From the IMG/VR virus record IMGVR_UViG_3300020385_000660, positions 832 through 64,831 of that record: a stretch of 64,000 nt of DNA; one strand, written 5' to 3'. The notes beneath the pieces were generated by a model. The model saw nothing but the letters and a program-made list of their open reading frames with translations, had not been told where the DNA came from and ran no database searches. This stretch comes from a virus. Its lineage: Duplodnaviria; Caudoviricetes. The translations under genes were made by a program, and so were the position numbers. Shown piece after piece: positions 1 through 64,000 of the stretch (position 1 is the first letter of the stretch; every line of letters begins with the position of its first letter).

Positions 1-898
1 TGTTTCTATACTTGTACATGGCTTTACCATTTACATTTTCAAGTTTAGGTATAATACATTGAAACACATCAAGCACTTGCTTTGGTGAGTCCCAATTGAC
101 ATCTACTTGTTTCTCAACAGTGTCAAACAAATCACCTTGAATATACGTTGGTATAAACTTTTGCATACGATGGTCTTCAACCACATATTGATTGAGGACA
201 TCTTGCAAGAGTTCAGCATCATAGTATGATTTCTTACTAAGGTTAATCCATTTGTCACGATCAAGAGAAATACCGTTAAATTCTATGTCAGCAAATGCTA
301 ACACAGCACGGTTCTCTAGTTCTACAACATTTTTAAGCTTGTTAACAATGATAGGTGCTCGTTGCTTTTCATGTATCTGAATAAGATACTGAACATCTTT
401 AGCACCATAAACAATTTGACTTGGTGTAAATCGTTTATTTATACCACCTATAAAAGATGATTGTACATTTTTATTAAGATCAATGTTGAGATAACGTTTA
501 ACAGTATTTTTAAGACTGTTACTGAGTTCTTTACCACAGTTTATAACTTTTTCTGTAAGCATAGTATCATACACATTTGAGCATTTGATACCGCAGTTGT
601 AACGGATAAAGTTAAGATCAAATTTAGCGTTGTGAAATATCTTAAGTATGTTTGGTGATTCTAAAATATCTTTAAACACTACTAATGGATAATCACGCAC
701 ATCTATAACATATTGATGAGTATCATCACCAATTTGAAACATAGTCATGTCATCACGCACAAAATTAAGACCGGTGGTTTCTGTATCTACAGCAAGAATA
801 TTTTTGCTTTTACAGTAATTAACGGCATCTTCGATAGTGGCTTCAAAATACAAGTCACTATCAAACATGTCGTCATTATAAGTTACAAAATATATCAT
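1..898 (-). CDS. polA: DNA polymerase family A, N-terminal 3'-5' exonuclease part (truncated by window edge)
   Basis: Not in the ORF track; translated by hand from ATG 898, which overlaps the upstream stop (ATGA). MIYFVTYNDD...LAVDTETTGL (ExoI), KIFHNAKFDL (ExoII), YDTML, YGAKDV (ExoI-III of DnaQ-like fold), then LENRAVLAFADIEFNGISLD typical of PolA. Open to the window edge. Confidence 0.88.
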   Translation of the reverse strand, partial: MIYFVTYNDDMFDSDLYFEATIEDAVNYCKSKNILAVDTETTGLNFVRDDMTMFQIGDDTHQYVIDVRDYPLVVFKDILESPNILKIFHNAKFDLNFIRYNCGIKCSNVYDTMLTEKVINCGKELSNSLKNTVKRYLNIDLNKNVQSSFIGGINKRFTPSQIVYGAKDVQYLIQIHEKQRAPIIVNKLKNVVELENRAVLAFADIEFNGISLDRDKWINLSKKSYYDAELLQDVLNQYVVEDHRMQKFIPTYIQGDLFDTVEKQVDVNWDSPKQVLDVFQCIIPKLENVNGKAMYKYRN

Positions 899-1113
899 AG
901 TTGATCTGGTTGTTTAGTAAGATGCTTGTCATAATCAGGCATTGCTTTATTATCTACAAATGTAATAACACTTCTAGCATATACTGTATCAATCCAAGTA
1001 TTCTCCCACTTAAACTTATCAACATTGTTTTCTTCTGCTGTTTCTGCAATTGCTTTAAATGCATAATAGCTATTATCTACTATCATTGCATAAATCCATT
1101 TCATATGTGACAT
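895..1113 (-). CDS. hypothetical protein (~72 aa)
   Basis: Track ORF 895..1152 trimmed to ATG 1113 because the upstream part is a terminator hairpin; its stop is coupled to the polymerase start. Confidence 0.65.
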   Translation of the reverse strand: MSHMKWIYAMIVDNSYYAFKAIAETAEENNVDKFKWENTWIDTVYARSVITFVDNKAMPDYDKHLTKQPDQL

Positions 1114-1116
1114 AAT

Positions 1117-1153
1117 AAAAAGAAACGCAGGGAAGCTTCCACTCTTCCCCACG
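1117..1153 (-). terminator. intrinsic terminator after the 194-aa gene
   Basis: Minus strand: CGTGGGGAAG-8nt-CTTCCCTGCG, a 10-bp stem with 2 G-U pairs, followed by TTTCTTTTT. Confidence 0.7.
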
Positions 1154-1164
1154 AATTACACATT

Positions 1165-1749
1165 TTACATTAGTTCCATATCATCAGACTCAAAAGCAGC
1201 AACTTTAGTCTTAAGACTAGTACTATCTGGCTCTAAGAATGTATGAACTTGATCGTTCATGTCATTAGTTAGAATAATAGTACTTTGTGTAAAGATATAG
1301 TCACCATTATGAGTGATATAGTCACCATCTTTACCACGACGTTTAGCTTGAGTTTCCCAATTATCTTGTTGATACTCAGTTGGTTCAGTACTCTCTGTAA
1401 TAAGAACACGCATTCTAGTATCTTGAATAACTGGATTAAGTACATTTAAGTCTAATATCTCTTGTTGCTTGCTATTTGTATACCAAGCCTGATCATTACC
1501 TAAGTTTATACTCATTAACTCTTCTGCATCAACTACTTCCACAGACATCCAACAACGTCTAGCACCTGATGTAAATCTATCATCTGATTTATTTAATAAT
1601 GCTAATACATTTACTCCTGTATTAGTTGCTTTGATGATTTCTGCAAATTCTAATTGAATTTTACCACCATTTACTTTGCGAGCATTTACTAATAAAGTGT
1701 CGCCTTTTTTAAGTGTATCTAATGATCCACTGTTGATTTGATTTGCCAT
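1165..1749 (-). CDS. conserved-looking phage protein, possibly single-stranded DNA-binding protein
   Basis: 194-aa beta-rich ORF with acidic C-tail (AAFESDDMELM), upstream of the DNA polymerase. The CDS is solid; the SSB function is inference only. Confidence 0.6.
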   Translation of the reverse strand: MANQINSGSLDTLKKGDTLLVNARKVNGGKIQLEFAEIIKATNTGVNVLALLNKSDDRFTSGARRCWMSVEVVDAEELMSINLGNDQAWYTNSKQQEILDLNVLNPVIQDTRMRVLITESTEPTEYQQDNWETQAKRRGKDGDYITHNGDYIFTQSTIILTNDMNDQVHTFLEPDSTSLKTKVAAFESDDMELM

Positions 1750-1774
1750 GTTTGTACATGATTTTAAATGTTTA

Positions 1775-1804
1775 TGCTAGTTTCGAAGGTGTACTAGCAA
1801 CCTT
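1775..1804 (-). promoter_or_regulatory. H-type pseudoknot in 5' leader of the 194-aa gene
   Basis: Minus strand AAGGT-TGCTAGT-AC-ACCTT-CGAA-ACTAGCA: S1 AAGG(T)/(A)CCTT, S2 TGCTAGT/ACTAGCA, then an AU-rich 25-nt spacer to the ATG. Confidence 0.55.
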
Positions 1805-1806
1805 TT

Positions 1807-1852
1807 TAGTGAAGCACATGAGAATCGAACTCATGTTTATACCATATGCTTC
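1807..1852 (-). ncRNA. miniature tRNA-like element (acceptor stem + T-arm, no anticodon arm)
   Basis: Minus strand GAAGCAT-ATGGTATAAAC-ATGAG-TTCGATT-CTCAT-GTGCTTC-A-CTA: 7-bp acceptor, 5-bp T-stem, canonical T-loop, discriminator A. Confidence 0.72.
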
Positions 1853-1853
1853 A

Positions 1854-2762
1854 GGTTTATAATACTCTGAGATTACAAGTATTATTGATGTGTCTTTGAT
1901 AGAATTATAACCCGCCAAGGTCTTTCTCTCTTTTATCCACACTCTTTTGAAGTGTATCACATCAGTGACGGTTAGTATAGTTAACCACTCTTATCGATAA
2001 TACCTACTCACACAATAATAAATCTATAATAGAGTAGCGAACCCTAAAACAAATGTTTCTTGTGCGAACACCTATACCTTGCGAGTATAAAATGCACTAC
2101 ATTCACCTAAGTGTGTAGTATTAGTCACCTTTCAGCACTATCGTCCACTGTCTTTTGCTTTTTTTTAAGTTGTTAGTTAATCAACTGCCAATTATTGGGG
2201 GCGTGCAGCGGAAATTGCTATCATCCTTTTGAGATGTAAATACAACACGAGCCCATATGATTTGTCAAATCACGATAAGTCAAGACATCCTTAAGTTTAA
2301 GGACACCTATATTATTAAACAATACCCATACATAGCCTGACGGACTAATTCTGAACTTGTTCTACAGATTATTCTTATTGGGATTACTCCCTCAACATTA
2401 GTTGGCACTAATGTCACACATTCACTCAGGCGATAGCCCTCTGTTTCAATGTGATATTCTGCTTGCGTAGATTGACCATAAATGGCAACACATCAAGAGT
2501 ATTTCTCCCCTTGATGTGTCTTTCACACATTGCTGTGCTTATCGGGCCACGCCCCATACTTTTAATAATTTCTCAGCTGCACGAAAAACATAAATAGATA
2601 AATTGGCTATGCACTAGCAAACTTATCTAATATTTTCCTATCAACTCTCGCCAGAGAACGCATGCTATTTCTCCTTTTTTTTATTCTATTTCTTTCTTAA
2701 CTCGCAAGCTAAGAAATACTCAATAGTGCAAAAGCCTTGCAGACGTCATACTGCAGCCCTCA
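1854..2762 (-). ncRNA. candidate large (~900 nt) highly structured non-coding RNA
   Basis: No credible long ORF. Dense hairpins with GCAA/GTAA tetraloops, and G-U pairs that work on the minus strand. Long-range helices 2567-2583/2202-2216, 2142-2150/1963-1970 and 2135-2142/1996-2003. Confidence 0.62.
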
Positions 2763-2804
2763 GAAGAGTAGCAGGAATCGAACCTGCACTAACCATTTAC
2801 TCTA
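2763..2804 (-). ncRNA. miniature tRNA-like element (acceptor stem + T-arm, no anticodon arm)
   Basis: Minus strand (T)AGAGTA-AATGGTTAGT-GCAGG-TTCGATT-CCTGC-TACTCT(T)-C: 6-bp acceptor plus terminal mismatch, 5-bp T-stem, canonical T-loop. Confidence 0.7.
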
Positions 2805-2937
2805 TTACAATTATATATCCTAATACATCGTTGACGTGATCACAATTTGCACATTCTGCAAGTGTATCATGACCAACGTGTTCAAGAGTATGACCTTTAT
2901 CGTGGCCACACTCTGAACAGTTTATTTTAGCTATCAT
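2797..2937 (-). CDS. small zinc-ribbon protein (46 aa)
   Basis: Manual translation MIAKINCSECGHDKGHTLEHVGHDTLAECANCDHVNDVLGYIIVIE*; two CxxC pairs; ATGA overlap with the upstream stop. Confidence 0.65.
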   Translation of the reverse strand: MIAKINCSECGHDKGHTLEHVGHDTLAECANCDHVNDVLGYIIVIE

Positions 2938-3140
2938 TTCTTATTACGTGTAAGTGTTGAAATGATTTTATCTAATTTAGCTTTCTCTTTCTTTGCACCA
3001 TTTGGTTGATTGATTTGTAATGCTTTGCGTATTTGTACATAAGCATCTAATCCATCTTTGTTGATGAAAGAGTCACGAGCATCTTGCCTGTCTTTGGCAA
3101 GAGCTCGTCTTATATCTTTTTTGAATTTACTATGTGCCAT
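2934..3140 (-). CDS. small basic hypothetical protein
   Basis: 68-aa ORF tightly packed between its neighbours. Confidence 0.65.
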   Translation of the reverse strand: MAHSKFKKDIRRALAKDRQDARDSFINKDGLDAYVQIRKALQINQPNGAKKEKAKLDKIISTLTRNKK

Positions 3141-3142
3141 GA

Positions 3143-3454
3143 TTAGTCGTCTTTTGTTAGTCTAGTCCATTTAAATTCTAATGTCATAAATGGGATTACA
3201 ATATGAACTCCTTTTGTGTATTTATTATTTTCAATAGCAATAGCACATCCTAGTATCCAACCACCATTTACACTGTGATTAAATCTCCAATTTTGTGTGT
3301 GCAATAAATAAATTGCAAGTGCTGATATTAACCAGCCTAACCACAATATTGTACATAATAGTTTATCAGAACCATCTGATAAGTTTAGTTTTTCTGTCAA
3401 TATCATAAGAGACAGAGTTAACAATCCAAGAACAATTAAGTTTAGTCTTTTCAT
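3143..3454 (-). CDS. small membrane protein
   Basis: 103 aa with two hydrophobic segments; AT-rich leader. Confidence 0.65.
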   Translation of the reverse strand: MKRLNLIVLGLLTLSLMILTEKLNLSDGSDKLLCTILWLGWLISALAIYLLHTQNWRFNHSVNGGWILGCAIAIENNKYTKGVHIVIPFMTLEFKWTRLTKDD

Positions 3455-3486
3455 TTTGTTAAGGGTTTTAATTAATAAATAAAAAT

Positions 3487-3700
3487 AAGCAGTTTAACAC
3501 ACTTGCTTGGGTGTTGCCTTGGCATCAATGTTTCTGTAACACAGAATTGTGCTAACCTCTAGAGATGCTCTTAAGCGTAAATATTTGCTTGTGTTAGATC
3601 GCACAAGACTACATTCTTTTTTCTACCTGCTGTCCCGATAACTCGTCAGTTATCACAGGGCGCGAGTTGTGCGCGTCCTAAGCTCATTGCTTAATCTATT
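3487..3700 (-). promoter_or_regulatory. structured intergenic RNA ending in an H-type pseudoknot
   Basis: Chain of hairpins (e.g. GATAACT-GACG-AGTTATC, CTTGTG..CACAAG, TTCTGT..ACAGAA), then AACAC-CC-AAGCA-AGT-GTGTT-AAAC-TGCTT at 3515-3487. Confidence 0.5.
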
Positions 3701-3716
3701 TTGGGAATAAATAAAA

Positions 3717-4106
3717 TCAAACGCTCTTTAATTGAGCGCCTGATTTCTTGATTAGTGTAAGAAAGTTTACAAACTCTCTTGCATTCATTTCTCCCGGAAG
3801 AGTTATGACCATTTCTATAGGTGCCACAACTTTCTCTTGTCGTGGTTCTATAGTTTCACAAACTTCAGTATCAAACTTTGGTTTGCGAGTGCTATTAGCA
3901 ATACTAGAATAAGCTTTACGCCAATACTTATTGATAATTCTAACACCTTTTGTATTTACATACGATGGCATTGTATAACGTTTAGGCAAATCCTTAATAC
4001 TTGTTGGGATTTTACCTTTGAAATGAACTCTTTCTGATTGTAACATGTTTACAATTTCCTTTTGGATAAGAGCTTCAGATATTTTACGAGAAGTTGTCTG
4101 TGTCAT
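3717..4106 (-). CDS. hypothetical protein
   Basis: 129-aa basic ORF on the same strand as its neighbours. Confidence 0.7.
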   Translation of the reverse strand: MTQTTSRKISEALIQKEIVNMLQSERVHFKGKIPTSIKDLPKRYTMPSYVNTKGVRIINKYWRKAYSSIANSTRKPKFDTEVCETIEPRQEKVVAPIEMVITLPGEMNAREFVNFLTLIKKSGAQLKSV

Positions 4107-4157
4107 AATGGTTAATGATTAAGATAGATTGAATTTTTATGTTAGTTTGTATAAAAT

Positions 4158-4231
4158 CATTAAGCTGACATTTTTAACCTATGATCTGTAAGATGGTTAT
4201 TAATGTTTTTACAAAAATGTCATGCTTAATG
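4158..4231. repeat. long inverted repeat / hairpin
   Basis: CATTAAGC-TGACATTTTT (4158-4175) pairs with AAAAATGTCA-T-GCTTAATG (4213-4231): 18 bp with one bulge. Confidence 0.7.
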
Positions 4232-4325
4232 TGCAAGGGCTAATCTCTGTGATAACCGCTTGTGCTATAATATCTAATTAGATACTTATGGTTGATGGCC
4301 AAAATATGCTAAAATATGGTGATAA

Positions 4326-4376
4326 GGCGTTGGGAGAGACACTCAGTGCCTCCCCTCCAAGGTCACGCCAGACCTT
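4326..4376 (-). promoter_or_regulatory. pseudoknot with inserted hairpin
   Basis: Minus strand: S1 AAGGTC/GACCTT, S2 GGCGT/ACGCC, loop 3 holding the 10-bp hairpin GGGGAGGCAC-TGA-GTGTCTCTCC (G-U pairs fix the strand). Confidence 0.5.
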
Positions 4377-4416
4377 TTTATCAATAGTTATGCTTTTTAA
4401 AAAATTAGAAATACAG

Positions 4417-4602
4417 CTATTTAAGCTGTACTTCTAACCCGACTTTGAAGTCTTTGAACAATTCCTTGTTCTCGGTGTACACCAATTTACCTTCATGAAA
4501 GATATTCTCTTTTATGAAATCAGCGGTGAAACCGATTCTGCATTCAACACCATTCTTGTTGATTGTTTTGTCGTGTATACGAACAATTTTAGCTGTAGCC
4601 AT
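4417..4602 (-). CDS. small hypothetical protein, first gene of the leftward unit
   Basis: 61-aa ORF with an AT-rich leader, next to the strand switch. Confidence 0.6.
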   Translation of the reverse strand: MATAKIVRIHDKTINKNGVECRIGFTADFIKENIFHEGKLVYTENKELFKDFKVGLEVQLK

Positions 4603-4763
4603 AGTGGAAGATATTTAAGTTAATTTATAATTAATAAGTTTGACGGGGACCTTTGGAACCCTAAAACAGGAGGGGGGTGTTGTTTGAATACCCCTACGCG
4701 TTCGAATCTAAAACAAATTTTTAAATTTTTCCCCCAAAAATTTTTTATTCTACCCAGGATAAT

Positions 4764-4771
4764 TATATTTG
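4764..4771 (+). promoter_or_regulatory. Bacteroidota-type -7 promoter element
   Basis: TATATTTG matches TAnnTTTG, at the start of the rightward unit. Confidence 0.6.
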
Positions 4772-4776
4772 TAAGG

Positions 4777-4912
4777 ACAAGGAATTTCGCTCTCTTATGA
4801 GTTTTATGTTACGACGGCTGGGCAGGTGTCTTCACACTGTGTTCTTATACTGCACTACATTCTTATAGGTTCGGAAAATACTGAAGGCCTCGCTATCAAC
4901 GGGGTCTTTTTT
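4777..4912 (+). ncRNA. candidate small RNA (or leader peptide transcript)
   Basis: Bounded by the promoter at 4764 and the terminator at 4885-4912; contains only a 23-codon ORF. Confidence 0.4.
4885..4912 (+). terminator. intrinsic terminator
   Basis: AGGCCTCG-CTATCAA-CGGGGTCT followed by TTTTT. Confidence 0.65.
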
Positions 4913-4932
4913 AACCCCTAAATAAAAAAGTT

Positions 4933-5082
4933 ATGGCATGCAAATGTGGAAAAAATGAAGAATGTAAATGTGCAAAGGAAAATAATAATAATTTCGAAGA
5001 TTACATTAAAGATCTCACAAATGATGAGCAACCAACTTGTTCTATAGAAGATCAAGAAAGTTGTGAAAATTGCGGGAGTTAA
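4933..5082 (+). CDS. small Cys-rich protein (49 aa)
   Basis: Manual translation MACKCGKNEECKCAKENNNNFEDYIKDLTNDEQPTCSIEDQESCENCGS*; A-rich leader. Confidence 0.7.
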   Translation: MACKCGKNEECKCAKENNNNFEDYIKDLTNDEQPTCSIEDQESCENCGS

Positions 5083-5093
5083 CTTAATTTTAT

Positions 5094-5101
5094 TATATTT
5101 G
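5094..5101 (+). promoter_or_regulatory. Bacteroidota-type -7 promoter element
   Basis: TATATTTG directly upstream of a structured non-coding segment. Confidence 0.6.
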
Positions 5102-5107
5102 CAAAAG

Positions 5108-5362
5108 AAGCACTCATAGAGTATCACCCCCCAGGTAGCCAATAAGGGGTCAGACGTTGGATTGTAGGTTCAAATAGAACTAGAGTTTTCTCCAATAGCT
5201 TCGAAAGAGTAACGTATAGGCTTTAGTTAGGATAAATTGCACACAGGTAAGTGCGGTGAATTAACATCAGTATTATTATCCTTGGGTCCCCATCGGGAGC
5301 ACTGCTAAACGCTGAAATCACACTTGAAATCTAAAATCCAAGGGGGATACCTATGCTTTTTT
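5108..5362 (+). ncRNA. candidate ~255-nt structured ncRNA
   Basis: 5' AAGCA..ATAG.GTATC.CCCC pairs with 3' GGGG.GATAC.CTAT.GCTT, followed by a T-tract. Internal multibranch stems including a GAAA tetraloop. Own promoter; no ORF. Confidence 0.6.
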
Positions 5363-5391
5363 GGATTGTAGTAAAAACTTTTATATATTTG
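5360..5391 (+). promoter_or_regulatory. full Bacteroidota sigma-70-type promoter
   Basis: TTTG (5360-5363), 20-nt spacer, TATATTTG (5384-5391), upstream of the GroES-like gene. Confidence 0.7.
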
Positions 5392-5413
5392 TGGAAACAT
5401 AAAACTATATAAA

Positions 5414-5677
5414 ATGGCTTTTAAACCAAACAACGCGTGGGTAGTTCTACCCGACCCAACATCAGAAACAACAGAATCTGGAATTATTTTAGATGAGTCA
5501 ACAAGAAAGTCTAGAGCTACTAATGTTCTAGAAGTTATCTCTGTTGGCCCTCAATGTACCTTTGTTAAACCTGGAGATACCGCAGTAATAGATCCTAGGA
5601 CAGAAGCAATTCAATTAGATATTGATGGCAAACCTTGCTTATTAGTTGGAGAACACCAAATAGTAGGTAAGCAATGA
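5414..5677 (+). CDS. groES: co-chaperonin GroES/Cpn10-like
   Basis: FKPxxxxVV, mobile-loop TTESGIIL, EVISVGP, VKPGDxxV motifs; 87 aa. Confidence 0.85.
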   Translation: MAFKPNNAWVVLPDPTSETTESGIILDESTRKSRATNVLEVISVGPQCTFVKPGDTAVIDPRTEAIQLDIDGKPCLLVGEHQIVGKQ

Positions 5678-5862
5678 TAACTAGTAGTGTAATATTAGAT
5701 ACTCCTACTGAGTGGATACGAACTGTACTAAGATTTGAAGAAAAGATTAGTGATCTTGAAGCTGTAGGTTCAGTAAAACATTGGGATACACATTTAAGTA
5801 TAACAGAAGATGGATTTAAAGTGAGCATTGAGGTAGAAATGGAGGACGATTATGAGCAGTAA
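5674..5862 (+). CDS. hypothetical acidic protein
   Basis: 62 aa, overlapping both neighbours in operon fashion. Confidence 0.65.
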   Translation: MITSSVILDTPTEWIRTVLRFEEKISDLEAVGSVKHWDTHLSITEDGFKVSIEVEMEDDYEQ

Positions 5863-6202
5863 AAAAAGAATAACAGTTAAGATTGACACTACTTATAAGT
5901 ATATTAGATTATGGAACGGTCTTTTTAATCTAACCCCTAAAGAGTTAAAAATACTAGCAGAATTTGTTGACGTCAATCGAGAGATTGGAAATAAATTTGA
6001 AAATGCTTGTCACGTAGAAATTAAAAAGATTGTGGCTAAGAATCTTAAGATAGAAGATTACAACACTTTAAATAATTATGTTAAGCGTTTTAAAAAGAAA
6101 GGTGTTATATTGAAAAAGAAAAAACACTACACTTTAAATAAACTCCTTGACCCGGAAACATCTAGTGTAGAAATACTAATAAAATATGCAGATAATAGGT
6201 GA
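5852..6202 (+). CDS. putative winged-helix DNA-binding protein
   Basis: LTPKELKILAEF...IVAKNLKI...TLNNYVKRFKKKGVI...YTLN pattern of a wHTH. Confidence 0.6.
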   Translation: MSSKKRITVKIDTTYKYIRLWNGLFNLTPKELKILAEFVDVNREIGNKFENACHVEIKKIVAKNLKIEDYNTLNNYVKRFKKKGVILKKKKHYTLNKLLDPETSSVEILIKYADNR

Positions 6203-6311
6203 TGAACACTATATATATTCTACTTATTCTCATCCATTTTACACTTTAATAGTAGTGCAAGATGGTAATGGTGAATTAATAGAATTTCAAATTGAACAAC
6301 ATTATGAGTAA
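6186..6311 (+). CDS. small hypothetical protein (41 aa)
   Basis: Manual translation MQIIGDEHYIYSTYSHPFYTLIVVQDGNGELIEFQIEQHYE*; fills the gap and overlaps both neighbours. Confidence 0.5.
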   Translation: MQIIGDEHYIYSTYSHPFYTLIVVQDGNGELIEFQIEQHYE

Positions 6312-6729
6312 AAAGAAAAAGAAACAAATTGTGACTAAACAGGATCTTAATTTAAAAGATGCTAAACCTGTTAATAAAGCAATGCAGCCAAAACCAAAAC
6401 AAGCTGCAGCTACTCCTGCGCAACCTGCTACTCCAATTAAACCGCCTAATGTATTTAAAATGATGAAGTCTTTTAGTAAAGATTTATCTAAATATGTATT
6501 AGCTGGAGCTCCTAATTGTAGTAAAGAGGATTACAAAGAAAGATTATTAACTTGTGATGCATGCCCTCATTTAATGAGACATTTAATGCGTTGCGGTAAA
6601 TGTGGATGTCTAGTTGAGCATAAAGCTAAATGGAAAACAACTACATGTCCAGATGGTAAATGGAAAGCTCAAGATCTTTCAAATTTACCTAAACCAAAGC
6701 AGGCAGAAGATGGTGAGCAACAAGGATGA
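6304..6729 (+). CDS. Cys-rich (zinc-binding) phage protein
   Basis: RLLTCDACPH...CGKCGC...CPDGKW motif after a basic, Pro-rich N-terminus; start moved to ATG 6304. Confidence 0.7.
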   Translation: MSKKKKKQIVTKQDLNLKDAKPVNKAMQPKPKQAAATPAQPATPIKPPNVFKMMKSFSKDLSKYVLAGAPNCSKEDYKERLLTCDACPHLMRHLMRCGKCGCLVEHKAKWKTTTCPDGKWKAQDLSNLPKPKQAEDGEQQG

Positions 6730-6931
6730 GATAATATATAAGTTAGCTACAAAATATAATTTGCCAATAAGTAAGATAGAAGAAATAGTTTCTTTTCAAT
6801 TTAAATTTGTACAAAAAATAATGAAGAAAGGAGACTTTGAGTCTGTGCGTCTTCCTTATTTTGGGAAATTTTCTGCAAAGAAAGAGCGAATAAAGCATAT
6901 AAACAAACTTACAGATGAAACTAAAAGATGA
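6710..6931 (+). CDS. HU/IHF-like DNA-binding protein
   Basis: KDEIIYKLA...IEEIV...VRLPYFGKF; start moved to ATG 6710. Confidence 0.75.
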   Translation: MVSNKDEIIYKLATKYNLPISKIEEIVSFQFKFVQKIMKKGDFESVRLPYFGKFSAKKERIKHINKLTDETKR

Positions 6932-7436
6932 TCTAATACATATAAAAGACAATAAAGCTATGCCAAGTGCATACGCTCTTCAGATACAAGAGTTTAAAAA
7001 ATTAAAAGTAGAAGATCTTACGTTTATATACTTTATGGTGGACCATCGGTCCCCCTTTTCAGTTTATGAGTGGGATCAGCGTGTAATTGAAGTAAAAAAT
7101 AGTATATTTGGAGAAGACAAAAAATGGGAACCCTCAAATAGAGTGTTAAAAGCATGTGATAAATATGCAGCTCTAATAGAAACCTCTGCAGTTAAATTAC
7201 TAAAAGCTGCTACGGAGTCTGTTACTAAGTTAGAGAAATATTTTAGAACAGTAGACTTAACAATACTAGATGAACGAGGAAAACCTGTATACACCGCTAA
7301 AGATCTTATACTTAACCTAGAAAAAATGGGTAAGGTAGTAGATGGACTTGCAAGACTGGAGGAGATAGTCAAAAAAGAAGAACAAGCAAGTAATCCAAAT
7401 AGAGGTGGTGTCGAAGTAAACAAATATAGTATGTAA
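6915..7436 (+). CDS. conserved helical protein upstream of terL, possible terminase small subunit
   Basis: 173 aa, helical; function inferred from position only. Confidence 0.55.
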   Translation: MKLKDDLIHIKDNKAMPSAYALQIQEFKKLKVEDLTFIYFMVDHRSPFSVYEWDQRVIEVKNSIFGEDKKWEPSNRVLKACDKYAALIETSAVKLLKAATESVTKLEKYFRTVDLTILDERGKPVYTAKDLILNLEKMGKVVDGLARLEEIVKKEEQASNPNRGGVEVNKYSM

Positions 7437-7437
7437 T

Positions 7438-7704
7438 ATGGATTTTTTAGAAGATATTGAAGAATTTAACACCGCAATGGATAATGCTTATGATTTTATA
7501 ACTGGAAAAGTAACATTAGATACATTAGTAACTGATTTAAGTATAGGGGGAGTAAATAGTTATGTACTACCTTTTGATCCTGAGCAAGAAACCGGGAGAG
7601 AGCCAGATACTTTAGACTTTTTAATTGAGCACTTTGAAAATTTAGAAGAATACGAAAAATGTCAAGTATTATTAAGGATAAAACAAAAGAGTGTCACAGT
7701 TTAA
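7438..7704 (+). CDS. acidic hypothetical protein with UVR-like C-terminal motif
   Basis: HFENLEEYEKCQVL motif. Confidence 0.6.
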   Translation: MDFLEDIEEFNTAMDNAYDFITGKVTLDTLVTDLSIGGVNSYVLPFDPEQETGREPDTLDFLIEHFENLEEYEKCQVLLRIKQKSVTV

Positions 7705-9676
7705 GAATATAAATAGAATAAGACCAGCAGCAGTTCATTTTGAGAAACACGGATATTACACAAAGACTCTTCCAGGTACTCGAGACTATTATGAATATTG
7801 GGATAATGAAAAAGAGCGTTGCTTATATGGTTATACTGCTGATGAGGGCACCGAAGATGCCCTTTACATCACTGGTTTCCACTACTTTTACTTAAATTAT
7901 TGCCCAATTGATAGAGCGGTAGACGAAGTCATGCCTGATGGATCTATACAGTCTAAACGTGAGAGAACATTCCCTTCGTTTTACGATGGGGATCACGATT
8001 ATTTTACACAGATAGATGATGCTAGAGCTACCAACCGTCATATGGTTGTACTTAAAGCTCGTCGTAAAGGATATTCGTACAAAGCTGGTTCAATGCTAGC
8101 TCGTAATTATTTTTTTGTACGTAATTCTAAAAACTTTGTATTTGCCGCACAAAAAGAATACCTTATTGGTGATGGACTCCTATCTAAAGCGTGGGAGTTT
8201 TTATCGTTTATCGATGATAATACAGCATGGGCTCAACCTCGTCTAAGAGATAGAGAGATGAGTAAAATGTCAGGATATAAGAAAAAAATTAATGGTATTG
8301 AGATAGAATTAGGAATGAAGTCTCAGATAATGGGTGTTTCCTTAAAAGATAACCCAGATAAAGTAAGGGGAAAGGCGGGAGAGCTTGTATTCTTTGAGGA
8401 AGCCGGTTCCTTCCCCGGATTATTAAAAGCTTGGGAAGTAACAATGCCAACAATGCGTCAAGGGGCTAAAACATTAGGACTTATGATAGCATTTGGTACG
8501 GGTGGTACAGAAGGCGCAGACTTTGAGGCTATGGAAGAGATATTTTACAATCCTGTAGCATATGACTGTATGGACTATGAAAATATTTGGGATGAAGGCT
8601 CTATGGGTACTAGATGTGGGTATTTTGTACCTATATATAAAAACTTAGATGGCTTTATTGATACTAATGGTAATTCTTTACGAGAAAAAGCAATTTCTCA
8701 TGAAGAGCACATGCGAAATAAAAAGAAAGGCGCTGCAGATGCTAAATCATTAGATCAGTACATAGCAGAACACCCGTTTTCTCCACAAGAAGCTACATTA
8801 CAAGTTACAGCTAATTTATTTGATGTTGCCTCACTGCAAGAGCAATATAATTATGTGAAATCTAGAGGATTACATTCTTTAGGTACTATAGGTAACTTAT
8901 ATCACGATAAAGATGGTAATGTAAAGTTTAAACTAAATGGAGATCTTAAACAGATATTAAGATACCCGCATAGAAGAGAAGATAATAATACTGGAGGAGT
9001 AATTATTTATGAATCTCCTTATAAAAATGCTAGCCAACAAGTTCCTATGAATATGTATGTTATCTGCCATGACCCGTACGGCCAAAATCAATCTGCAGAT
9101 TCTTCATCTTTAGGTGCAGCATATGTCATTAAACGTCCCAACAACATATCTAGACCAGACGACATGATTGTTGCTAGTTATGTAGGGAGACCTGATACAT
9201 CTGATGAATACAACAGAAATTTATTTATGTTAGCAGATTATTATGGGTGTAAGATTGGATTTGAGAATGATCGTGGAGAAATCATAGCATATGCTAAACG
9301 ATATAGAAAGATGCATAAACTACAAGAAGAGTTTGAGATGTTAGATAAAAAAGAGCTTAGAAGTAGAACTGTAAAACGTCAGTATGGTATGCATATGACA
9401 GAACAACGCAAAAGGCAGGGAGAAATATACATTAGAGATTGGTTAAGTACTCCTAGAGCTACAGATGCAGATGGCAAAAAAACATTAAATTTACATAAGA
9501 TATACGATCTTGCTTTTTTACAAGAGTTAATTAAATTTAACCATAAAGGTAACTTTGACCGTGTTATGGCGTTTATGATAGGTATGTACCATACCAGAGA
9601 ACTTTATAATTCAGAAGTAAAAGACGTTTTAGAGGATAGATCTGCCGATGATTGGTTTGATTCCAATTATTATTAA
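7691..9676 (+). CDS. terL: terminase large subunit
   Basis: Walker A LKARRKGYS, Walker B VFFEEAG, coupling FGTGG, RNase H-like nuclease CHDPY...GNFDRV; followed by portal. Confidence 0.95.
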   Translation: MSQFKNINRIRPAAVHFEKHGYYTKTLPGTRDYYEYWDNEKERCLYGYTADEGTEDALYITGFHYFYLNYCPIDRAVDEVMPDGSIQSKRERTFPSFYDGDHDYFTQIDDARATNRHMVVLKARRKGYSYKAGSMLARNYFFVRNSKNFVFAAQKEYLIGDGLLSKAWEFLSFIDDNTAWAQPRLRDREMSKMSGYKKKINGIEIELGMKSQIMGVSLKDNPDKVRGKAGELVFFEEAGSFPGLLKAWEVTMPTMRQGAKTLGLMIAFGTGGTEGADFEAMEEIFYNPVAYDCMDYENIWDEGSMGTRCGYFVPIYKNLDGFIDTNGNSLREKAISHEEHMRNKKKGAADAKSLDQYIAEHPFSPQEATLQVTANLFDVASLQEQYNYVKSRGLHSLGTIGNLYHDKDGNVKFKLNGDLKQILRYPHRREDNNTGGVIIYESPYKNASQQVPMNMYVICHDPYGQNQSADSSSLGAAYVIKRPNNISRPDDMIVASYVGRPDTSDEYNRNLFMLADYYGCKIGFENDRGEIIAYAKRYRKMHKLQEEFEMLDKKELRSRTVKRQYGMHMTEQRKRQGEIYIRDWLSTPRATDADGKKTLNLHKIYDLAFLQELIKFNHKGNFDRVMAFMIGMYHTRELYNSEVKDVLEDRSADDWFDSNYY

Positions 9677-9738
9677 TGGCATATTAATAAATATAAAGGA
9701 AAATTTTACACATATTTTTAAGTAGGCTTAAAATTTCT

Positions 9739-9746
9739 TAAATTTG
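9739..9746 (+). promoter_or_regulatory. -7 promoter element before portal
   Basis: TAAATTTG in the terL-portal intergenic gap. Confidence 0.5.
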
Positions 9747-9753
9747 TTCGATT

Positions 9754-12057
9754 ATGAGCTACGATAATTTACCAAGACAAAAACTTCCTATAGCGAAGAA
9801 AAATAAAAAGTGGAGAGAAGAATGTGTAGATGGGTACATAAATTTATCTGCAAATACATCTTCTTTTTCTAAAAGACGAGATGATTTACGTCGTTACTAT
9901 GATATGTATAATGGATATATAGATGATGGTGACTACACACAGTTATTAAAACCTTACGGTAAAACTCGTAAAAACTTTCCTTCTACATTACGTAACTTCC
10001 CTATAATAAAGCCTATAATAGATTTACTACTAGGAGAAAAAGCTAAACGACCTTTAAATTTTACTGTTAGTATTTTAAATGCTGATTCAGTAACTAGAAA
10101 AGAAGAAGAAAAGCATCAAACAATTTTAAAGAATCTTCAGCAGCATTTTGCTAACGCTGCAGCAGAAGCAGGAATAGATACAGGGATGGATCCACAAGAT
10201 GTGGAATTACCAGAACATGTAGAGGCTTTGTTTAACAATACTTATGTAGATAACAGAGCTATTATAGGGCAAAACTCGTTAAATTATGTAATGGCTCAGC
10301 AAGAGGTTAAAGATAAACTTCAGAAAGCTTGGTTTCATTATTTAATTTCTGGAGAATGTTACACACATAGAGGTGTACGTAATGGAGATCCTTTTTATGA
10401 GGTTTTAAATCCAGTAGATATAGATTATGATCTTGATCCAGACTTAGAGTTTGTTGAAGACGGGGATTGGGCATTAGTACGAAAGTTTGTACATGCTTCA
10501 ACTATAATTGATTATTATCATGAGCTATTGACTGACGAACAAGTTGTTAGCTTAGAAGAACCTCACGGTATGGGTAATTCTCATATCCCTTGGCTATCAA
10601 TTGGAGCTACAGGGCCTAACGCTAATCAATTTAACAATAGATTAATTGAGGTTATAAATGTATATTGGAAATCTAGAAAACGAATAGGATTTGTATCTTT
10701 TATTGATCCTGAAACTGGAGAGCCTGAAGAAATAGAAGTAGAAGATGGATTTAAAATGCCTGCTGAGTTAAAAGCTATTGGAGCTAAACTAGAGTGGTTA
10801 TGGGTAAATCAAGTTTGGAAAGGAACTAAAATTGATGGTAGAATTTTTATTGATATAGAGCCCCTACCAAACCAAAGAGAGTCTATAGATAATCCATCTA
10901 TTTGTAAGTTACCTATTAATGGTAGAAGATATTCAGATACAAACTCTGACAATATATCTTTAGTATCGTTAGGTATACCTTATCAGTTAACCTATAATGT
11001 GTATAAATATCGGCTCGAGCTCGCTATCGCTCGCTCAAAAGATATTATTGCACAATTTGATATTAACATGATACCTAAAAAGTGGGACATGGATAAATTC
11101 ATGTATTATGTAGAAGGTACAGGTATTGCATGGGTAGATTATAATAAAGAAGGGGTAACCTTATCTCCACAGCATCAATCTGTGCTAGATATGTCAATTA
11201 AAACTATTGAGCAGTATATAGTACTGTTAAATTCTATCATGGAAGAGTGGGAGAAGCTTTCTGGGGTTAATAGACAACGTCAAGGGCAAGTTGGAGCTTA
11301 TGAAGGAAAATCTACGTCTCAGCAAGCTATAATCCAGTCTTCTCATATTACAGAAGATTTGTTCCGTAAATTTAACAGAATGGAGCAACGGGATTTACAA
11401 GCTCTTTTAGATTACTCTAAGGAAGCGTGGATCACTGGTAAAAAATCTTCTTTTATTATGCCTGATGGAACTTTAGAGTATTTAGATGTAGATAGTATGG
11501 AGCATATGGAATCTGAATATGGTATTTGGGTTACTGACTCTGGAGATGAATCAGAAAGAATAGAAGTAGCTAAACAACTTGGACAATCAATGGTTCAAAA
11601 CGGATTACCTGCTTCAGCTGTGTTAGAAATGTTAGATGCTAAGAGTTTTACTCAAATTAAATCTAAAATTAAAGCTGCAGAAGTTCAACAACAAGAATTA
11701 GAGCAAGCACAGCAAAAAGCTCAACAAGAGCAAGCTCAAGCTCAACTAGAACAGCAACAAGCTGAAGTAGAGAATGAGAATATGAATCAAGAGAAAGATA
11801 GAGAGAATAGAATTGAAGTAGCAAAAATATCTGCAGGAGTTGCTGAACAAAAAAATCAAATAGATCAGCAATCTAAAGATAGAGAGCTAGATATAAAAGA
11901 TAAAGAAGCTTCTACAAAAGATAGAGAGGCCTCAGAACAAACTAGGTCAAATAGAGCTAATGAGTCTTCAAACAGTACTAAAATTCAAGAGGATTCTAAA
12001 AACGAAGATAAAAAATTAAAAGCAGCAGCTAAGAAAGAGTCGAAGAATGCTAAGTAG
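9754..12057 (+). CDS. portal protein
   Basis: 767 aa after terL; crAss-like portal motifs (NFPIIKPIIDLLLGE, SGVNRQRQGQ); Gln-rich coiled-coil C-terminal barrel. Confidence 0.92.
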   Translation: MSYDNLPRQKLPIAKKNKKWREECVDGYINLSANTSSFSKRRDDLRRYYDMYNGYIDDGDYTQLLKPYGKTRKNFPSTLRNFPIIKPIIDLLLGEKAKRPLNFTVSILNADSVTRKEEEKHQTILKNLQQHFANAAAEAGIDTGMDPQDVELPEHVEALFNNTYVDNRAIIGQNSLNYVMAQQEVKDKLQKAWFHYLISGECYTHRGVRNGDPFYEVLNPVDIDYDLDPDLEFVEDGDWALVRKFVHASTIIDYYHELLTDEQVVSLEEPHGMGNSHIPWLSIGATGPNANQFNNRLIEVINVYWKSRKRIGFVSFIDPETGEPEEIEVEDGFKMPAELKAIGAKLEWLWVNQVWKGTKIDGRIFIDIEPLPNQRESIDNPSICKLPINGRRYSDTNSDNISLVSLGIPYQLTYNVYKYRLELAIARSKDIIAQFDINMIPKKWDMDKFMYYVEGTGIAWVDYNKEGVTLSPQHQSVLDMSIKTIEQYIVLLNSIMEEWEKLSGVNRQRQGQVGAYEGKSTSQQAIIQSSHITEDLFRKFNRMEQRDLQALLDYSKEAWITGKKSSFIMPDGTLEYLDVDSMEHMESEYGIWVTDSGDESERIEVAKQLGQSMVQNGLPASAVLEMLDAKSFTQIKSKIKAAEVQQQELEQAQQKAQQEQAQAQLEQQQAEVENENMNQEKDRENRIEVAKISAGVAEQKNQIDQQSKDRELDIKDKEASTKDREASEQTRSNRANESSNSTKIQEDSKNEDKKLKAAAKKESKNAK

Positions 12058-13285
12058 TGAAGAGAAATTTAATATTATTAAACAATCAATTGCAGGGCAA
12101 ATAGAAGGCCCTGCATACAAAGCTATAGAAACTGCTGAGCAACAAGCTTTGCAATCTACTACAGAGGAAGCGCCCCAGTCTGAACAACAATCACAAATAC
12201 CGCAGACTCCTGTGGGCCCTCCCCCTGCTCAAACTATACCACGAGTGTATGATGAGATGGGATCTTTAATTGAACCTGGCTCAACAGGAGTAGGATTAAA
12301 TCAAATGGCTGGAACAAGTCATGGTCAAACTATACAGCCTGGTGAATATGAAACAGGCGGTAAAAAAGATCCTCCATCTAACGCAGATAAAGCCAGAAAG
12401 TTTAGAATGATGCGCCCTGCACAAGGTGAGTATTTTGAAGGTCAAAAAGAAAACTCGCATTCTACGCATTTAGCGACAACGTATGAAGCTGATGGAAAAT
12501 ATTATGTTGTGCCTTCTATAACAAATAAAAAAGCTCCTTATGCAAATTATCAGCCGCAATCTTTTAGAGACGCGATGAATGCTGGAGAAGGTATACAGTT
12601 TGATACTGAAAAAGAGGCAATAAAATTTGCAGAAGGCAGCTGGAAACTACCTAAGTATCCTAGACCTGAATATAAAACAGGTGGACCAAAATCTAAAGCT
12701 CCTAAACCTTTAACAGAATCAGATGCTAAGCTAGAAGAAGAGTGGCCATTGATGTTACAAAAGCAAAGATTTGTTGAGTCTGGTTTTAATACTAATGCTA
12801 AAAGTAAAGCAGGAGCTATAGGCTCTGCGCAAATAATGCCAGATACATTGCAATATGCAAAAGATAAAGGTTGGGTAGGCAATGATGTTAAAATGAAGGA
12901 TCTTACTGGTGCGGATGGGTTTTCTATTTCACAGCACATTCAAGAAAAGTACATGGAAAATTTATTTAACAGAGAATGGAATAAAGGCTCAGACGAAGTT
13001 AAAACAGCTAAAGCATTATTAGCTTATAATTGGGGGCCTAATAGAACAAGAAAGAAATTAAATAAATTAAAAGCTAGAGGTGTTGATATTTACAGCAATA
13101 CTGAATTTTCTAAATATTTTAACAAGGAATCTAGAGAGTATAAAGGTAAAATATTAGACGACCTTACTACTAAAAAAGATCCGCACGTACAACGTGATTA
13201 TAATAAGCTAAAAGATCTTTCACCGCTTTTAAGAATGCATGGAGGACCTAAAGTGCTATATAATAATAAAAAATCAAAAAAATAA
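12047..13285 (+). CDS. virion-associated protein with lytic transglycosylase (SLT) domain
   Basis: VESGFNTNAKSKAGAIGSAQIMPDT and ALLAYNWGP are SLT motifs I-III. Confidence 0.82.
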   Translation: MLSSEEKFNIIKQSIAGQIEGPAYKAIETAEQQALQSTTEEAPQSEQQSQIPQTPVGPPPAQTIPRVYDEMGSLIEPGSTGVGLNQMAGTSHGQTIQPGEYETGGKKDPPSNADKARKFRMMRPAQGEYFEGQKENSHSTHLATTYEADGKYYVVPSITNKKAPYANYQPQSFRDAMNAGEGIQFDTEKEAIKFAEGSWKLPKYPRPEYKTGGPKSKAPKPLTESDAKLEEEWPLMLQKQRFVESGFNTNAKSKAGAIGSAQIMPDTLQYAKDKGWVGNDVKMKDLTGADGFSISQHIQEKYMENLFNREWNKGSDEVKTAKALLAYNWGPNRTRKKLNKLKARGVDIYSNTEFSKYFNKESREYKGKILDDLTTKKDPHVQRDYNKLKDLSPLLRMHGGPKVLYNNKKSKK

Positions 13286-13315
13286 GTAATATGTAAAAGT
13301 ATTACTTATATTATC

Positions 13316-13323
13316 TATTTTTG
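13316..13323 (+). promoter_or_regulatory. -7 promoter element before scaffold/MCP
   Basis: TATTTTTG, 20 nt before the ATG, preceded by the AT hairpin TAAGTAATA..TATTACTTA. Confidence 0.5.
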
Positions 13324-13343
13324 TTAACATAAAAACCAAGAAT

Positions 13344-14453
13344 ATGAGTGAAGAACACGATGAAATTGCGCTAGACGACATCACTATAGACGATGTAGTT
13401 GCAGGAGATACTGCAGACGCAATAACAGATGGCCTAGATTTACCAATGGCGGAGCCTGAAGACCCGGAAGCTCCAGAGCCTGAACAAGTCGAAGAAACAG
13501 AAGAAACAGAAGAAACAGAAGAAGAAAATGTTTTAGATGGTATAGATCCGGATATACCTGAAGAAGAGGAGGAGGAAGAAGAAGAAGAAGATGAAGAAGA
13601 TGAAGAAGGTAATGCTACTGTAGTTTCTGAAGTTTTAGATAAGCTAGGGTATGACCCTGAAGAAGAGTACGAAGATACTCCCGAAGGATTAGCTGCAATG
13701 ACAAAAGATATTGCATCCCAAATGGCTGATGAAAGGATTGATAATGTTTTAGAGAACTTTCCTTTAGTAAAACAACACTTAGAGTATGTGTTACAAGGAG
13801 GAGAATCTCAACAATTTATGACAGCTCATGATCCTAATATGGATTATGAAAAATTTAATTTAGAAGAAGATGACGCAGCGTCACAGAAAGTTATTCTTTC
13901 AAATTATTTTGAATTAAAAGGTCATGATAAAGAATTTATAAATGAGTTACTAGAAGATTACGAAGATACTGGTAAACTTTATAAAAAGGCAGATGCGGCC
14001 AAGGCAGCTTTAGGAAAGTACCAACAGCAACAACGTGAAGAGATGTATGAAGAGCAACGTCAACAAAACATAGAATCGCAAAAAGAGAAAACGCAGTTTT
14101 GGGATGGCATTGCAGGAAAGATAGAAGAGTCACAGGATTTAGCAGGTATTTCTATACCTCAGAGAGAAAAAAATAAGTTTTTTAACTACATCTCTAAACC
14201 TGTGAATCAAGATGGATTAACTCAACGCGATATAGATCATTCGGAAGCAGACATTGATGTAAAACTTGCGATTGACTATTTAATGTACAAAGGGTTTGAT
14301 TTAAAAGGGTTAATAAACTCAAAAGCAAAAACTCAGAGTGCAAGAACACTAAGAGAAAAGCTTTCAGGTAGACAGGAGTCTATTAAAAGCGCTAAAAAAG
14401 CTACAAGAAGAACTACTAAGTTTAATGTAGATGATTTAGATCTTAGTATTTAA
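13344..14453 (+). CDS. putative capsid scaffolding protein
   Basis: Very acidic N-terminus, coiled coil, directly upstream of the MCP as in crAss-like gene order. Confidence 0.75.
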   Translation: MSEEHDEIALDDITIDDVVAGDTADAITDGLDLPMAEPEDPEAPEPEQVEETEETEETEEENVLDGIDPDIPEEEEEEEEEEDEEDEEGNATVVSEVLDKLGYDPEEEYEDTPEGLAAMTKDIASQMADERIDNVLENFPLVKQHLEYVLQGGESQQFMTAHDPNMDYEKFNLEEDDAASQKVILSNYFELKGHDKEFINELLEDYEDTGKLYKKADAAKAALGKYQQQQREEMYEEQRQQNIESQKEKTQFWDGIAGKIEESQDLAGISIPQREKNKFFNYISKPVNQDGLTQRDIDHSEADIDVKLAIDYLMYKGFDLKGLINSKAKTQSARTLREKLSGRQESIKSAKKATRRTTKFNVDDLDLSI

Positions 14454-14495
14454 TAACGGCAATATTTAAACTTTGCATATATAAATTAATTAAAA

Positions 14496-15923
14496 ATGGC
14501 AGTAAACGGAAACAACATCAGTGTTAGAAAGAATTTCTACAATGATTCGCAAATGACTGATATGAACAGTCTTGCAAATGCTATGATGTCTAAGCCAACT
14601 GAATTGTCACCGATAATAACACACCTAGCTGGTAAAGAAGATAAGCGTTTTCCGCTTTCATTTTTAACTGAGGGTGTAGGAAATGTTAAATCTATTGATA
14701 GATTTGAATATGAATATCGTGTTAAGACTCACAGGTTGACTACTAGACCTCTCGCAAAAGCACATGGTGCAGGTTCTAATTTTTATTTAGAATTTGCTGA
14801 TAAATGGTTTATTAAAGATTACGTATTAGTAAATCAACACGGAGAACAAGTACGAATTATGGCTGCTCCAGAAGCAGTAGGTTCTAATTATCGTTACCAA
14901 GTACAACAAATAAATCCAGATCCATCAGCTACAATTACAGCAGGTGAAATTGGAGATCTTTGGGCTCAAATGTATGCGCCTGTAGGAGTTGACTTCTCTC
15001 GTGGTAATGCATCTAACTGGGAAGTTCCTGGTAAGGTTCGTAACAAGATTGGTACTATTCGTAAATCATACCACATGTCTGGTAATGCTAAAGACTTTGT
15101 AGCTGAATTTACACTTCCTAAGCGAGGTGGAGGTTCTACAAAACTTTGGATGGACTACGAAGAATATCAACACATGCTTAACTTCAAAGAAGAGTGTGAA
15201 ATGTACTACTGGTACGGTCAAAAAACTTATGACTCTACAGGTAAAACTACTATGAAAGATGAAAACGGACAACCAGTTGTTGTTGGTCCTGGTCTTTTAG
15301 AGCAGATTGTAAATAAAGATTCTTACTCTACCTTAACGGAGGCTAAGATTAAAAATATCATTGGTGACTTATTCTACGGAATGACAGACGCTAATGCTAA
15401 GCAAGTTACTTTGTACACAGGTACTGGTGGAGCGCGTGAATTTGACGAAGCTCTTAAAGGTCACATGGGTGATGGAGGTAACTCTTGGAAAGTTGGTGGT
15501 GAAAACCGCTTTATCACAGGTTCAGGTCGTAGCTTAGGTGTTACTGGTTACTTTACTTCTTATGATCACGTAGATGGTCATTCAGTAAAAGTAGTTAAAC
15601 TACCTATGTTTGATCATGGTCCTATTGCTGATGCTCGTGCTAAGCACCCTGTTACAGGATACTCTCTTGAATCATACCGTATGGTATTTGTTGATCAGTC
15701 TAACTATGACGGTCAAGCAAACGTACAAATGATTTCTAAGAAAGGTCGTGAAATGATGAGATGGTGTGTTGCCGGTTCAGTTGTACCTCGTGGGTTTGAT
15801 TCTGGTTCTGCTAGAGCATCCGACGTGGATGGTGCTTCTGTACACATGTTAAAGACTGCAGGTATCGTTCTTAAACGATTCGACACGTCTCTTGACATTG
15901 AATGTACAGCTGTATCACTATAA
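14496..15923 (+). CDS. major capsid protein
   Basis: 475 aa; GPGLLEQI, TLYTGTGG, GHSVKVVKLPMFD resemble crAss-like MCP; high-expression codon bias; followed by a terminator. Confidence 0.9.
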   Translation: MAVNGNNISVRKNFYNDSQMTDMNSLANAMMSKPTELSPIITHLAGKEDKRFPLSFLTEGVGNVKSIDRFEYEYRVKTHRLTTRPLAKAHGAGSNFYLEFADKWFIKDYVLVNQHGEQVRIMAAPEAVGSNYRYQVQQINPDPSATITAGEIGDLWAQMYAPVGVDFSRGNASNWEVPGKVRNKIGTIRKSYHMSGNAKDFVAEFTLPKRGGGSTKLWMDYEEYQHMLNFKEECEMYYWYGQKTYDSTGKTTMKDENGQPVVVGPGLLEQIVNKDSYSTLTEAKIKNIIGDLFYGMTDANAKQVTLYTGTGGAREFDEALKGHMGDGGNSWKVGGENRFITGSGRSLGVTGYFTSYDHVDGHSVKVVKLPMFDHGPIADARAKHPVTGYSLESYRMVFVDQSNYDGQANVQMISKKGREMMRWCVAGSVVPRGFDSGSARASDVDGASVHMLKTAGIVLKRFDTSLDIECTAVSL

Positions 15924-15968
15924 GAAGGCGTTAATCGCGTGTCTATATATTGGTTTTTTGGTTGAGTT

Positions 15969-15994
15969 GTGGGGGAGTAATCCCCCACTTCTTT
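15969..15994 (+). terminator. terminator-like hairpin after MCP
   Basis: GTGGGGGA-GTAA-TCCCCCAC-TTCTTT. Confidence 0.75.
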
Positions 15995-16056
15995 AACTTA
16001 ATTATAGGAGAGTTATACTTTACATCCATTAATTAAAACTTTAAAAGTACTAGATT

Positions 16057-16860
16057 ATGAGTAAAAAAATATTTTTACGACGTAAGGAGATTAATAATCA
16101 CTTACCAAAAGAGATACTAGCTGATGCTGTATCTAAATTAAGTAGTGTCTATGTAAATAGACAACCATTGAAGGGATTATCTCTAGAGGACGAAAAAAAA
16201 TATCTTAACGGTATTTTAGATGTTTCTCCGGACCATCAAGACTGGCCAAAACATACAAAAAAATATTGGGCAGAATTATCAATACCTGTAGGATTTACAG
16301 GAGTTGAATTAGAAGTTGGGACTGACTCGAAAGGGGATCCTATTAGAATTATGGATTGGCTTAAATATCAATTTGCTATAAAACATCCTTATGTTGCTAT
16401 GTCAGAAAAAGAAATGACAGGAAGACAAAAATTTTATATTCTTGACACAACAAAAGCAGAGAAAAGTAAATTCAATTCTATCCAACTTAGAAAAGATGCG
16501 GATAAGGAGTTTATTAAATTATCATCTGATAAGAAAGGTATGAAGCGTGTATTACGATTAATATCTGATCATAATCCAGATAGATTAACTGATGAGCAAA
16601 TTGAAACAACTTTGTATGATATAAAAGATAAAGAACCTAAGCGATTTATAAAAATAGCTATTGATAAACACTTAGAAATTAAAGCAGAAATTGAAGAAAT
16701 GGTATCTGCAGGAGTTTTAAGAAAAATTGGTAATCAAGTTATTTTTATAGATGAAGTGCTAGGTGAAACAATGGAAGATACTGTAGTCTTTTTAAAGAAT
16801 AAAAAGAATTCAGGAAAACTAACAACTTTAAGAGCAAAACTTAAAGAAGTAGCAATTTAA
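16057..16860 (+). CDS. conserved crAss-like protein downstream of MCP
   Basis: 267 aa, position conserved in the crAss-like capsid module. Confidence 0.7.
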   Translation: MSKKIFLRRKEINNHLPKEILADAVSKLSSVYVNRQPLKGLSLEDEKKYLNGILDVSPDHQDWPKHTKKYWAELSIPVGFTGVELEVGTDSKGDPIRIMDWLKYQFAIKHPYVAMSEKEMTGRQKFYILDTTKAEKSKFNSIQLRKDADKEFIKLSSDKKGMKRVLRLISDHNPDRLTDEQIETTLYDIKDKEPKRFIKIAIDKHLEIKAEIEEMVSAGVLRKIGNQVIFIDEVLGETMEDTVVFLKNKKNSGKLTTLRAKLKEVAI

Positions 16861-16880
16861 TGTAATGGAATAATATACTA

Positions 16881-17630
16881 ATGAATATTACGGAAATGCA
16901 TTTGGCGGTTCAGCAAGGAGTGGATAAGATTAATTCATTCCAAGCTGACACGCTTTTACCTCAAGAAATAGATTTAGAGCTTAATAAAGCTATTGATAAA
17001 TTTATTAATCTTAAATATGGTAAAAACAATTTATATGGTAAAGGTTTTGAAGAATCTCAAAAAAGAGTTGACGATCTTAGAGCTATTGTAAAAACTGAAA
17101 AAATAAAATTTAAATACCTTGAGGAATCTGTGCACAATTCGCATGTTTATTTTTCAGATGAGCTCCCAAGCGATTACAGGTATTTAGTTAAAACATTATG
17201 CACTGTTTATTGCAATAAAAGTTGCTCAACTTTAACTTGGCAACAACAAATTCTAGAAGAGCTTATTCCAGGTAATAGTAGAAAGATAGGATTAGTATCA
17301 GCTAAATTTGTTCAGCATGATGACATCCATTCGTTTTTAGCAGATCCATTTAATACAACTAAAAGAAATAAACCATTAATTGTTTTTGAAGGTAATGGAA
17401 TAAAAGCCTACACTAATGATATATTTATAATAGACTCCTTAAAATTAACATACATAAAAAACCCTGCCAAAGTTTCATTATCTTTGGATACTGGTATAGA
17501 ATCTGTTGATTGTGAGCTTGCAGAGCACACACATCAAGAGATTGTAGATATGACAATTAATAGCATCTTAGAAGGTATTTCGGATCTAAGATACAAAACT
17601 CAGCAAATTGAGTTAGGTAAAAACGAATAA
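16881..17630 (+). CDS. tail ring / head-tail adaptor protein
   Basis: EIDLELNKA, GFEESQKRVDDLR, YIKNP...CELAEHTHQEIVD pattern of crAss-like ring proteins. Confidence 0.75.
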   Translation: MNITEMHLAVQQGVDKINSFQADTLLPQEIDLELNKAIDKFINLKYGKNNLYGKGFEESQKRVDDLRAIVKTEKIKFKYLEESVHNSHVYFSDELPSDYRYLVKTLCTVYCNKSCSTLTWQQQILEELIPGNSRKIGLVSAKFVQHDDIHSFLADPFNTTKRNKPLIVFEGNGIKAYTNDIFIIDSLKLTYIKNPAKVSLSLDTGIESVDCELAEHTHQEIVDMTINSILEGISDLRYKTQQIELGKNE

Positions 17631-17658
17631 TATTAAAATTATATATTAATTAAAATTT

Positions 17659-18582
17659 TTGTCAAATATGAGACAAGTAATAGTAAGTAAAGTAGGTGCG
17701 GGAGTAAGCGCAAAAACGTCGGTAGGCGCACCTCAATTTCAAGTTCTAAATGCTGATGGTGTTTGGACTTTATGGGCAGCAGTTTCAACAGATGTTGATC
17801 CATTATACCGAATTTTTAAAGCTGGGGACGCAGATAATGCGGCACAAGTATCTCCTCCTTTTAGAAAATCAGCAATACAATCTTGCGTGGCAACACACAC
17901 TGCACCATCTAGTCCGCAAACTAGTACGCTAACGCCAACTGCGGGTGTAGTTAATGAGAAATTTATTTTAAAAATTATTGAAACTTCTGGAGGTTATGAG
18001 CCGTTTCCACGAGTAAATATTGAAATTTCTACTGCTACAGCTACAGTTAATGCTACAGCTACAGCTATTAATACTGCAGTAGCGGCAGCAATTGCGGTTA
18101 AAGGAAGTGTTGCTTCTAAAATTATGGCATCTTCTAGTAATCCGACAGGAACGTGTGCTATTATAGCTAAAGACGGTATGCGTCTTGAGTTTGCATTAGA
18201 TGCTCAGGATTCAACAGTAGCAATATCAAATGCTAAAACAAATGCAGTAGCTGGTGTTGGTGTTGGTGCTGATATTATTAAAGAAGAAAAATTACAACAA
18301 GGTCGTGAGTACTCTGGGTACGATCGATTAGTTGCATTTGATACTTTTGCAGATGTTACTGTTGCAGTATCAGGTGATACTTATCACTTAATTAAATTCA
18401 TTGTTAAAAATGATGCTCCAAATCAAATTAATGGAGTTGATAACATGCGTGAAATTAAAGTTTATCTTGATGAAGGTGCTACTAGTGATATTTACGATTT
18501 AGTAGATGGAGCAGGTACTGGTTTTGGTAGTGCTATTAAAGACGAAGGTCTTGTAGGAGCTGCTATTACTTTTGATGCATAA
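17659..18582 (+). CDS. virion structural protein (possible auxiliary capsid protein)
   Basis: 307 aa, Ala/Thr-rich, high-expression codons, candidate promoter at 17479-17486 and its own terminator. Confidence 0.65.
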   Translation: MSNMRQVIVSKVGAGVSAKTSVGAPQFQVLNADGVWTLWAAVSTDVDPLYRIFKAGDADNAAQVSPPFRKSAIQSCVATHTAPSSPQTSTLTPTAGVVNEKFILKIIETSGGYEPFPRVNIEISTATATVNATATAINTAVAAAIAVKGSVASKIMASSSNPTGTCAIIAKDGMRLEFALDAQDSTVAISNAKTNAVAGVGVGADIIKEEKLQQGREYSGYDRLVAFDTFADVTVAVSGDTYHLIKFIVKNDAPNQINGVDNMREIKVYLDEGATSDIYDLVDGAGTGFGSAIKDEGLVGAAITFDA

Positions 18583-18593
18583 TTATTAATATT

Positions 18594-18629
18594 AATTATA
18601 AGGGGACAGGTGCCCCTTATAATTTTTTT
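18594..18629 (+). terminator. intrinsic terminator
   Basis: AATTATAAGGGG-ACAGGTG-CCCCTTATAATT followed by a T-tract. Confidence 0.8.
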
Positions 18630-18647
18630 CATTTTTAATTTTTTACT

Positions 18648-19145
18648 ATGGCAATAGTTATTGACGCTAATTTTACTGGAAACTGCCAAGATTTATTGGT
18701 TAGTCTAACTGGGCAAAATACTGCACTTCCACATAAAGTTTTTTTAAAACACGTATCAGATTCAACTTCTGTAGAGCATTCCGGAACTATTTTACCTGGA
18801 GCTACAGAACCTCATGCATTTATGGGGTTAAGTAAAGGTGGTGTGTATCAAATAGAAATACGAGATGCAGATGTAGTTTTAGCTAGAAAATATGTAGTAT
18901 CTACATGCGCAGTTGATAAATGCCTAGTCTTATTAACAGATAAGTTATTAAGTTGCGGGTGTACAAGTCCCGCGTGCTCTGCTATTCTTAACAAAGCACA
19001 AAAAATAATGTTACTAATAAAATCAGCTGTATCTACAGCATCCAGAATACTAAGAGAAGAGGATTTAGTACTTGTGCAAGATGCTCAAGCACAATATAGA
19101 AAGGCTGTTCAAATGTGTGATGGTAACTGTGATTGCGGATGCTAA
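18648..19145 (+). CDS. structural protein with Cys-rich C-terminus (tail hub/fibre-attachment candidate)
   Basis: Ig-like N-half, helical C-half ending CDGNCDCGC; precedes the fibre genes. Confidence 0.6.
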   Translation: MAIVIDANFTGNCQDLLVSLTGQNTALPHKVFLKHVSDSTSVEHSGTILPGATEPHAFMGLSKGGVYQIEIRDADVVLARKYVVSTCAVDKCLVLLTDKLLSCGCTSPACSAILNKAQKIMLLIKSAVSTASRILREEDLVLVQDAQAQYRKAVQMCDGNCDCGC

Positions 19146-19155
19146 TATAATTTAA

Positions 19156-22100
19156 ATGGCTGCAAAAAATTGGATCTTATCCAAGCCTGTTACAGGTAAG
19201 GTTATAGAATTACGATCTGGAAGCGAGGTTCTAGTTGTAAATGAGGTATATAATTTTTCTTTACCTACTCTCAAAGGAGTATTAATTAATCAAAAAGATT
19301 ATAGACATGCAGCACTAGATGGTACTGTAACTACATACCAGTTTGAAAAATTTGCTGCAATTTTACCTAAGTTAGCTTTTAAAGTAAAAGCAGTTCTTGG
19401 AGTTGATAAATATATTATTGAATATTTATCTGACGATAGACTTTTAAATTTACCACCTACAACTATTCCGTTAAGTTATTTTACTAGAGGTGAAGTTACA
19501 TATTTTGATGAAGATAGTCAAAAAGAAGTAACTTACATGATACCAACAAGACTTTATGAAGTACCAAGTCTTGTAGGAATTTTAGATGAAAGGTGTTTAA
19601 ATTATACACCTCTTAGTCAGACAGATACAGGGTTTACAGGAGAGTGTATTCTTAATCCGGATACATTTATAGATGCATGTACTGATGGAAGAGCTTGGAA
19701 TAGCTTAAAAACTTCTAATCAAAAGAGTAGCCTTGAAGTTTATGAAGCCTCTTGTAAATATGACTATACCGGGTTTGAAAGCGAACAAGCTTTACTAAGA
19801 GATCCTTCTGTTAATGCAGCCGCTAGAAACGGATTCAATTATATTGATATAGTTTATGGAGAAATAAGCTACGGCGTTTATCAATTAGGTCTTGGAATTT
19901 CACCATATTTAACAGGAGTTACCGGAAGCTATTGGGATCTATCTTATGATCCTGCTGTAGGTTTTGATGCTACTGATGGGTATGATGACGCGACTATGCC
20001 TACAGTAACACTTGCTCCAGGTACTCATGTTATTGCTGTGCAAGTTGACGCTGCAGGTGGTACAAGTTTTATAGACTCTGTAACAATAATTGTTTCACCA
20101 AATCTGAGTGGTTGTACTGATCCTAATGCTTCTAATTATAATGTTAATGCAACTGTTGATGACGGCAGCTGTATAGCTATGCTTAAAGGGTGTATGGATG
20201 ACGGAACATCTTTTAGTAATACTTATTACACAGGAGGTTTTCCTGTAGTTCAAAGTGTTGTTCCAGCAATACCTGGGCAAGCAGCTTCAAATTATAATTC
20301 TGCGGTAACTCAACATTCCCCTCAAATGTGTACATATAAAATTTGTACTGATGCTGGGGCAAATAATTACAAAAATCCTGACGATATAGTTAATACTGAT
20401 CCTTCTGATGGTACCACTTTTCCTTTAAATCAAACTGTTCAAGTAGATCCGACAGGACCTTGTACATATGAAGGGCAAGTTAATGGTTGTACGGATCCAG
20501 GAATTTCAAATGCTTCATTCTATAATCCAGGAAATATATACAATACATTTACAGTTGCAACTACCACAGGATCTACTGCGGTAGGAGGTAATGTAACTAT
20601 GGATCCTGATAATTCTCATTGGAATTTTAATCCACATGCAAATACTCAAAGTGGGAGATGTATACCAAAATTTATAGGGTGTTTAGATCCTTTAGCTTCT
20701 AACTATGTAACTCCTACAGGTAATCCAGATATAGATGTAAACTGGCATATACCTTCAATGTGTGAATATAGTGCTTGTTCAGATTCAAGTGCAGATAATC
20801 AACATCATCTTGATGGTGGCGCTACTGCTACAGATATTACTGTTGCAGGAGTTGATGATTGGGGATACAAAGCAGATGGAAGTAGTTGGAGTGAAACAGA
20901 ATATTGGATAGCTGAAGATTTAGGAACAAATACTACTTTAACTACTAGTAGTGCTCAATATAATGAAGACAATACATTATGTACTTTTGATGTAGGATTA
21001 GACGATATTTGCGGCGCAGGCTCTCCTCAAATACTTGAAGATGCTGTATCTCAAGCTCTTCAATCTAATCAAATTGGTTATAATAATACAGCTGTTGTGG
21101 TAGGTACTTATGCAGGGCAATTAGATCCAAGTACAGGTAATGCTTGTTTAAGCCAACTAACTGCAACACAGTCGGCAACAGTTGCTGGTATTTCTTATCA
21201 ACAAGTTACTCAAGAAAAAGTTTTTTGCCAAGTTATTAGTGCTAGTAACCCTGTTTTATATTTAACAAATCCAGAAATTAATGGTACAATCGTTTGGAAC
21301 TATACTGGAAGTACAGGAGGAGGAGCAGATATAAATATAACTAATATTTCTGATACTGATGCTTCAAATGTATCTAACGCTTTAACTGCGGCTAATTATA
21401 ACAATAGTTTAAGTCCAACAGCATATTACTATTTTAGAGTTATAAGCGCTGAAGATGATCCTGTTAATGGATTAACGTTATCACGAGATTTTGGAACTAA
21501 TCCTATTATAGCTTTATTTGATGATGCTAATATTACAAAAGTAGGATACCAACAAGGATCTTATTACTATGTTCCTGGCGGAGCAGTTAGTAATTTCCAA
21601 GCAGGAGATTCAAATATTGATATTCCAATAGGGTTTGCTGTAGGTACAGATTCAGATGGTAATATATTAAGTTCTACACAAAGTGGTGCAGGAGGCGGCG
21701 GTAATAATTGTAGTCATGCGACTATAGATAATGGTACGGCTGCTGCAGAACCAATGTATACAATATACAGGGTAGAGGTAGCTAATATGTGCGCATATAC
21801 TGCTTTAAATTTTGTAATTGATGCAGATTTATCAAATGTGCCAGATGAAATTACAATTAATAACACACCAGTTTTTGAAGGTTCATCAGTAGGATGTACA
21901 GACCCAACTGCAACAAATTATAATTCATCAGCAACTTCGCAAGATTTGGCAGCTAATTATATGTTTGGGCCAGGCCTTCCATACACATGGCCAATGGCAT
22001 TATCTGATGGGTATTGTTATATAGAAGGATGTGTAGACGAGTATTACACAGCAGCAGATCCGTCAAATAATTTAATAGTAAGTAGCAGTCTTATATCGGG

Positions 22101-25100
22101 CACAGATATACCATTACAAGTAGGTATTTATATGCCAGATTTAGGTGGTTACATATATAGAATTTACAACGGAGAAGTATGGATTGTTTCTATAGTAGAT
22201 CTTGGTAATAGCGCTGAGTACACTTATGATGGCGCACTAGGTGCAGTAGCAGCTTATGACGGGGGAGGATTTAATGACTGGGAGTTACCTGACGCTGAAA
22301 ACTTAGTTGCCATATATAACAATGTAAGTAGTCCAACTAGTCGTGTAGATATTATTATAGATCCTGATGAATATTGGAGCAGTACTCTTCATTCAGAAGG
22401 TTATGCGCATACGTATAATTTTGCATCCGGTCCAACTTTAACTACTCCTAGAATAGTTTCATATGAAACTCAAGTAAGAGCAGTTAGAAGTGTTCCATTA
22501 TCTGAAGTTATTGATATTACTACTTACAATGATAATTGTGGTAGCGGAATTAATCAGTATGGTTGTACAGATCCGGCGGCATCAAATTATGTTGCAGGCG
22601 CTACTGCAAGTCCAATAGTAGGAGATATTTCTTCTAATTGTACATATGGATTTCATATAGAAGATTGGACTGAAGGAACTAATAATTACAACGATCAAAT
22701 AATTGCTTTAGGATATACAGATACAGTAGATGAGGATGGTACAGTAATTAGTACAGCATCTGAAAATTTTGCAAATGGGCAACTTAGCTATTCTGAGCAA
22801 GTAGGATATGAGCCATACGGAACATTTATAATTCATTATAGCAGTGTTCATGCGTGGAACCACCCTACAAAACAAGGGGTTATCCTTCCTTCGGAGCCTA
22901 CTTGCTTGTCAGATAGGTTAGTACCATTTATTCCTATACAAGTGTCAAATGGAACTCCATCATCAGTAACTGCTGACCCAAATTTAAATTTTGGTTATAA
23001 TCAAGATGGTGGTTTTTATACTAATAGAGTGCAAGTAATTGGTAAAAAAGATTCTAATACAGATACTATTAATTACACTTTGTATGCTACTAATCCAGAA
23101 TTAGATTCTCAGTATTTTTATCAACTACAATCAGGATCTCATTTAGCTTCAAATGAATCTACATATTTATTAGGAAATTCTACTAGTAGTATACTTGGTG
23201 CTATAACTTCAGAAAGCGCTCATTCACTAGCTGAACAATTCGCAAGTGCGGGATATGTTAGTAGTGATAATGGAGGATTTACAAGAAAATCTAACCATGC
23301 GTATTATTTTAGATTTGATAAAAATTTATCTTATTCTATAAATCCTAACACTGGGTTAGATTGGACTCCTTCAGAAATGCTTAATGATCTTTTTGGAAAT
23401 ACAAATGTTTTTATAAAAGATATGCTCGGCGATGCTTATTGGCCAGCTTTAAATTTTCATAATCTAAACAGCTATAACGTTAATTCACTTGACCCTCAAT
23501 CTAATTTATATTATAGCGATGATGCTGATTATCAGCATCTATCATTTGGAAATTTTTTAAGTTCTAGGTACGATGAGCCTACAACTGGCAATGAATTAAT
23601 TACTGATTATAATTTTCCAGATAATAATGGTGGAGGAGAATGGACTGTAGTAGGTGCGACTGCGGTAGGACCAATTACTTTTGTTGATTCTGGAGGCGGA
23701 GATTATGTAGCAAGACGCACAAGTACTGGAAATGCAATAACAGGGTTACAACAACAAATAGCTGTAACTCCAGGTAAAAAATACAGCATAACTTATAAGA
23801 AAAAAGTAAATATAGCTGGCACAGATACATCTTATTTTGATTATGCTAAAACGTATGTTGAGATAGTACCTGATGGCACTAATTATGGGGAAGCAATCGA
23901 ATACGCTGCTAATCAATATTTTACTGATGGTACAGAACAAACTGTTACAGATACTTTTACTTATGTAGGATCAGCAACTTCTATTTATGTTGTTTTATAT
24001 CTCTCAGGTCCTTGGGAAGGAGACATTACTGAGTTTAGCATTAAACAAGTAGACGAGTATCCAGATGGGTATATTACGCAAGAGTTTAGAGATAACACTG
24101 TTGCATGTAATGATGCAAAAACTCCTGGATATTATCTATACCAATTAATTCCTGATGGTAGTCTTGATACATATGATTTTTCTCCATATTTTGAATATCA
24201 AGATGAGGTATCAGGATGTATGGATGATACAGCATTAAATTATAATTCTGATGCTACACTAACTCAAGGTAACTACAATGATTGTTTATATTATTTAACT
24301 TCTTGTGATGGTACTAATCCAGAAATTACAGTAACTCCTCATGACGATACAGCTGTAAATGGAGTTGGATGTGCTCAAGCTTATGATGTAACTGTAAATG
24401 CGTGTCCAAGTGTAATATCTAACGCTCAAATATCTATAGTGTTAGGTCAGTTACAAACTAATAACACTAATTCTGATATAGCTTTACCTAACGGTGATAT
24501 ACTTCCAGCTTTACAATCAGTGTATGTGCCTGTACTACAAATTGTAGATATTGAACCTTGTATTGAAGGTATTCAACAAGATGATTCTCCAGCAGTAATA
24601 GCGTCATTTACATATGATCCTACTTCTGAAGATTACCAATTTGCTAGTATATCTAACGAAGCTAATATTTCATATATTACTGGAGGAGTAGGTATAGCGC
24701 CTAATTCAGATATAACATACTCGTCTCAATTCCAAATTCAATACGATGAGTATTATACAGATCCTGATGGTAATATTTTATTTGGAGGACCTAATGAGAT
24801 AAGCTATGAGTTTAGTGACTCTACATTATATAATGATAACTCTTTAATATCACCTATTATTGATGGGTGTACTACTGTGGAGTCATTTAATTATAATCCT
24901 AATGCTACTTGTGACGATGGTAGTTGTTTAGAGTATGTTTACGGATGTACAAATCCATTAGCATTTAATTACAATTCGGATGCAAATACAAATGACGGAA
25001 CTTGTATTCCTTATGTATACGGGTGTACAGACACTGAAGCTACTAACTATACGTATAATGTAAATGAAGTTGCAGATAATACAAATTTAATTGGTACATC

Positions 25101-28100
25101 TACTTACGGGGATATTTCATCTGTATCAAGCACCTTTGGTCCTTTTCCAAATGCTAGTACAAATTACGATATTAATACTTCAGTACCTGAAGTTTGTTTT
25201 TATTGTCCAAACCTTTTAGGGGCTGATGGATCTACAAACCAAATAAATGTTGAGTATGCATCAGATGACACTCTTCCAAGTTTTTCAAATTTAAGATTTA
25301 CTTGGAATTCAAATATAAATTCAGGTGACTCTTCTTTATCAGCTGCTACTGATGTTACTGTGCAAGTAACTATAATTTACGAAGAGTTTTCTTTAACTAC
25401 AGCTGTAGAAGATGGTAATACTATATATACAATTAATGAGTACGATATTGTAAGTTCAGTAACTGATACTGAAATGTATTCTTATGATCAGTTGGAAGAC
25501 GGTATTATATTAGAATATTTTAAAATGCCTACCACTAGTACTGCTACTAGAATTAAGTCATTAGAGTTTACAGCATACTACAATCCAGGACCAAATGGAG
25601 TAAACAGATGTTTACAAAAAATTAATCATGTTGTAGATCATAGTTTATATCCAAACTTTTTACTAGGGTGTACAGATTCAACAGCATTTAATTATTATGA
25701 TAATAGTGATTATACATCAAGCGGTTTAACTACTGGGATATTTGTTACAGATATAGATGGTAATACAACTGAAATAAATGTTATTACTCCTCCAAATTCT
25801 GATAACGGTCTTATATGTCAACCTGTAGTTGAAGGATGTATTGACGCTACAGCTGATAACTATAATGCGGCAGCAAATACAGATAATGGATCTTGTCTAT
25901 ATTCAGGTTGTACTAATAATACTGCATCTAATTATAACCCTCAAGCAAATGTTGACGATGGTTCATGTATTATTTACGGTTGTACACAATCATGGGGAGT
26001 AAACTATAATGCTGATGCAACAGATGATGATGGTTCATGTAAGACATATGGTTGTACAGATGCTACTGCTTATAATACACATTGGTGTTTAGATGCTAGT
26101 GACCCATGTTTTTCAAATAATTCTTATACATCTAGTGCTATACATAGTACTACATGTTACTACCAAGGATGTATGGATGCTGGTAACGGAGTTAATCAGC
26201 CGGTAATTAATTTAGCTAATGAGTTTGCTTCTGAAAGTACTAGTACATACACTTTAAACGATGTTTTAGCAAATGTTCCTGCTGGAATTACTCACAACAT
26301 GAATAATCAAATTGCTGAAGTAGTATCAGCTCCAGGTAATCCAGGAGAGCAAGCAACTAATTATAGTGCAAGTAATACTATTTCTGGTACTTGTTATTAT
26401 GAGGGGTGTACAGATCCAAACGCGTCTAATTACGAACCTAACGCAACTACTAATGATGGTACTTGTGTGTATGAAGCATGTATAGATGAAACTGCATCTA
26501 ATTATGGGGAAGGTGTTACAGTAACTGGTAATGCTTCAGAGCAAACAAATATTCAAAATACATGTTTAGGTCCAAATTTATTAGCTCCTGCAAATTCATT
26601 AAACTTTAATTATTGGCATGCAGGTATTAATGCTAATATAGTGCAAGTTAATCCTGTAAGAATAGAAACTAATCCTTCTTATGTATCAGGAAATCCAGCA
26701 GCTAGAGTAGTATTAAGCCCATTTAATCCTCAAATAACATTGTCTGGTGGATCTTTAACTACTCCATCTACATATAGTATACTTGAATATGATGAAACTG
26801 CGGGTACTAATAGTGCTGGAGTTGCTACAACAATATTATATCCAGAAGTTGCAGCTAACAGTGATGTTTTAGTTTATAATTATAACGTACAATTATCTGT
26901 ACAAAGTGTAGCAAGTGGAACTACATTAACAGTAAGAATAAAAGAATATAAAAATGTTACTGATATTAATGACCTTAATGTTTCAAATTGGGGATCTTCT
27001 TCAACTTTACCATACACTGAAACAGGAGTTACAACTTTAATATATGATAGTGTTTCAAATTTGTACATAGCTACAGGGTGGACGCCGCATTATCAAACGG
27101 AATTAGTTGTATTAGAAATGTCTAACTTAACATCGGGGGACAGTGTAAAAATAAATAATATAACATTAGCTAGAGAAACATGTTCAGATGTAGTACTAAC
27201 ACAGGAGTGGTTTAACGGTTTAGTTGAATCAGGGCTTAATGTGTCGTTAGATCTTGATAATGCAGAAGCACTTATACCTGTAGGAGGTCTTCAAAATAAT
27301 GATCCTTATTTTATTACAATAAGAAAATATTTTAATGAAGCATTAGCATATACTACAAGTTGGGGAGGAGAATTTAATTTAAATCCTAATAATGATTTAA
27401 TGCCTGGTCATACAGGATCTACTTATTTCCCGGATGCAAGTAATGAAACTTGGAGAAGAACTTGGTTTGTAGGAGATAATATGCTTAGATTTGTTAAAAT
27501 AACTCCGGAATATGTAGCTAAATTTAAAGTTAGTGAATGGCCTTACAATCCGATGAATATCGCAGATCATCTGATTCCTGCTCCATTTAATCTAGATGAA
27601 CCTAGAGTTGTTTTATCTCAATCATCTGTGACTTATGGTACTGATCAGTTATACAGATTAGATTTTAAAGCTAGACTGACTCCTGGAAATGCCACTAGTG
27701 AAAAAAAATCTATTGGAGTCTCAGATTATGTGGGAACAGAAACTAATCAAGGGGGAAGTACTTGGTATTACTCTACAGAAGTTAATCATCTTTATTCGGA
27801 AAGTGGAGTATATAATGCTATTCCAAACAATCAAAATAATTATATATTAGAATCAGATTGGGTTGAGTATACTGTATATTGGTATCCTACATCTAATTCA
27901 AACGGTATAGCTTTATATAATTATGGTCAAAATGATAATTATGAATTTGAAGTTAAACATATACGAATTGAAAGAGTTGTTCCTTCGGTATATAATACAA
28001 CAACTGATACATGTTACATCTTTGGATGTGGAGCTTCTGGATTATATCCTGTAGGCCACGCTAATGAAGGTCAGCCTTGGGCAACTAATTATAGTGCTGA

Positions 28101-31100
28101 TGTAAATTCTGAAATTGGTATTGAGGTAGCGCCAGGAACAGTAGGGCCTAACAACGAATTACCTTGTGAACTTGCAGGATGTATGACTCCAGGAATGGAT
28201 AATTACAATGAATTTGCAACATATGATGACGGATCTTGTTATAAATATGGATGTATGGATAGCGGACTTATTGAGGCTGATTATTCTCCATACCCTGCTC
28301 CAATAACTTTAGAAGAATATTTAGCATTAAATCCAGACAATGGTGCTCTTGATTTTACTCCAGGTTTCCCTGCAGATAATTACGATGCTTTAGCAACTAT
28401 TAATCAAGTAAGTGATATTGACTCTTCTAACCCTTGCTTATATACAGGATGTACTGATTCATCTTCATTTAATTATAGTTCACTTTATACAACAACAGAT
28501 AATAGCACCTGTATAGATATAGTATCAGGATGTTCTGATAGATTTGCTGCTAATTATAATCCAAATGTAAATACTGAAAGTGGTACTTGCTGTCTTCAAT
28601 TGCTAGGTACGGATGCTGATAACGATGGAGTATTTGAATTACAAAATAATATATACGGTCACTCTATTACTTCTTATACGTATTCGGGAGTATCAGCTGC
28701 AGCTAAACCAATTTTATTTGAATTAGTAAATTATGATTGTGTGGGAGATGCAGATGTAGATTTACAATTTAAATCTGGTTATAACGTGTTACCAGATAAT
28801 TTATTAAACAGTGATGGTACACCTAAAGTTGGTAATATTACTATAAATGCATATCCTGAATCAGGAGGCACAATAGATGATACTGATACTACATTCCCTA
28901 CAATAACTAAAACTTGGTCTCAATTACAATCAGGGCCTGTTACAGTTGATATTTATAACTCAGCTCCAACTGTATTAGCAGTTTATATAAGAGTGCAATT
29001 TACTTACAGTAATTATTCTCAATCTAGTGAAGATGGAGAAAATGGAACAAGTTGTACATATTCAGTAGATTTACATTTAGATTCTGATTGCGCTTCTGTG
29101 TCAGGATGTACAGATGATGGATGGAATACTACAGCTATTGATGGGTTTAACGCTCTTAATTTAGGATTCCCGCAACAAGATTTTAATCCAAATGTAAATT
29201 TACATGTTTCTAGTGATTGTGATGGAGCGCATGTTTTAGGTTGTATGGATGAGCACTGGGCTATACCTGCAAATCAGCACGTAGGTGAAGGAGCTTCTAC
29301 AACGCAAACATCTTGGGATAATTTTAATTATAATATTGCTGCCACTGGTAATGATATTCAAGGAAATGCATATGACGGATATAGCGCAACTCCTACTATT
29401 AATATGTATGATGACACCTATCTTGGTAATAGTACTGGTTCATTATACGGTACAAGTTTGGGGGCATATCACCCAATATATGCTGATTTAAATTTACTTG
29501 ATGATACAGATCCTGAAAGTGCTCAACACTCAGGGACTCCGTCGCCTAATACATTTGAAGGTTCAGTATATGGATGTTTCCCTAAAGTATATGGATGTAC
29601 AAATAATGCTAAATTTAATTGGAATAACTGGTATCACGCAGGAAATATAAATCCTACAACAGGAACTAATTATACTGGAACTGAATTTGGTGCATTAAAC
29701 TTTGGTACTCAGTATCATCAAGATCCTACTATAAATCCTAATACTAATCTTGCTTGGACGTTTGACGAACTAGTAAGAAATGAGCACTATTTATATAATG
29801 TAAATACTGCAGGTACTACTCAAGGTAATGCTACTGACACATGTTTCAATGTAGTTGGAGGATGTACTGATTCAACTGCTGCAAACTTTGTTACTCCATC
29901 GGGAGGATCAGCAACTACAACAGAAGGAGCATTAGCTGCTTCAGAAGGTTTAGGAAGTAACGTAAACACAGAAAATAACTCATGTTGTTATGATGCTAGT
30001 GATTTACCAGCTGATGTTGATTATCCTTTCAGTGTAACTCCAGCATGTAGTACATTACCTGTAGTTTATGACACTAATATTTATAATACTTTAGACTTTA
30101 CTTCAGGATGGTCAAATCTAACAAGTGGTACAGCTGTTGCTATTCCTCACGCTACTTCTGTTATTTTTGCAACAACTTCAGGTTTTCCTAATGTATACGT
30201 ATTAGACGCTTTAGCAAATTTAGATGTTGGAAAAAGATATGAAATAACTATAACAGGTCTGGTTTCATCTGGGCAAGTTACTGCAGCTATATATTGTGCA
30301 AATGAAGCAAAAGTAGCTGCTTTAAGTGGAGATCCTATTGCAGACTTTGTTGCTGATTTAACAACTCCTAATAATGGTACTGGAGTAGGAGGACAAAATG
30401 GGAATTCCTTTTATGAGACTGTAACAAGTACACAGACATTTATTACGCCAACAATTCAAACTGGATTTAAAGATATAATATTACTATTATATGGTACTGT
30501 TAATTCTGCTACATTTGCAATAACTAATATAGATATAAAAGAATGGAAACATCCTAGTCATGGTGTAACAACCAATATTCTTTTAGATAGTTGGCCAGAA
30601 TTAGTAAATGGTGTAATTGATTATTCTCAAATAACATCTATAACTGCAGAAACTCAAAATGCAAGTAGTGGTGCAATTTATAATTCAGGTTCTAAAACAC
30701 TAGCTGATTTCCAGAATGGTGTTGATTTATACACTTATATATATAATGATGCAGCTTCAAATGCTGAAACTTCAGGTACTTACAATTCTACTTATAATAT
30801 AGGAGGAACTAATAACTCTGATGGAAGTTTTGTAGATCCTAATCTAGCTACAAAAATTGTATATACAATTAATTATAATGCTGAAAATGGTTCTGCATGT
30901 AGCTCAAATGCTATTGTAGTTACAAAAAATATTGGTGGAACTGGTATTGCTGCAAGTGATACTAGATGTAGCACTGTTTATGGTTGTATAGATAATACGT
31001 ATTTACAATTTTATTTAAATAACAATGCTGGAAATGCGTCAGCTATTAATAACTTTACTTGGGGTGATTCACATGGAGCCACTATAGATAATGGATCTTG

Positions 31101-34100
31101 TACTACTGTTGTAGCATCTGGATGTGTAAATGCAAATTATGTAGAAGCATACCCAAATAAACAAGAAGCTTTAACGCCTAATTGGGCAAGTGAAGATACA
31201 GAGTTTACAGAATTTACTAATACTCAATTATTTACTCCTGAAGGAAATCCTGTATACGGATTCTTAGGAACAATTGGTACAAGTATTCCTGCGGGACCTA
31301 GTCAAACTTATCCTAATGTTGTAACAAATATTTCCAATGTAGGTTTATGTGAAGATGAAATTATCTATGGATGTGTATTAGATCATTTTGCTGAATATTG
31401 GGGAGCTCAATCTACACCTTCAAATTCAAATACGATTTTTGGAATAAATAGTAATCAAGGTTCATTTATAAGTGAAGCTAATAATATTAAATCTTGGGCT
31501 AACGTCTCTTTAGAGAATGACCCTTCAAATGCATTATCTGGTGTATCCGAAAATCACGCTCTATTATTAGGATGTGGGAATTTAACTACTCCTAAAATTG
31601 GTTGTGTAGAGCCTGTACAATATGTAGATTATACATACCCAGGAGCTACTAGTATTACAACTAATATACAAACATCTTGGTGTAACTATGACCCTTTACA
31701 CAATATAAAGGCACCGGCTAATAGTAATAACGATTGTCAAGGTTTAATAGGATGTGTAGATCCTGCCTATATAGAATTTGATGGTATTTCTACAACTTCG
31801 CCTGCTGCTAATATTACTAATGTTGGAGATGCATTTAGTTGTAATCATTTAGGAAGCTATTTGAACAATTATATAACCAACTATACCGGTACTCTTTTCT
31901 CTAGTCCACATTACCCTGAACATGCTGTATCACTTAGTATTAATCCTTGTGGAATTGAATCAATTCCTGGTTGTACAGATTCCGATTATGTTGAATATAA
32001 TCCAGATGCAAATGTTTACGAGCAAGGAGCATGTCAAACTATTATTGTACAAGGGTGTACAGATACTAATTATTGTGAATACTACACAGGGGCTCAGAAT
32101 ATACCAGGAATTGGAGTAATACATCCTACAGTTTCAATTGACGGAGCTTGTCAGACATCAATAGGATGTACTAATCCTTTGTATTTAGAAGCTTACAATG
32201 AGAACTATGACGCTACTAATTTAGAATTAACTGGAGATGCAGTTTATGGAACTCCAACAAATGGGTGTACTAGTTTTACTCCTTCGGGAATATCCTTAGC
32301 AACATTTTTAAGCTCAAATCCAAATAATACTGTCCAACAATATCAAAATGCGGGATGTACTACTCCAATTGTAGTGGGGTGTACAGATAACACTAAAGAT
32401 GAGAACGGAAATAATTTGTATTTAAATTACAATCCAAATGCAAATTTAGCATGTTATGATGGAGAAACTTATAATTCATGTTGTTTTGAAGCTATACCTG
32501 GATGTACAGATGGTTCTATAAATGAACTTACAGGTAATTTAAATTATGTAAACTTTAATTCAGCAGCTACTTTAGATGATGGTTCTTGTATTCCAGCCAT
32601 TGAAGGATGTACTCAAAGTGGTCAATTTGGATTTGATGTAGGAGCTAATTTAGATAATGGATCTTGTTTGCCAGTTATTACAGGATGTTTAAATGAAACT
32701 TTCCCATATAATGGAACAGATACTCCATCAGCTAATCAAGTTGCAGGATATGATCCTACAGATCCTAATACAATTACATATCCTAATACACATCTAGATT
32801 CTGAATGTTTCCCTATTATCGAAGGTTGTACTGATCCTACAGCAATGAATTATAATAATATAGGTCCAGTGCCTACAGATCCTATTCCTTTAGATACTAG
32901 TGCTAATGCAAACTTTATAAATGTAAATACAGATAATAATACTTGTCTTTACATTTTAGATGGTTGTATGGATCCTTGTGCAAATAACTATGATCCAAAT
33001 GCTACAGTATCTGGCACTTGCTTCTATACTGCAGGATGTACAGATTCTCAAGCTTACAACTATGAACCTGATACAAATCAAAACGATGGTTCTTGTTTGT
33101 ACTGTGAAGATTGGTCTGCTACAACGGTAGGTTCTCCGTATATACAAGTTACTGATAATACATCATTTATAAACGGTGTAAGTTCTGAAGACGGAGCTAT
33201 ATCAATAACTCCAATATCTACTAGTGGTGTAACTACAGGTTATAGTGTACGTTGGTATTACTCTACACCAGACAATAGTGTGCAAGGTCAGCCATTACCA
33301 CAATATAACGATGCTATTTCTCTTACAGGATTAGCTCCTGGATATTATAGTTTTGAATTGTACAGTTCTTCTAGTCCTAATTGTGCTCCTGGCTCATCTA
33401 CACAAGGTTACCCTGCAGTACAAAGTCATGTTCATTCAGGTGTAAATTGTAGTTTTGATGAAGGAGAAGAGCAATCATATGTTGTTTCACCGGGCCCACA
33501 CTTGCAATTTGTACTTGTGCTCACTGACGGAGTTGGGTGTACAGATAGTGCAGGAATAGAATATAGTCACAATTCCTTGGGCGAGCTTAATCTTACAGCA
33601 GAAGGAGGAACTTTTAATACGTATACTCCTGGCGCTTCTACAACTACTACGCTATCTGCTAGTAATTATGATTCTTTTGCAAATGTAGATGATGGTAATT
33701 GTGTGTATCCTGGATGTACTGATCCTTCGGCATTAAACTACAGCGCATCTGCTACGGTAGAAAGCGGAACTTGTATTTACATTCAAGGATGTCAAGATCC
33801 ATTAGCTTGTAATTATAATCCTGAAGCTACTGTTTATGGACCATGTTCATACAAAGCTATATACAGAGACTGTAATGGTGTTTGTTTAAGTGGTGAAGTT
33901 ACTGATAGTAATCCTCTTGGAGAGTCTTTACAATTCCCAGGATTATGTCCTGAACAAGTATTATCAGATTGTATAGATACAGAAGCTATTAACTTCCAGC
34001 CGGTAGTAAATCAAACAAGAGTTATACCAGGAGGATCTTCTCAACGTATGAGAATTGTTACAGCTCCTGTAGCTATAGAAGATGATGGATCTTGTGTATA

Positions 34101-34770
34101 TGAAAATCCTTGTATACCTACAGATATTTATGATATAATTGATGCTTTAGCAGATACAGTTAATGATCAAGGTAGAACAGTTTTAACTAATCTTCGTACA
34201 GGAATGTTAGATCCTGCAGATGTTGCTACTATGTGGACATTAATGTTAGTAGATTATGTAGTTAACAAAGTAGGATTTGACGGATTCTATAATTGTGCAG
34301 GATATAATTATGAGGGTCAAGTTACCTATACTGAAGGAGTTGATAGCACAAATTATTTTGATAAATTCCTTACATTTGCATTTAAGCAAGGGGATGAGCA
34401 TTTTGCAGGAGTACAAAGTAATAGATCTAGAGCACTTGTTTCTTCTGCTAGCAATATGACTAAACAAGCTTCTAGAAACGCACTTGGATTAAATGATGTT
34501 GTAACTTCAAATTGCAACTGTCAAATAATCTGCACAGATGGTAGAGAGTGGATGGCAAATTATGCGTGTGAAAGTAATTGTGATGAGTGCTGTTCAAATG
34601 CTAATGTGGAGCTTTGTGGAGGTTCTAAAAATACTACAAATATTCTTAGCAATACTTCTAACACAAGTTCTACTACAATTAATGTTACATCTGCTAGTAG
34701 TAATGTGTCCTACAGCACAAACGGACAATCAACGTCTATATCTAGAAATAACAGAAATAGAAATTATTAA
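19156..34770 (+). CDS. giant (5204 aa) fibre/adhesin-like protein with Cys-bracketed repeats
   Basis: Dozens of GC(T/M)DxxAxNYxxxAxxDDGSC repeats interspersed with beta-rich domains; no signal peptide; lies in the tail module. Confidence 0.75.
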   Translation: MAAKNWILSKPVTGKVIELRSGSEVLVVNEVYNFSLPTLKGVLINQKDYRHAALDGTVTTYQFEKFAAILPKLAFKVKAVLGVDKYIIEYLSDDRLLNLPPTTIPLSYFTRGEVTYFDEDSQKEVTYMIPTRLYEVPSLVGILDERCLNYTPLSQTDTGFTGECILNPDTFIDACTDGRAWNSLKTSNQKSSLEVYEASCKYDYTGFESEQALLRDPSVNAAARNGFNYIDIVYGEISYGVYQLGLGISPYLTGVTGSYWDLSYDPAVGFDATDGYDDATMPTVTLAPGTHVIAVQVDAAGGTSFIDSVTIIVSPNLSGCTDPNASNYNVNATVDDGSCIAMLKGCMDDGTSFSNTYYTGGFPVVQSVVPAIPGQAASNYNSAVTQHSPQMCTYKICTDAGANNYKNPDDIVNTDPSDGTTFPLNQTVQVDPTGPCTYEGQVNGCTDPGISNASFYNPGNIYNTFTVATTTGSTAVGGNVTMDPDNSHWNFNPHANTQSGRCIPKFIGCLDPLASNYVTPTGNPDIDVNWHIPSMCEYSACSDSSADNQHHLDGGATATDITVAGVDDWGYKADGSSWSETEYWIAEDLGTNTTLTTSSAQYNEDNTLCTFDVGLDDICGAGSPQILEDAVSQALQSNQIGYNNTAVVVGTYAGQLDPSTGNACLSQLTATQSATVAGISYQQVTQEKVFCQVISASNPVLYLTNPEINGTIVWNYTGSTGGGADINITNISDTDASNVSNALTAANYNNSLSPTAYYYFRVISAEDDPVNGLTLSRDFGTNPIIALFDDANITKVGYQQGSYYYVPGGAVSNFQAGDSNIDIPIGFAVGTDSDGNILSSTQSGAGGGGNNCSHATIDNGTAAAEPMYTIYRVEVANMCAYTALNFVIDADLSNVPDEITINNTPVFEGSSVGCTDPTATNYNSSATSQDLAANYMFGPGLPYTWPMALSDGYCYIEGCVDEYYTAADPSNNLIVSSSLISGTDIPLQVGIYMPDLGGYIYRIYNGEVWIVSIVDLGNSAEYTYDGALGAVAAYDGGGFNDWELPDAENLVAIYNNVSSPTSRVDIIIDPDEYWSSTLHSEGYAHTYNFASGPTLTTPRIVSYETQVRAVRSVPLSEVIDITTYNDNCGSGINQYGCTDPAASNYVAGATASPIVGDISSNCTYGFHIEDWTEGTNNYNDQIIALGYTDTVDEDGTVISTASENFANGQLSYSEQVGYEPYGTFIIHYSSVHAWNHPTKQGVILPSEPTCLSDRLVPFIPIQVSNGTPSSVTADPNLNFGYNQDGGFYTNRVQVIGKKDSNTDTINYTLYATNPELDSQYFYQLQSGSHLASNESTYLLGNSTSSILGAITSESAHSLAEQFASAGYVSSDNGGFTRKSNHAYYFRFDKNLSYSINPNTGLDWTPSEMLNDLFGNTNVFIKDMLGDAYWPALNFHNLNSYNVNSLDPQSNLYYSDDADYQHLSFGNFLSSRYDEPTTGNELITDYNFPDNNGGGEWTVVGATAVGPITFVDSGGGDYVARRTSTGNAITGLQQQIAVTPGKKYSITYKKKVNIAGTDTSYFDYAKTYVEIVPDGTNYGEAIEYAANQYFTDGTEQTVTDTFTYVGSATSIYVVLYLSGPWEGDITEFSIKQVDEYPDGYITQEFRDNTVACNDAKTPGYYLYQLIPDGSLDTYDFSPYFEYQDEVSGCMDDTALNYNSDATLTQGNYNDCLYYLTSCDGTNPEITVTPHDDTAVNGVGCAQAYDVTVNACPSVISNAQISIVLGQLQTNNTNSDIALPNGDILPALQSVYVPVLQIVDIEPCIEGIQQDDSPAVIASFTYDPTSEDYQFASISNEANISYITGGVGIAPNSDITYSSQFQIQYDEYYTDPDGNILFGGPNEISYEFSDSTLYNDNSLISPIIDGCTTVESFNYNPNATCDDGSCLEYVYGCTNPLAFNYNSDANTNDGTCIPYVYGCTDTEATNYTYNVNEVADNTNLIGTSTYGDISSVSSTFGPFPNASTNYDINTSVPEVCFYCPNLLGADGSTNQINVEYASDDTLPSFSNLRFTWNSNINSGDSSLSAATDVTVQVTIIYEEFSLTTAVEDGNTIYTINEYDIVSSVTDTEMYSYDQLEDGIILEYFKMPTTSTATRIKSLEFTAYYNPGPNGVNRCLQKINHVVDHSLYPNFLLGCTDSTAFNYYDNSDYTSSGLTTGIFVTDIDGNTTEINVITPPNSDNGLICQPVVEGCIDATADNYNAAANTDNGSCLYSGCTNNTASNYNPQANVDDGSCIIYGCTQSWGVNYNADATDDDGSCKTYGCTDATAYNTHWCLDASDPCFSNNSYTSSAIHSTTCYYQGCMDAGNGVNQPVINLANEFASESTSTYTLNDVLANVPAGITHNMNNQIAEVVSAPGNPGEQATNYSASNTISGTCYYEGCTDPNASNYEPNATTNDGTCVYEACIDETASNYGEGVTVTGNASEQTNIQNTCLGPNLLAPANSLNFNYWHAGINANIVQVNPVRIETNPSYVSGNPAARVVLSPFNPQITLSGGSLTTPSTYSILEYDETAGTNSAGVATTILYPEVAANSDVLVYNYNVQLSVQSVASGTTLTVRIKEYKNVTDINDLNVSNWGSSSTLPYTETGVTTLIYDSVSNLYIATGWTPHYQTELVVLEMSNLTSGDSVKINNITLARETCSDVVLTQEWFNGLVESGLNVSLDLDNAEALIPVGGLQNNDPYFITIRKYFNEALAYTTSWGGEFNLNPNNDLMPGHTGSTYFPDASNETWRRTWFVGDNMLRFVKITPEYVAKFKVSEWPYNPMNIADHLIPAPFNLDEPRVVLSQSSVTYGTDQLYRLDFKARLTPGNATSEKKSIGVSDYVGTETNQGGSTWYYSTEVNHLYSESGVYNAIPNNQNNYILESDWVEYTVYWYPTSNSNGIALYNYGQNDNYEFEVKHIRIERVVPSVYNTTTDTCYIFGCGASGLYPVGHANEGQPWATNYSADVNSEIGIEVAPGTVGPNNELPCELAGCMTPGMDNYNEFATYDDGSCYKYGCMDSGLIEADYSPYPAPITLEEYLALNPDNGALDFTPGFPADNYDALATINQVSDIDSSNPCLYTGCTDSSSFNYSSLYTTTDNSTCIDIVSGCSDRFAANYNPNVNTESGTCCLQLLGTDADNDGVFELQNNIYGHSITSYTYSGVSAAAKPILFELVNYDCVGDADVDLQFKSGYNVLPDNLLNSDGTPKVGNITINAYPESGGTIDDTDTTFPTITKTWSQLQSGPVTVDIYNSAPTVLAVYIRVQFTYSNYSQSSEDGENGTSCTYSVDLHLDSDCASVSGCTDDGWNTTAIDGFNALNLGFPQQDFNPNVNLHVSSDCDGAHVLGCMDEHWAIPANQHVGEGASTTQTSWDNFNYNIAATGNDIQGNAYDGYSATPTINMYDDTYLGNSTGSLYGTSLGAYHPIYADLNLLDDTDPESAQHSGTPSPNTFEGSVYGCFPKVYGCTNNAKFNWNNWYHAGNINPTTGTNYTGTEFGALNFGTQYHQDPTINPNTNLAWTFDELVRNEHYLYNVNTAGTTQGNATDTCFNVVGGCTDSTAANFVTPSGGSATTTEGALAASEGLGSNVNTENNSCCYDASDLPADVDYPFSVTPACSTLPVVYDTNIYNTLDFTSGWSNLTSGTAVAIPHATSVIFATTSGFPNVYVLDALANLDVGKRYEITITGLVSSGQVTAAIYCANEAKVAALSGDPIADFVADLTTPNNGTGVGGQNGNSFYETVTSTQTFITPTIQTGFKDIILLLYGTVNSATFAITNIDIKEWKHPSHGVTTNILLDSWPELVNGVIDYSQITSITAETQNASSGAIYNSGSKTLADFQNGVDLYTYIYNDAASNAETSGTYNSTYNIGGTNNSDGSFVDPNLATKIVYTINYNAENGSACSSNAIVVTKNIGGTGIAASDTRCSTVYGCIDNTYLQFYLNNNAGNASAINNFTWGDSHGATIDNGSCTTVVASGCVNANYVEAYPNKQEALTPNWASEDTEFTEFTNTQLFTPEGNPVYGFLGTIGTSIPAGPSQTYPNVVTNISNVGLCEDEIIYGCVLDHFAEYWGAQSTPSNSNTIFGINSNQGSFISEANNIKSWANVSLENDPSNALSGVSENHALLLGCGNLTTPKIGCVEPVQYVDYTYPGATSITTNIQTSWCNYDPLHNIKAPANSNNDCQGLIGCVDPAYIEFDGISTTSPAANITNVGDAFSCNHLGSYLNNYITNYTGTLFSSPHYPEHAVSLSINPCGIESIPGCTDSDYVEYNPDANVYEQGACQTIIVQGCTDTNYCEYYTGAQNIPGIGVIHPTVSIDGACQTSIGCTNPLYLEAYNENYDATNLELTGDAVYGTPTNGCTSFTPSGISLATFLSSNPNNTVQQYQNAGCTTPIVVGCTDNTKDENGNNLYLNYNPNANLACYDGETYNSCCFEAIPGCTDGSINELTGNLNYVNFNSAATLDDGSCIPAIEGCTQSGQFGFDVGANLDNGSCLPVITGCLNETFPYNGTDTPSANQVAGYDPTDPNTITYPNTHLDSECFPIIEGCTDPTAMNYNNIGPVPTDPIPLDTSANANFINVNTDNNTCLYILDGCMDPCANNYDPNATVSGTCFYTAGCTDSQAYNYEPDTNQNDGSCLYCEDWSATTVGSPYIQVTDNTSFINGVSSEDGAISITPISTSGVTTGYSVRWYYSTPDNSVQGQPLPQYNDAISLTGLAPGYYSFELYSSSSPNCAPGSSTQGYPAVQSHVHSGVNCSFDEGEEQSYVVSPGPHLQFVLVLTDGVGCTDSAGIEYSHNSLGELNLTAEGGTFNTYTPGASTTTTLSASNYDSFANVDDGNCVYPGCTDPSALNYSASATVESGTCIYIQGCQDPLACNYNPEATVYGPCSYKAIYRDCNGVCLSGEVTDSNPLGESLQFPGLCPEQVLSDCIDTEAINFQPVVNQTRVIPGGSSQRMRIVTAPVAIEDDGSCVYENPCIPTDIYDIIDALADTVNDQGRTVLTNLRTGMLDPADVATMWTLMLVDYVVNKVGFDGFYNCAGYNYEGQVTYTEGVDSTNYFDKFLTFAFKQGDEHFAGVQSNRSRALVSSASNMTKQASRNALGLNDVVTSNCNCQIICTDGREWMANYACESNCDECCSNANVELCGGSKNTTNILSNTSNTSSTTINVTSASSNVSYSTNGQSTSISRNNRNRNY

Positions 34771-34789
34771 CTAACCATAAATTAATACC

Positions 34790-35212
34790 ATGGCAAAGAT
34801 TACCATAACTAAGACAAAAGGAAATTTTTTAAATTTACTCAAAGGTTTATTTTCAGTATTACATGTACGAGGTAAAGACTTTAGTTTTATTATTAAAGAC
34901 AATATTGTCATTATTAAAAATGCTTTAACTGGATATATTTTTGATGTACCACCTGAAAATTATCAGCTGCTTATGCAAGAGTTTAAAACTATTATTGCCT
35001 CTGGAGCAGAAGATGCGGATGAACAAATAAAAGCAATTAAAGATGCTAACCCGGAAGCAGTAAAAGAAAGAGAAGATCAATTAAAAGCTACAGAAGAAGC
35101 TTTAAAACAAGAGATTTCTTTAGAACTTAAAAGCATTCCTAGAAGTATTGTTAATGACGAAATTACTGCAGAAAATTTATTAATATTAGATGAACTGATA
35201 GAATCAGAGTAA
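34790..35212 (+). CDS. hypothetical protein, possible fibre assembly chaperone
   Basis: 140 aa, helical, between fibre genes. Confidence 0.55.
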   Translation: MAKITITKTKGNFLNLLKGLFSVLHVRGKDFSFIIKDNIVIIKNALTGYIFDVPPENYQLLMQEFKTIIASGAEDADEQIKAIKDANPEAVKEREDQLKATEEALKQEISLELKSIPRSIVNDEITAENLLILDELIESE

Positions 35213-35213
35213 C

Positions 35214-36464
35214 ATGGCAATTAGAGTAAACAGATCTTTAGTAACAAGTGCGGCTGACTTACAGATAAGTAGTAACAGTGAAAAACTACAACAAGTAGAT
35301 TTTATAAGTTTTACTACTAAAAGTGATGAGCCTGTTGGTATTGTTATTTACTCTACTACTAATGATACTAGTTCATTTCCTAATGAAAAAATTAATTTAC
35401 ATCAATTTAGTATTACAAGTAAAACTCCAAAAATTTTATTAAAAGAAGATTTTCCTATTGGAGACGCTAACGAATATTTATTTGGTAATGATTCATCGTA
35501 TAATAAACTCTTTGTAGCTGTCTCTAGCTCTGAAGATGTTTCAGATAGAGTAATTGTTCACTACTCTGTTACAGATGTAAGTGTATCAGCAGATTACACA
35601 ACAGAAATGATACAAGATATTGTTGGAGCTATGTTTACAGGTAATACTGAAACTAATATTGCTGCAACATATGAAGACTCTGATGGTACAATAGATCTTG
35701 CGTCTGTAGATACTAATACTACATATTCTGCTTTTGATAATGATAATGCGGGATTAGTTCCTGACCCAGGTAGTACCGGGACAACTACTAAATATTTAAG
35801 AGAAGATGGATCATTTCAAGTTCCTCCTGATACTAACACTACTTATTCTGAAGCTACAAGTTCTGCAGAAGGGCTTATGTCCACTGCACATCATGACAAG
35901 CTTGATGGAATAGCGGCAGGTGCAGAAGTTAATGTACAAAGTGATTGGAATTCTGCAAGTGGAGATAATCAAATACTTAATAAACCTGCTCTTGTAAATC
36001 CAGCATCTGTAACTGTATTTCCTAGCTCAGTTGCTACAGGAAACATATTATGGAAGCAAGCTAAAGTAACTCTTTCAGAAGCACAATTAAATTCTTTACA
36101 TTCAACTCCAATAACCTTAGTTGCAGCTCAAGGAGCTGATACAATTATTATGTGCGGAGACGCAATATCTCTTATAGATAGAGATTCTAGTACGGCGCAA
36201 TCAGCATCTACTTGTGATTTAATTATAGGATACAATAGTACAACTACTTATACTGAAGCTATATTATACGAAAGAAGATTTATGTATAATGAATCAGGAG
36301 ATAGAACTTGGTCGTTAAAAGCAGATTATAGTGGAGAAGTTGCATCAAGTTTAACAGGAGCTGTTAATGTCCCTGTTACTATAGCATTTACTAATGCTTG
36401 TACTTCTGGTAGTTTAGATTCAGTAACAATATATTTACAATATTACGTAATAGATAATTCATAA
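35214..36464 (+). CDS. tail/head fibre protein
   Basis: EMIQDIVGAMFTGNTETNIAATYEDSDGTIDL, DTNTTYS repeats and GLMSxxxxxKLDGIAAGAEVNVQSDWN are common phage fibre motifs. Confidence 0.75.
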   Translation: MAIRVNRSLVTSAADLQISSNSEKLQQVDFISFTTKSDEPVGIVIYSTTNDTSSFPNEKINLHQFSITSKTPKILLKEDFPIGDANEYLFGNDSSYNKLFVAVSSSEDVSDRVIVHYSVTDVSVSADYTTEMIQDIVGAMFTGNTETNIAATYEDSDGTIDLASVDTNTTYSAFDNDNAGLVPDPGSTGTTTKYLREDGSFQVPPDTNTTYSEATSSAEGLMSTAHHDKLDGIAAGAEVNVQSDWNSASGDNQILNKPALVNPASVTVFPSSVATGNILWKQAKVTLSEAQLNSLHSTPITLVAAQGADTIIMCGDAISLIDRDSSTAQSASTCDLIIGYNSTTTYTEAILYERRFMYNESGDRTWSLKADYSGEVASSLTGAVNVPVTIAFTNACTSGSLDSVTIYLQYYVIDNS

Positions 36465-36955
36465 TGGCATTAAATAATAAAAAATACCAAAAATTTTATA
36501 GTACATCTGGATCAGATGCAGATAAAATAGATGCCAATAAATTAGCTAAAATTAAAGATTTATGGGATAAGGATGCTGCTTCAGGGCGTAATGTAATTAT
36601 GTTAGATGACCCTCATATAGGTCCTCTTTTATACCAATTACAACAAATGCAAGATGAATTTGATTCTATCAGAGATCATATTGTAAATGATGTTGTAGGA
36701 CAACAAGGTGCTACAGGCCCACAAGGGCCTCAAGGTTCAGCTGGTAGTAACGGTGCTGCAGGTGCTGCAGGAGCAAAAGGAGATAAAGGAGATACAGGTA
36801 ATGCTGGAGCAAAAGGGTCTACAGGTTCTACTGGGCCTGCTGGTCCTGCACAAACAGATCCATCAAAATTAGATGGTACTAAATTACCTACAAGTAGTAA
36901 AAATTTACCCACAGGTACTTTTTGGAATGATAAAGGAGTAGTAAAAATAGCATAA
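36464..36955 (+). CDS. collagen-like (Gly-X-Y) fibre protein
   Basis: Uninterrupted GXY run GQQGATGPQ...GPAGPA after a coiled coil. Confidence 0.8.
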   Translation: MALNNKKYQKFYSTSGSDADKIDANKLAKIKDLWDKDAASGRNVIMLDDPHIGPLLYQLQQMQDEFDSIRDHIVNDVVGQQGATGPQGPQGSAGSNGAAGAAGAKGDKGDTGNAGAKGSTGSTGPAGPAQTDPSKLDGTKLPTSSKNLPTGTFWNDKGVVKIA

Positions 36956-36956
36956 T

Positions 36957-37169
36957 ATGGAAATATTTAAAGATAATAATAATTGGAATGAAAAGGCAGT
37001 TGTAGGCTTTATAGCTTTTGCAATCATGTGCCTTATAATGGTAGCCGATCTTGTAACAGGATGGGTGGGTACCGATTTAGTAATTAACGAGTTTGTATAT
37101 GACTCATTTGTATGGGTTGTCCTAGGGTGCTTTGGTATCTCAGGAGTAGAAAAATTTGCTAAAAAATGA
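36957..37169 (+). CDS. two-TM membrane protein, holin-like
   Basis: 70 aa, two hydrophobic helices, C-terminal GVEKFAKK. Confidence 0.6.
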   Translation: MEIFKDNNNWNEKAVVGFIAFAIMCLIMVADLVTGWVGTDLVINEFVYDSFVWVVLGCFGISGVEKFAKK

Positions 37170-39403
37170 GAAAATTAATTTACATATTATTAATATTAAC
37201 TCTAGCAACAAACGCTCAAGATAGTATATTTGTAGACTGTGTAGGAAATGAAGCTCCTGAAAATTGGTTAGGAGATGGCTATTGTGATAATGAAGCTTAT
37301 GCTTGGGGTGGTAATTTTATTGACTTTAATTGTGAAGAGTTTGGTTACGATAACGGAGATTGTCCTATACCAATAGATACTGTACCAGGATGTATGAACA
37401 TGTTGGCATTAAACTATGTACCAGAAGCTAACTTTAATGATGGCTCTTGCGAGTTTCCTGTATTTGGATGCACAGACCCAGAAGCTCCTAATTTTAACCC
37501 TTGGGCAGAAGCTGATGACAATAGTTGTGTCGGTGTAAGCTGCTCTGATGGTGAAGCCAAGATGATTTTGGAGCTTACTCTAGACCAATACCCTGGTGAA
37601 ACAGGATGGATACTAACAGACATAACTACAGGACAACCTGTAGACAACGTAGTAGCAGGAGAGTATTCATACGAAGAAGCAAATCAAACTATTGTATACG
37701 ATTTATGTGTGCCTGAAACAGGTGTAGAACTTATATTAAGCGATATATACGGTGACGGTTTAGAGGGATCTTTATTTGGTGGTACAGACGGTAATTTTGT
37801 AATACTTGGTGATGCAGAGCCTTGTGGTAGCTTGGATACATTATGGGCATTAGATACTGCAGGTTTTGGTAGTGCTGCTTATTCAGGACCTATATGGTTA
37901 GAGCAATGTGATTTACCTATTGTAGAAGGATGTACTAATAATACATATATAGAGTTTAATCCAGGAGCCAACTTTGATGACGGTAGCTGTGAAACACTAC
38001 ACACACTAGGATGTATAAACCCTAACGCATTTAACTTTAATCCACAAGCTACATTAAACGAAATAGTACCTACATGTAATTACACTCTTATTATAGAAGA
38101 TGACGGTGGTGACGGATGGGGTGACTGTTATATAGGTGTAGTGCAAGAAGACAGTATTCTTGGTACATATACTATGGGACCTGGCTCTTACTCACAAGAG
38201 TTTGGTATAACACTAGAAACAGATAAGCCTGTAAAGGTATATTACTTTGAAATAGCTAGCCCACAAACTCCTGCTGCAGAAGTCGCTTTCCAGACTATGC
38301 ATAACTCATTTAGACTTATTAATTCAGCAGGCGATATATCTTTGCAAGGTGGTGTGTATCCATTTGCAGATAATGGTGCTGGAGCTTTAAAAGCATATGC
38401 CCCTCCTTTTTGGCAAGTGTATACAGGCCTTCCTTTTTGCGGAGATTACTGTATACCTACAGTGTACGGGTGTTTGGATGAACAATCTTTAAACTATAAC
38501 TCTGACGCAAATACCAATGATGGTTCTTGTATTGAGATAGTAGAAGGTTGTACCTCACCCTTCGCATTTAATTACGATTCGCTTGCTAATGTAGATGATA
38601 ACAGTTGTGTGCCTGTTGTAGTTGGTTGTATGGATAATGTAGCTTGGAATTATAACTTTGCAGCTAATACTGAAGATGGTTCCTGCCTATACTTTGGGTG
38701 TATGGATGAAGCAGCTGATAACTATGATCCTATAGCTAATGTGGATAATGGAGCTTGCTTTACTACTGTGTTTGGCTGTACCGATCCAGAAGCTTTCAAC
38801 TACAATGAAGAGGCAAATACAGAGGATTTTAGTTGTGTGCCATTTATATATGGTTGTATGGATAGTACAGCATTTAATTACGATCCATTAGCAAATACAG
38901 ACGATGAATGTGAAAGTATTGTAGAAGATTGTATGGATATTCTAGCTTACAATTATAATGAGTTTGCTAACACGGAAGGAGAATGTTTGTATGATGCAGG
39001 ATGCATTGATGGTCCCGGCATACCATATTGGTTAAACGATTCATGTTATGCTTGGGTTATTATGATAGATCCATATTGCTGTAATAACGAGTGGGACGAT
39101 AAATGCCAACAAATATATTGGAGTTGTTCTTGGGATAGTCCATTAGATACAAGAGATTTACTTAGAGGGCACGACATAGTTATGTATCCTAATCCTATGG
39201 GCGATATATTAAATATATTAATAAATGGACCTGTAGGCATAGAAGTATATGATGTGTCAGGAAAACTTGTAATACGAGTTAACGAAAGTCAAACTTCAAA
39301 AGGTTTAAATCAATTAGATGTAAGTTTATTACCTGCAGGAATATATAATTTTAATATCACATATGATAATAACATTAGCACAACAAAAGTATTAAAGCGA
39401 TGA
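37166..39403 (+). CDS. secreted protein with T9SS type A C-terminal sorting domain
   Basis: Sec signal MRKLIYILLILTLATNA-Q; LNR-like WLGDGYCD..C..FGYDNGDC; GCxD repeats; CTD MYPNP..DILNI...VYDVSGKLV...LDVSLLPAGIY...TTKVLKR. Confidence 0.88.
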   Translation: MRKLIYILLILTLATNAQDSIFVDCVGNEAPENWLGDGYCDNEAYAWGGNFIDFNCEEFGYDNGDCPIPIDTVPGCMNMLALNYVPEANFNDGSCEFPVFGCTDPEAPNFNPWAEADDNSCVGVSCSDGEAKMILELTLDQYPGETGWILTDITTGQPVDNVVAGEYSYEEANQTIVYDLCVPETGVELILSDIYGDGLEGSLFGGTDGNFVILGDAEPCGSLDTLWALDTAGFGSAAYSGPIWLEQCDLPIVEGCTNNTYIEFNPGANFDDGSCETLHTLGCINPNAFNFNPQATLNEIVPTCNYTLIIEDDGGDGWGDCYIGVVQEDSILGTYTMGPGSYSQEFGITLETDKPVKVYYFEIASPQTPAAEVAFQTMHNSFRLINSAGDISLQGGVYPFADNGAGALKAYAPPFWQVYTGLPFCGDYCIPTVYGCLDEQSLNYNSDANTNDGSCIEIVEGCTSPFAFNYDSLANVDDNSCVPVVVGCMDNVAWNYNFAANTEDGSCLYFGCMDEAADNYDPIANVDNGACFTTVFGCTDPEAFNYNEEANTEDFSCVPFIYGCMDSTAFNYDPLANTDDECESIVEDCMDILAYNYNEFANTEGECLYDAGCIDGPGIPYWLNDSCYAWVIMIDPYCCNNEWDDKCQQIYWSCSWDSPLDTRDLLRGHDIVMYPNPMGDILNILINGPVGIEVYDVSGKLVIRVNESQTSKGLNQLDVSLLPAGIYNFNITYDNNISTTKVLKR

Positions 39404-40485
39404 AAATGTACAATCGAATATATGAATTATTAGCAGCAATTGGAATTGGTCTATTATTTTCTTTTCTTATGCTTGCCTTGTCTCAGGGGTGTAACGCTCA
39501 AGGAGTTAAAAATATATTTAAGTACTCTACTATGTATGCTGCAGTTAATGGAGGCACATCATTAGGAGACGATCAAGTATGGTCTGTAACGTCAGGTACG
39601 TTAGAAGAGCAAGTTATAGAAACACCTTTTGATTACACATTTTCTGTAGGTATTAGAAAGATAAAACGATTTGGATATGAGAACAGAGCCAACACTTTTT
39701 ATAATGGTACGGAAAATTCTTATTCTGATGCCGCGACCATCGGTAGAGTTGATGGCTTTGAGTATTTGTTCGAAGCTGATTTTGTACGTCGTTTAGGTGT
39801 TAACTATACAAACCAGCATCACTTTGTAAGATATGTTGCAGATAAGTGGGTTAGTAAAGTAGAGTACTTAGAAGATGGATTTGCTGATATAAAATACTTT
39901 GAAAGTTCTGAGCGCATTCGTTTAAAAATAGGCGCGAATGAAAAGTTTTCTTTTAATATAGGCGCAGTTCAACGTCTTTCAGAGCCATATGGTTTTGACC
40001 CCCTGGCAGACTGGGTGCTGGACAATGGGACATTACACTATACATATTTGGCACTGCAAGAGGGATACAATATAACATTAGATGGACAATACTCAGCACC
40101 CAATGGAGAAATAGTAGCAACTAGTCAGGAAGTATGGGAAGAGGTTGTTATACCTCAAGTGATAGATGATTACGTAGAAGATCAAAGAAATGCATTACCT
40201 AATACAGTAGAGTATTCTGCAGTAGTAGGATTTGATTATTATCATTTTACAAAAGATTTTTGGTTTCATAGTTGGGGTAATGTATTACCCTATCATTTAA
40301 ACGATGGTAACGATTACTCTTATTATCAATACAATGGTAAAAACTGGATAGATTATTCAGGTGGTTTAATATTTGGTTATAGATTTAATAAAAGTTTAGG
40401 TGCATTTGTAGAAGGTAGATACAATAAGTATTGGAATCGACAATGGCATAACTTTAGTGTAGGAATTAATTATGTAATATTTTAA
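39400..40485 (+). CDS. putative outer-membrane beta-barrel protein
   Basis: Signal peptide ending CNA-Q, amphipathic aromatic strands, C-terminal beta-signal FSVGINYVIF. Confidence 0.75.
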   Translation: MKMYNRIYELLAAIGIGLLFSFLMLALSQGCNAQGVKNIFKYSTMYAAVNGGTSLGDDQVWSVTSGTLEEQVIETPFDYTFSVGIRKIKRFGYENRANTFYNGTENSYSDAATIGRVDGFEYLFEADFVRRLGVNYTNQHHFVRYVADKWVSKVEYLEDGFADIKYFESSERIRLKIGANEKFSFNIGAVQRLSEPYGFDPLADWVLDNGTLHYTYLALQEGYNITLDGQYSAPNGEIVATSQEVWEEVVIPQVIDDYVEDQRNALPNTVEYSAVVGFDYYHFTKDFWFHSWGNVLPYHLNDGNDYSYYQYNGKNWIDYSGGLIFGYRFNKSLGAFVEGRYNKYWNRQWHNFSVGINYVIF

Positions 40486-40487
40486 AA

Positions 40488-40772
40488 ATGGCAAAAGAAT
40501 TAAACGAAGATACAGCAGTACAAATAAGTATAAAGACTTTAGCAGGAATAGCTTTTGCAATGGCGGCTATAATTAGTGGGTGGTTTGTATTACAAGCAGA
40601 TATAGCAGAGGCTAAAAAATTACCTTTACCTGCAGATCCTGAAATCACACGTATGGAATACGATATGAAAGATCAGCTTATTAGACAGACTATTATGTCT
40701 ACACAAGAAGACGTAACAGAAATAAAAACGCAGATGCTGAGGATGGAAGATAAAATTGATAATTTAAAATAA
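40488..40772 (+). CDS. single-TM coiled-coil protein
   Basis: One TM helix, then a heptad coiled coil. Confidence 0.7.
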   Translation: MAKELNEDTAVQISIKTLAGIAFAMAAIISGWFVLQADIAEAKKLPLPADPEITRMEYDMKDQLIRQTIMSTQEDVTEIKTQMLRMEDKIDNLK

Positions 40773-40777
40773 ACGTT

Positions 40778-41119
40778 ATGAAAAATTTGTTTTTTACATT
40801 TATTTTTGTTACTTGTGGGATTGCAACAGCTCAAGATTTTTCTGATGGCATGGTAGCTGTTGAATTTAACGCAAGCTTTAACAAAAGTAATGAAATAACG
40901 TGGCTATCTAAGTTAACAGATTGTGAAACAGAAAGAGTAGATATAACAGCAGACTCAAGGTGGTCTAAAGAATATAAGATAGTGGTTGTGCCCACTATTG
41001 TAATATTTAATAATAACGAAGAAGTAAAAAGATTTCAAGCCAATATCATGATGACTATGGAAGCCACTAAAAAAGAAGTGCAAAATTCTATAGATGAAAT
41101 TGTGATGGAGGCTTTTTAA
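40778..41119 (+). CDS. exported thioredoxin-fold protein lacking CxxC
   Basis: Signal peptide ending ATA-Q; VAVEFNASFN at the DFWAxWCxxC position; YKIVVVPTIVIF cis-Pro loop; EEVKRF. Confidence 0.7.
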   Translation: MKNLFFTFIFVTCGIATAQDFSDGMVAVEFNASFNKSNEITWLSKLTDCETERVDITADSRWSKEYKIVVVPTIVIFNNNEEVKRFQANIMMTMEATKKEVQNSIDEIVMEAF

Positions 41120-41142
41120 AATTAATAATTAAATAAATAATA

Positions 41143-41541
41143 ATGGCAACAGTAACAACAAAACTAACAGTAAATAGCTCTGACTTAGTTTCTAATACTT
41201 TAAGTTTAGCATTAACTTCTAAAGTAACTGCCTCACATACAACAGGTCTTGCAAGAGCTCCTATAACGTCAACTGCAAAAGGCACAGGTGCTGGGCAGGT
41301 AACATTATACACAGCAAATGATTTTGCAGCTACAGCGTATATGTATATTAAAAATACAGATTTAGCTGTAACAGATTATGTGTATGTGTATGCGGATACT
41401 GCATCAGATGATCCTGTTTTATTAAAATTAGCAGGAGGAGATTTTGCGCTTTTACCTTTAAGTGCAGACACTACATTAAAAGCGTATACAGCAACCAGTG
41501 GTACTATTGTAGAATGGATGGTATTCGGAACAGACGCATAG
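41143..41541 (+). CDS. small beta-rich virion structural protein
   Basis: 132 aa, Thr/Ala-rich, YMYIKNTD motif. Confidence 0.6.
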   Translation: MATVTTKLTVNSSDLVSNTLSLALTSKVTASHTTGLARAPITSTAKGTGAGQVTLYTANDFAATAYMYIKNTDLAVTDYVYVYADTASDDPVLLKLAGGDFALLPLSADTTLKAYTATSGTIVEWMVFGTDA

Positions 41542-41542
41542 T

Positions 41543-42010
41543 ATGAGACTAAGTAAAAACTTTGTGTTATCAGAGATTACTCGAAGTAACACAGCAAAAA
41601 GAATAGGCATAAGTAATGAGCCAACGAAGAAACACATGGAAAATATCCAAAGGATTATCACAAATCTTATACAACCTATGCGCGACGCTCTTGGTCCTAT
41701 CAGGATTAGTAGTGGTTATCGCAACCCGCAACTCAATCGTGCTATTGGTGGGAGTAATCGTAGCCAGCATTGTAAAGGTGAAGCTTTGGATCTCCAGTTT
41801 TGGAAGGAAGGTCAAATGTGTAATAAAGAAGTTTACGACTGGATTTTAGATTCAGGATTAGAGTTTGATCAGATGATTAATGAGTTTGATTTTGCTTGGA
41901 TACATATATCTTTAAGAAAAGATGGGAATAGAAAAGATGTCTTAGAAGCTTATAAAGATGAGGATGGAGATACTAAATATAAATATGTTGACGATATAAT
42001 AATACTATAA
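41543..42010 (+). CDS. endolysin, peptidase M15A family
   Basis: LSKNF, ISSGYR, SQHCKGEALD, WIHIS zinc-ligand motifs. Confidence 0.9.
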   Translation: MRLSKNFVLSEITRSNTAKRIGISNEPTKKHMENIQRIITNLIQPMRDALGPIRISSGYRNPQLNRAIGGSNRSQHCKGEALDLQFWKEGQMCNKEVYDWILDSGLEFDQMINEFDFAWIHISLRKDGNRKDVLEAYKDEDGDTKYKYVDDIIIL

Positions 42011-42396
42011 TGAGTAAATTATTAGATTTTTTAGGTGGAGGAGTTGTTAAGCAAGTCGGTGATGTGCTTGACAACCTTACTACGTCCAAAGAAGAAAAAC
42101 TAGAAGCTGAGCGTAAGATAAAAGAAGTTCTTATGCAAGCAGAAGCTCAAGCGCAAGAGCAGGTTACTAGACGTTGGGAGGCTGATATGAAATCTGATAA
42201 TTGGCTTAGCAAAAACATACGACCATTAATATGTATATTCTTAACAGCAATGTTTGTTATTATTTCAATTTTTGATGGAAACGCTGGAGGCTTCCAAATA
42301 GCCCCAGCCTATATACCAATATATCAAACCTTATTGATAACTGTTTATGGAGCCTACTTTGCAGGAAGGTCTATAGAAAAAATTAAGAAAAAATAA
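42010..42396 (+). CDS. holin (3TM gene-transfer-release type)
   Basis: RWEADMKSDNWLSKNIRP...AYFAGRSIEK; directly after the endolysin. Confidence 0.82.
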   Translation: MSKLLDFLGGGVVKQVGDVLDNLTTSKEEKLEAERKIKEVLMQAEAQAQEQVTRRWEADMKSDNWLSKNIRPLICIFLTAMFVIISIFDGNAGGFQIAPAYIPIYQTLLITVYGAYFAGRSIEKIKKK

Positions 42397-43100
42397 TGAC
42401 ATTAGATGAGATAGCATATAACTTATTAAATCTTGTACGAGGAGGATTGTCTAATCAAGACGAAAGTATTTCTATTGAGCAAATTAAATTTAATATTAAG
42501 CATTACCGTGCTATGTTTATACGTAGAGATTTTGCTAAAAATAATTTTGTATCAAGGCATTCAGAGCAAGATTTAGGATGCGTTGAATTAGAAAGAGTAA
42601 ATGCTTCTAAATGTTGTAACTTGCCGGTTACGTATTCTGTATTTAGAAGTGCAAGCCCTATCCCTAAAACTATAAGAATGAATTTTAAAGATTCATTAAC
42701 ATATATAGGGGATGTAACAGGAACTAAAACAATACCTTTAATAGATTCTCATACTATACAATTTTTACCGTATGATAAATATACAAAAGGTAGATATAAA
42801 GCATATATGATTGCAGACTATTTATACATTTATAATGCAGATGGTATAGATACTGTAAATGTTAGAGGTATATTTGAAGACCCAGATGAAGTATCTAGGT
42901 ACGCTTCATGTGAAAAAGGTAATTGCTATGATTCAGCAATAGACCCTTTTCCTATATCTATGGACATGATAAATTTAATTAATCAAGGTATTACGAGTGG
43001 AGAGTTAAACTTATTAACTGGAACATTCTCAGATACCGCAAACGACAGGATGCAGGACCCACCTAAAGGAGGGGCTCCATCTAGACAACAACAACAATAA
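42396..43100 (+). CDS. tail ring / tubular structural protein
   Basis: MTLDEIAYNL...YRAMFI...VNVRGIFEDP resembles crAss-like ring proteins. Confidence 0.7.
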   Translation: MTLDEIAYNLLNLVRGGLSNQDESISIEQIKFNIKHYRAMFIRRDFAKNNFVSRHSEQDLGCVELERVNASKCCNLPVTYSVFRSASPIPKTIRMNFKDSLTYIGDVTGTKTIPLIDSHTIQFLPYDKYTKGRYKAYMIADYLYIYNADGIDTVNVRGIFEDPDEVSRYASCEKGNCYDSAIDPFPISMDMINLINQGITSGELNLLTGTFSDTANDRMQDPPKGGAPSRQQQQ

Positions 43101-43111
43101 ATTTTAAAACA

Positions 43112-43924
43112 ATGGCAAAGAACAATTTTGACGATTTTTTATTAGGACCATCTTTTGATGATTTGGATTCTATACACCAAGAGGCAGAACGTCAACTCTT
43201 AAGAAATGGTGGTGGACTTAGAAAGCTTGCAAAAAAAGTTAAAGCTAAACTTACAAGCAAAAAGAAAAAAAACAAGCTAGCAAAAGCTGCAAAAAGCGCT
43301 GCTACATCTGATGCTCAAGCAGCTGAGATAGAAAAAGTAGCTTCTACTAATCCTAAAGGAAGTCAGCAAATAGGTAAATCTACTAAGGATACGCCTACAA
43401 AAGCTTCTACCAACTCTACAAAAAAACCTGGAGATAAACTAGAAGCACCTAAATCTAAAGCTACAGTTAATGATCCTGGTGCTAAAAAGATTCAAACAAA
43501 AGAAAAATCTTTTGGTGAAACATTTAAAGAAAATCGTAAAATGTTAGGGGCTGGTAAAACATTTATGTATAAAGGTAAAAAGTATTCTACTAATACAGCA
43601 GATGATCTAAAAAAATCTAAAAGCAAAGCTGCTGCAACAAAAGCGGGAGCAGTTAGTCAAGAGCAACGTGCAAAAAATAATGAAACAGCTACTAAGGCTC
43701 ATAACCAAAGACTTTCTGACGCAATATCAACATATGACCCTAATTCAGTTAGAAATCAAGGAGAAAAGGCAAGAGCTGCTTATGAAAAAGAACAAGCTGT
43801 TAAAGCAGACTCTAGACAAAATGCTAGAGACGCTAGAGATAAAAAAGCTAAATACAGTACTAATAATCTTGAATCAGGAGGAGTAAAGAAGAAGCTTAAC
43901 AAACGTTTAAGACCTAAGTATTAA
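43112..43924 (+). CDS. Lys/Ala-rich low-complexity protein, possible internal virion protein
   Basis: Basic, disordered-looking; SFGETFKENRK..GKTFMYKGKKYST mini-domain; LRNGG/LESGG motifs. Confidence 0.65.
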   Translation: MAKNNFDDFLLGPSFDDLDSIHQEAERQLLRNGGGLRKLAKKVKAKLTSKKKKNKLAKAAKSAATSDAQAAEIEKVASTNPKGSQQIGKSTKDTPTKASTNSTKKPGDKLEAPKSKATVNDPGAKKIQTKEKSFGETFKENRKMLGAGKTFMYKGKKYSTNTADDLKKSKSKAAATKAGAVSQEQRAKNNETATKAHNQRLSDAISTYDPNSVRNQGEKARAAYEKEQAVKADSRQNARDARDKKAKYSTNNLESGGVKKKLNKRLRPKY

Positions 43925-44400
43925 TGTCTTTTACTCTTAGAGATGTATATAAAGCCTATTCTACAGAAGTTGATAGCTCTGTAGATAGTCTTACTTTTCG
44001 AGATATATGTTCAGATTTCAATATTGGAATCATGGACTATATCTTGGAAGGTAAAACATTTAATATGGGTTTTAATCTTTCAACCATATCAATAACTAGA
44101 CAAGATCGTGATCCTCGTAATCCTAGAATAGATTGGGGCGAGAGCAATAAATATAGAAAAGAGCTTTTAGAAGAAGGCAAGAAGATTTATGACGCTGCTA
44201 CAGGTAAGGGTGAGCAGTGGTTTATATATCATACAGATTCCTTCTATTGTAAATTTTATTGGAATAAAGGTAAATGTAAAATTAAAAATAAATCAGTTTA
44301 TCGTTTTGATGCTACAAGAGGAATCAAAGGGAATAAAGAAAAGTTAATAGATCTTTTAAAAACTGATGACTTAGCTTACTTAAGATTTAAAAAGAAATAA
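43924..44400 (+). CDS. IHF-like protein of the crAss tail module
   Basis: FRDICSDFN...ILEGKTFNMGFNLSTISI...IDWGES; position before tail tubular/muzzle genes. Confidence 0.65.
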   Translation: MSFTLRDVYKAYSTEVDSSVDSLTFRDICSDFNIGIMDYILEGKTFNMGFNLSTISITRQDRDPRNPRIDWGESNKYRKELLEEGKKIYDAATGKGEQWFIYHTDSFYCKFYWNKGKCKIKNKSVYRFDATRGIKGNKEKLIDLLKTDDLAYLRFKKK

Positions 44401-44401
44401 T

Positions 44402-44689
44402 ATGCTACAACCTAAGAAAAAAAAGAAATCTAGCACTTATGATAAATCCAATAAAGGGATACAAGATAATATATCAAAAGGAGCTAAAGAGCGTAGACGA
44501 GGGAAAATGCTAGAGAATGATGCAGATTTAAAAGCTAAATTTAAATCTGGACAAAAGTCTAGAACCCTTATTCAAAAAGAAGCGGTAATATCAGTACCTA
44601 AAAAAAGAATTAAATCTATACCTTATAAGACTAAAAAGAAAAGCCTTCGTGGTAGATTTTTAGAGCCTAAAATAGAAAGCATAGATTAA
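44402..44689 (+). CDS. small highly basic protein
   Basis: 95 aa, Lys-rich, tightly packed. Confidence 0.6.
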   Translation: MLQPKKKKKSSTYDKSNKGIQDNISKGAKERRRGKMLENDADLKAKFKSGQKSRTLIQKEAVISVPKKRIKSIPYKTKKKSLRGRFLEPKIESID

Positions 44690-44707
44690 TATAATTTAAG
44701 AAATAAA

Positions 44708-45589
44708 ATGGCTATATACAGAACAGAATCTAGTAAAATCATAATACGTAAAGTATTTAGAGATTTAAGAATTCAACATAGTAATTGGATAGACGATGCT
44801 ATAGAATGGATTGGAGAAGCATTAGAACACATTGGATCTAGTGCGCAGCTAGTTACAAAGACTTGCGTATTGCCTGTGAAAGATCACAGACATTTACTTC
44901 CTGCTGATCTGTATTATATAAATCAAGTAGCTATTAACGATACAGTAAATGCTAGAACAGAAGGTGAATTAGATTCTTTAATAGCTAGAGTAGAGCAGTT
45001 AAATGAAACTATCCAACAAGCCCAAGAAGAGGGAATGTCTTATGATAATACAGTAGTTACTTTACAAGAAATAAATAGTAGAATAGCTGCAGTATCTCAA
45101 GTATTTTTTGAAAATGAAACAAGTTTAACTCCATTACAATATGGAGCTAGCACGTTTCATGATAGCATACATTGTGAAAATTGTGTAAATGTAAATGCTA
45201 AGCATGAGCACACATATATCATAGATGACAGTTATATTAAAACTTCATTTGAAAAAGGTAATGTGTGTTTAAGCTATACAGTGTTTCCAACTGATGGAGA
45301 AAACTTTCCATTAGTGCCCGCAGATATTAGTTTTAAAGAAGCTATGTTTTGGTATATTTATAAAAAGTTACTTTTATCGTATCCTACTTTAGTTAATAAT
45401 GGTATTGATTATGGATATGCAGAGCAGCAGTGGAAATTTTATTGCACTCAAGCTAGAAACGCAGCTAACTATCCAGATATAGATAGATATGAATCGTTTA
45501 TGAATCAATGGGTAAGAATGATCCCATCGATAAACAAACATGATTTAGGATTTGAACAACTAAACACACGACAAGAGTATAGACGATAA
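44708..45589 (+). CDS. tail tubular (ring) protein, P22 gp4-like
   Basis: DAIEWIGEALEHIG, LPADL, YIKTSF, W..YCTQAR; precedes the muzzle gene. Confidence 0.75.
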   Translation: MAIYRTESSKIIIRKVFRDLRIQHSNWIDDAIEWIGEALEHIGSSAQLVTKTCVLPVKDHRHLLPADLYYINQVAINDTVNARTEGELDSLIARVEQLNETIQQAQEEGMSYDNTVVTLQEINSRIAAVSQVFFENETSLTPLQYGASTFHDSIHCENCVNVNAKHEHTYIIDDSYIKTSFEKGNVCLSYTVFPTDGENFPLVPADISFKEAMFWYIYKKLLLSYPTLVNNGIDYGYAEQQWKFYCTQARNAANYPDIDRYESFMNQWVRMIPSINKHDLGFEQLNTRQEYRR

Positions 45590-48500
45590 TGGAAAAAAGA
45601 TTTGTAAAAGGGTTATTTAAAGATACTGGCCATTTAGATCAGCCAGAAGGCACTTGGCGGTATGCAAAAAACGCTGTTTTAAATAATACGAAAGGCGCTA
45701 TATCTAATGAAAAAGGTAATAAGTGGACTACTAAAATACCTATAGGGTATAGAGTATTAGGCTCTATCAGTATATCTGATGGTAAAATAGTTTTATTTTT
45801 AATTAGTGTAGATTTAGACAATTCTTTTTCTGAAATTGGAATTTTTGAAAATGATGTTTATACTACAATGTTTGTTAGTCCTGTTACAGAAGATAAGCAG
45901 CATTTAAATTTTGATATACTTAAACCAATTGAAGGTACATTTAAAGTTGATTCAAAAGGAGATTTAATGGTTTATTGGGTAGATGATTTAAATCCTCCAA
46001 GAGCATTTAATTTATCAAGACAACAAAGATCTTTAGATATTTTTAATAATACTTCACTTCTTTATGGTATAGTAAATCCATCTGATTCTGTAACCCATAT
46101 AGGATTATTAGATCTTTTTCCTAATTCTGGGAGAGTCCCAAGGTTTTCTAATGAAGTAATTAGTTCTGGAGGAGCTTTGTTATCTGGTGTTTATTATTTA
46201 GCCTTAGCATATGTTGATGAAGATTTAGTAGCAACAAATTATTTAAATATTTCTAATCCTATTTCTATTGTAGAAGAGTCTTCTGAGACTCGTCCTACTA
46301 CGAATATTGATGGAGCTAGAGCAGGTAATCAAACATCTAAAGCAATTACTTGGAGAATAAGAAATATTAATAGCGATTATAAATTTATTAGAGCTGCAAT
46401 TGTAAGAAAAAAAGGTGAGGCTGTAGATGTATTTAGGTTAAATGATATTGCTATAAATGTTACGAATAGTGGTAGTGTGCAGTTAATAACATTTACTGGA
46501 ACAGAGTCTATTTCTCCTGGATCTCCAGAAGAGATAATGATAGACACTATAGGGTATGAAAGCGCTAAGACTATAAATCAGCTAGACAATATTTTATATG
46601 TAGGTAATGTAAAAAGCACTAAAGATGTAGGGTATCAACAATATGCCAATGCCATTAGATTAGAATCTTCTATAACTTCAATAGGATCTTTTGATCCTTT
46701 TTATGCAACACAAGATAATTTTGAAACTGGATTTAGTAATACTCCTATTGATATGGGGCACAATGTTGATGAAAGTAAATCTTACAGAAATAATGCAAAG
46801 AACTCTAGATTAAGAGGATATTTAAGAGACGAGACATATGCTTTTTATATCGCATTTATTCTTAATGATGGAAGCATGTCATATGCTTATCATATACCTG
46901 GTAGGGCGCAATTATATCATGAAGAAACAACAGCTATTGCTTCTACTGGAGGAGTATTTAATGAAGAAAACTTAGATTTAGAAAATGCAAAAAGATTCCA
47001 TATAAAAGATTTTAGTGATCCAAATGCACAGGCTAATTTTGTTTCTAATCATCCGTTAGCTTACCCTGAGCAACAAATGAATTATTGGATGAATGCAACT
47101 GAAATGTACCCTAATACTCCTGATTTTGATATATTTAAAATTGTAGGTACTTTAAATATAGACGGTACTGTTACTGGCGCTGAACGTGCTATGACTGTTA
47201 ATGGTAATGCATCCATAACATTAAGAGATAAAAATGTTAGACATCATCATTTCCCATCTAATGATAATTATTATAGAAAAAGTATTGGAAACGGAAACGC
47301 AGTTACTAGTAGTCAAGCAGCTTTACATACACAAGAATTTGATGCTCAAGTAAATTTTACAGGTACTTATAAATTTAGAAGGAATACAAGTTCGGGTAGT
47401 AAATACCATGATATAACAGGGGGGACAGCTGCAAACGAAATTAAATATACTGGGGACAATATGGGAACTGCGCTAACATCTGAGTGGAGCCCTCCGCTTC
47501 GGTGGCAAGATGTTGATTTAAGTGGTATGACAGACGGTAATGTTACAGATACAACTATATTTTCATCTAATTCCTCAGTAGATGGTGTATCTACATCTGG
47601 GCTTTATAGTGGAGATACTGGAGTATTTACAGCTAATCAAAATATGTTAATTGATAACATGTCTTATAAATCTTATTATAGAAGAGATGCGGGAGATGGT
47701 CAATTTAATACATTTAAAACAAGGGTAGTTATTGAAAAAGTAAGTACTGGGCAGAAATATTTTGCTGGAACTGATCATCAAGTATCTGGAGATGACTGGG
47801 GAATTAATAGTAATTATAATTCGACTTGGTCATACAATAAATATGACTATAACCAAAAATCTGGTATTAATACTATGCATCCAAACTCTACTAGTAATGG
47901 AACTGTTAGTGGAGAGCCTGTGCCTATAGAGCTTACTTCTGGAGACAGAATGTGGTTAGAGTGCAGAGCTTTTGTGGGATCTAGTCCAGGGTTTTGGGTT
48001 AGGCAAGCAAATACAGATGAAATGCATGGAGGTGACTACAGTTACTGGCAGTTCGATATAGATACTACACCTTCTACAGATTTCCTTACTACGGCTAACG
48101 ATGTTAAAATAGCGCATAATGTTTATGCTTTAGGGTTTCATTTAGATGACATAAAAATACCAAAATCTATTGCAGATAAAGTTCAAGGTTTTAGAATTTA
48201 CAGAGCTAAAAGAGATATTAAAAATCAAACTATTTTAGGTCAAAGTGTTGTAGTACCTATGACAAAAGAAACATCTCAAATAGGTATGTGCTCAGAGGCT
48301 ATGCAAGCAGAAGGTGCAGAAAGTATTATGCAGGCTGTAAGTTCAGAAACAGAAGTTTTTTATAAAACATCTCCTTGGCCAGATTCAGCCTCATCTTATG
48401 GTTCTACAGGCTACACACATTTTACTTTTCATGATTTTAATTTACTCAGAACTAAAAATAGTTTATCTGGAGCAACTCATATTAAGCCTATTTATATGGT

Positions 48501-51500
48501 TAATAATCTTGTTTGGAACGGTCCAACCTTGAAACAAGATAAAAAAATGGTTACTACAGTTGTAAGTGTAAATGATGATACGCCTGACACACTAAAAGAA
48601 CTTTGGGGGTATGATACAGAATTTAACTGTTATAGTGAAGAAATAAAGTCTGCTATTTTTATAGGATTAAACTACAGATTTAATGTGCAAACAAGTGCTT
48701 GGGCAGCAGATGTAGAGTCTCACAGATACCCTAGAATGTTAGCTCAAAAAGCTAAAACTTATTTACTAGGTGATACTATATTTGAAGGAGAGGCTTTAGG
48801 TTTTGGAGGTAAAATATTTAATGAATATGGAGAATCTTGCATTGCATTAGCATTAAAAAATAATCAAGGGTTACCAGCATTAAAATGTACTCCTGACGGG
48901 GTTCAATCAGATTATTCAGATTATTTTGGGTACGCTCACCCAGACGCTCCATCGTGGCTTGTAAATCATAGTTTAATATCTACTTCGGCTACTGCGGGTA
49001 GTGATGCTGGTGTTCAAGCAGCTAGTAGGTATTACAACTACATGGTTAATTTGCATGCTCACAAAACCGATATATATAAATCTCTTGATAGTCAAGAACT
49101 AGTTTATACGGGATTTGAAATATTAGGAGATGATTTAAAGAATTTTGTTTTTATTGATGACGAGAATGATCCAAATTATCTACAGCATGTGCATGCAGGA
49201 GACTTAATAAGTAATGGGTTATTAGCAAGCACTTTATATTCTACTAAATTAGGTAATACATTTGATGAGCCTGCAAGAAATTGGACGGGAGGAATCTATG
49301 GAGGAGATACTTTTTTAACTAGACATGGATTTGTTTCAACTTTAACTCCAAGTGATGCTAACACAACTTCTGAACCTACAAAAGCTATTTATTATAATAT
49401 TGTTGAAAGTAAAGACAACATAAACTTTAGACATTCTGAAGATGGTGATTCTCTTTATTTTCCAGGTACTCCTGCAAAAACTATATTAAAAAAATCTGGC
49501 CATAAAGATTATTCACATTTTGATAATATAAAATATAATGATAATTATTCTGCTGATAATGATGTTAGACCTGCAGTACCTTTGCCTGTAAGGGAAATTA
49601 AACAAGTATCTTTTCCTACAAGAGCGCATAGAAGTGCTATGGCAGATAATACAAGTTTAATTGATAATTATAGAATATTCTTAGCTAATCAATATAAAGA
49701 TCTCCCTAAAAATAGAGGAGATTTATTTAAGCTTTCTTCATTTAACAATTTGCTTTATTTCCATATGCAGAATAGTTTGTATGCTACAAAAGGTAAACAA
49801 ACAATGGAAATGAAAGATGGGTCTGAAGCGTTTATTGGTAGTGGTGATATATTTGTTCAACCGCCAGATGAAATATTACAAACCAAATTAGGTTATGGTG
49901 GAACTCAATCTCAACGAGCTGCTATAACAACTAGATATGGTTACTTTTTTGTAAATAAAATTTCTAAAAAAGTATTTATGATGTCTGACAAACTTAATGA
50001 TATTAGTGAGTTAGGGATGGATAACTGGTTTTTTGAAAATTTAGATTTTCATTTAGAGCGTTGGGGGTTCCCTGATAACGTAGATAACCCTGTAATTGGG
50101 GTTGGGCTACACTCTGTTTGGGATTCTATACAAAAACGTATTCTATTAACAAAGAATGATTTAAAACCTACAACAGTATTTAGACAAAAATACCAATTGT
50201 ATTTAGATAATGGTAAAGATACTCCTGACGCTGTATGGTATAATTCTGAAACTGGGTATTATCATAAAACTGAAATAGTTACAGGAAGCACAGATCCTGG
50301 CGTAGAGCCTCCAGAAATTTGGCAAACTTTTATGGATGGTACAGTCAATGGGTATGCTGGATTCTTACAAACTGCTATTAGTTATGAATATGGTGGGGCA
50401 GCAACAACTCCTATGTATATTCCTCTTACCGAGGAAAATACTAACCTTTCACAGAACAGTGGATGGTATATTCAGCCAGGTATGATGTTTGTGCTTATTC
50501 AGCCGACCGGGCTTGACAATCCATCAATGACTAATGTAAGTGTTTATGCAAATAGTGGTGAAAATGATACAGCTATATTTATTGAAGATGATTCTACGTG
50601 GCAACAAGAAAATTTAAATACAGCTGAATTAGGATTACAGCAATGGCATGGTTTAAATGTTTATGGGTATCATTTATACAACAATCCTACAACGATAGAA
50701 AGTATAAATTATGAAAAAATAAGTTATGAAGATATAAAATATTTTAAACCTGATGGATGGACGATTTCATTTTATCCAGAAATAAATGCTTGGGGTAGTT
50801 TCCATACATATTTACCGTATACTTATTTTACTAAGTTTAACGGATTATACTCTATGACTAGTGAAGCAACAAGACTGCAGGAGTATTTAGATCCTGAAAG
50901 CACATTAAGTGGGACAGAAAAGTTAAAAAATATTGATGCGTACATATGGAAACATTTAGTTAGTAGTCATGGTAAGTATTACTACGATCATGAAAATCTT
51001 TTAGGTCAAGAAAATGCTTGGATAGGCGGGAATGTTCCAGACTTGTTAACTATACATCCTTTTGAACTAGAATTTATAGATAACTCTAGAAAAGTTATGG
51101 ATTCTACTTTTTCTAGTATATCGTATACAGTAGATGTTATAGGTGATGAAAACAGCAATCTTTTAAATAATGGTTTTACAGATTTCTTTGTATATAATAC
51201 AAGACAAATATCTGGACAGACAGAATTAGAATATTTAGTTAATACTAGATTATCAGGGAATAATTGGAAAATTAACAGCTTTAGAGATATTGCAGAATTA
51301 GAACTTAATCAAGATTCTTATTATATGTCTACATCACTAAATGTAGTAGGTGTATTAAATGAAGGTACGCTAACTACATTAGAAAAACAGGCTATGTTTA
51401 ATGTTGATGGTATACATGAAATTATAAATAATTATTATATAAATGAAGACAAAGCTTGGAATTTACGTAGAAAATTTGTAGGTAAATGGCTAGGAATCCG

Positions 51501-51579
51501 ATTAATATGCGATAATATTAGAAATAATTCAGTAAATTTGTATACCGCTGAAACTGATGCTAGAAAATATTACAGATAA
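45589..51579 (+). CDS. tail stabilization / muzzle protein (P22 gp10-like) with insertions
   Basis: KGLFKD..QPEGTWRYAKN, VYWVDDLNPPRAFN, GYLRDETYAFYIAF, GYGGTQS, WTISF....AWGSFHTYLP. Confidence 0.82.
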   Translation: MEKRFVKGLFKDTGHLDQPEGTWRYAKNAVLNNTKGAISNEKGNKWTTKIPIGYRVLGSISISDGKIVLFLISVDLDNSFSEIGIFENDVYTTMFVSPVTEDKQHLNFDILKPIEGTFKVDSKGDLMVYWVDDLNPPRAFNLSRQQRSLDIFNNTSLLYGIVNPSDSVTHIGLLDLFPNSGRVPRFSNEVISSGGALLSGVYYLALAYVDEDLVATNYLNISNPISIVEESSETRPTTNIDGARAGNQTSKAITWRIRNINSDYKFIRAAIVRKKGEAVDVFRLNDIAINVTNSGSVQLITFTGTESISPGSPEEIMIDTIGYESAKTINQLDNILYVGNVKSTKDVGYQQYANAIRLESSITSIGSFDPFYATQDNFETGFSNTPIDMGHNVDESKSYRNNAKNSRLRGYLRDETYAFYIAFILNDGSMSYAYHIPGRAQLYHEETTAIASTGGVFNEENLDLENAKRFHIKDFSDPNAQANFVSNHPLAYPEQQMNYWMNATEMYPNTPDFDIFKIVGTLNIDGTVTGAERAMTVNGNASITLRDKNVRHHHFPSNDNYYRKSIGNGNAVTSSQAALHTQEFDAQVNFTGTYKFRRNTSSGSKYHDITGGTAANEIKYTGDNMGTALTSEWSPPLRWQDVDLSGMTDGNVTDTTIFSSNSSVDGVSTSGLYSGDTGVFTANQNMLIDNMSYKSYYRRDAGDGQFNTFKTRVVIEKVSTGQKYFAGTDHQVSGDDWGINSNYNSTWSYNKYDYNQKSGINTMHPNSTSNGTVSGEPVPIELTSGDRMWLECRAFVGSSPGFWVRQANTDEMHGGDYSYWQFDIDTTPSTDFLTTANDVKIAHNVYALGFHLDDIKIPKSIADKVQGFRIYRAKRDIKNQTILGQSVVVPMTKETSQIGMCSEAMQAEGAESIMQAVSSETEVFYKTSPWPDSASSYGSTGYTHFTFHDFNLLRTKNSLSGATHIKPIYMVNNLVWNGPTLKQDKKMVTTVVSVNDDTPDTLKELWGYDTEFNCYSEEIKSAIFIGLNYRFNVQTSAWAADVESHRYPRMLAQKAKTYLLGDTIFEGEALGFGGKIFNEYGESCIALALKNNQGLPALKCTPDGVQSDYSDYFGYAHPDAPSWLVNHSLISTSATAGSDAGVQAASRYYNYMVNLHAHKTDIYKSLDSQELVYTGFEILGDDLKNFVFIDDENDPNYLQHVHAGDLISNGLLASTLYSTKLGNTFDEPARNWTGGIYGGDTFLTRHGFVSTLTPSDANTTSEPTKAIYYNIVESKDNINFRHSEDGDSLYFPGTPAKTILKKSGHKDYSHFDNIKYNDNYSADNDVRPAVPLPVREIKQVSFPTRAHRSAMADNTSLIDNYRIFLANQYKDLPKNRGDLFKLSSFNNLLYFHMQNSLYATKGKQTMEMKDGSEAFIGSGDIFVQPPDEILQTKLGYGGTQSQRAAITTRYGYFFVNKISKKVFMMSDKLNDISELGMDNWFFENLDFHLERWGFPDNVDNPVIGVGLHSVWDSIQKRILLTKNDLKPTTVFRQKYQLYLDNGKDTPDAVWYNSETGYYHKTEIVTGSTDPGVEPPEIWQTFMDGTVNGYAGFLQTAISYEYGGAATTPMYIPLTEENTNLSQNSGWYIQPGMMFVLIQPTGLDNPSMTNVSVYANSGENDTAIFIEDDSTWQQENLNTAELGLQQWHGLNVYGYHLYNNPTTIESINYEKISYEDIKYFKPDGWTISFYPEINAWGSFHTYLPYTYFTKFNGLYSMTSEATRLQEYLDPESTLSGTEKLKNIDAYIWKHLVSSHGKYYYDHENLLGQENAWIGGNVPDLLTIHPFELEFIDNSRKVMDSTFSSISYTVDVIGDENSNLLNNGFTDFFVYNTRQISGQTELEYLVNTRLSGNNWKINSFRDIAELELNQDSYYMSTSLNVVGVLNEGTLTTLEKQAMFNVDGIHEIINNYYINEDKAWNLRRKFVGKWLGIRLICDNIRNNSVNLYTAETDARKYYR
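51532..51539 (+). promoter_or_regulatory. -7 promoter element before cargo genes
   Basis: TAAATTTG, 40 nt upstream of the first cargo ATG. Confidence 0.4.
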
Positions 51580-52535
51580 TGAAATATAAAAGTAAATATA
51601 AAAAAAGAAAAAAGTACAGTACTGGTGGGATGTATCAACCTAATGTTATAACACCCGGATTAAATCCTGGTAGCACTACTAATATAGTGTACAATGAGTC
51701 TGATCCTCAATTACAACAAGATAGAGAAGATAGATTAGAGTCAAAAGTAGATACACTGCAAAGTCGTACAAATTCATTTGTAGCAGATTATGAAAAACAA
51801 TTAGCTACAAATAAAGCAGAATTAGAAGCAAAGAATGCTCAATTTCAAGCAAAAACTAAAGCTGCAGAAAATATAGTAGGTCAAGGAACTAAAGCTATTA
51901 CTAGTCAACTTACTAAAAATGCTGCACAGAAAGCAGGACAACAAGTTACTGGGCAAGTAAGTAGAGGTGCTATGAGGTCTTTTGGTAGAGGTCTTAAAGC
52001 CGCTGCAAAAGGTAATCAAGGTAGAGCTGCTAGATTAGCAAAAAGATCAGCTAGTCGTGCGGTGCAAGGTAGAGCTGCAACAGCTGGTAAAGCAGCTAGT
52101 AAAGCAGGAGGTTTATTAAGTACAGGATCTTTGCTGAGTATTGGTGGACAAGCAGTATCAGCTTTATCAAACGATAATGATGCAACTAAATGGAATGCGG
52201 GAGAGGTTACAGGAGATATAGCTTCTGCAGCTGGTACTGGTATGATGTTAGGATCTGTTATTCCAGGAGTTGGTAATGTAGTTGGTGGTATTGTAGGTGG
52301 TTTATATGGTCTTGGTAAAGGTTTACTTGGACGTAGAAAAGCTCGTAAAATGAAAGCGGCTCAAGAGTCAGAACAAGCAAGTGCTTTAGCAAAACATAAT
52401 AGAGAAATACGAGAAGCCTATACACCTCAAGCAGCAGTAGCTAGAGCAGGTGAGATACAGCAGAAAACTACTTCTGGCTATGATACAGGTGTAAATATAT
52501 CAGCTAAATATGGGGGATTAAAAAAATATATATAA
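51579..52535 (+). CDS. ejected cargo protein with glycine-zipper hydrophobic helices
   Basis: AAGTGMMLGSVIPGVGNVVGGIVGGLYGLG; follows the muzzle gene. Confidence 0.7.
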   Translation: MKYKSKYKKRKKYSTGGMYQPNVITPGLNPGSTTNIVYNESDPQLQQDREDRLESKVDTLQSRTNSFVADYEKQLATNKAELEAKNAQFQAKTKAAENIVGQGTKAITSQLTKNAAQKAGQQVTGQVSRGAMRSFGRGLKAAAKGNQGRAARLAKRSASRAVQGRAATAGKAASKAGGLLSTGSLLSIGGQAVSALSNDNDATKWNAGEVTGDIASAAGTGMMLGSVIPGVGNVVGGIVGGLYGLGKGLLGRRKARKMKAAQESEQASALAKHNREIREAYTPQAAVARAGEIQQKTTSGYDTGVNISAKYGGLKKYI

Positions 52536-54802
52536 TGGAACCAGAAGAAGAAAAAAAAGAAAATAAAAAAGAAGGAATGTCTTGGCTTGAAAAGCTACAG
52601 CTATCATTAGATGCAGCTGGTATGGTTCCTGGGTATGGAGAGTTTGCAGATCTTGCAAATGCCGCTATTTATGGAATGCAAGGAGATTGGAAAAATGCAG
52701 GTATAAGTGCAGCAGCTATGATTCCGGTTGTTGGGAGTACAGGTACAGCAGCTAGATTAGCTTATAAAGGATCTAAAGTTGCAGCAGATGCATTGCCTGT
52801 AGTATCAAGAGTTAAAACTGCAAATCGTTTAAGTAAAAAAGGTGTTGATTACGCTATGCCTCCTTCAGTTCAAAAAAAGTGGGTAAAGAAAAGTAAACCT
52901 AAACCTGTACAATCTACTAATACTCCTGATCCTACTAAAAAAAGCGTTAAAGATTTCGCAAAAGGTGTAGGAAGTAAAGTGAATCCTAAGAATTGGAGCA
53001 CACCTATGAAACTAGGAGTTTTGCTAGGTGGAGGGTATGCTGGATATGAAACATTTTTTGGTGGCGATGACACTAAACCTAAAATTACTGATATGCCAGG
53101 ATTTTCTAATGACAATAAAGAAGTACCTAAATCTACTATTAAAAGAAATGCAGCAGGAGAATTAGAGTATATACAAGAAGAAGAGAAAGAGATGGGTATG
53201 GGTGGAATTGTGCAGCATGATGGAGGCGTGCAGAAGCCTATTACAGAACGTATGTCTGAATATGTTGGCAAATCTCATGCTGAAGGCGGTATTAAACTGC
53301 AACAATTACAAACTGGAGGACAAAAAATTGAAGTAGAAGGCGGGGAAATGGAATACTCAGACATGCCTATGTCTGATGGATCTAGTTCTGATTATATTTT
53401 TTCTGATAAATTAAAATACGGCGGAAGAACATTTGCTGATACAGCTAAAGTTATGGCAGAGGAAGGTGGTTCTGAAAAGCAGATTATGACCTTAGCTAAG
53501 ATGCAAGAAGCTGCTGCTAAAAATAAAGGAGAAGCAGGAAGAGATCCTAATATGATTATGGAAGAAGGTGGGGCAAAACCTCCATATGGAGGACTTAAAA
53601 AGATGGTTAATGGCGGGCCTGAACGTAAGAATTTAGGTAACGAAGGTATAGCTACTATGCAGCCTGGATTAGGTGGAGGATATTTTGGTAGCTCAGACGC
53701 AAATATGATAAGCGAAGAAGAAGAACGTAAAGATTTTTTTAATAGAAATAAGTCAATATTAAAAGATTTAGGAATTCATTCTTACCAAGACTATAACCCT
53801 TCGAAGCATGCTGAAATGTTTCAGAAAAAAGTTAATACTCACTATAAACAAAATTTTGAAAATAATGAAGAGCTGAGAACAGAGTTAGCAGGTAAAGGTA
53901 TTACAGATGCTGATGCATATATTAAAAGTGTTGGATTTGAAGGAAAAGGTGCTAGAGGTATAGATGGTGATCATGGGGAGTACACTAATAGTATAACTAC
54001 TGAAGTTGCAAAGCCTGCTGAAGATAAGGTTATTAATCAAGATGCAGGTGTATCTCAATCTTCTAATGATACTGGTACTGGAGGAGGTACTTCTGCGGGT
54101 GGAACACCTCAAGAAGAAGCTACTCCAACGTTTGAAGCTCCAGATAATACTATAGGGGATCTTGCTAATATGGCCGCTGTAGGAATGGCTTTAAGAGATA
54201 AACCTGATTACATGAAAAATCCTGAGTTAGTAAAGCCAGGAGTAGTTGTAGCAGGAAGAGAAGCTAAAGTAAATATGGATAGAGTAGATAACTCTGATTT
54301 ATTAGCTAGAAATGCTTCTGACGCAAATGCATTAAATAAAGCTATAGAAACTTCAGGTGGAGGCTCTAGTAATATTGCAAATAAAATAGCTGCATTTGCT
54401 AAAAAGAAACAAGCAGATAGAGAGATTAAGTCTGATCAAAATAGAACCAATGCGCAGATAAGTAATCAGGAAACAATAAAGAATGCAGAGATAGGTGCTA
54501 GAAATGTATCTAATGCTCTTAGCGCTAGTGATACTAATGCTAGAAATATATTAGCAGCAGATACAACTAATACACAGAATAAAATGGTTGTAGATGAGTT
54601 TAATAGAGGAGCTGACGCTGCGACGTTTGATAGAAAGTTAAATGCTGTAGAAACTGCCGCTGCTAATATTAATCAAATATATCGAGATAAAGCTCAATAC
54701 GCTTCTAACGAAAGGGTTGCTCAAGCTCAATCTGGTAAGACAGGTATATACGAAAGAGAGCTTATGACTTCACTACTTAATAAATTAAACAACAATGGCT
54801 AA
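52535..54802 (+). CDS. ejected cargo protein with N-terminal pre-toxin TG-like domain
   Basis: LDAAGMVPGYGEFADLANAAIYGMQGDWKNAGISAAAMIP; GKSHAEGGI..EVEGGE..YIFSDKL motif typical of crAss-like cargo. Confidence 0.72.
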   Translation: MEPEEEKKENKKEGMSWLEKLQLSLDAAGMVPGYGEFADLANAAIYGMQGDWKNAGISAAAMIPVVGSTGTAARLAYKGSKVAADALPVVSRVKTANRLSKKGVDYAMPPSVQKKWVKKSKPKPVQSTNTPDPTKKSVKDFAKGVGSKVNPKNWSTPMKLGVLLGGGYAGYETFFGGDDTKPKITDMPGFSNDNKEVPKSTIKRNAAGELEYIQEEEKEMGMGGIVQHDGGVQKPITERMSEYVGKSHAEGGIKLQQLQTGGQKIEVEGGEMEYSDMPMSDGSSSDYIFSDKLKYGGRTFADTAKVMAEEGGSEKQIMTLAKMQEAAAKNKGEAGRDPNMIMEEGGAKPPYGGLKKMVNGGPERKNLGNEGIATMQPGLGGGYFGSSDANMISEEEERKDFFNRNKSILKDLGIHSYQDYNPSKHAEMFQKKVNTHYKQNFENNEELRTELAGKGITDADAYIKSVGFEGKGARGIDGDHGEYTNSITTEVAKPAEDKVINQDAGVSQSSNDTGTGGGTSAGGTPQEEATPTFEAPDNTIGDLANMAAVGMALRDKPDYMKNPELVKPGVVVAGREAKVNMDRVDNSDLLARNASDANALNKAIETSGGGSSNIANKIAAFAKKKQADREIKSDQNRTNAQISNQETIKNAEIGARNVSNALSASDTNARNILAADTTNTQNKMVVDEFNRGADAATFDRKLNAVETAAANINQIYRDKAQYASNERVAQAQSGKTGIYERELMTSLLNKLNNNG

Positions 54803-57206
54803 TAAATACAGTAAATATACTTTAAGACCAGCAGTTAGTAATTATGTAGACCCTGGATCTGTTAAAGTTAACGAAATATTAAGAGAGAGATACGATAAAA
54901 ATAAAGCACAAAAAGATCTCTTAGATAGAACTCTTTCAGGCATGAATGTAATGCAAGGAGATCAGTATTTAATGGAAAATGCTAAAACAGATATTCGAAC
55001 TCAGTTATCTGAAGTTGTCTCTTCTGGAGCTTATGAAGACGCTGGACTTGCAATACAAGAAGCTATAACTGGATTAGCAGGGGATAAAGGAGTGCAAGCT
55101 GCACAGAAGTCATATGAAAACAGACAAAAAGAATTAGAGTTTATTACAAAACAGCGCCAACAAGGAATTGAAATTTTAGATTTTGGAAAGTTCCAAGGAG
55201 AAGGGCATAAATCTTACACACAAAACGAAGATGGCACATTTGCAACTAATATCTATCAACCGTTAAGTGAGAGTAAACTTGAATATGGGGAAAAGATGAA
55301 AACTCTTTTTTCAAATATGAAAGCTAATTCTTGGGGTATAGATCAAAATGATGTAAATGGCGCTGTAAATAGAATGTATGGAGCTTATCTTAATTCTAGA
55401 GAAGGTAGCCAAGATTTTAGAAGATTAGTAGAGTTAGAATACGATGAGACTATACCTTTTGAGCAAAGAAAAGAGATGGCTAAAAAAGATATAAAGAATC
55501 GTTTAAATGCTTTTGCAAGTAATCATTTGCATACTAAACAAACTAAACCTAAAGAGCCTACTAAATATCAACAAGGACAGCTAGACTTATATGAGCAGAT
55601 GATGGGAGTAAAGCCATCTATAAATAAAGCTGGTGTAAGTTTTGATGCAGGTCATCAAATATCTGCAATGACAGGTGAAACAACAACTTTAGCAACAATG
55701 TCTTCTTTAATATCACATGTTAAAAATGGTGATATGAAAGCAGCTAGGGATACACAAATAAACCATAGAAAAATAATAGATCGTCTTGAAATAAATGGGC
55801 ATGTTTCTCCAGATCAAGCAAAATTATATAGAGAAAAAAATATAGAATTGTTTGAAGTAATGAAAAATGCAGATTTTTCACAAAACAAATCTTTAGCTGT
55901 AGAAGCTTATCTTAAATATGCTACTACGAAAGTTCCAATTGGAGATGGTTCTACGTTAGATCCGTATATGAAGAACGCTAAACAAGAATCTTTAGAGTTC
56001 CTTAAAAAAGGATTACCTATAGGAGCTGGTAGCTCTTTAGGTAGTAAATTACTTAGAATGCCTTTAGTGTCTAAAAGTATTTGGGCTGTTACTGCAGGTC
56101 TTTCTGTAGGTTATGGGGGATACAAATTAATAGAAGGAGGTATAGGTAGAGCTTTTGACCAACGAGGTAATGTTCGTGGATTTATGAATCCTGAATCTGA
56201 AGACAGCTTTGGATCATACTTAGGGTTAGATACAGAGATGGAAGATTTAATGCAGAATCTTTCAGATGTAGATCAAATTAACAGAGTCTTTGGTTTAAAA
56301 GGTGAAGACGCATTAACTCCTCAAGATACAGATCTAATAAAAACTATAGGAGCAGACTATCTTACATACATGCAAAATGATGGAGATATAATAGATGAGA
56401 TAATGGATGAAAATGGTGGTGGAGCTGTTGATTACGCTGTAGAAATGCCAGACATTAGTACAGATAATGGTAAAGCTGGTGCAAAAATGTTAAACTACAT
56501 TATGGATAATGGAAGTATAACTGACTATAGAGTTATGGAGTTTCCAGAAACTAGCGACGAATGGAAAGATCTTACTAAAGATGGTACTCAAGTAAGTACT
56601 AAAGGCTATATCTCAAAAGGTATTGTTCCTGCATCTTTAATGTTTAATACTCCTACTAGATTATCTGTTATACGTCCAGGAAAAGGAAAAGAGGGAGATA
56701 AACAAATGATCTTAGAGCCAAAAATAGCAGAAGGGGCTGCAGGATTAGAAACACTTGCAGGTCAATTTGGTAAAGCTACAGGTAATTTACAATATGCTGT
56801 GATTGAGAATGCACAGCAAATGCTACAAGACAAAGTTAGCCCTGATATAAGTCAAACAGCTGACGCTGTGATGCAATCTACTTTGTTAGTAGCTCAACAA
56901 GCTGGGTTAAAAGAAGATGCAATGATTATACAATCGTATAAATATGCAATGAGGTTAGTTTTAGGTGAAATGGGTAAAAGTTTTTATCCTTGGAAAGCAA
57001 GTATTGATGAGGATTATGCAGCAGTAGCAACTAACGTAGAATACGATCCAAAGACTGGAGCGCTTACTGGTATGGATGAAAGACAGCGAGCAAATTACGA
57101 AGAAATACTAGATCAAAGAATATTTGGTACATTTGAAAAGATAAATGGAAAAAATACTTTAGTTGAGCCAGGATTTGTACATAGATCAGATATAAAACTA
57201 AGATAA
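54795..57206 (+). CDS. ejected cargo / internal virion protein
   Basis: 803 aa, helical, with a hydrophobic hairpin; position in the cargo block. Confidence 0.65.
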   Translation: MANKYSKYTLRPAVSNYVDPGSVKVNEILRERYDKNKAQKDLLDRTLSGMNVMQGDQYLMENAKTDIRTQLSEVVSSGAYEDAGLAIQEAITGLAGDKGVQAAQKSYENRQKELEFITKQRQQGIEILDFGKFQGEGHKSYTQNEDGTFATNIYQPLSESKLEYGEKMKTLFSNMKANSWGIDQNDVNGAVNRMYGAYLNSREGSQDFRRLVELEYDETIPFEQRKEMAKKDIKNRLNAFASNHLHTKQTKPKEPTKYQQGQLDLYEQMMGVKPSINKAGVSFDAGHQISAMTGETTTLATMSSLISHVKNGDMKAARDTQINHRKIIDRLEINGHVSPDQAKLYREKNIELFEVMKNADFSQNKSLAVEAYLKYATTKVPIGDGSTLDPYMKNAKQESLEFLKKGLPIGAGSSLGSKLLRMPLVSKSIWAVTAGLSVGYGGYKLIEGGIGRAFDQRGNVRGFMNPESEDSFGSYLGLDTEMEDLMQNLSDVDQINRVFGLKGEDALTPQDTDLIKTIGADYLTYMQNDGDIIDEIMDENGGGAVDYAVEMPDISTDNGKAGAKMLNYIMDNGSITDYRVMEFPETSDEWKDLTKDGTQVSTKGYISKGIVPASLMFNTPTRLSVIRPGKGKEGDKQMILEPKIAEGAAGLETLAGQFGKATGNLQYAVIENAQQMLQDKVSPDISQTADAVMQSTLLVAQQAGLKEDAMIIQSYKYAMRLVLGEMGKSFYPWKASIDEDYAAVATNVEYDPKTGALTGMDERQRANYEEILDQRIFGTFEKINGKNTLVEPGFVHRSDIKLR

Positions 57207-57207
57207 C

Positions 57208-60200
57208 ATGGCAACAGAAGAACCAACATTAAGTTTATCGGATTATTTAGTTACTCCGGAAGACATCACTAATGCGCAGCTTAGCGGTAATAATATGCTT
57301 GCAACGCCAAGCCAAGTTACAACTCAAGAGCCTAATTATGAAATGGAAAAGCTTGCTTTAAAAAAAGCAGGAACTAACCGTACGTTAACAGATGCAGAAA
57401 AAAGCTCTGGAATGTTAAACCCTTTGTACGGTACTAAATTAGACGGAGTTAAAGTTGAAGATTATGCGGATTACATAGATAGACCTTTCTCTTTTGTGTC
57501 TGATGACGCGGATGAGCTTAGAGCAGCAAATCAATCTACTGGAGAGAAGCTGCGATATGGAGCCACTAAACTTGTAAGTAGTGTTGGTACAAATATTTTA
57601 GGATCTACAGTAGGGTTAGTATACGGAGGTGTTGCATTCTTAGAAGGAATGATTAATAAAGATTCTAACACAGCTACTAAAGCATTTTTTGATAATAATT
57701 TTCAAAGAAGTTTAGATGGGGTTAATGAGTGGATGGATAATAAACTTCCGCATTATTATACCAAAGAAGAGCAAGAGTATGGATTTCTTCAAAGTTTGGG
57801 TACTGCAAATATGTGGACTAATGATTTTGCTCAAGGACTATCATTTGTTATTGGAGCTGTTCTGTCTGAGGGACTTACAGCAGGTAGAACTAGTTCTTTG
57901 CTTAAAAACTTAGCTAAAAAATCTGGAGTTAAAGGTAAAGATTGGCTTAAAGCAGCAAATAAAAATAGCGATTTAGCTGTAAACGCTGTAGCAAGATCTA
58001 AACAATTACAAAATGGTTTAACAACTATTCGTCAGTTAGGTACTGGTGCTATGTACGAGTCTGGGGTTGAAGCAAGACATCATTATGATGCTACATTAGA
58101 AATGTTAATAGACGCCCATAAAGCAGAGCATAATAATAACCCTCCAACAGATCAAGAGATGGCGGCTCTAGCTGATATAGCTACTAAATCATCTAATGCT
58201 GTTTTTGCAGGAAACATGGCTTTAGTAGGTTATGGTAATTTTATGCAGTTTCCAAAGATATTTGGTAAAGGTCTAAACGGCACTAAGCGAGCAATGGCTG
58301 GTAAGATTAAACAGCAAATTGTAGATAAAAAGAAAATTTATTCTGAAGTATTTAAAGATTTAAGCAAAGGTCAGGTAATGACTAGAAAAGCTTGGAAATT
58401 AGCTAGTGTACCTTTGTATGAAGGATTTGTAGAAGAAGGGGGCCAAAAGTTATTAGATCTTACAGGGCAAGGATCAGCAGAAGAATTCTATTTATCTAAG
58501 CGTAATCCAGCAGTTTTGGATATGCTAGGAGAAATGTTAATACAAACTGAAGACTCTTTTTCTGATGTGTATGGCTCTAAAGAAGGGCAAAAAGAAATTG
58601 GGATTGGACTTATTTTAGGTGCTTTGGGCTTACCTGGTAGAGTAAGTACTAGAGGAAAAGACGGGAAACTAAAGAAAAAAATACAAATGCAGGGTGGTGT
58701 TTGGGATACAATGCGTGACATGAAATCTCAACAAAAAGCTATTAGTAAACTTAGAGAACGTTTAGAAAAAGATCCTACTTTTTTAAGCGCGTTTAAAAAG
58801 AACTATGATACTATGGCGAGAGCTACTGATAATCAGGATATTACTGATTACGCGTCTATCATAGATAATCCATTTATATCTCAAAACGCAGAGCATGATA
58901 ATGTGTTTAACTACTTGCATTCTAGAATGGAAGCAGGATTTGAAGCAGACATTTTAGATGATATACAGAATGTAAGAGAGATGTCTGCTGAAGAGTTTAG
59001 AAATGCGTTTAATTACAATGAAGCTAATACATATTCAGATAAAGAGCTAGAAGCTCGTAGAGATAATATTGCATCTGCTTTAGAGGCGAAATTAGAATCT
59101 GTAAAAGAGACTATGGATGTCATGGATCGCTCGTTTATTAATTGGTCTGCTGAACAAAAAATGGCAGCTGTACATGCATTATCTGTAGCAAAAGACTCTG
59201 ATATGCGAGAGGACGACCTTATTAGTAGAGCTGAAGAAATTATAGGTGCTCCTTTAGCAACTGATGTAGAAGCTCCAAGAGAAGAAACAGATGCTAGAGA
59301 ACAGAAGGATACTGAAAATAGACTTAAAAACATATGGTCTAGGTTTAGTAAGAAGCATATGGAAAACATTAACAATTTGCCTGAAACGCAAACTGTTAAA
59401 CAAAGGTTAGGAATCAAAGAGTTTTCAGATCCAACTCATTTAGAAGAGCTTTTTAGAGAGATTACTATAAATGCCATGAATCTTGAAAATCAAATTGAAG
59501 AACTTGGGCATAATGATAAAATAGATAAATACGAAAAGGACAGTAAATTAATAAAGTTAGCAGCAGACAAAAAGAAATTAGATGTTAGAAGGTCACAATT
59601 AATGAAAGATCTTAATGAAGGTCTTGACCCTAATATTGGAGGTGCGGAGCAACAAATACTAGATGACTGGAAGAAGAAAGATCCTACAGGATACGCTTCT
59701 AGTGCTCAAGAAGTAACTCAAATGCTAAAAGATTTACGTAAGCTTAGAGCTAGAAGACACCGTGCAATTAACATGTACAATCAATTACTAGAAAAAAGAG
59801 ATGTTGGCGCAACTTTATTTAGTGAAGGGCCTTTACTTACTCCTCCACAAATTAGATTGCAGCAGATTGTGCAACGTGAAGCTTCAGAGAATAAAGCTTT
59901 ATTTGAAGATGATCCAAAATTGCATGACCTTTATCGTAGATTTAGTGATCAAACAATTGAGTTTGAATACACTAAAGAAGGGGATACAGAACCTACTCAA
60001 TACAGAGTTTTTGTAGAACGTAAAGATATAGAAGACGGTAACGCATCTGTACTAAGACAAATGCCTACTCCAGATATAATTAAATTATCTATTCAAAAAC
60101 AAGCTTTAGAAGATAGAAAGGCTAGATTAGAATCTGTAATTAAAAGGTTAGCGGATGCTACTACTACTTCAGATTATTCTGAGGCGCAAACAAACTTAGC

Positions 60201-63144
60201 AAATATAGATATACAGTTAGGAAACATTACTGCAACTTTAGAATCTAAACAGGTAGGTAAAACTCTAACATTAAATTTATTAAATAAAGCTTCTAATATT
60301 AAGGTTATTGAAAATTCAGCTTTAGTAAAAGAACAAGTTAATCAAGCTGTAGATTTAGTAAATATTGAATTAGAGTCTAATCTACAAAAAGCAAATAAAA
60401 CATTATCAGGATTAAATAGTAAACTAGCTTTATTAACAGAAGCACTAAAAGACCCAACCTCTGTAGAAGCAGGTCAGACAGAATCTTTACGTGCTGATAT
60501 TGATATTTTAAATGAAGCGATAGTAGAAGTTAAGCGAACAGTTAGTGAGACAAAAACTAATTTAAAAGTTCTACAAAGGTTTGAAGGTAAAGTAAGTACT
60601 ATTACAACTATGCCGCAAGCAGAGCAATTAATGAATAGTATTTATGAGAGCTTATTTAATTTTGATAAAATTGGCGAATACAAAGAAGTATATGAGCTAA
60701 TAAATAAAAGCTCTGTAAAGAGTTTAATTATGACATCGATTGATGGTAAGCCTAGCTTAGATAATGATAAACTTCAGAGATACGCAGAAATATTAAGAGA
60801 TGGTAGAGATGTTACTACAGCAATCTTAACAGAGTTTGAGCCTAAGATAGCAGATTTAGAATCTTCTTCTGCTGCTCTAAAAGAAACTATAGAAAAACTA
60901 TCTGAAAAAATAAATGAACTTAAACTTGAAGAAGGTAAACTAGTTGATGAATTAGAAGAGACAAAAAATCAGTATGAAGAGCAACTAGAAGAAATTGCAA
61001 ACATAAAAGCTATGTTTAAAGAAGAGCTTCTAAATGTTCAGCGCGGCGTTAATTCTATTGCAGATGTAGCTTTTTCTTTAAAAGATAATTTATATGCAAT
61101 TAAAGCTTTAATAGACAGTTATAAAAATCCTAATCTTAAAGAAGAGTCTTTGTCTGGTTACCATGACACTAATATGATGGCTCTTACTCCTGATGAATTT
61201 TTAAATAAAGTTGGTAACTCTAAAAGCAAAAGCGTATTACACTATAGATCTCCTATAACAAAACACGGGTTCTTAAAAACTGCAGGCTCTAACGTTGCGT
61301 CATTAAAAACTATACAAAGATTAGAAAAGCAAGTAAATGAAGGAACTCCTTTAGATGCTGAGCAGACTAATGAGTATAATTTAGCTAAATCTGCAGCAGC
61401 GTATTATAAATTTACTTCTGAAAATAATTTTAATACAAGAAAATATAAAGACGGTAAAGGAGACTTTAGTTTATTATTAGTGAATAGACACAATTTACCT
61501 AGTGAGCTAAAATCTGACTTAGTATTTTTTGATGAAGGAAAACATGTATTAGCTCCTGCTACTACTGGAACTATAAAGCAAGAGAATTTAGAAGACATTA
61601 AAGCAATTGTATTAAATAAAGATGGAGAGCCACATAAAGTAAATGGTGTGATGCTTTATACTTCTATACCTACAGCAGAAGTGTTTGAAACAAAACAAAC
61701 ATCTGATGGAAGATCTATTGAGAGATATAAGTACGGGGAGGCCGATCTAATAAGCCCAGTAGAAGAAGAAATTATTGATGAAGAGGGATACACAAAGACT
61801 GTATTTACAGGAGAGCTTACTCCAACAGCTAAAGCTAGAGTTAAAGAGTATACAAAATTACGTACAGACCTATTGACTGACCCACAGCCAAAAATACGTA
61901 AGATTACTCAGAACAGTTTTGCAATGGTTAACAAAGTGAATGGAGATAATATTGGTAGACCAAGCAAAACATTTAAAGGTAATACTTCTAATATTGATTT
62001 AAAAGTAAATATGAAATCAGGTTTATCTATATCTGGTAGATCTTATAATTTTAGTGCTGGTACAGTTGTAGCAGAAGCTGCAGGTAAACCTGTACCAATG
62101 TATGGTAATTTTTTAACAGACAAGTACCAAAAAAATGTACTTAATCTTTTAAAGCTGTATGCAGTTAATCAAAAGAAATATCAAAACAAAGAAATAGATT
62201 ATGCACAATCTCAATTAGTTGAGCCTACTAACCCAAACAGTAAAAAAATTACTCATGTTTTACAAAATTTAGTATTTTTTGGATTAGAAACTCAAAATAG
62301 AGGAGAAAGAAAATTCTTTGTGTCATCAGCAGAAGAGAATGGTACAGTTTACTTTGGGGATTTAAAAATAGAAACTTCTAAATTATTAGATCCAGGCAAT
62401 AATAAGGATTTAAATGATGACTTAAAATCTTTTATAGGAAGCCTTAGACATAATGTAAATGCTTACACTTTAAAAGCAGATCAAGGAGCAAGAGCTAAAG
62501 GAAAACAAAAAGGTACTTACGCTGCAGCTAGAAAAGAATACGCTAAAAGAGTAAAGAATAATAAAGAAAAACTAGATAAATGGGAATTAGCTAATGCGTA
62601 TAGAAAGTCAAATGCAAAAGTTGAGTATGAAGGATATGTAGAATACACTGTTAATGATGATCTTACTGTTTCTAAAACTGACTGGGCAAATTACACAGAT
62701 TATCTATTAGGTGATGGTACTGCTGAGTCTAGAAGATCTATACCTCAAGAAATACCTTTATACTCGTATTTAAATGATTATGTGTCAGAAGATAAAAATA
62801 AATCTTATAGTACTCCACAGTTCTTAAATACATATTTACAGTATGAAGAAGGGTATGATATAGGTAAAATGACTAACTTAGAAGATTTTAAAAAGACAAA
62901 TACTGATGACACTTCAGATACTGAAACTACTACTGAGACTACTACTAATACTGAGTCTAAACCGCCTGAAGAGAGTGGTGCAGATATAGGAGGATTAAAA
63001 ATAATGTCAGTAGATGATTTAGCAGATTTAATGGGAACTAGTGATACAGAAGGGTCTAGTAGTGCAGATATATCTTTAAATGATATATTAGGCTTAGATA
63101 CTAAGCATGATTCTACTCCAGATGATAACGCAGAATGCATATAA
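57208..63144 (+). CDS. large ejected cargo protein (virion RNAP-associated block)
   Basis: 1978 aa; AMYESGVEAR, EGFVEEGGQ and hydrophobic N-terminal helices, long coiled coils; no NADFDGD-like motif seen here. Confidence 0.7.
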   Translation: MATEEPTLSLSDYLVTPEDITNAQLSGNNMLATPSQVTTQEPNYEMEKLALKKAGTNRTLTDAEKSSGMLNPLYGTKLDGVKVEDYADYIDRPFSFVSDDADELRAANQSTGEKLRYGATKLVSSVGTNILGSTVGLVYGGVAFLEGMINKDSNTATKAFFDNNFQRSLDGVNEWMDNKLPHYYTKEEQEYGFLQSLGTANMWTNDFAQGLSFVIGAVLSEGLTAGRTSSLLKNLAKKSGVKGKDWLKAANKNSDLAVNAVARSKQLQNGLTTIRQLGTGAMYESGVEARHHYDATLEMLIDAHKAEHNNNPPTDQEMAALADIATKSSNAVFAGNMALVGYGNFMQFPKIFGKGLNGTKRAMAGKIKQQIVDKKKIYSEVFKDLSKGQVMTRKAWKLASVPLYEGFVEEGGQKLLDLTGQGSAEEFYLSKRNPAVLDMLGEMLIQTEDSFSDVYGSKEGQKEIGIGLILGALGLPGRVSTRGKDGKLKKKIQMQGGVWDTMRDMKSQQKAISKLRERLEKDPTFLSAFKKNYDTMARATDNQDITDYASIIDNPFISQNAEHDNVFNYLHSRMEAGFEADILDDIQNVREMSAEEFRNAFNYNEANTYSDKELEARRDNIASALEAKLESVKETMDVMDRSFINWSAEQKMAAVHALSVAKDSDMREDDLISRAEEIIGAPLATDVEAPREETDAREQKDTENRLKNIWSRFSKKHMENINNLPETQTVKQRLGIKEFSDPTHLEELFREITINAMNLENQIEELGHNDKIDKYEKDSKLIKLAADKKKLDVRRSQLMKDLNEGLDPNIGGAEQQILDDWKKKDPTGYASSAQEVTQMLKDLRKLRARRHRAINMYNQLLEKRDVGATLFSEGPLLTPPQIRLQQIVQREASENKALFEDDPKLHDLYRRFSDQTIEFEYTKEGDTEPTQYRVFVERKDIEDGNASVLRQMPTPDIIKLSIQKQALEDRKARLESVIKRLADATTTSDYSEAQTNLANIDIQLGNITATLESKQVGKTLTLNLLNKASNIKVIENSALVKEQVNQAVDLVNIELESNLQKANKTLSGLNSKLALLTEALKDPTSVEAGQTESLRADIDILNEAIVEVKRTVSETKTNLKVLQRFEGKVSTITTMPQAEQLMNSIYESLFNFDKIGEYKEVYELINKSSVKSLIMTSIDGKPSLDNDKLQRYAEILRDGRDVTTAILTEFEPKIADLESSSAALKETIEKLSEKINELKLEEGKLVDELEETKNQYEEQLEEIANIKAMFKEELLNVQRGVNSIADVAFSLKDNLYAIKALIDSYKNPNLKEESLSGYHDTNMMALTPDEFLNKVGNSKSKSVLHYRSPITKHGFLKTAGSNVASLKTIQRLEKQVNEGTPLDAEQTNEYNLAKSAAAYYKFTSENNFNTRKYKDGKGDFSLLLVNRHNLPSELKSDLVFFDEGKHVLAPATTGTIKQENLEDIKAIVLNKDGEPHKVNGVMLYTSIPTAEVFETKQTSDGRSIERYKYGEADLISPVEEEIIDEEGYTKTVFTGELTPTAKARVKEYTKLRTDLLTDPQPKIRKITQNSFAMVNKVNGDNIGRPSKTFKGNTSNIDLKVNMKSGLSISGRSYNFSAGTVVAEAAGKPVPMYGNFLTDKYQKNVLNLLKLYAVNQKKYQNKEIDYAQSQLVEPTNPNSKKITHVLQNLVFFGLETQNRGERKFFVSSAEENGTVYFGDLKIETSKLLDPGNNKDLNDDLKSFIGSLRHNVNAYTLKADQGARAKGKQKGTYAAARKEYAKRVKNNKEKLDKWELANAYRKSNAKVEYEGYVEYTVNDDLTVSKTDWANYTDYLLGDGTAESRRSIPQEIPLYSYLNDYVSEDKNKSYSTPQFLNTYLQYEEGYDIGKMTNLEDFKKTNTDDTSDTETTTETTTNTESKPPEESGADIGGLKIMSVDDLADLMGTSDTEGSSSADISLNDILGLDTKHDSTPDDNAECI

Positions 63145-63153
63145 AATAAACAA

Positions 63154-64000
63154 ATGAGTTGTATAAATAGTATAAATACAGTATCTGCAAGCGATGATAG
63201 TTATGCAATTACTGAAAAAGCAATACAAGACAAAGCTCCTAGAAATGCTTCAGGGGAATTAATTTACTCTGCAGATAAAGTGGGGTCTTTTATATTGGGA
63301 ACTACTTTAAATAGTCAAAAAGCAATTAAAGATGTACTGTTTAACGAGTCAGCCGAGAGATCTTATGTATATGAAAATTCGTTTAACAACGCTTTAGTAA
63401 AATTATTATCTGAAGAAGAGATAAACTCTCTGCATGATGAGGTGCGTACAGTAGAAGGTAAAGCTAAAATGTATAACGATAAGTATGTGCAGTTTGATAA
63501 AGCTACAAAGCTTGAATTAAGCGAATATATGTCTTCGCAGTTTTTAGACTATATTGCTTCTAATCAAGCAGTTGAGGATTTAACTCCTACTCAAGAAAAA
63601 GTATTTGAGTTTTTATATAAGTTTTATGATAGCTTAGAAAATAATGTAGATATGTTTAATGCTACGTCTTCAGGTAGTATAGCAACTGTATTAACATTAA
63701 AGTTTGATCGCCGACAGACAGAAAAGAATGGTAAAATGGCTCAAGCTGGAATATCTCCTCAAAGATTGCAATTTACAAATGAGGGTATGGCGGCTTTATT
63801 TATGGATGCTGTGTACGCAGATTCTACATACTCAGGTGAAACTCTTAGTGAAGTTTTAGAGTATGAAAATCCAGAATATTTTAATAGTTTGTATGGTACA
63901 CCTCAAGGCTTTGAAGTATCTAACTTACAAGACCCTACATCAGTTTTTGATGAAGTTATTGCGTATTATATTTCTCAATATAAAGATCTACACGCTTTAA
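63154..64000 (+). CDS. N-terminus of next large virion protein, probably virion RNA polymerase subunit (truncated)
   Basis: Not in the track; open from ATG 63154 (MSCINSINTVSASDD...) to the edge; zincin-like segment; RNAP identity inferred from crAss-like gene order only. Confidence 0.6.
   Translation, partial: MSCINSINTVSASDDSYAITEKAIQDKAPRNASGELIYSADKVGSFILGTTLNSQKAIKDVLFNESAERSYVYENSFNNALVKLLSEEEINSLHDEVRTVEGKAKMYNDKYVQFDKATKLELSEYMSSQFLDYIASNQAVEDLTPTQEKVFEFLYKFYDSLENNVDMFNATSSGSIATVLTLKFDRRQTEKNGKMAQAGISPQRLQFTNEGMAALFMDAVYADSTYSGETLSEVLEYENPEYFNSLYGTPQGFEVSNLQDPTSVFDEVIAYYISQYKDLHAL

Follow-up and report, generated by a model that had tools for sequence, protein, structure and literature searches.

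A GOLLD RNA between two tRNA-like minihelices in a marine crAss-like phage

The locus and its phage

The DNA considered here, called the window throughout, is a 64,000-nt stretch of a virus record that is 64,831 nt long and rated 70% complete. The terminase, portal and major head protein of the source phage match PHROGs families, and the head protein shares approximately 31% identity with its counterparts in crAss-like phages of Bacteroides and Flavobacterium; on these grounds the phage is classed as crAss-like. It is called marine because of its metatranscriptome sources, which are dealt with below. ARAGORN finds no tRNA gene in the window, and a blastn search of 50,697 GenBank phage records with the region of interest returns no match.

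That region belongs to a leftward block of tightly packed small ORFs, after which come a gene for a 194-aa protein, an 85-aa gene and a DNA polymerase fragment. The operon that hosts the RNA gene described here is a leftward one, made up of small genes and replication genes; a PHROGs search with six small neighbouring proteins yielded nothing. A reading of the window made from its sequence only had found no credible gene at 1807-2804, and this is upheld: the longest ORF touching the region encodes 62 aa from a GTG start, and the others encode 48 aa or less. The coding gap of ~1 kb is real and a GOLLD RNA lies inside it, as part of a cassette (1810..2804, minus strand) that consists of an upstream tRNA-like minihelix (U), a leader, the GOLLD RNA and a downstream tRNA-like minihelix (D). 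The outer edges of the cassette are also the edges of similarity to other phages.

A sigma-70 promoter scan of 1800-3700 detects 10 promoter-like sites against 12.4 expected (promoters of non-sigma-70 types are outside its scope), and no terminator-like site was found in the same interval. A Bacteroidota-type or sigma-70 promoter between U and the conserved core of the RNA was looked for by eye and rejected: nothing there is convincing, and the sigma-70 scan is at chance level.

A new member of the GOLLD family

An Rfam scan of the entire 64 kb yields a single match at gathering level: RF02032 (GOLLD) at 2255..1864 on the minus strand, scoring 223.4 bits against a cut-off of 150 (E 6.2e-62). 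The alignment covers model positions 1-416 of 416 with a mean posterior of 0.93, and one optional hairpin is shortened. RF02032 describes only the conserved 3' half of GOLLD. Judged by model positions, helices and single-stranded motifs in the covariance-model alignment, that conserved 3' domain is complete here, 1864..2255 (minus strand) accommodating the whole model, from its first hairpin through the variable, A-rich linker to the 3' domain proper. With the same model, scores of 197-222 bits are obtained for four syntenic relatives, and 10 of the 11 metagenome loci scanned exceed its cut-off.

A structured and less conserved 5' domain directly upstream is a further feature of GOLLD, and it is present at 2256..2555 (minus strand) as a clade-specific variant of ~300 nt, which begins GGGGCGTGGCCCGATA at the point where homology to the relatives starts. 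This domain matches only the window's own clade in an nhmmer search, and the RNAalifold consensus of 13 distinct sequences places many compensatory pairs, and thus covarying helices, within it. Similarity to the relatives (which are designated below by G and L numbers) spans 2573/2555 to 1859, and the GOLLD core is accordingly drawn, from these alignments, as the ~695 nt at 2555..1861, comprising the 300-nt 5' domain and the 3' domain.

The leader between U and the core (2556..2762, minus strand; 207 nt) is not conserved. Part of it is common to G003 only (nhmmer, 46.7 bits); L244, L246 and L250 are without it, and in these three a mere 6-8 nt separate the upstream tRNA-like element from the core, where the window has U 209 nt upstream. 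The leader contains an AAGGAG motif and an 18-codon ORF (ATG at 2663..2661, TAG at 2609..2607), a candidate gene that we rejected: its counterpart in the G003 alignment ends after five codons, and the ORF is therefore probably not coding.

The sequence-only reading had postulated that the minus strand encodes a large structured non-coding RNA with a tRNA mimic at either end, and had named GOLLD and ROOL as the nearest known RNAs. It was correct in this and right about the kinship, while its size of ~900 nt was too generous for the conserved RNA, given the non-conserved 207 nt (2762..2556) between U and the core. Its idea of a novel RNA fell to the Rfam check that it had itself asked for. Because the match to RF02032 is full-length, the large ornate RNA is not a new class; by homology it is a new member of a known family, and discovery of a new RNA class does not stand. 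One might still argue for a new class that resembles GOLLD only in part, seeing that the 5' domain has no detectable sequence similarity beyond its own clade and that Rfam covers the 3' half alone. That argument is refuted by a full-length match 73 bits above a curated cut-off, and variability of the 5' region is among the properties already described for GOLLD (Kretsch preprint, in the portions available), so that we regard it as having next to no chance of being right.

Folding and covariation

Over the 910 nt from 2762 to 1853 (minus strand) the predicted folding energy is -258.4 kcal/mol compared with -219.7 +/- 7.1 for 20 dinucleotide shuffles (z = -5.47), none of which folds as well; the region is thus far more structured than expected by chance. 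For 13 distinct cores RNAalifold gives a consensus of 143 pairs, and compensatory changes occur in 64 of these.

The individual helices that had been drawn by hand fare less well. In 13 distinct homologues only 63.8% of the cells of a three-way junction (GCCC/GGGC enclosing GATAAG/CTTATC) are paired, there is no compensatory change, and 327 of 500 shuffles reach its score. A helix closing 2583-2202 has its 5' strand outside the conserved core, which starts at 2555; since that strand is present, among the alignment rows, in the window and G003 only, the helix cannot be ascribed to the family as a whole. Covariation is seen instead in the first hairpin of the Rfam model, of which the 3' strand forms part (15 compensatory cells; 0 of 500 shuffles). 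As for a proposed closure of 2150/1963, its CAGTG/CACTG pairing is absent from both the Rfam and the RNAalifold consensus, but the domain is indeed closed, by a nearby long-range helix of the Rfam model.

Two tRNA-like minihelices

The two same-strand, anticodon-less tRNA-like elements that had been pointed out at the ends of the region are both there. U (2804..2763, minus strand; 42 nt) lacks a D arm and an anticodon arm. It has an acceptor stem of 6 bp, AGAGTA/TACTCT (7 with a T-T mismatch), a 10-nt linker with ATGG, a T stem GCAGG/CCTGC and the T loop TTCGATT, and its 5' acceptor strand contains the TAA stop codon (2799..2797) of a 46-aa ORF at 2937..2797. The minihelix is its minimum-free-energy fold (-11.2 kcal/mol, z -2.44). 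Against the Rfam tRNA model it scores 19.7 bits with a cut-off of 29, the D and anticodon arms being deleted in the alignment. D (1852..1810, minus strand; 43 nt) is built on the same plan, with a 7-bp acceptor stem GAAGCAT/GTGCTTC, an 11-nt linker with ATGG, a T stem ATGAG/CTCAT (plus a possible C-G pair), the T loop TTCGATT and a discriminator A at 1810, followed by CTA. Its fold has z -3.67 (0 of 200 shuffles as stable), and it is not reported by the Rfam tRNA model at E up to 10.

In both elements a linker of 10-11 nt stands in for the D arm, anticodon arm and variable region. With the cloverleaf, its D and anticodon arms and the anticodon absent, U and D fall outside the tRNA family. Neither encodes CCA; both end A-CUA. 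Nor are they repeats of each other: most stem positions differ, with pairing preserved in both. When both strands of the 64 kb are scanned for this architecture, U and D are found and nothing else; applied to 2.29 Mb of phage loci, most of them unrelated, the same scan produces ~10 unrelated hits.

Relatives supply nine distinct elements of 41-43 nt, in which 105 of 108 stem cells are paired, 10 of the 12 base pairs have undergone double compensatory changes and the TTCGATT loop is invariant; the minihelix is the minimum-free-energy structure of four of the five elements that were folded. What covariation conserves here is the coaxial stack of acceptor and T arm together with the T loop, a feature of tRNA-like processing elements. 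Judged by this pattern, the minihelices are selected RNA structures, neither tRNAs nor chance occurrences.

D is unusual in its constancy. The identical 43 nt are found in G002, G003, G004, L243, L244, L245, L246 and L251/L259, making the element invariant in nine records although their GOLLD cores diverge to 73% identity. A search of viral_contigs for the exact sequence retrieves three records, all of them GOLLD-bearing, and a search of genome_contigs retrieves none. Structure alone does not explain such invariance, which hints at a sequence-specific role. Position is nearly as constant: D starts exactly 9 nt past the end of the core at eight loci (the window, G002, G004, L243, L245, L246, L250 and L261) and 86 nt past it in G003 and L244.

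Within the clade the minihelices are neither obligatory nor universal. The 15 clade records with enough downstream sequence divide into 10 with the short D, one with a 90-nt form (G001) and four with none (L020, L040/L253, L048, L248). The upstream tRNA-like element was not found in seven loci (G002, G004, L243, L245, L248, L253 and L040), five of which have a 12-bp hairpin upstream of the core. Longer, degenerate forms of 60-90 nt occur in G001, L020/L048 and L247/L251, and a longer related element in L249 is a weak match to tmRNA (22.5 bits, cut-off 47).

A cassette present in some relatives and absent from another

The closest syntenic relative of the window, L118, has flanks that are 83-85% identical in nucleotide sequence and a 194-aa protein that is 92% identical, and it has no GOLLD, either at this site or elsewhere in its 35-kb record. 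Its site is occupied by a single well-paired minihelix. The 5' side of this element matches U, the 3' side the sequence flanking D, and as the orthologue of U it carries three compensatory base-pair changes. Compared with L118, then, the window has leader, GOLLD and D inserted behind one orthologous minihelix. A protein-based synteny search turned up four loci, none with GOLLD.

The converse arrangement, similar RNA in dissimilar surroundings, is found in syntenic phages more distant than L118. GOLLD is 89-93% identical in G001-G003 at the nucleotide level (72.6% in G004), and the neighbouring proteins of G001-G003 are ~30-57% identical (tblastx). Three segments of the window, 2803..2726, 2573..1859 and 1852..1806, are matched at 93-100% by G003, and the similarity does not go past the outer ends of U and D; over 2726-2803, which includes U, identity is 96%. 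These comparisons suggest that U, GOLLD and D are exchanged among related phages as a unit. A host tRNA origin, or a host attachment site, for the 3' halves of U and D was considered and rejected: exact matches to them in genome_contigs (185,579 prokaryote species genomes) number zero, which is evidence against a host tRNA attachment site.

GOLLD in marine RNA libraries

Among the public runs listed, twenty contain some of the stretch, and the records of 17 give RNA as the material. Contigs of four runs were aligned to the window. They are assemblies, with one depth for each contig, to which reads from relatives may add. Two of the runs, X1 and X3, come from one marine study, and their aligned contigs are at least 99% identical to the window. 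In these two the depth of the GOLLD contig is 564.5 (X1) and 1079.4 (X3), as against 33.1 and 47.2 for the adjacent downstream contigs (a ratio of 17-23) and 12-22 for upstream ones, a measure that is unsuited to ranking genes. It is nevertheless good evidence that GOLLD is highly abundant in marine RNA libraries. The other two runs, X5 and X6, come from two other studies and contain GOLLD only in part; beyond 1859 their contigs diverge from the window, into sequence that by eye matches the 77-nt insert of G003 and L244, so that X5 and X6 represent relatives and not this phage.

In both X1 and X3 the GOLLD contig breaks off at 1878, 14 nt short of the 3' boundary set by Rfam and 25 nt short of 1853, the 3' end predicted below. 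The downstream contig of X3 stops at 1808, which is 2 nt after the D discriminator in the direction of transcription. On the 5' side the GOLLD contig of X3 stops at 2721 and so falls 41 nt short of the predicted 2762; that of X1 continues through U to 3077. Stretches without contig cover (1760/1809-1877 in X1 and X3; 2722-3114 in X3) are not counted as absence. That contigs end near predicted cut sites is a weak hint at the ends of the RNA, these being ends of assembled contigs.

GOLLD in other clades

A first pattern scan with a 14-mer collected 116 stretches, which with L118-L121 make up a set of 120 loci; seven of these have a detectable GOLLD and the rest are chance matches. A gapped pattern scan also returned mostly chance matches, and the loci were therefore sorted with nhmmer profiles. 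In GOLLD clades other than the window's, true tRNA genes occupy the corresponding places. A tRNA-Met ends ~425-430 nt before the 3' domain in L217, L220, L198 and L218; since the 5' region of env-38 GOLLD is ~420 nt long, we read these tRNAs as abutting the 5' end of GOLLD. On the other side, L216 and L236 have a real tRNA-Leu or tRNA-Tyr 12-34 nt past the 3' end, and a further clade has an intrinsic terminator after it. The minihelices of the window thus occupy slots that elsewhere belong to tRNAs and terminators. In L169 and L224 a tRNA lies within the GOLLD linker.

How the ends might be made

The GOLLD gene sits in the middle of a polycistronic unit, and no promoter or terminator can be recognised for it individually; we therefore consider the host's tRNA-maturation enzymes the most likely makers of its ends. 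Bacterial RNase P cleaves a minihelix (PMC6614837, in the part available); the enzyme binds the stack of T stem-loop and acceptor stem, takes its measure from the elbow, and can do without the D loop but needs a T loop (PMC4919913, likewise). This mode of recognition, together with the missing promoter and terminator signals, leads us to propose cuts by RNase P and RNase Z at U and D. On balance we think it probable that the RNA is a GOLLD with a clade-specific 5' domain whose ends are cut at U and D by the host's tRNA-maturation enzymes, the whole forming an exchangeable cassette. Punctuation by RNase P and RNase Z specifically is a plausible proposal.

The minihelices would retain what the two enzymes measure, the coaxial stack of acceptor and T arm and the T loop. 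A cut of the RNase Z type after U, at about 2763/2762, would leave the upstream mRNA ending in a tRNA-like cap and would start the GOLLD precursor; RNase P, cutting 5' of D at 1853/1852, would make the GOLLD 3' end; and RNase Z, cutting after A1810, would free the 43-nt minihelix and the downstream mRNA. U may remain on the upstream mRNA as its 3' cap. A further cut by RNase P on the 5' side of U is unlikely, because it would remove the stop codon of the 46-aa ORF; with that stop inside it, U can be at most a 3'-side signal. The excised GOLLD RNA would be expected, by virtue of its family membership alone, to fold and self-assemble into an RNA-only multimeric cage. As indirect support for processing we count the compensatory changes in the minihelices, the 9-nt spacing of D, the slots held elsewhere by tRNAs and terminators and the contig breaks near 1878/1808 with their large step in depth. 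Counted against it are the read-through of U in X1, the contig ends that lie 41 and 25 nt off, the origin of X1 and X3 in one study, the optional nature of the minihelices, the lack of an encoded CCA and the sequence invariance of D.

Several other explanations of the minihelices need to be weighed with this one. They might be functionless remnants of flanking tRNA genes, the ends of GOLLD being set by an unrecognised promoter (for example, of the Bacteroidota type) and by other RNases or 3' trimming. GOLLD does typically live among tRNA genes (Kretsch preprint; PMC5737381; PMC6582537; all in the portions available), the degenerate 60-90-nt forms look like a decay series, and D is missing from 4 of 15 records; moreover, the X3 contig has its 5' end at 2721, away from U, and promoters of non-sigma-70 types escape the scan. 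Yet decay would not be expected to keep 10 of 12 pairs through double changes, to leave D identical in nine records whose cores diverge to 73%, to fix the spacing of core and D at 9 nt or to maintain a well-paired element in L118, which has no GOLLD, and for these reasons we consider decay unlikely. Still less likely, in our estimation, is that the minihelices stay attached as a tRNA-like handle, whether as a site of CCA addition, a protector of the 3' end or tethered cargo of the cage. The X1 and X3 GOLLD contigs stop at 1878 without D, despite continuous DNA, and D lies outside the conserved core, 86 nt away in G003 and L244. These facts sit poorly with a handle, even if tRNAs embedded in GOLLD linkers, for which display or storage has been proposed (available portions of the Kretsch preprint and the 2026 review), and the linker tRNAs of L169 and L224 offer precedents, and even if U, overlapping the stop of the upstream ORF, could cap that mRNA.

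The apparent mobility of the cassette raises another question, which is whether U and D work as DNA, namely as recombination or attachment sites through which the cassette passes from one phage genome to another, much as integrases use tRNA 3' halves as targets. An empty site with one element (L118) and a filled site with two would look like this, as would the end of G003 similarity at the outer ends of U and D, the contrast between GOLLD at 89-93% and its neighbours at 30-57% identity, and the invariant sequence of D. But the cassette has no integrase and no ORF above 62 aa, neither 3' half is found among 185,579 prokaryote species genomes, leaving no host tRNA target, and phage genomes commonly switch from one mosaic segment to the next at the borders of functional modules. 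That U and D differ at most stem positions and yet keep their pairing points to selection on RNA. We accordingly rate a role as DNA sites as very improbable, on a par with the handle, and retain excision of GOLLD by tRNA-maturation enzymes as the working proposal.

What the arrangement may mean

GOLLD is among the largest and most elaborate non-coding RNAs of bacteria and phages; its cage has been solved recently, and its link to tRNAs has been left unexplained in the portions available of the relevant accounts (Kretsch preprint; 2026 review; PMC5737381). The window may bear on that link: its natural, minimal flanks keep only the module that RNase P and RNase Z recognise, which argues that linkage to tRNAs serves end formation. 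We tentatively suggest, then, that the minihelices are what stays behind when selection preserves GOLLD's reason for living among tRNAs, namely its excision from a polycistronic transcript by RNase P and RNase Z. If that were true, the linkage of GOLLD and ROOL with tRNAs would be a maturation mechanism, U-GOLLD-D would be a self-contained RNA module, horizontally exchanged among marine crAss-like phages, and the locus would provide a bacterial-virus counterpart of 3'-end formation in MALAT1/mascRNA; the invariance of D would point to an additional, sequence-specific partner.

The locus also adds a marine lineage of crAss-like phages, in which GOLLD is abundant in environmental RNA libraries, and the window with its cassette and L118 without one make a natural comparison for what use GOLLD is to a phage. 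The RNA family being already known, the minihelix bracket and the behaviour of the cassette are the parts worth following up.

Comparison with known systems

Cryo-EM structures exist for the 833-nt env-38 GOLLD, a 14-mer, and the 700-nt GOLLD of Streptococcus agalactiae, a 12-mer, and the 5' region is described as the less conserved part of the RNA (available portions of the Kretsch preprint and the 2026 review). The RNA of the window resembles the solved ones in its full-length match to the model, its conserved 3' and divergent 5' domains, its carriage by a phage and its abundance in RNA libraries, and the ~695-nt core is close in size to the 700 nt given for S. agalactiae (2026 review, as available). 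It differs from env-38 in its 5' domain, which is ~300 nt long and specific to a marine clade as compared with ~420 nt (Kretsch preprint, as available), and from both in residing in a crAss-like phage with no canonical tRNAs nearby; the multimeric cage has been seen for the env-38 and S. agalactiae RNAs only. A literature search for GOLLD in crAss-like phages found no paper, but it was swamped by unrelated plant papers and nothing can be claimed from it.

GOLLD is typically found among tRNA genes (Kretsch preprint; PMC5737381; PMC6582537), a pseudo-tRNA has been reported inside a GOLLD (PMC6582537), and some GOLLD linkers have covalently embedded tRNAs, which the cages are proposed to display or store (Kretsch preprint; 2026 review), all according to the portions of these sources that are available. 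Loci of GOLLD and ROOL in tRNA arrays, such as those of a Lactobacillus prophage, the Mycobacterium tRNA clusters and marine env-38 downstream of tRNA-Met, resemble the window in that tRNA-type elements directly precede and follow the RNA on its own strand. The phage context of GOLLD next to tRNAs is thus recognisable in this crAss-like phage, with two flanking tRNA-like minihelices and no true tRNAs, the neighbours being reduced to acceptor/T-arm structures of 42-43 nt that are unable to decode. The available portions of the GOLLD/ROOL literature contain no statement that we could find of a processing-signal role for the tRNA neighbours, and those on GOLLD no mention of truncated tRNA-like flanks, of which an earlier description may exist.

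Minihelix substrates of RNase P and the tRNA-like domain of tmRNA have the same stack of acceptor stem on T arm, with no anticodon arm. The model substrates of RNase P are artificial and usually carry a 3' RCCA; the elements described here are natural and end A-CUA, without CCA.

RNase P, RNase Z or both cut at an adjacent tRNA-like structure that has no decoding role in forming the 3' ends of MALAT1 (with its mascRNA) and MEN-beta, at the t-elements of plant mitochondria and in mitochondrial tRNA punctuation. These systems are eukaryotic or organellar, and mascRNA and the t-elements keep a cloverleaf-like fold. The likeness to the window is that the end of a long non-coding RNA or an mRNA is made at a neighbouring tRNA-like structure, cleavage being a proposal in the present case; the difference is that here the structure is a two-arm minihelix, and its setting a phage of bacteria.

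Elements flanking GOLLD in related phages

In other members of the clade, GOLLD is flanked by tRNA-like elements that are longer (60-90 nt) and degenerate. Their acceptor stems and T arms are good, and ARAGORN calls none of them. They are found in the related phage loci L020 (5274-5352), L048, L249 (913-979) and L247/L251, and there are two in L126 (3530-3596 and 4458-4547). The L249 element also gives a weak tmRNA match (22.5 bits vs a cut-off of 47). In five loci that have no tRNA-like element at the 5' end of GOLLD, a 12-bp hairpin (AATCAGGGGCT...AGCCTCTGATT) adjoins that end; it is conserved 8-100 nt ahead of the core in L127 (G002), L129 (G004), L243, L245 and L248, and is possibly another means of forming the end, or a terminator-like element. 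At the other end, in L128 (G003) and L244, a 77-nt insert with a hairpin sets the 3' end of GOLLD apart from D, the downstream minihelix. The same insert sequence, matched by eye, makes up the loose ends of the X5 and X6 metatranscriptome contigs at window position 1859; the contigs running into it come from two other metatranscriptome studies.

On the minus strand of the window between 1500 and 4400 there is a single terminator-like site, a 14-bp stem and then a run of Ts (3747..3713). It is located at the end of a 129-aa ORF (4106..3717) and may mark the start of the GOLLD-containing transcription unit.

The GOLLD position and the 194-aa gene in syntenic relatives

L118, the closest syntenic relative, which has one minihelix and lacks GOLLD, has an extra ORF of ~105 aa (3591-3908) at a place where the window carries no ORF. 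Its stop codon lies within the 5' acceptor strand of the sole minihelix, just as the stop codon of the window's 46-aa ORF (2937..2797, minus strand) lies inside that of U, the upstream minihelix. In two further syntenic relatives, L120 (3626-3679) and L119 (799-852), the homologue of the 194-aa gene is preceded by a candidate twister-P1-like self-cleaving ribozyme. At 41.9 bits (E values of 4e-6 to 6e-8) it falls short of the 67.2-bit cut-off; the nucleotides conserved in the core are retained and one stem is missing. It would be a further RNA-cutting device, roughly at the position of GOLLD in the window.

The 194-aa gene of the window (1749..1165, minus strand) has a 5' UTR structure candidate of its own at 1804..1775 (AAGGT-TGCTAGT-AC-ACCTT-CGAA-ACTAGCA), possibly an H-type pseudoknot or an operator. 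Its second stem shows compensatory changes in L118 (GCTGAT/ATCAGC), L120 (GATGAT/ATCATC) and the related locus L121 (GTGAT/ATCAC), while AAGGT/ACCTT is unchanged across these relatives. Another related locus, L261, shows just the start of this downstream flank (ACTAAAAAGGT).

Very long ORFs

The plus strand of the window holds three very long ORFs, of 5204 (19156..34770), 1996 (45589..51579) and 1978 aa (57208..63144). The first would match in size the giant virion-associated RNA polymerases that crAss-like phages carry.

Follow-up and report, generated by a model that had tools for sequence, protein, structure and literature searches.

The main finding is a set of three phage genes, encoding an outer-membrane beta-barrel (C), a predicted inner-membrane protein (D) and a thioredoxin-fold protein with predicted export (E), which occurred together in 209 of 240 viral loci. 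These loci fall into three barrel clades, whose barrels are 26-88% identical to C, and literature searches found no published description of the trio. In the window, that is, the whole stretch of 64,000 nucleotides that was analysed, the trio belongs to a five-gene cassette that is composite, made of the trio and a predicted cargo (B) carrying a type IX secretion system (T9SS) sorting tag. We tentatively consider the trio to be a lysis-linked trans-envelope device that takes the place of a spanin, B being a variable addition to it; we rate this reading at somewhat less than an even chance.

By its gene content, the phage is an uncultured marine crAss-like phage (Crassvirales), with a crAss-type capsid protein (Crass_capsid, E 6.5e-77), ring proteins (Ring_1, E 4.3e-51; Ring_2, E 2.2e-38; Ring_3_4, E 1.4e-07) and a muzzle protein (E 7.6e-56). 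The Crassvirales genes, the T9SS tag and the Gln at position +1 of exported proteins point to a host among the Bacteroidota. The phage is probably virulent, and the cassette (36957-41119) lies within its late structural and lysis operon. The first-pass annotation had described five coupled genes between fibres and endolysin/holin, and the ORF list matches this exactly. A collagen-repeat fibre gene (36464-36955) and a fibre-like gene of 416 aa lie 5' of A, while ORF F, an M15 endolysin and a holin follow E:

A, 36957-37169, plus strand: small membrane protein of 70 aa with two hydrophobic helices, associated with the lysis cassette
B, 37166-39403, plus strand: cysteine-rich protein of 745 aa, predicted to be exported, with a type A T9SS C-terminal sorting domain
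C, 39400-40485, plus strand: outer-membrane beta-barrel of 361 aa with ~14 strands, of no known family
D, 40488-40772, plus strand: predicted inner-membrane protein of 94 aa, in which a Pro-rich linker joins the membrane helix at the N-terminus to an amphipathic helix that resembles a coiled coil
E, 40778-41119, plus strand: thioredoxin-fold protein of 113 aa, predicted to be exported, without CxxC
F, 41143-41541, plus strand: ORF of 132 aa without export signal
Endolysin (peptidase M15), 41543-42010, plus strand: PF08291, E 2.3e-16; phrog_894, E 5.4e-34
Holin (GTA_holin_3TM / phrog_3427), 42010-42396, plus strand: PF11351, E 2.7e-07; phrog_3427, E 7.1e-29

The five ORFs are tightly packed, with 4-base overlaps at A/B and B/C and gaps of 2 bases between C and D and 5 bases between D and E. 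ORF F had no family match, showed no hydrophobic segment by hydropathy and was present in only 14 of 80 set-1 loci; it is probably outside the module. As the first-pass annotation had noted, three N-termini of the cassette carry TNA-Q, CNA-Q and ATA-Q, at a cleavage site read from sequence alone, and their homologues retain a small residue followed by Q at the predicted position. The compartments proposed at the same time, namely the cell surface via T9SS, the outer membrane, the periplasm and the inner membrane, are likewise supported by sequence and predicted fold.

None of the findings that the first-pass annotation had named as refuting was obtained, and these genes recur together in many other viral contigs. 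The trio was found in 78 of 80 loci of set 1 (C 51-88% identical), in 65/80 of set 2 (~30-35%) and in 66/80 of set 3 (26-30%). The presence of D and E in 78/80 and of B in 76/80 related viral loci excludes chance. D and E were adjacent in all 65 set-2 and all 66 set-3 loci carrying the trio, and the order of the trio varied (C-D-E, C..D-E, D-E-C and D-E-B-C). Since the trio is kept while its order changes, selection seems to act on co-occurrence rather than on simple synteny. The trio also crosses phage lineages, including non-crAss phages: the crAss capsid was absent from 5/5 set-2 records, three of them 96-100% complete, while the control search on G000 gave E 4e-78. In G006, a complete genome of 28.8 kb, the gene order is portal..C-x-A-D-E-endolysin-holin, and trio-bearing phages span 29-130 kb. 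No cultured phage carries C or D. A contiguous host locus as the source of these genes was not found: the search of 185,579 species genomes returned 7 loci only, all on MAG contigs of unrelated taxa. These cellular occurrences are misbinned contigs, and the set is phage-only.

The barrel gave no match in Pfam, NCBIfam or PHROG and has no cellular relatives; 3532 protein clusters match it at E<=1e-3. Its AlphaFold2 model (~14 strands, pLDDT 83.8, pTM 0.74) matched only outer-membrane barrels (Foldseek, VIA), including NanC (E 2.4e-5) and OmpG and CymA (Z 10.9). With a signal peptide, a barrel that is closed in the model and a C-terminal aromatic residue (F), C has the generic features of an outer-membrane beta-barrel as modelled. 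It is not a lipoprotein, since the Cys of its signal peptide is not conserved among homologues. Residues 81-120 form the best-conserved block of C and residues 92-110 have pLDDT under 50; such a low-confidence model of this block is what would be expected of a partner-binding segment.

The hydrophobic segment of D covers residues ~10-40 by hydropathy. In the heptads of its helix, 8 of 13 a/d positions are strongly hydrophobic, as against 14 of 44 residues overall, and an alignment of 16 homologues has a mean column identity of 75%. As far as predictions go, D has the layout of an i-spanin, whose membrane helix is N-terminal and whose coiled-coil domain lies in the periplasm. The single sequence of E scored below the cut-off against PF00085 (E 3.4e-4, 21 bits against 23.5), and the family profile built from 17 homologues matched PDB thioredoxins (best E 1.1e-8). 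E was considered as a redox-active thioredoxin: it has the fold and lacks the CxxC active site. The thioredoxin CGPC falls opposite a 5-residue gap in the profile alignment, and the 17 homologues have FNAxFN/WN at that position instead of CxxC. All of these homologues keep the cis-Pro loop VVPT and the C-terminal F, and the invariant residues map to the classical thioredoxin substrate groove.

In the window, the endolysin and the holin come within 430 bases after the cassette. Of the 209 trio loci, 133 have a holin of the phrog_3427 family no more than 1.5 kb from the trio (53/78 in set 1, 30/65 in set 2 and 50/66 in set 3), and 44/65 set-2 loci have one within 5 kb; PHROG confirmed phrog_3427 in 3/3 annotated set-3 loci. 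An endolysin is found within 1.5 kb in 53/78 set-1 and 26/65 set-2 loci, and in locus L068 a non-orthologous endolysin (phrog_2649/amidase) directly follows E. This linkage is not universal: in 76 of the 209 loci, no holin comes within 1.5 kb, and near the trio of the set-1 loci L048, L053, L060, L076 and L079 no recognisable lysis gene was seen, among neighbours many of which are unannotated. Four roles had been suggested in the first-pass annotation. Lysis or release is favoured because a holin or endolysin adjoins the trio in three barrel clades; nothing found in the analysis gives specific support to exclusion or adhesion.

The earlier remark that no canonical lipoprotein spanin pair was evident agrees with two lipobox scans of our own, neither with a positive control for Bacteroidota phages: the strict scan of the whole window gave no o-spanin candidate on the plus strand, and the lax scan of 34.7-45.6 kb matched only Cys13 of E, which is missing in homologues. 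In G006, none of the 40 ORFs scanned matches a spanin PHROG.

Taken together, these features suggest that the trio, probably joined by A, is an accessory module of the lysis cassette, confined to phages, which would act on the host envelope at the end of infection, most likely in place of the missing spanin. The co-inheritance across deep divergence, the lysis neighbours and the spread across phage lineages all argue for this reading. So do the predicted topologies, with D and A in the inner membrane, E in the periplasm, C in the outer membrane and no lipoprotein candidate; the A homologue that a cultured Flavobacterium myovirus carries in its lysis cassette; and the conserved block 81-120 of C together with the invariant residues at the substrate groove of E. 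We infer the following course. Late in infection, host Sec would export C and E, with signal peptidase I cutting before the Gln, and the host BAM machinery would insert C into the outer membrane. D would be anchored in the inner membrane and extend its helix into the periplasm, and contacts among D, E and C would connect both membranes across the cell wall. After the holin has fired and the wall has been removed by the endolysin, this link would break or fuse the outer membrane. B would go separately through Sec and then the host T9SS to the cell surface.

The two-component spanins (lambda Rz/Rz1) are the closest comparison for such a device. They too are encoded beside the endolysin and holin, D resembles them in its N-terminal membrane helix, periplasmic coiled-coil-like helix and Pro-rich hinge, and the parts together would reach both membranes. 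However, the outer-membrane partner here is a 361-aa barrel instead of a small lipoprotein, the soluble thioredoxin-fold E is additional, the trio has no embedded or overlapping gene pair, and no sequence similarity to spanins was found. The predicted periplasmic part of D, ~58 residues, is short for spanning the periplasm, which counts against a spanin role, as does the need for BAM to assemble a barrel late in infection. According to the available text of 10.1101/515445, ~15% of phages, or about 1 in 7, lack a recognisable spanin, and one known alternative is the disruptin of phage phiKT (gp28). The likeness lies in a spanin-less phage whose outer-membrane disruptor is encoded with the lysis genes; as described in that text, the disruptin is a single small cationic peptide, whereas the trio comprises three exported or membrane proteins with defined predicted folds.

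The adjacency to lysis genes would suit functions in lysis timing or in release just as well. Instead of breaking the outer membrane, the module could control lysis: D, with A, would regulate the phrog_3427 holin or the endolysin in the manner of an antiholin or a releasin, with C and E as an envelope sensor that would detect, for example, superinfection or the state of the envelope. One holin family is indeed the most constant neighbour of the trio, and the size and layout of D (N-terminal membrane helix, short periplasmic helix) presumably resemble those of small lysis regulators. A, possibly a class II (two-helix) holin or antiholin, has two hydrophobic segments (~10-43 and 46-64 by hydropathy), lies in the lysis cassette and gave no family match. 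It is present in 46/80 set-1 loci and is far more conserved than C, being 82-91% identical in set-2 loci whose C is only ~33% identical. The cultured Flavobacterium phage vB_FspM_immuto encodes a 47%-identical homologue directly 5' of a 'putative chitinase' and a 'holin'. On the other hand, no homology to any antiholin was found, we know of no precedent for a sensor built on a 330-residue barrel, and outer-membrane disruption would be left without an agent in genomes where no spanin was seen. A role in timing seems distinctly unlikely to us.

The T9SS sorting domain claimed for B was confirmed, since residues 673-745 exceed the curated cut-offs of both PF18962 (47.7 bits against 27, E 1.9e-12) and TIGR04183 (44.4 bits against 23, E 1.2e-11). 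The tag is retained in 10 of 11 divergent homologues, and the lengths of B homologues range over 690-1353 aa. As read from the sequence, the N-terminal region of B combines a basic residue, a hydrophobic stretch and TNA-Q, a pattern kept in the homologues. B contains 39 Cys and has Cys-bounded repeats in common with the giant fibre, a 5204-aa ORF at 19156-34770. Residues 125-440 were modelled as two beta-sandwich domains (pLDDT 86) with generic fold matches only. B was found in 76 of 80 set-1 loci, the 4 misses being loci cut at their start, and it evolves faster than C, D and E within the same loci; in locus L005, for example, B is 57% identical, compared with 84% for C, 91% for D and 83% for E. 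Our own sorting-domain HMM recovered 74/75 set-1 B proteins and gave 0 matches in sets 2 and 3. B is a rapidly changing addition that was seen in no barrel clade other than that of this window. The five genes had been proposed as one unit: this stands for C, D and E, whereas B is separable and the trio also occurs without a detectable T9SS tag.

The coupling of B with C, together with an exported Cys-rich neighbour of C in set 2, suggests that the role of the barrel is tied to an exported partner, a point that the spanin model leaves unexplained. C could instead be a dedicated outer-membrane partner or anchor of an exported Cys-rich protein, with D and E aiding its folding or delivery, in order to decorate the infected cell for adhesion or to bind a ligand common to the virion fibre. 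Besides overlapping C by 4 bases, B adjoins it in all mapped set-1 loci except L060, and the near-constant presence of B in set 1 and its repeats in common with the giant fibre are consistent with this. In set 2, where 67 ORFs downstream of C were passed through a motif filter, a small, LDLa-like exported Cys-rich protein lies within 60 bases 3' of C in 57/78 loci, and its N-terminal part aligns with that of B (probability 89%). The set-3 D-E-C arrangement, in contrast, is compact, with no exported Cys-rich partner adjoining C, and the trio of sets 2 and 3 occurs with no sorting-domain match. The position of the module in the late operon, adjoining lysis genes, also speaks against display as its purpose.

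In Flavobacterium systems of the SprB/SprF type, a PorP/SprF-like barrel gene neighbours the gene of a T9SS cargo and serves it. The cassette is similar in that the gene of a tagged surface protein is directly followed by that of an outer-membrane barrel. However, the tag of B is of type A, not type B, and type A sorting domains are not known to require a private barrel; the C barrel also occurs without tagged cargo. As a PorP/SprF protein, C was rejected: PF11751 was not matched by C at E<=0.1 nor by 38 homologues at E<=1, and when its profile was compared by hhalign with 10 PorP/SprF proteins of two Flavobacteriales MAGs, the probability was 4.3%, with signal peptides alone aligning. Phage precedents for T9SS cargo come from 'Cryophage' variable genes (PMC7468147) and crAss-like gut contigs (PMC6949934), where a type A tag on a variable phage gene presumably uses the host T9SS. 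The cargo described in the available parts of these reports consists of enzymes or BACON-repeat proteins, and those parts mention no linked trio or lysis context. On balance, we regard surface display as unlikely.

The fibre-like repeats of B, and its faster change, which is typical of host-contact proteins, would also suit superinfection exclusion or receptor masking. B, perhaps with C, would then occupy or mimic the receptor of the phage's own fibres, and infected cells or debris would neither trap progeny nor admit rival phages. Phage-borne outer-membrane proteins are common according to the available text of a preprint on huge phages (10.64898/2026.10.24.761521), some of them marine and some with envelope-related neighbours. 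As described there, these belong mostly to host-derived families (OmpA, OmpX, TonB-dependent receptors, porins), the genomes exceed 200 kb and the neighbours are transport genes, whereas C lacks relatives in cells and has D, E and lysis genes as its neighbours in much smaller phages. The genes belong to the late operon for structure and lysis, in a phage that is probably virulent, and this is late for exclusion; the trio also persists without B. We find masking very unlikely.

Beyond the lysis-linked reading itself, it is possible, if rather doubtful, that the trio represents a third class of outer-membrane disruption besides spanins and disruptin, one that works as a protein machine. In such a class, a barrel-anchored trans-envelope link would be swapped, together with one holin family, among unrelated marine Bacteroidota phage lineages. 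In the present clade it would be coupled to a fibre-like protein which is delivered by T9SS and marks or masks the surface of the dying cell.

Bacteroidota play a major part in degrading the algal carbon of the sea, and the way in which their phages break the outer membrane is poorly known. With a widespread phage-only trio that lacks characterised relatives and lies next to holins in hundreds of viral contigs from the ocean, this question can be tested directly, and the trio with its cargo may represent an undescribed way of opening the outer membrane. The T9SS-tagged B raises a further idea that can be put to the test, namely that host secretion serves a virulent phage to place a fibre-like protein on the cell surface. 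If the lysis role is true, a new class of lysis proteins would be gained, marine viromes could be annotated better, and Bacteroidota envelopes could be opened with new tools.

The window covers 64,000 of the record's 64,831 bases, and completeness was estimated at about 70% with CheckV. Profile matches to the crAss capsid (E 6.5e-77) and muzzle (E 7.6e-56) proteins place the phage in the Crassvirales, and tail ring 1 (E 4.3e-51), ring 2 (E 2.2e-38) and ring 3/4 (E 1.4e-07) proteins were also matched. GC content varies from 31 to 38%, beyond about 5.8 kb nearly every gene is on the + strand, and near-identical DNA is present in marine and viral metagenomes of nine studies. A tRNA scan of the window found none. 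Promoter-like sites numbered 41, against 50.2 expected from shuffles, in a scan that models neither Bacteroidota nor phage promoters; terminator-like sites numbered 8 against 3.9 expected, both counts being judged equal or close to those of shuffled sequence. A 412-aa ORF (12047-13285, + strand), which lies between portal and capsid genes, has an SLT lytic transglycosylase domain (E 9.8e-09); its product probably travels in the virion and cuts the cell wall at entry, and is distinct from the M15 endolysin.

Genes A to E are packed 3' of a 5204-aa ORF, a 416-aa fibre-like ORF and a collagen-repeat fibre ORF:

36957-37169, + strand: gene A, ORF of 70 aa
37166-39403, + strand: gene B, ORF of 745 aa, protein with a type IX secretion (T9SS) tag
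39400-40485, + strand: gene C, ORF of 361 aa, predicted outer-membrane beta-barrel
40488-40772, + strand: gene D, ORF of 94 aa, predicted inner-membrane helix protein
40778-41119, + strand: gene E, ORF of 113 aa, thioredoxin fold lacking CxxC

There is a 4-base overlap between A and B and another between B and C; C and D are separated by 2 bases and D and E by 5. They are followed by F (132 aa, 41143-41541), the M15 endolysin (41543-42010), the holin (phrog_3427, 42010-42396) and, directly, tail ring 2. The ORF map, with these overlaps and gaps, thus confirms the five tightly coupled genes that the first-pass annotation placed between the fibres and the endolysin/holin pair. Contigs from RNA-seq libraries X5, X7, X8 and X12, which come from two samples of one study, match C, D, E, endolysin and holin with 0-1 mismatches; being assembled contigs, they do not show transcription, and DNA carry-over is possible.

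The N-termini of B, C and E have a basic residue, then a hydrophobic stretch, and after it TNA-Q, CNA-Q and ATA-Q, respectively, and their homologues keep a small residue plus Q at the same site. This sequence pattern fits the Sec-type signal peptides with Gln at +1 proposed for these three proteins. It agrees with the Q-rule of Bacteroidetes as outlined in PMC5837995, and cleavage would occur before the Q. Since the Cys in the signal peptide is not conserved, the possibility that C or E is a lipoprotein was rejected. Two custom lipobox scans returned no o-spanin candidate on the + strand, in agreement with the earlier remark that no canonical lipoprotein spanin pair was evident.

Barrel C matched no family in Pfam, NCBIfam or PHROG searches. 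A model built with 38 homologues (pLDDT 83.8) has about 14 strands, and its fold matches, obtained with Foldseek and independently with VIA, are outer-membrane barrels only, none of them outstanding: NanC (E 2.4e-5), OmpG and CymA (both Z 10.9), EstA (10.7) and TamA (10.6). Atlas look-alikes belong to other barrel families (scores 0.93) and are leads only. The best-conserved block, residues 81-120 (window 39640-39760), bears the near-invariant F91, Y93, G103 and E105, and contains the sole segment with pLDDT below 50 (residues 92-110). Its role may be that of a plug or of a docking loop.

D has a single hydrophobic segment, a Pro-rich linker and a helix, which in its best heptad register carries strong hydrophobics at 8 of 13 a/d positions, versus 14 of 44 residues overall. 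Its atlas look-alikes, DUF7365 and DUF2730 (scores 0.83-0.90), are leads only; one of eight D homologues matched DUF7365, at E 0.001 and below the family cut-off. As a single sequence E falls short of the Pfam thioredoxin cut-off, but the family profile (17 homologues) matches solved thioredoxins (E 1.1e-8). The CGPC motif of thioredoxins aligns to a gap, the cis-Pro loop is invariant in the 17 homologues, and the invariant residues of E are at positions where thioredoxins hold their substrates. These positions and the conserved, low-confidence block of C would fit binding of a partner. The terminal Phe of E, predicted to be a soluble protein of the periplasm, (residue 113, window 41114-41116) is also invariant in the 17 homologues, and barrel C likewise ends in Phe. 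A search for longer forms of E gave three proteins, none of which was accepted as a D-E fusion. In P0271 (217 aa, on a 701-base contig) the reading frame of D continues into E and its signal peptide, and W stands where D has its stop, which points to a mutated stop or to a gene predicted with a different genetic code rather than a true fusion; the remaining two are chimera-like and lie on short contigs.

The type A sorting domain of B scored over both curated T9SS cut-offs. Its homologues vary in length from 690 to 1353 aa, and B diverges faster than C, D and E (57% identity in viral locus L005, versus 84%, 91% and 83%, respectively). The giant 5204-aa ORF (19156-34770, + strand), located directly 5' of the fibre genes, consists mostly of short Cys-bounded repeats of the GC.D..A.NY...A..DDGSC type. 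B shares such repeats with it, as seen in many local blastp matches (down to E 1.9e-23). In some contigs of the RNA-seq libraries the giant ORF is joined, at its end, to the repeats of B (window 33053/38516, 33832/38840 and other sites close by); most likely these are assembly jumps over shared repeats, or relatives with a different repeat order. The centre of B is modelled as two beta-sandwich domains with generic structural matches only. Given this generic centre and the repeats in common with the giant fibre ORF, B looks like a binding protein and not an enzyme. A function in exclusion or receptor masking exerted through B was considered the least probable of the readings of this region.

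The cassette is conserved and, in the data searched, confined to phages. At E<=1e-3, C has 3532 clusters in the 90% database; most come from ocean surveys, and a Pfam domain is present in none. At the 50% level there are 320 representatives. In set 1, which comprises 80 IMG/VR loci with a close C homologue (51-88% identity), tblastn detected D and E in 78 loci each, B in 76, endolysin in 58, holin in 50 and A in 46. The four loci devoid of B and the two devoid of D and E are all cut at the relevant end. Co-occurrence of the genes in other genomes was thereby verified. A contiguous host locus as their source was looked for and not encountered: when the D alignment was run against 185,579 prokaryotic species, one genome each, only seven loci emerged, all of them on contigs of MAGs labelled Flavobacteriales, Winogradskyella, Nitrosopelagicus, Parvibaculum, Rickettsiales, Maricaulis and Woesearchaeota. 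From this scatter of taxa they look like misbinned phage contigs. Neither C nor D was found in isolate genomes or cultured phages; among 50,697 cultured phage records, blastn with the region and tblastn with C and D gave no match, and E matched weakly to Streptomyces phage thioredoxins only. A viral scan seeded with P0184, a database protein, found no relative.

Gene order within set 1 includes B-C-D-E, D-F-F-E-B-C, A-D-E-x-B-C and C-x-x-D-E-B. B adjoins C except in L060, and D adjoins E or is separated from it by F paralogues alone. Two further sets of viral loci were collected with distant barrels among the relatives of C, P0133 (set 2) and P0168 (set 3). Set 2 (C about 30-35% identical) has C in 78 of 80 loci and C, D and E together in 65; D and E are adjacent in all 65, with C 499-3724 bases from D. 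In set 3 (C 26-30% identical), 66 of 80 loci have all three genes, tightly packed in the order D-E-C; D is missing from 14 loci, and in 13 of these C has less than 600 bases upstream of it. A custom sorting-domain HMM, which detects 74 of the 75 B proteins of set 1, had zero matches in sets 2 and 3. In set 2, the ORF 3' of C encodes a small, predicted exported, Cys-rich protein of 166-256 aa with sub-threshold LDLa-like matches and an acidic repeat region, which aligns to B by its N-terminal part only:

L105, 8018-8788: Cys-rich protein following C
L123, 8017-8706: same
L134, 5322-6089: same
54 other set-2 loci: same

Its C-terminus resembles a shortened sorting domain by eye, a likeness rejected with an hhalign probability of 0.4% and no Pfam match. 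The crAss capsid was absent from five of five set-2 records (three of them 96-100% complete), whereas the same search finds it in the window's record. The C-D-E trio, conserved across the three sets, therefore circulates among phage lineages that are unrelated; B is an addition of the window's clade. The proposed five-gene trans-envelope cassette thus stands as to its genes and their co-occurrence, but not as one five-gene unit, as C-D-E persist without a sorting-domain B in sets 2 and 3. A surface-display module, in which C serves its exported Cys-rich neighbour, is unlikely: C was ruled out as a PorP/SprF relative by profile comparison, and the trio persists without cargo.

Linkage to lysis genes was examined in the 209 trio loci, all selected via C, with flanks of only 6-8 kb and ORFs from a simple ATG-start caller. 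Holins were found no more than 1.5 kb from the trio in 53 of 78 loci of set 1, 30 of 65 of set 2 (44 of 65 when up to 5 kb is allowed) and 50 of 66 of set 3, leaving 76 of 209 without one inside 1.5 kb. Set-3 holins were detected by jackhmmer seeded from L188, and three of three annotated loci have phrog_3427. An M15 endolysin lies within 1.5 kb in 53 of 78, 26 of 65 and 0 of 66 loci, respectively; L068 has a different endolysin directly 3' of E, and L048, L053, L060, L076 and L079 have no recognised lysis gene nearby. In the complete 28.8-kb genome G006, the late operon, from the portal on, ends with C-x-A-D-E-endolysin-holin, and none of the 40 ORFs scanned matched a spanin PHROG. That the trio serves to time lysis was rated as improbable, below surface display. 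A, which has two hydrophobic segments, is 82-91% identical in set-2 loci L105, L121 and L167, though C there is about 33% identical. The cultured Flavobacterium myovirus vB_FspM_immuto (MW353176.1) has an A homologue at 43369-43677 (47% identity), directly 5' of a 'putative chitinase', which is its putative endolysin, and a 'holin'; another, in Caulobacter phage Cr30, has an uninformative context. A itself may be a membrane protein common to many lysis cassettes.

Phage-borne T9SS cargo (B) has published precedents, in 'Cryophage' (PMC7468147) and on crAss-like gut contigs (PMC6949934). Q-rule signal peptides and candidate spanins are reported for Porphyromonas phages (PMC10367356), and outer-membrane barrels for huge phages (preprint 10.64898/2026.10.24.761521). 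In a literature search that left subscription journals and preprint supplements outside, no description of a trio of barrel, helix protein and thioredoxin fold came up, and no paper joined Crassvirales with type IX secretion as terms. The trio corresponds to no characterised system.

The original interpretation is partly supported: the genes co-occur and their context favours the lysis or release role among those it suggested, but B is not part of the common unit. Because the topologies span both membranes and the periplasm, the genes are co-inherited, holins adjoin them and no spanin is recognisable, we tentatively rank first a lysis-linked trans-envelope device that would replace the spanin. 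On its best reading, the trio would be another form of phage outer-membrane disruption.
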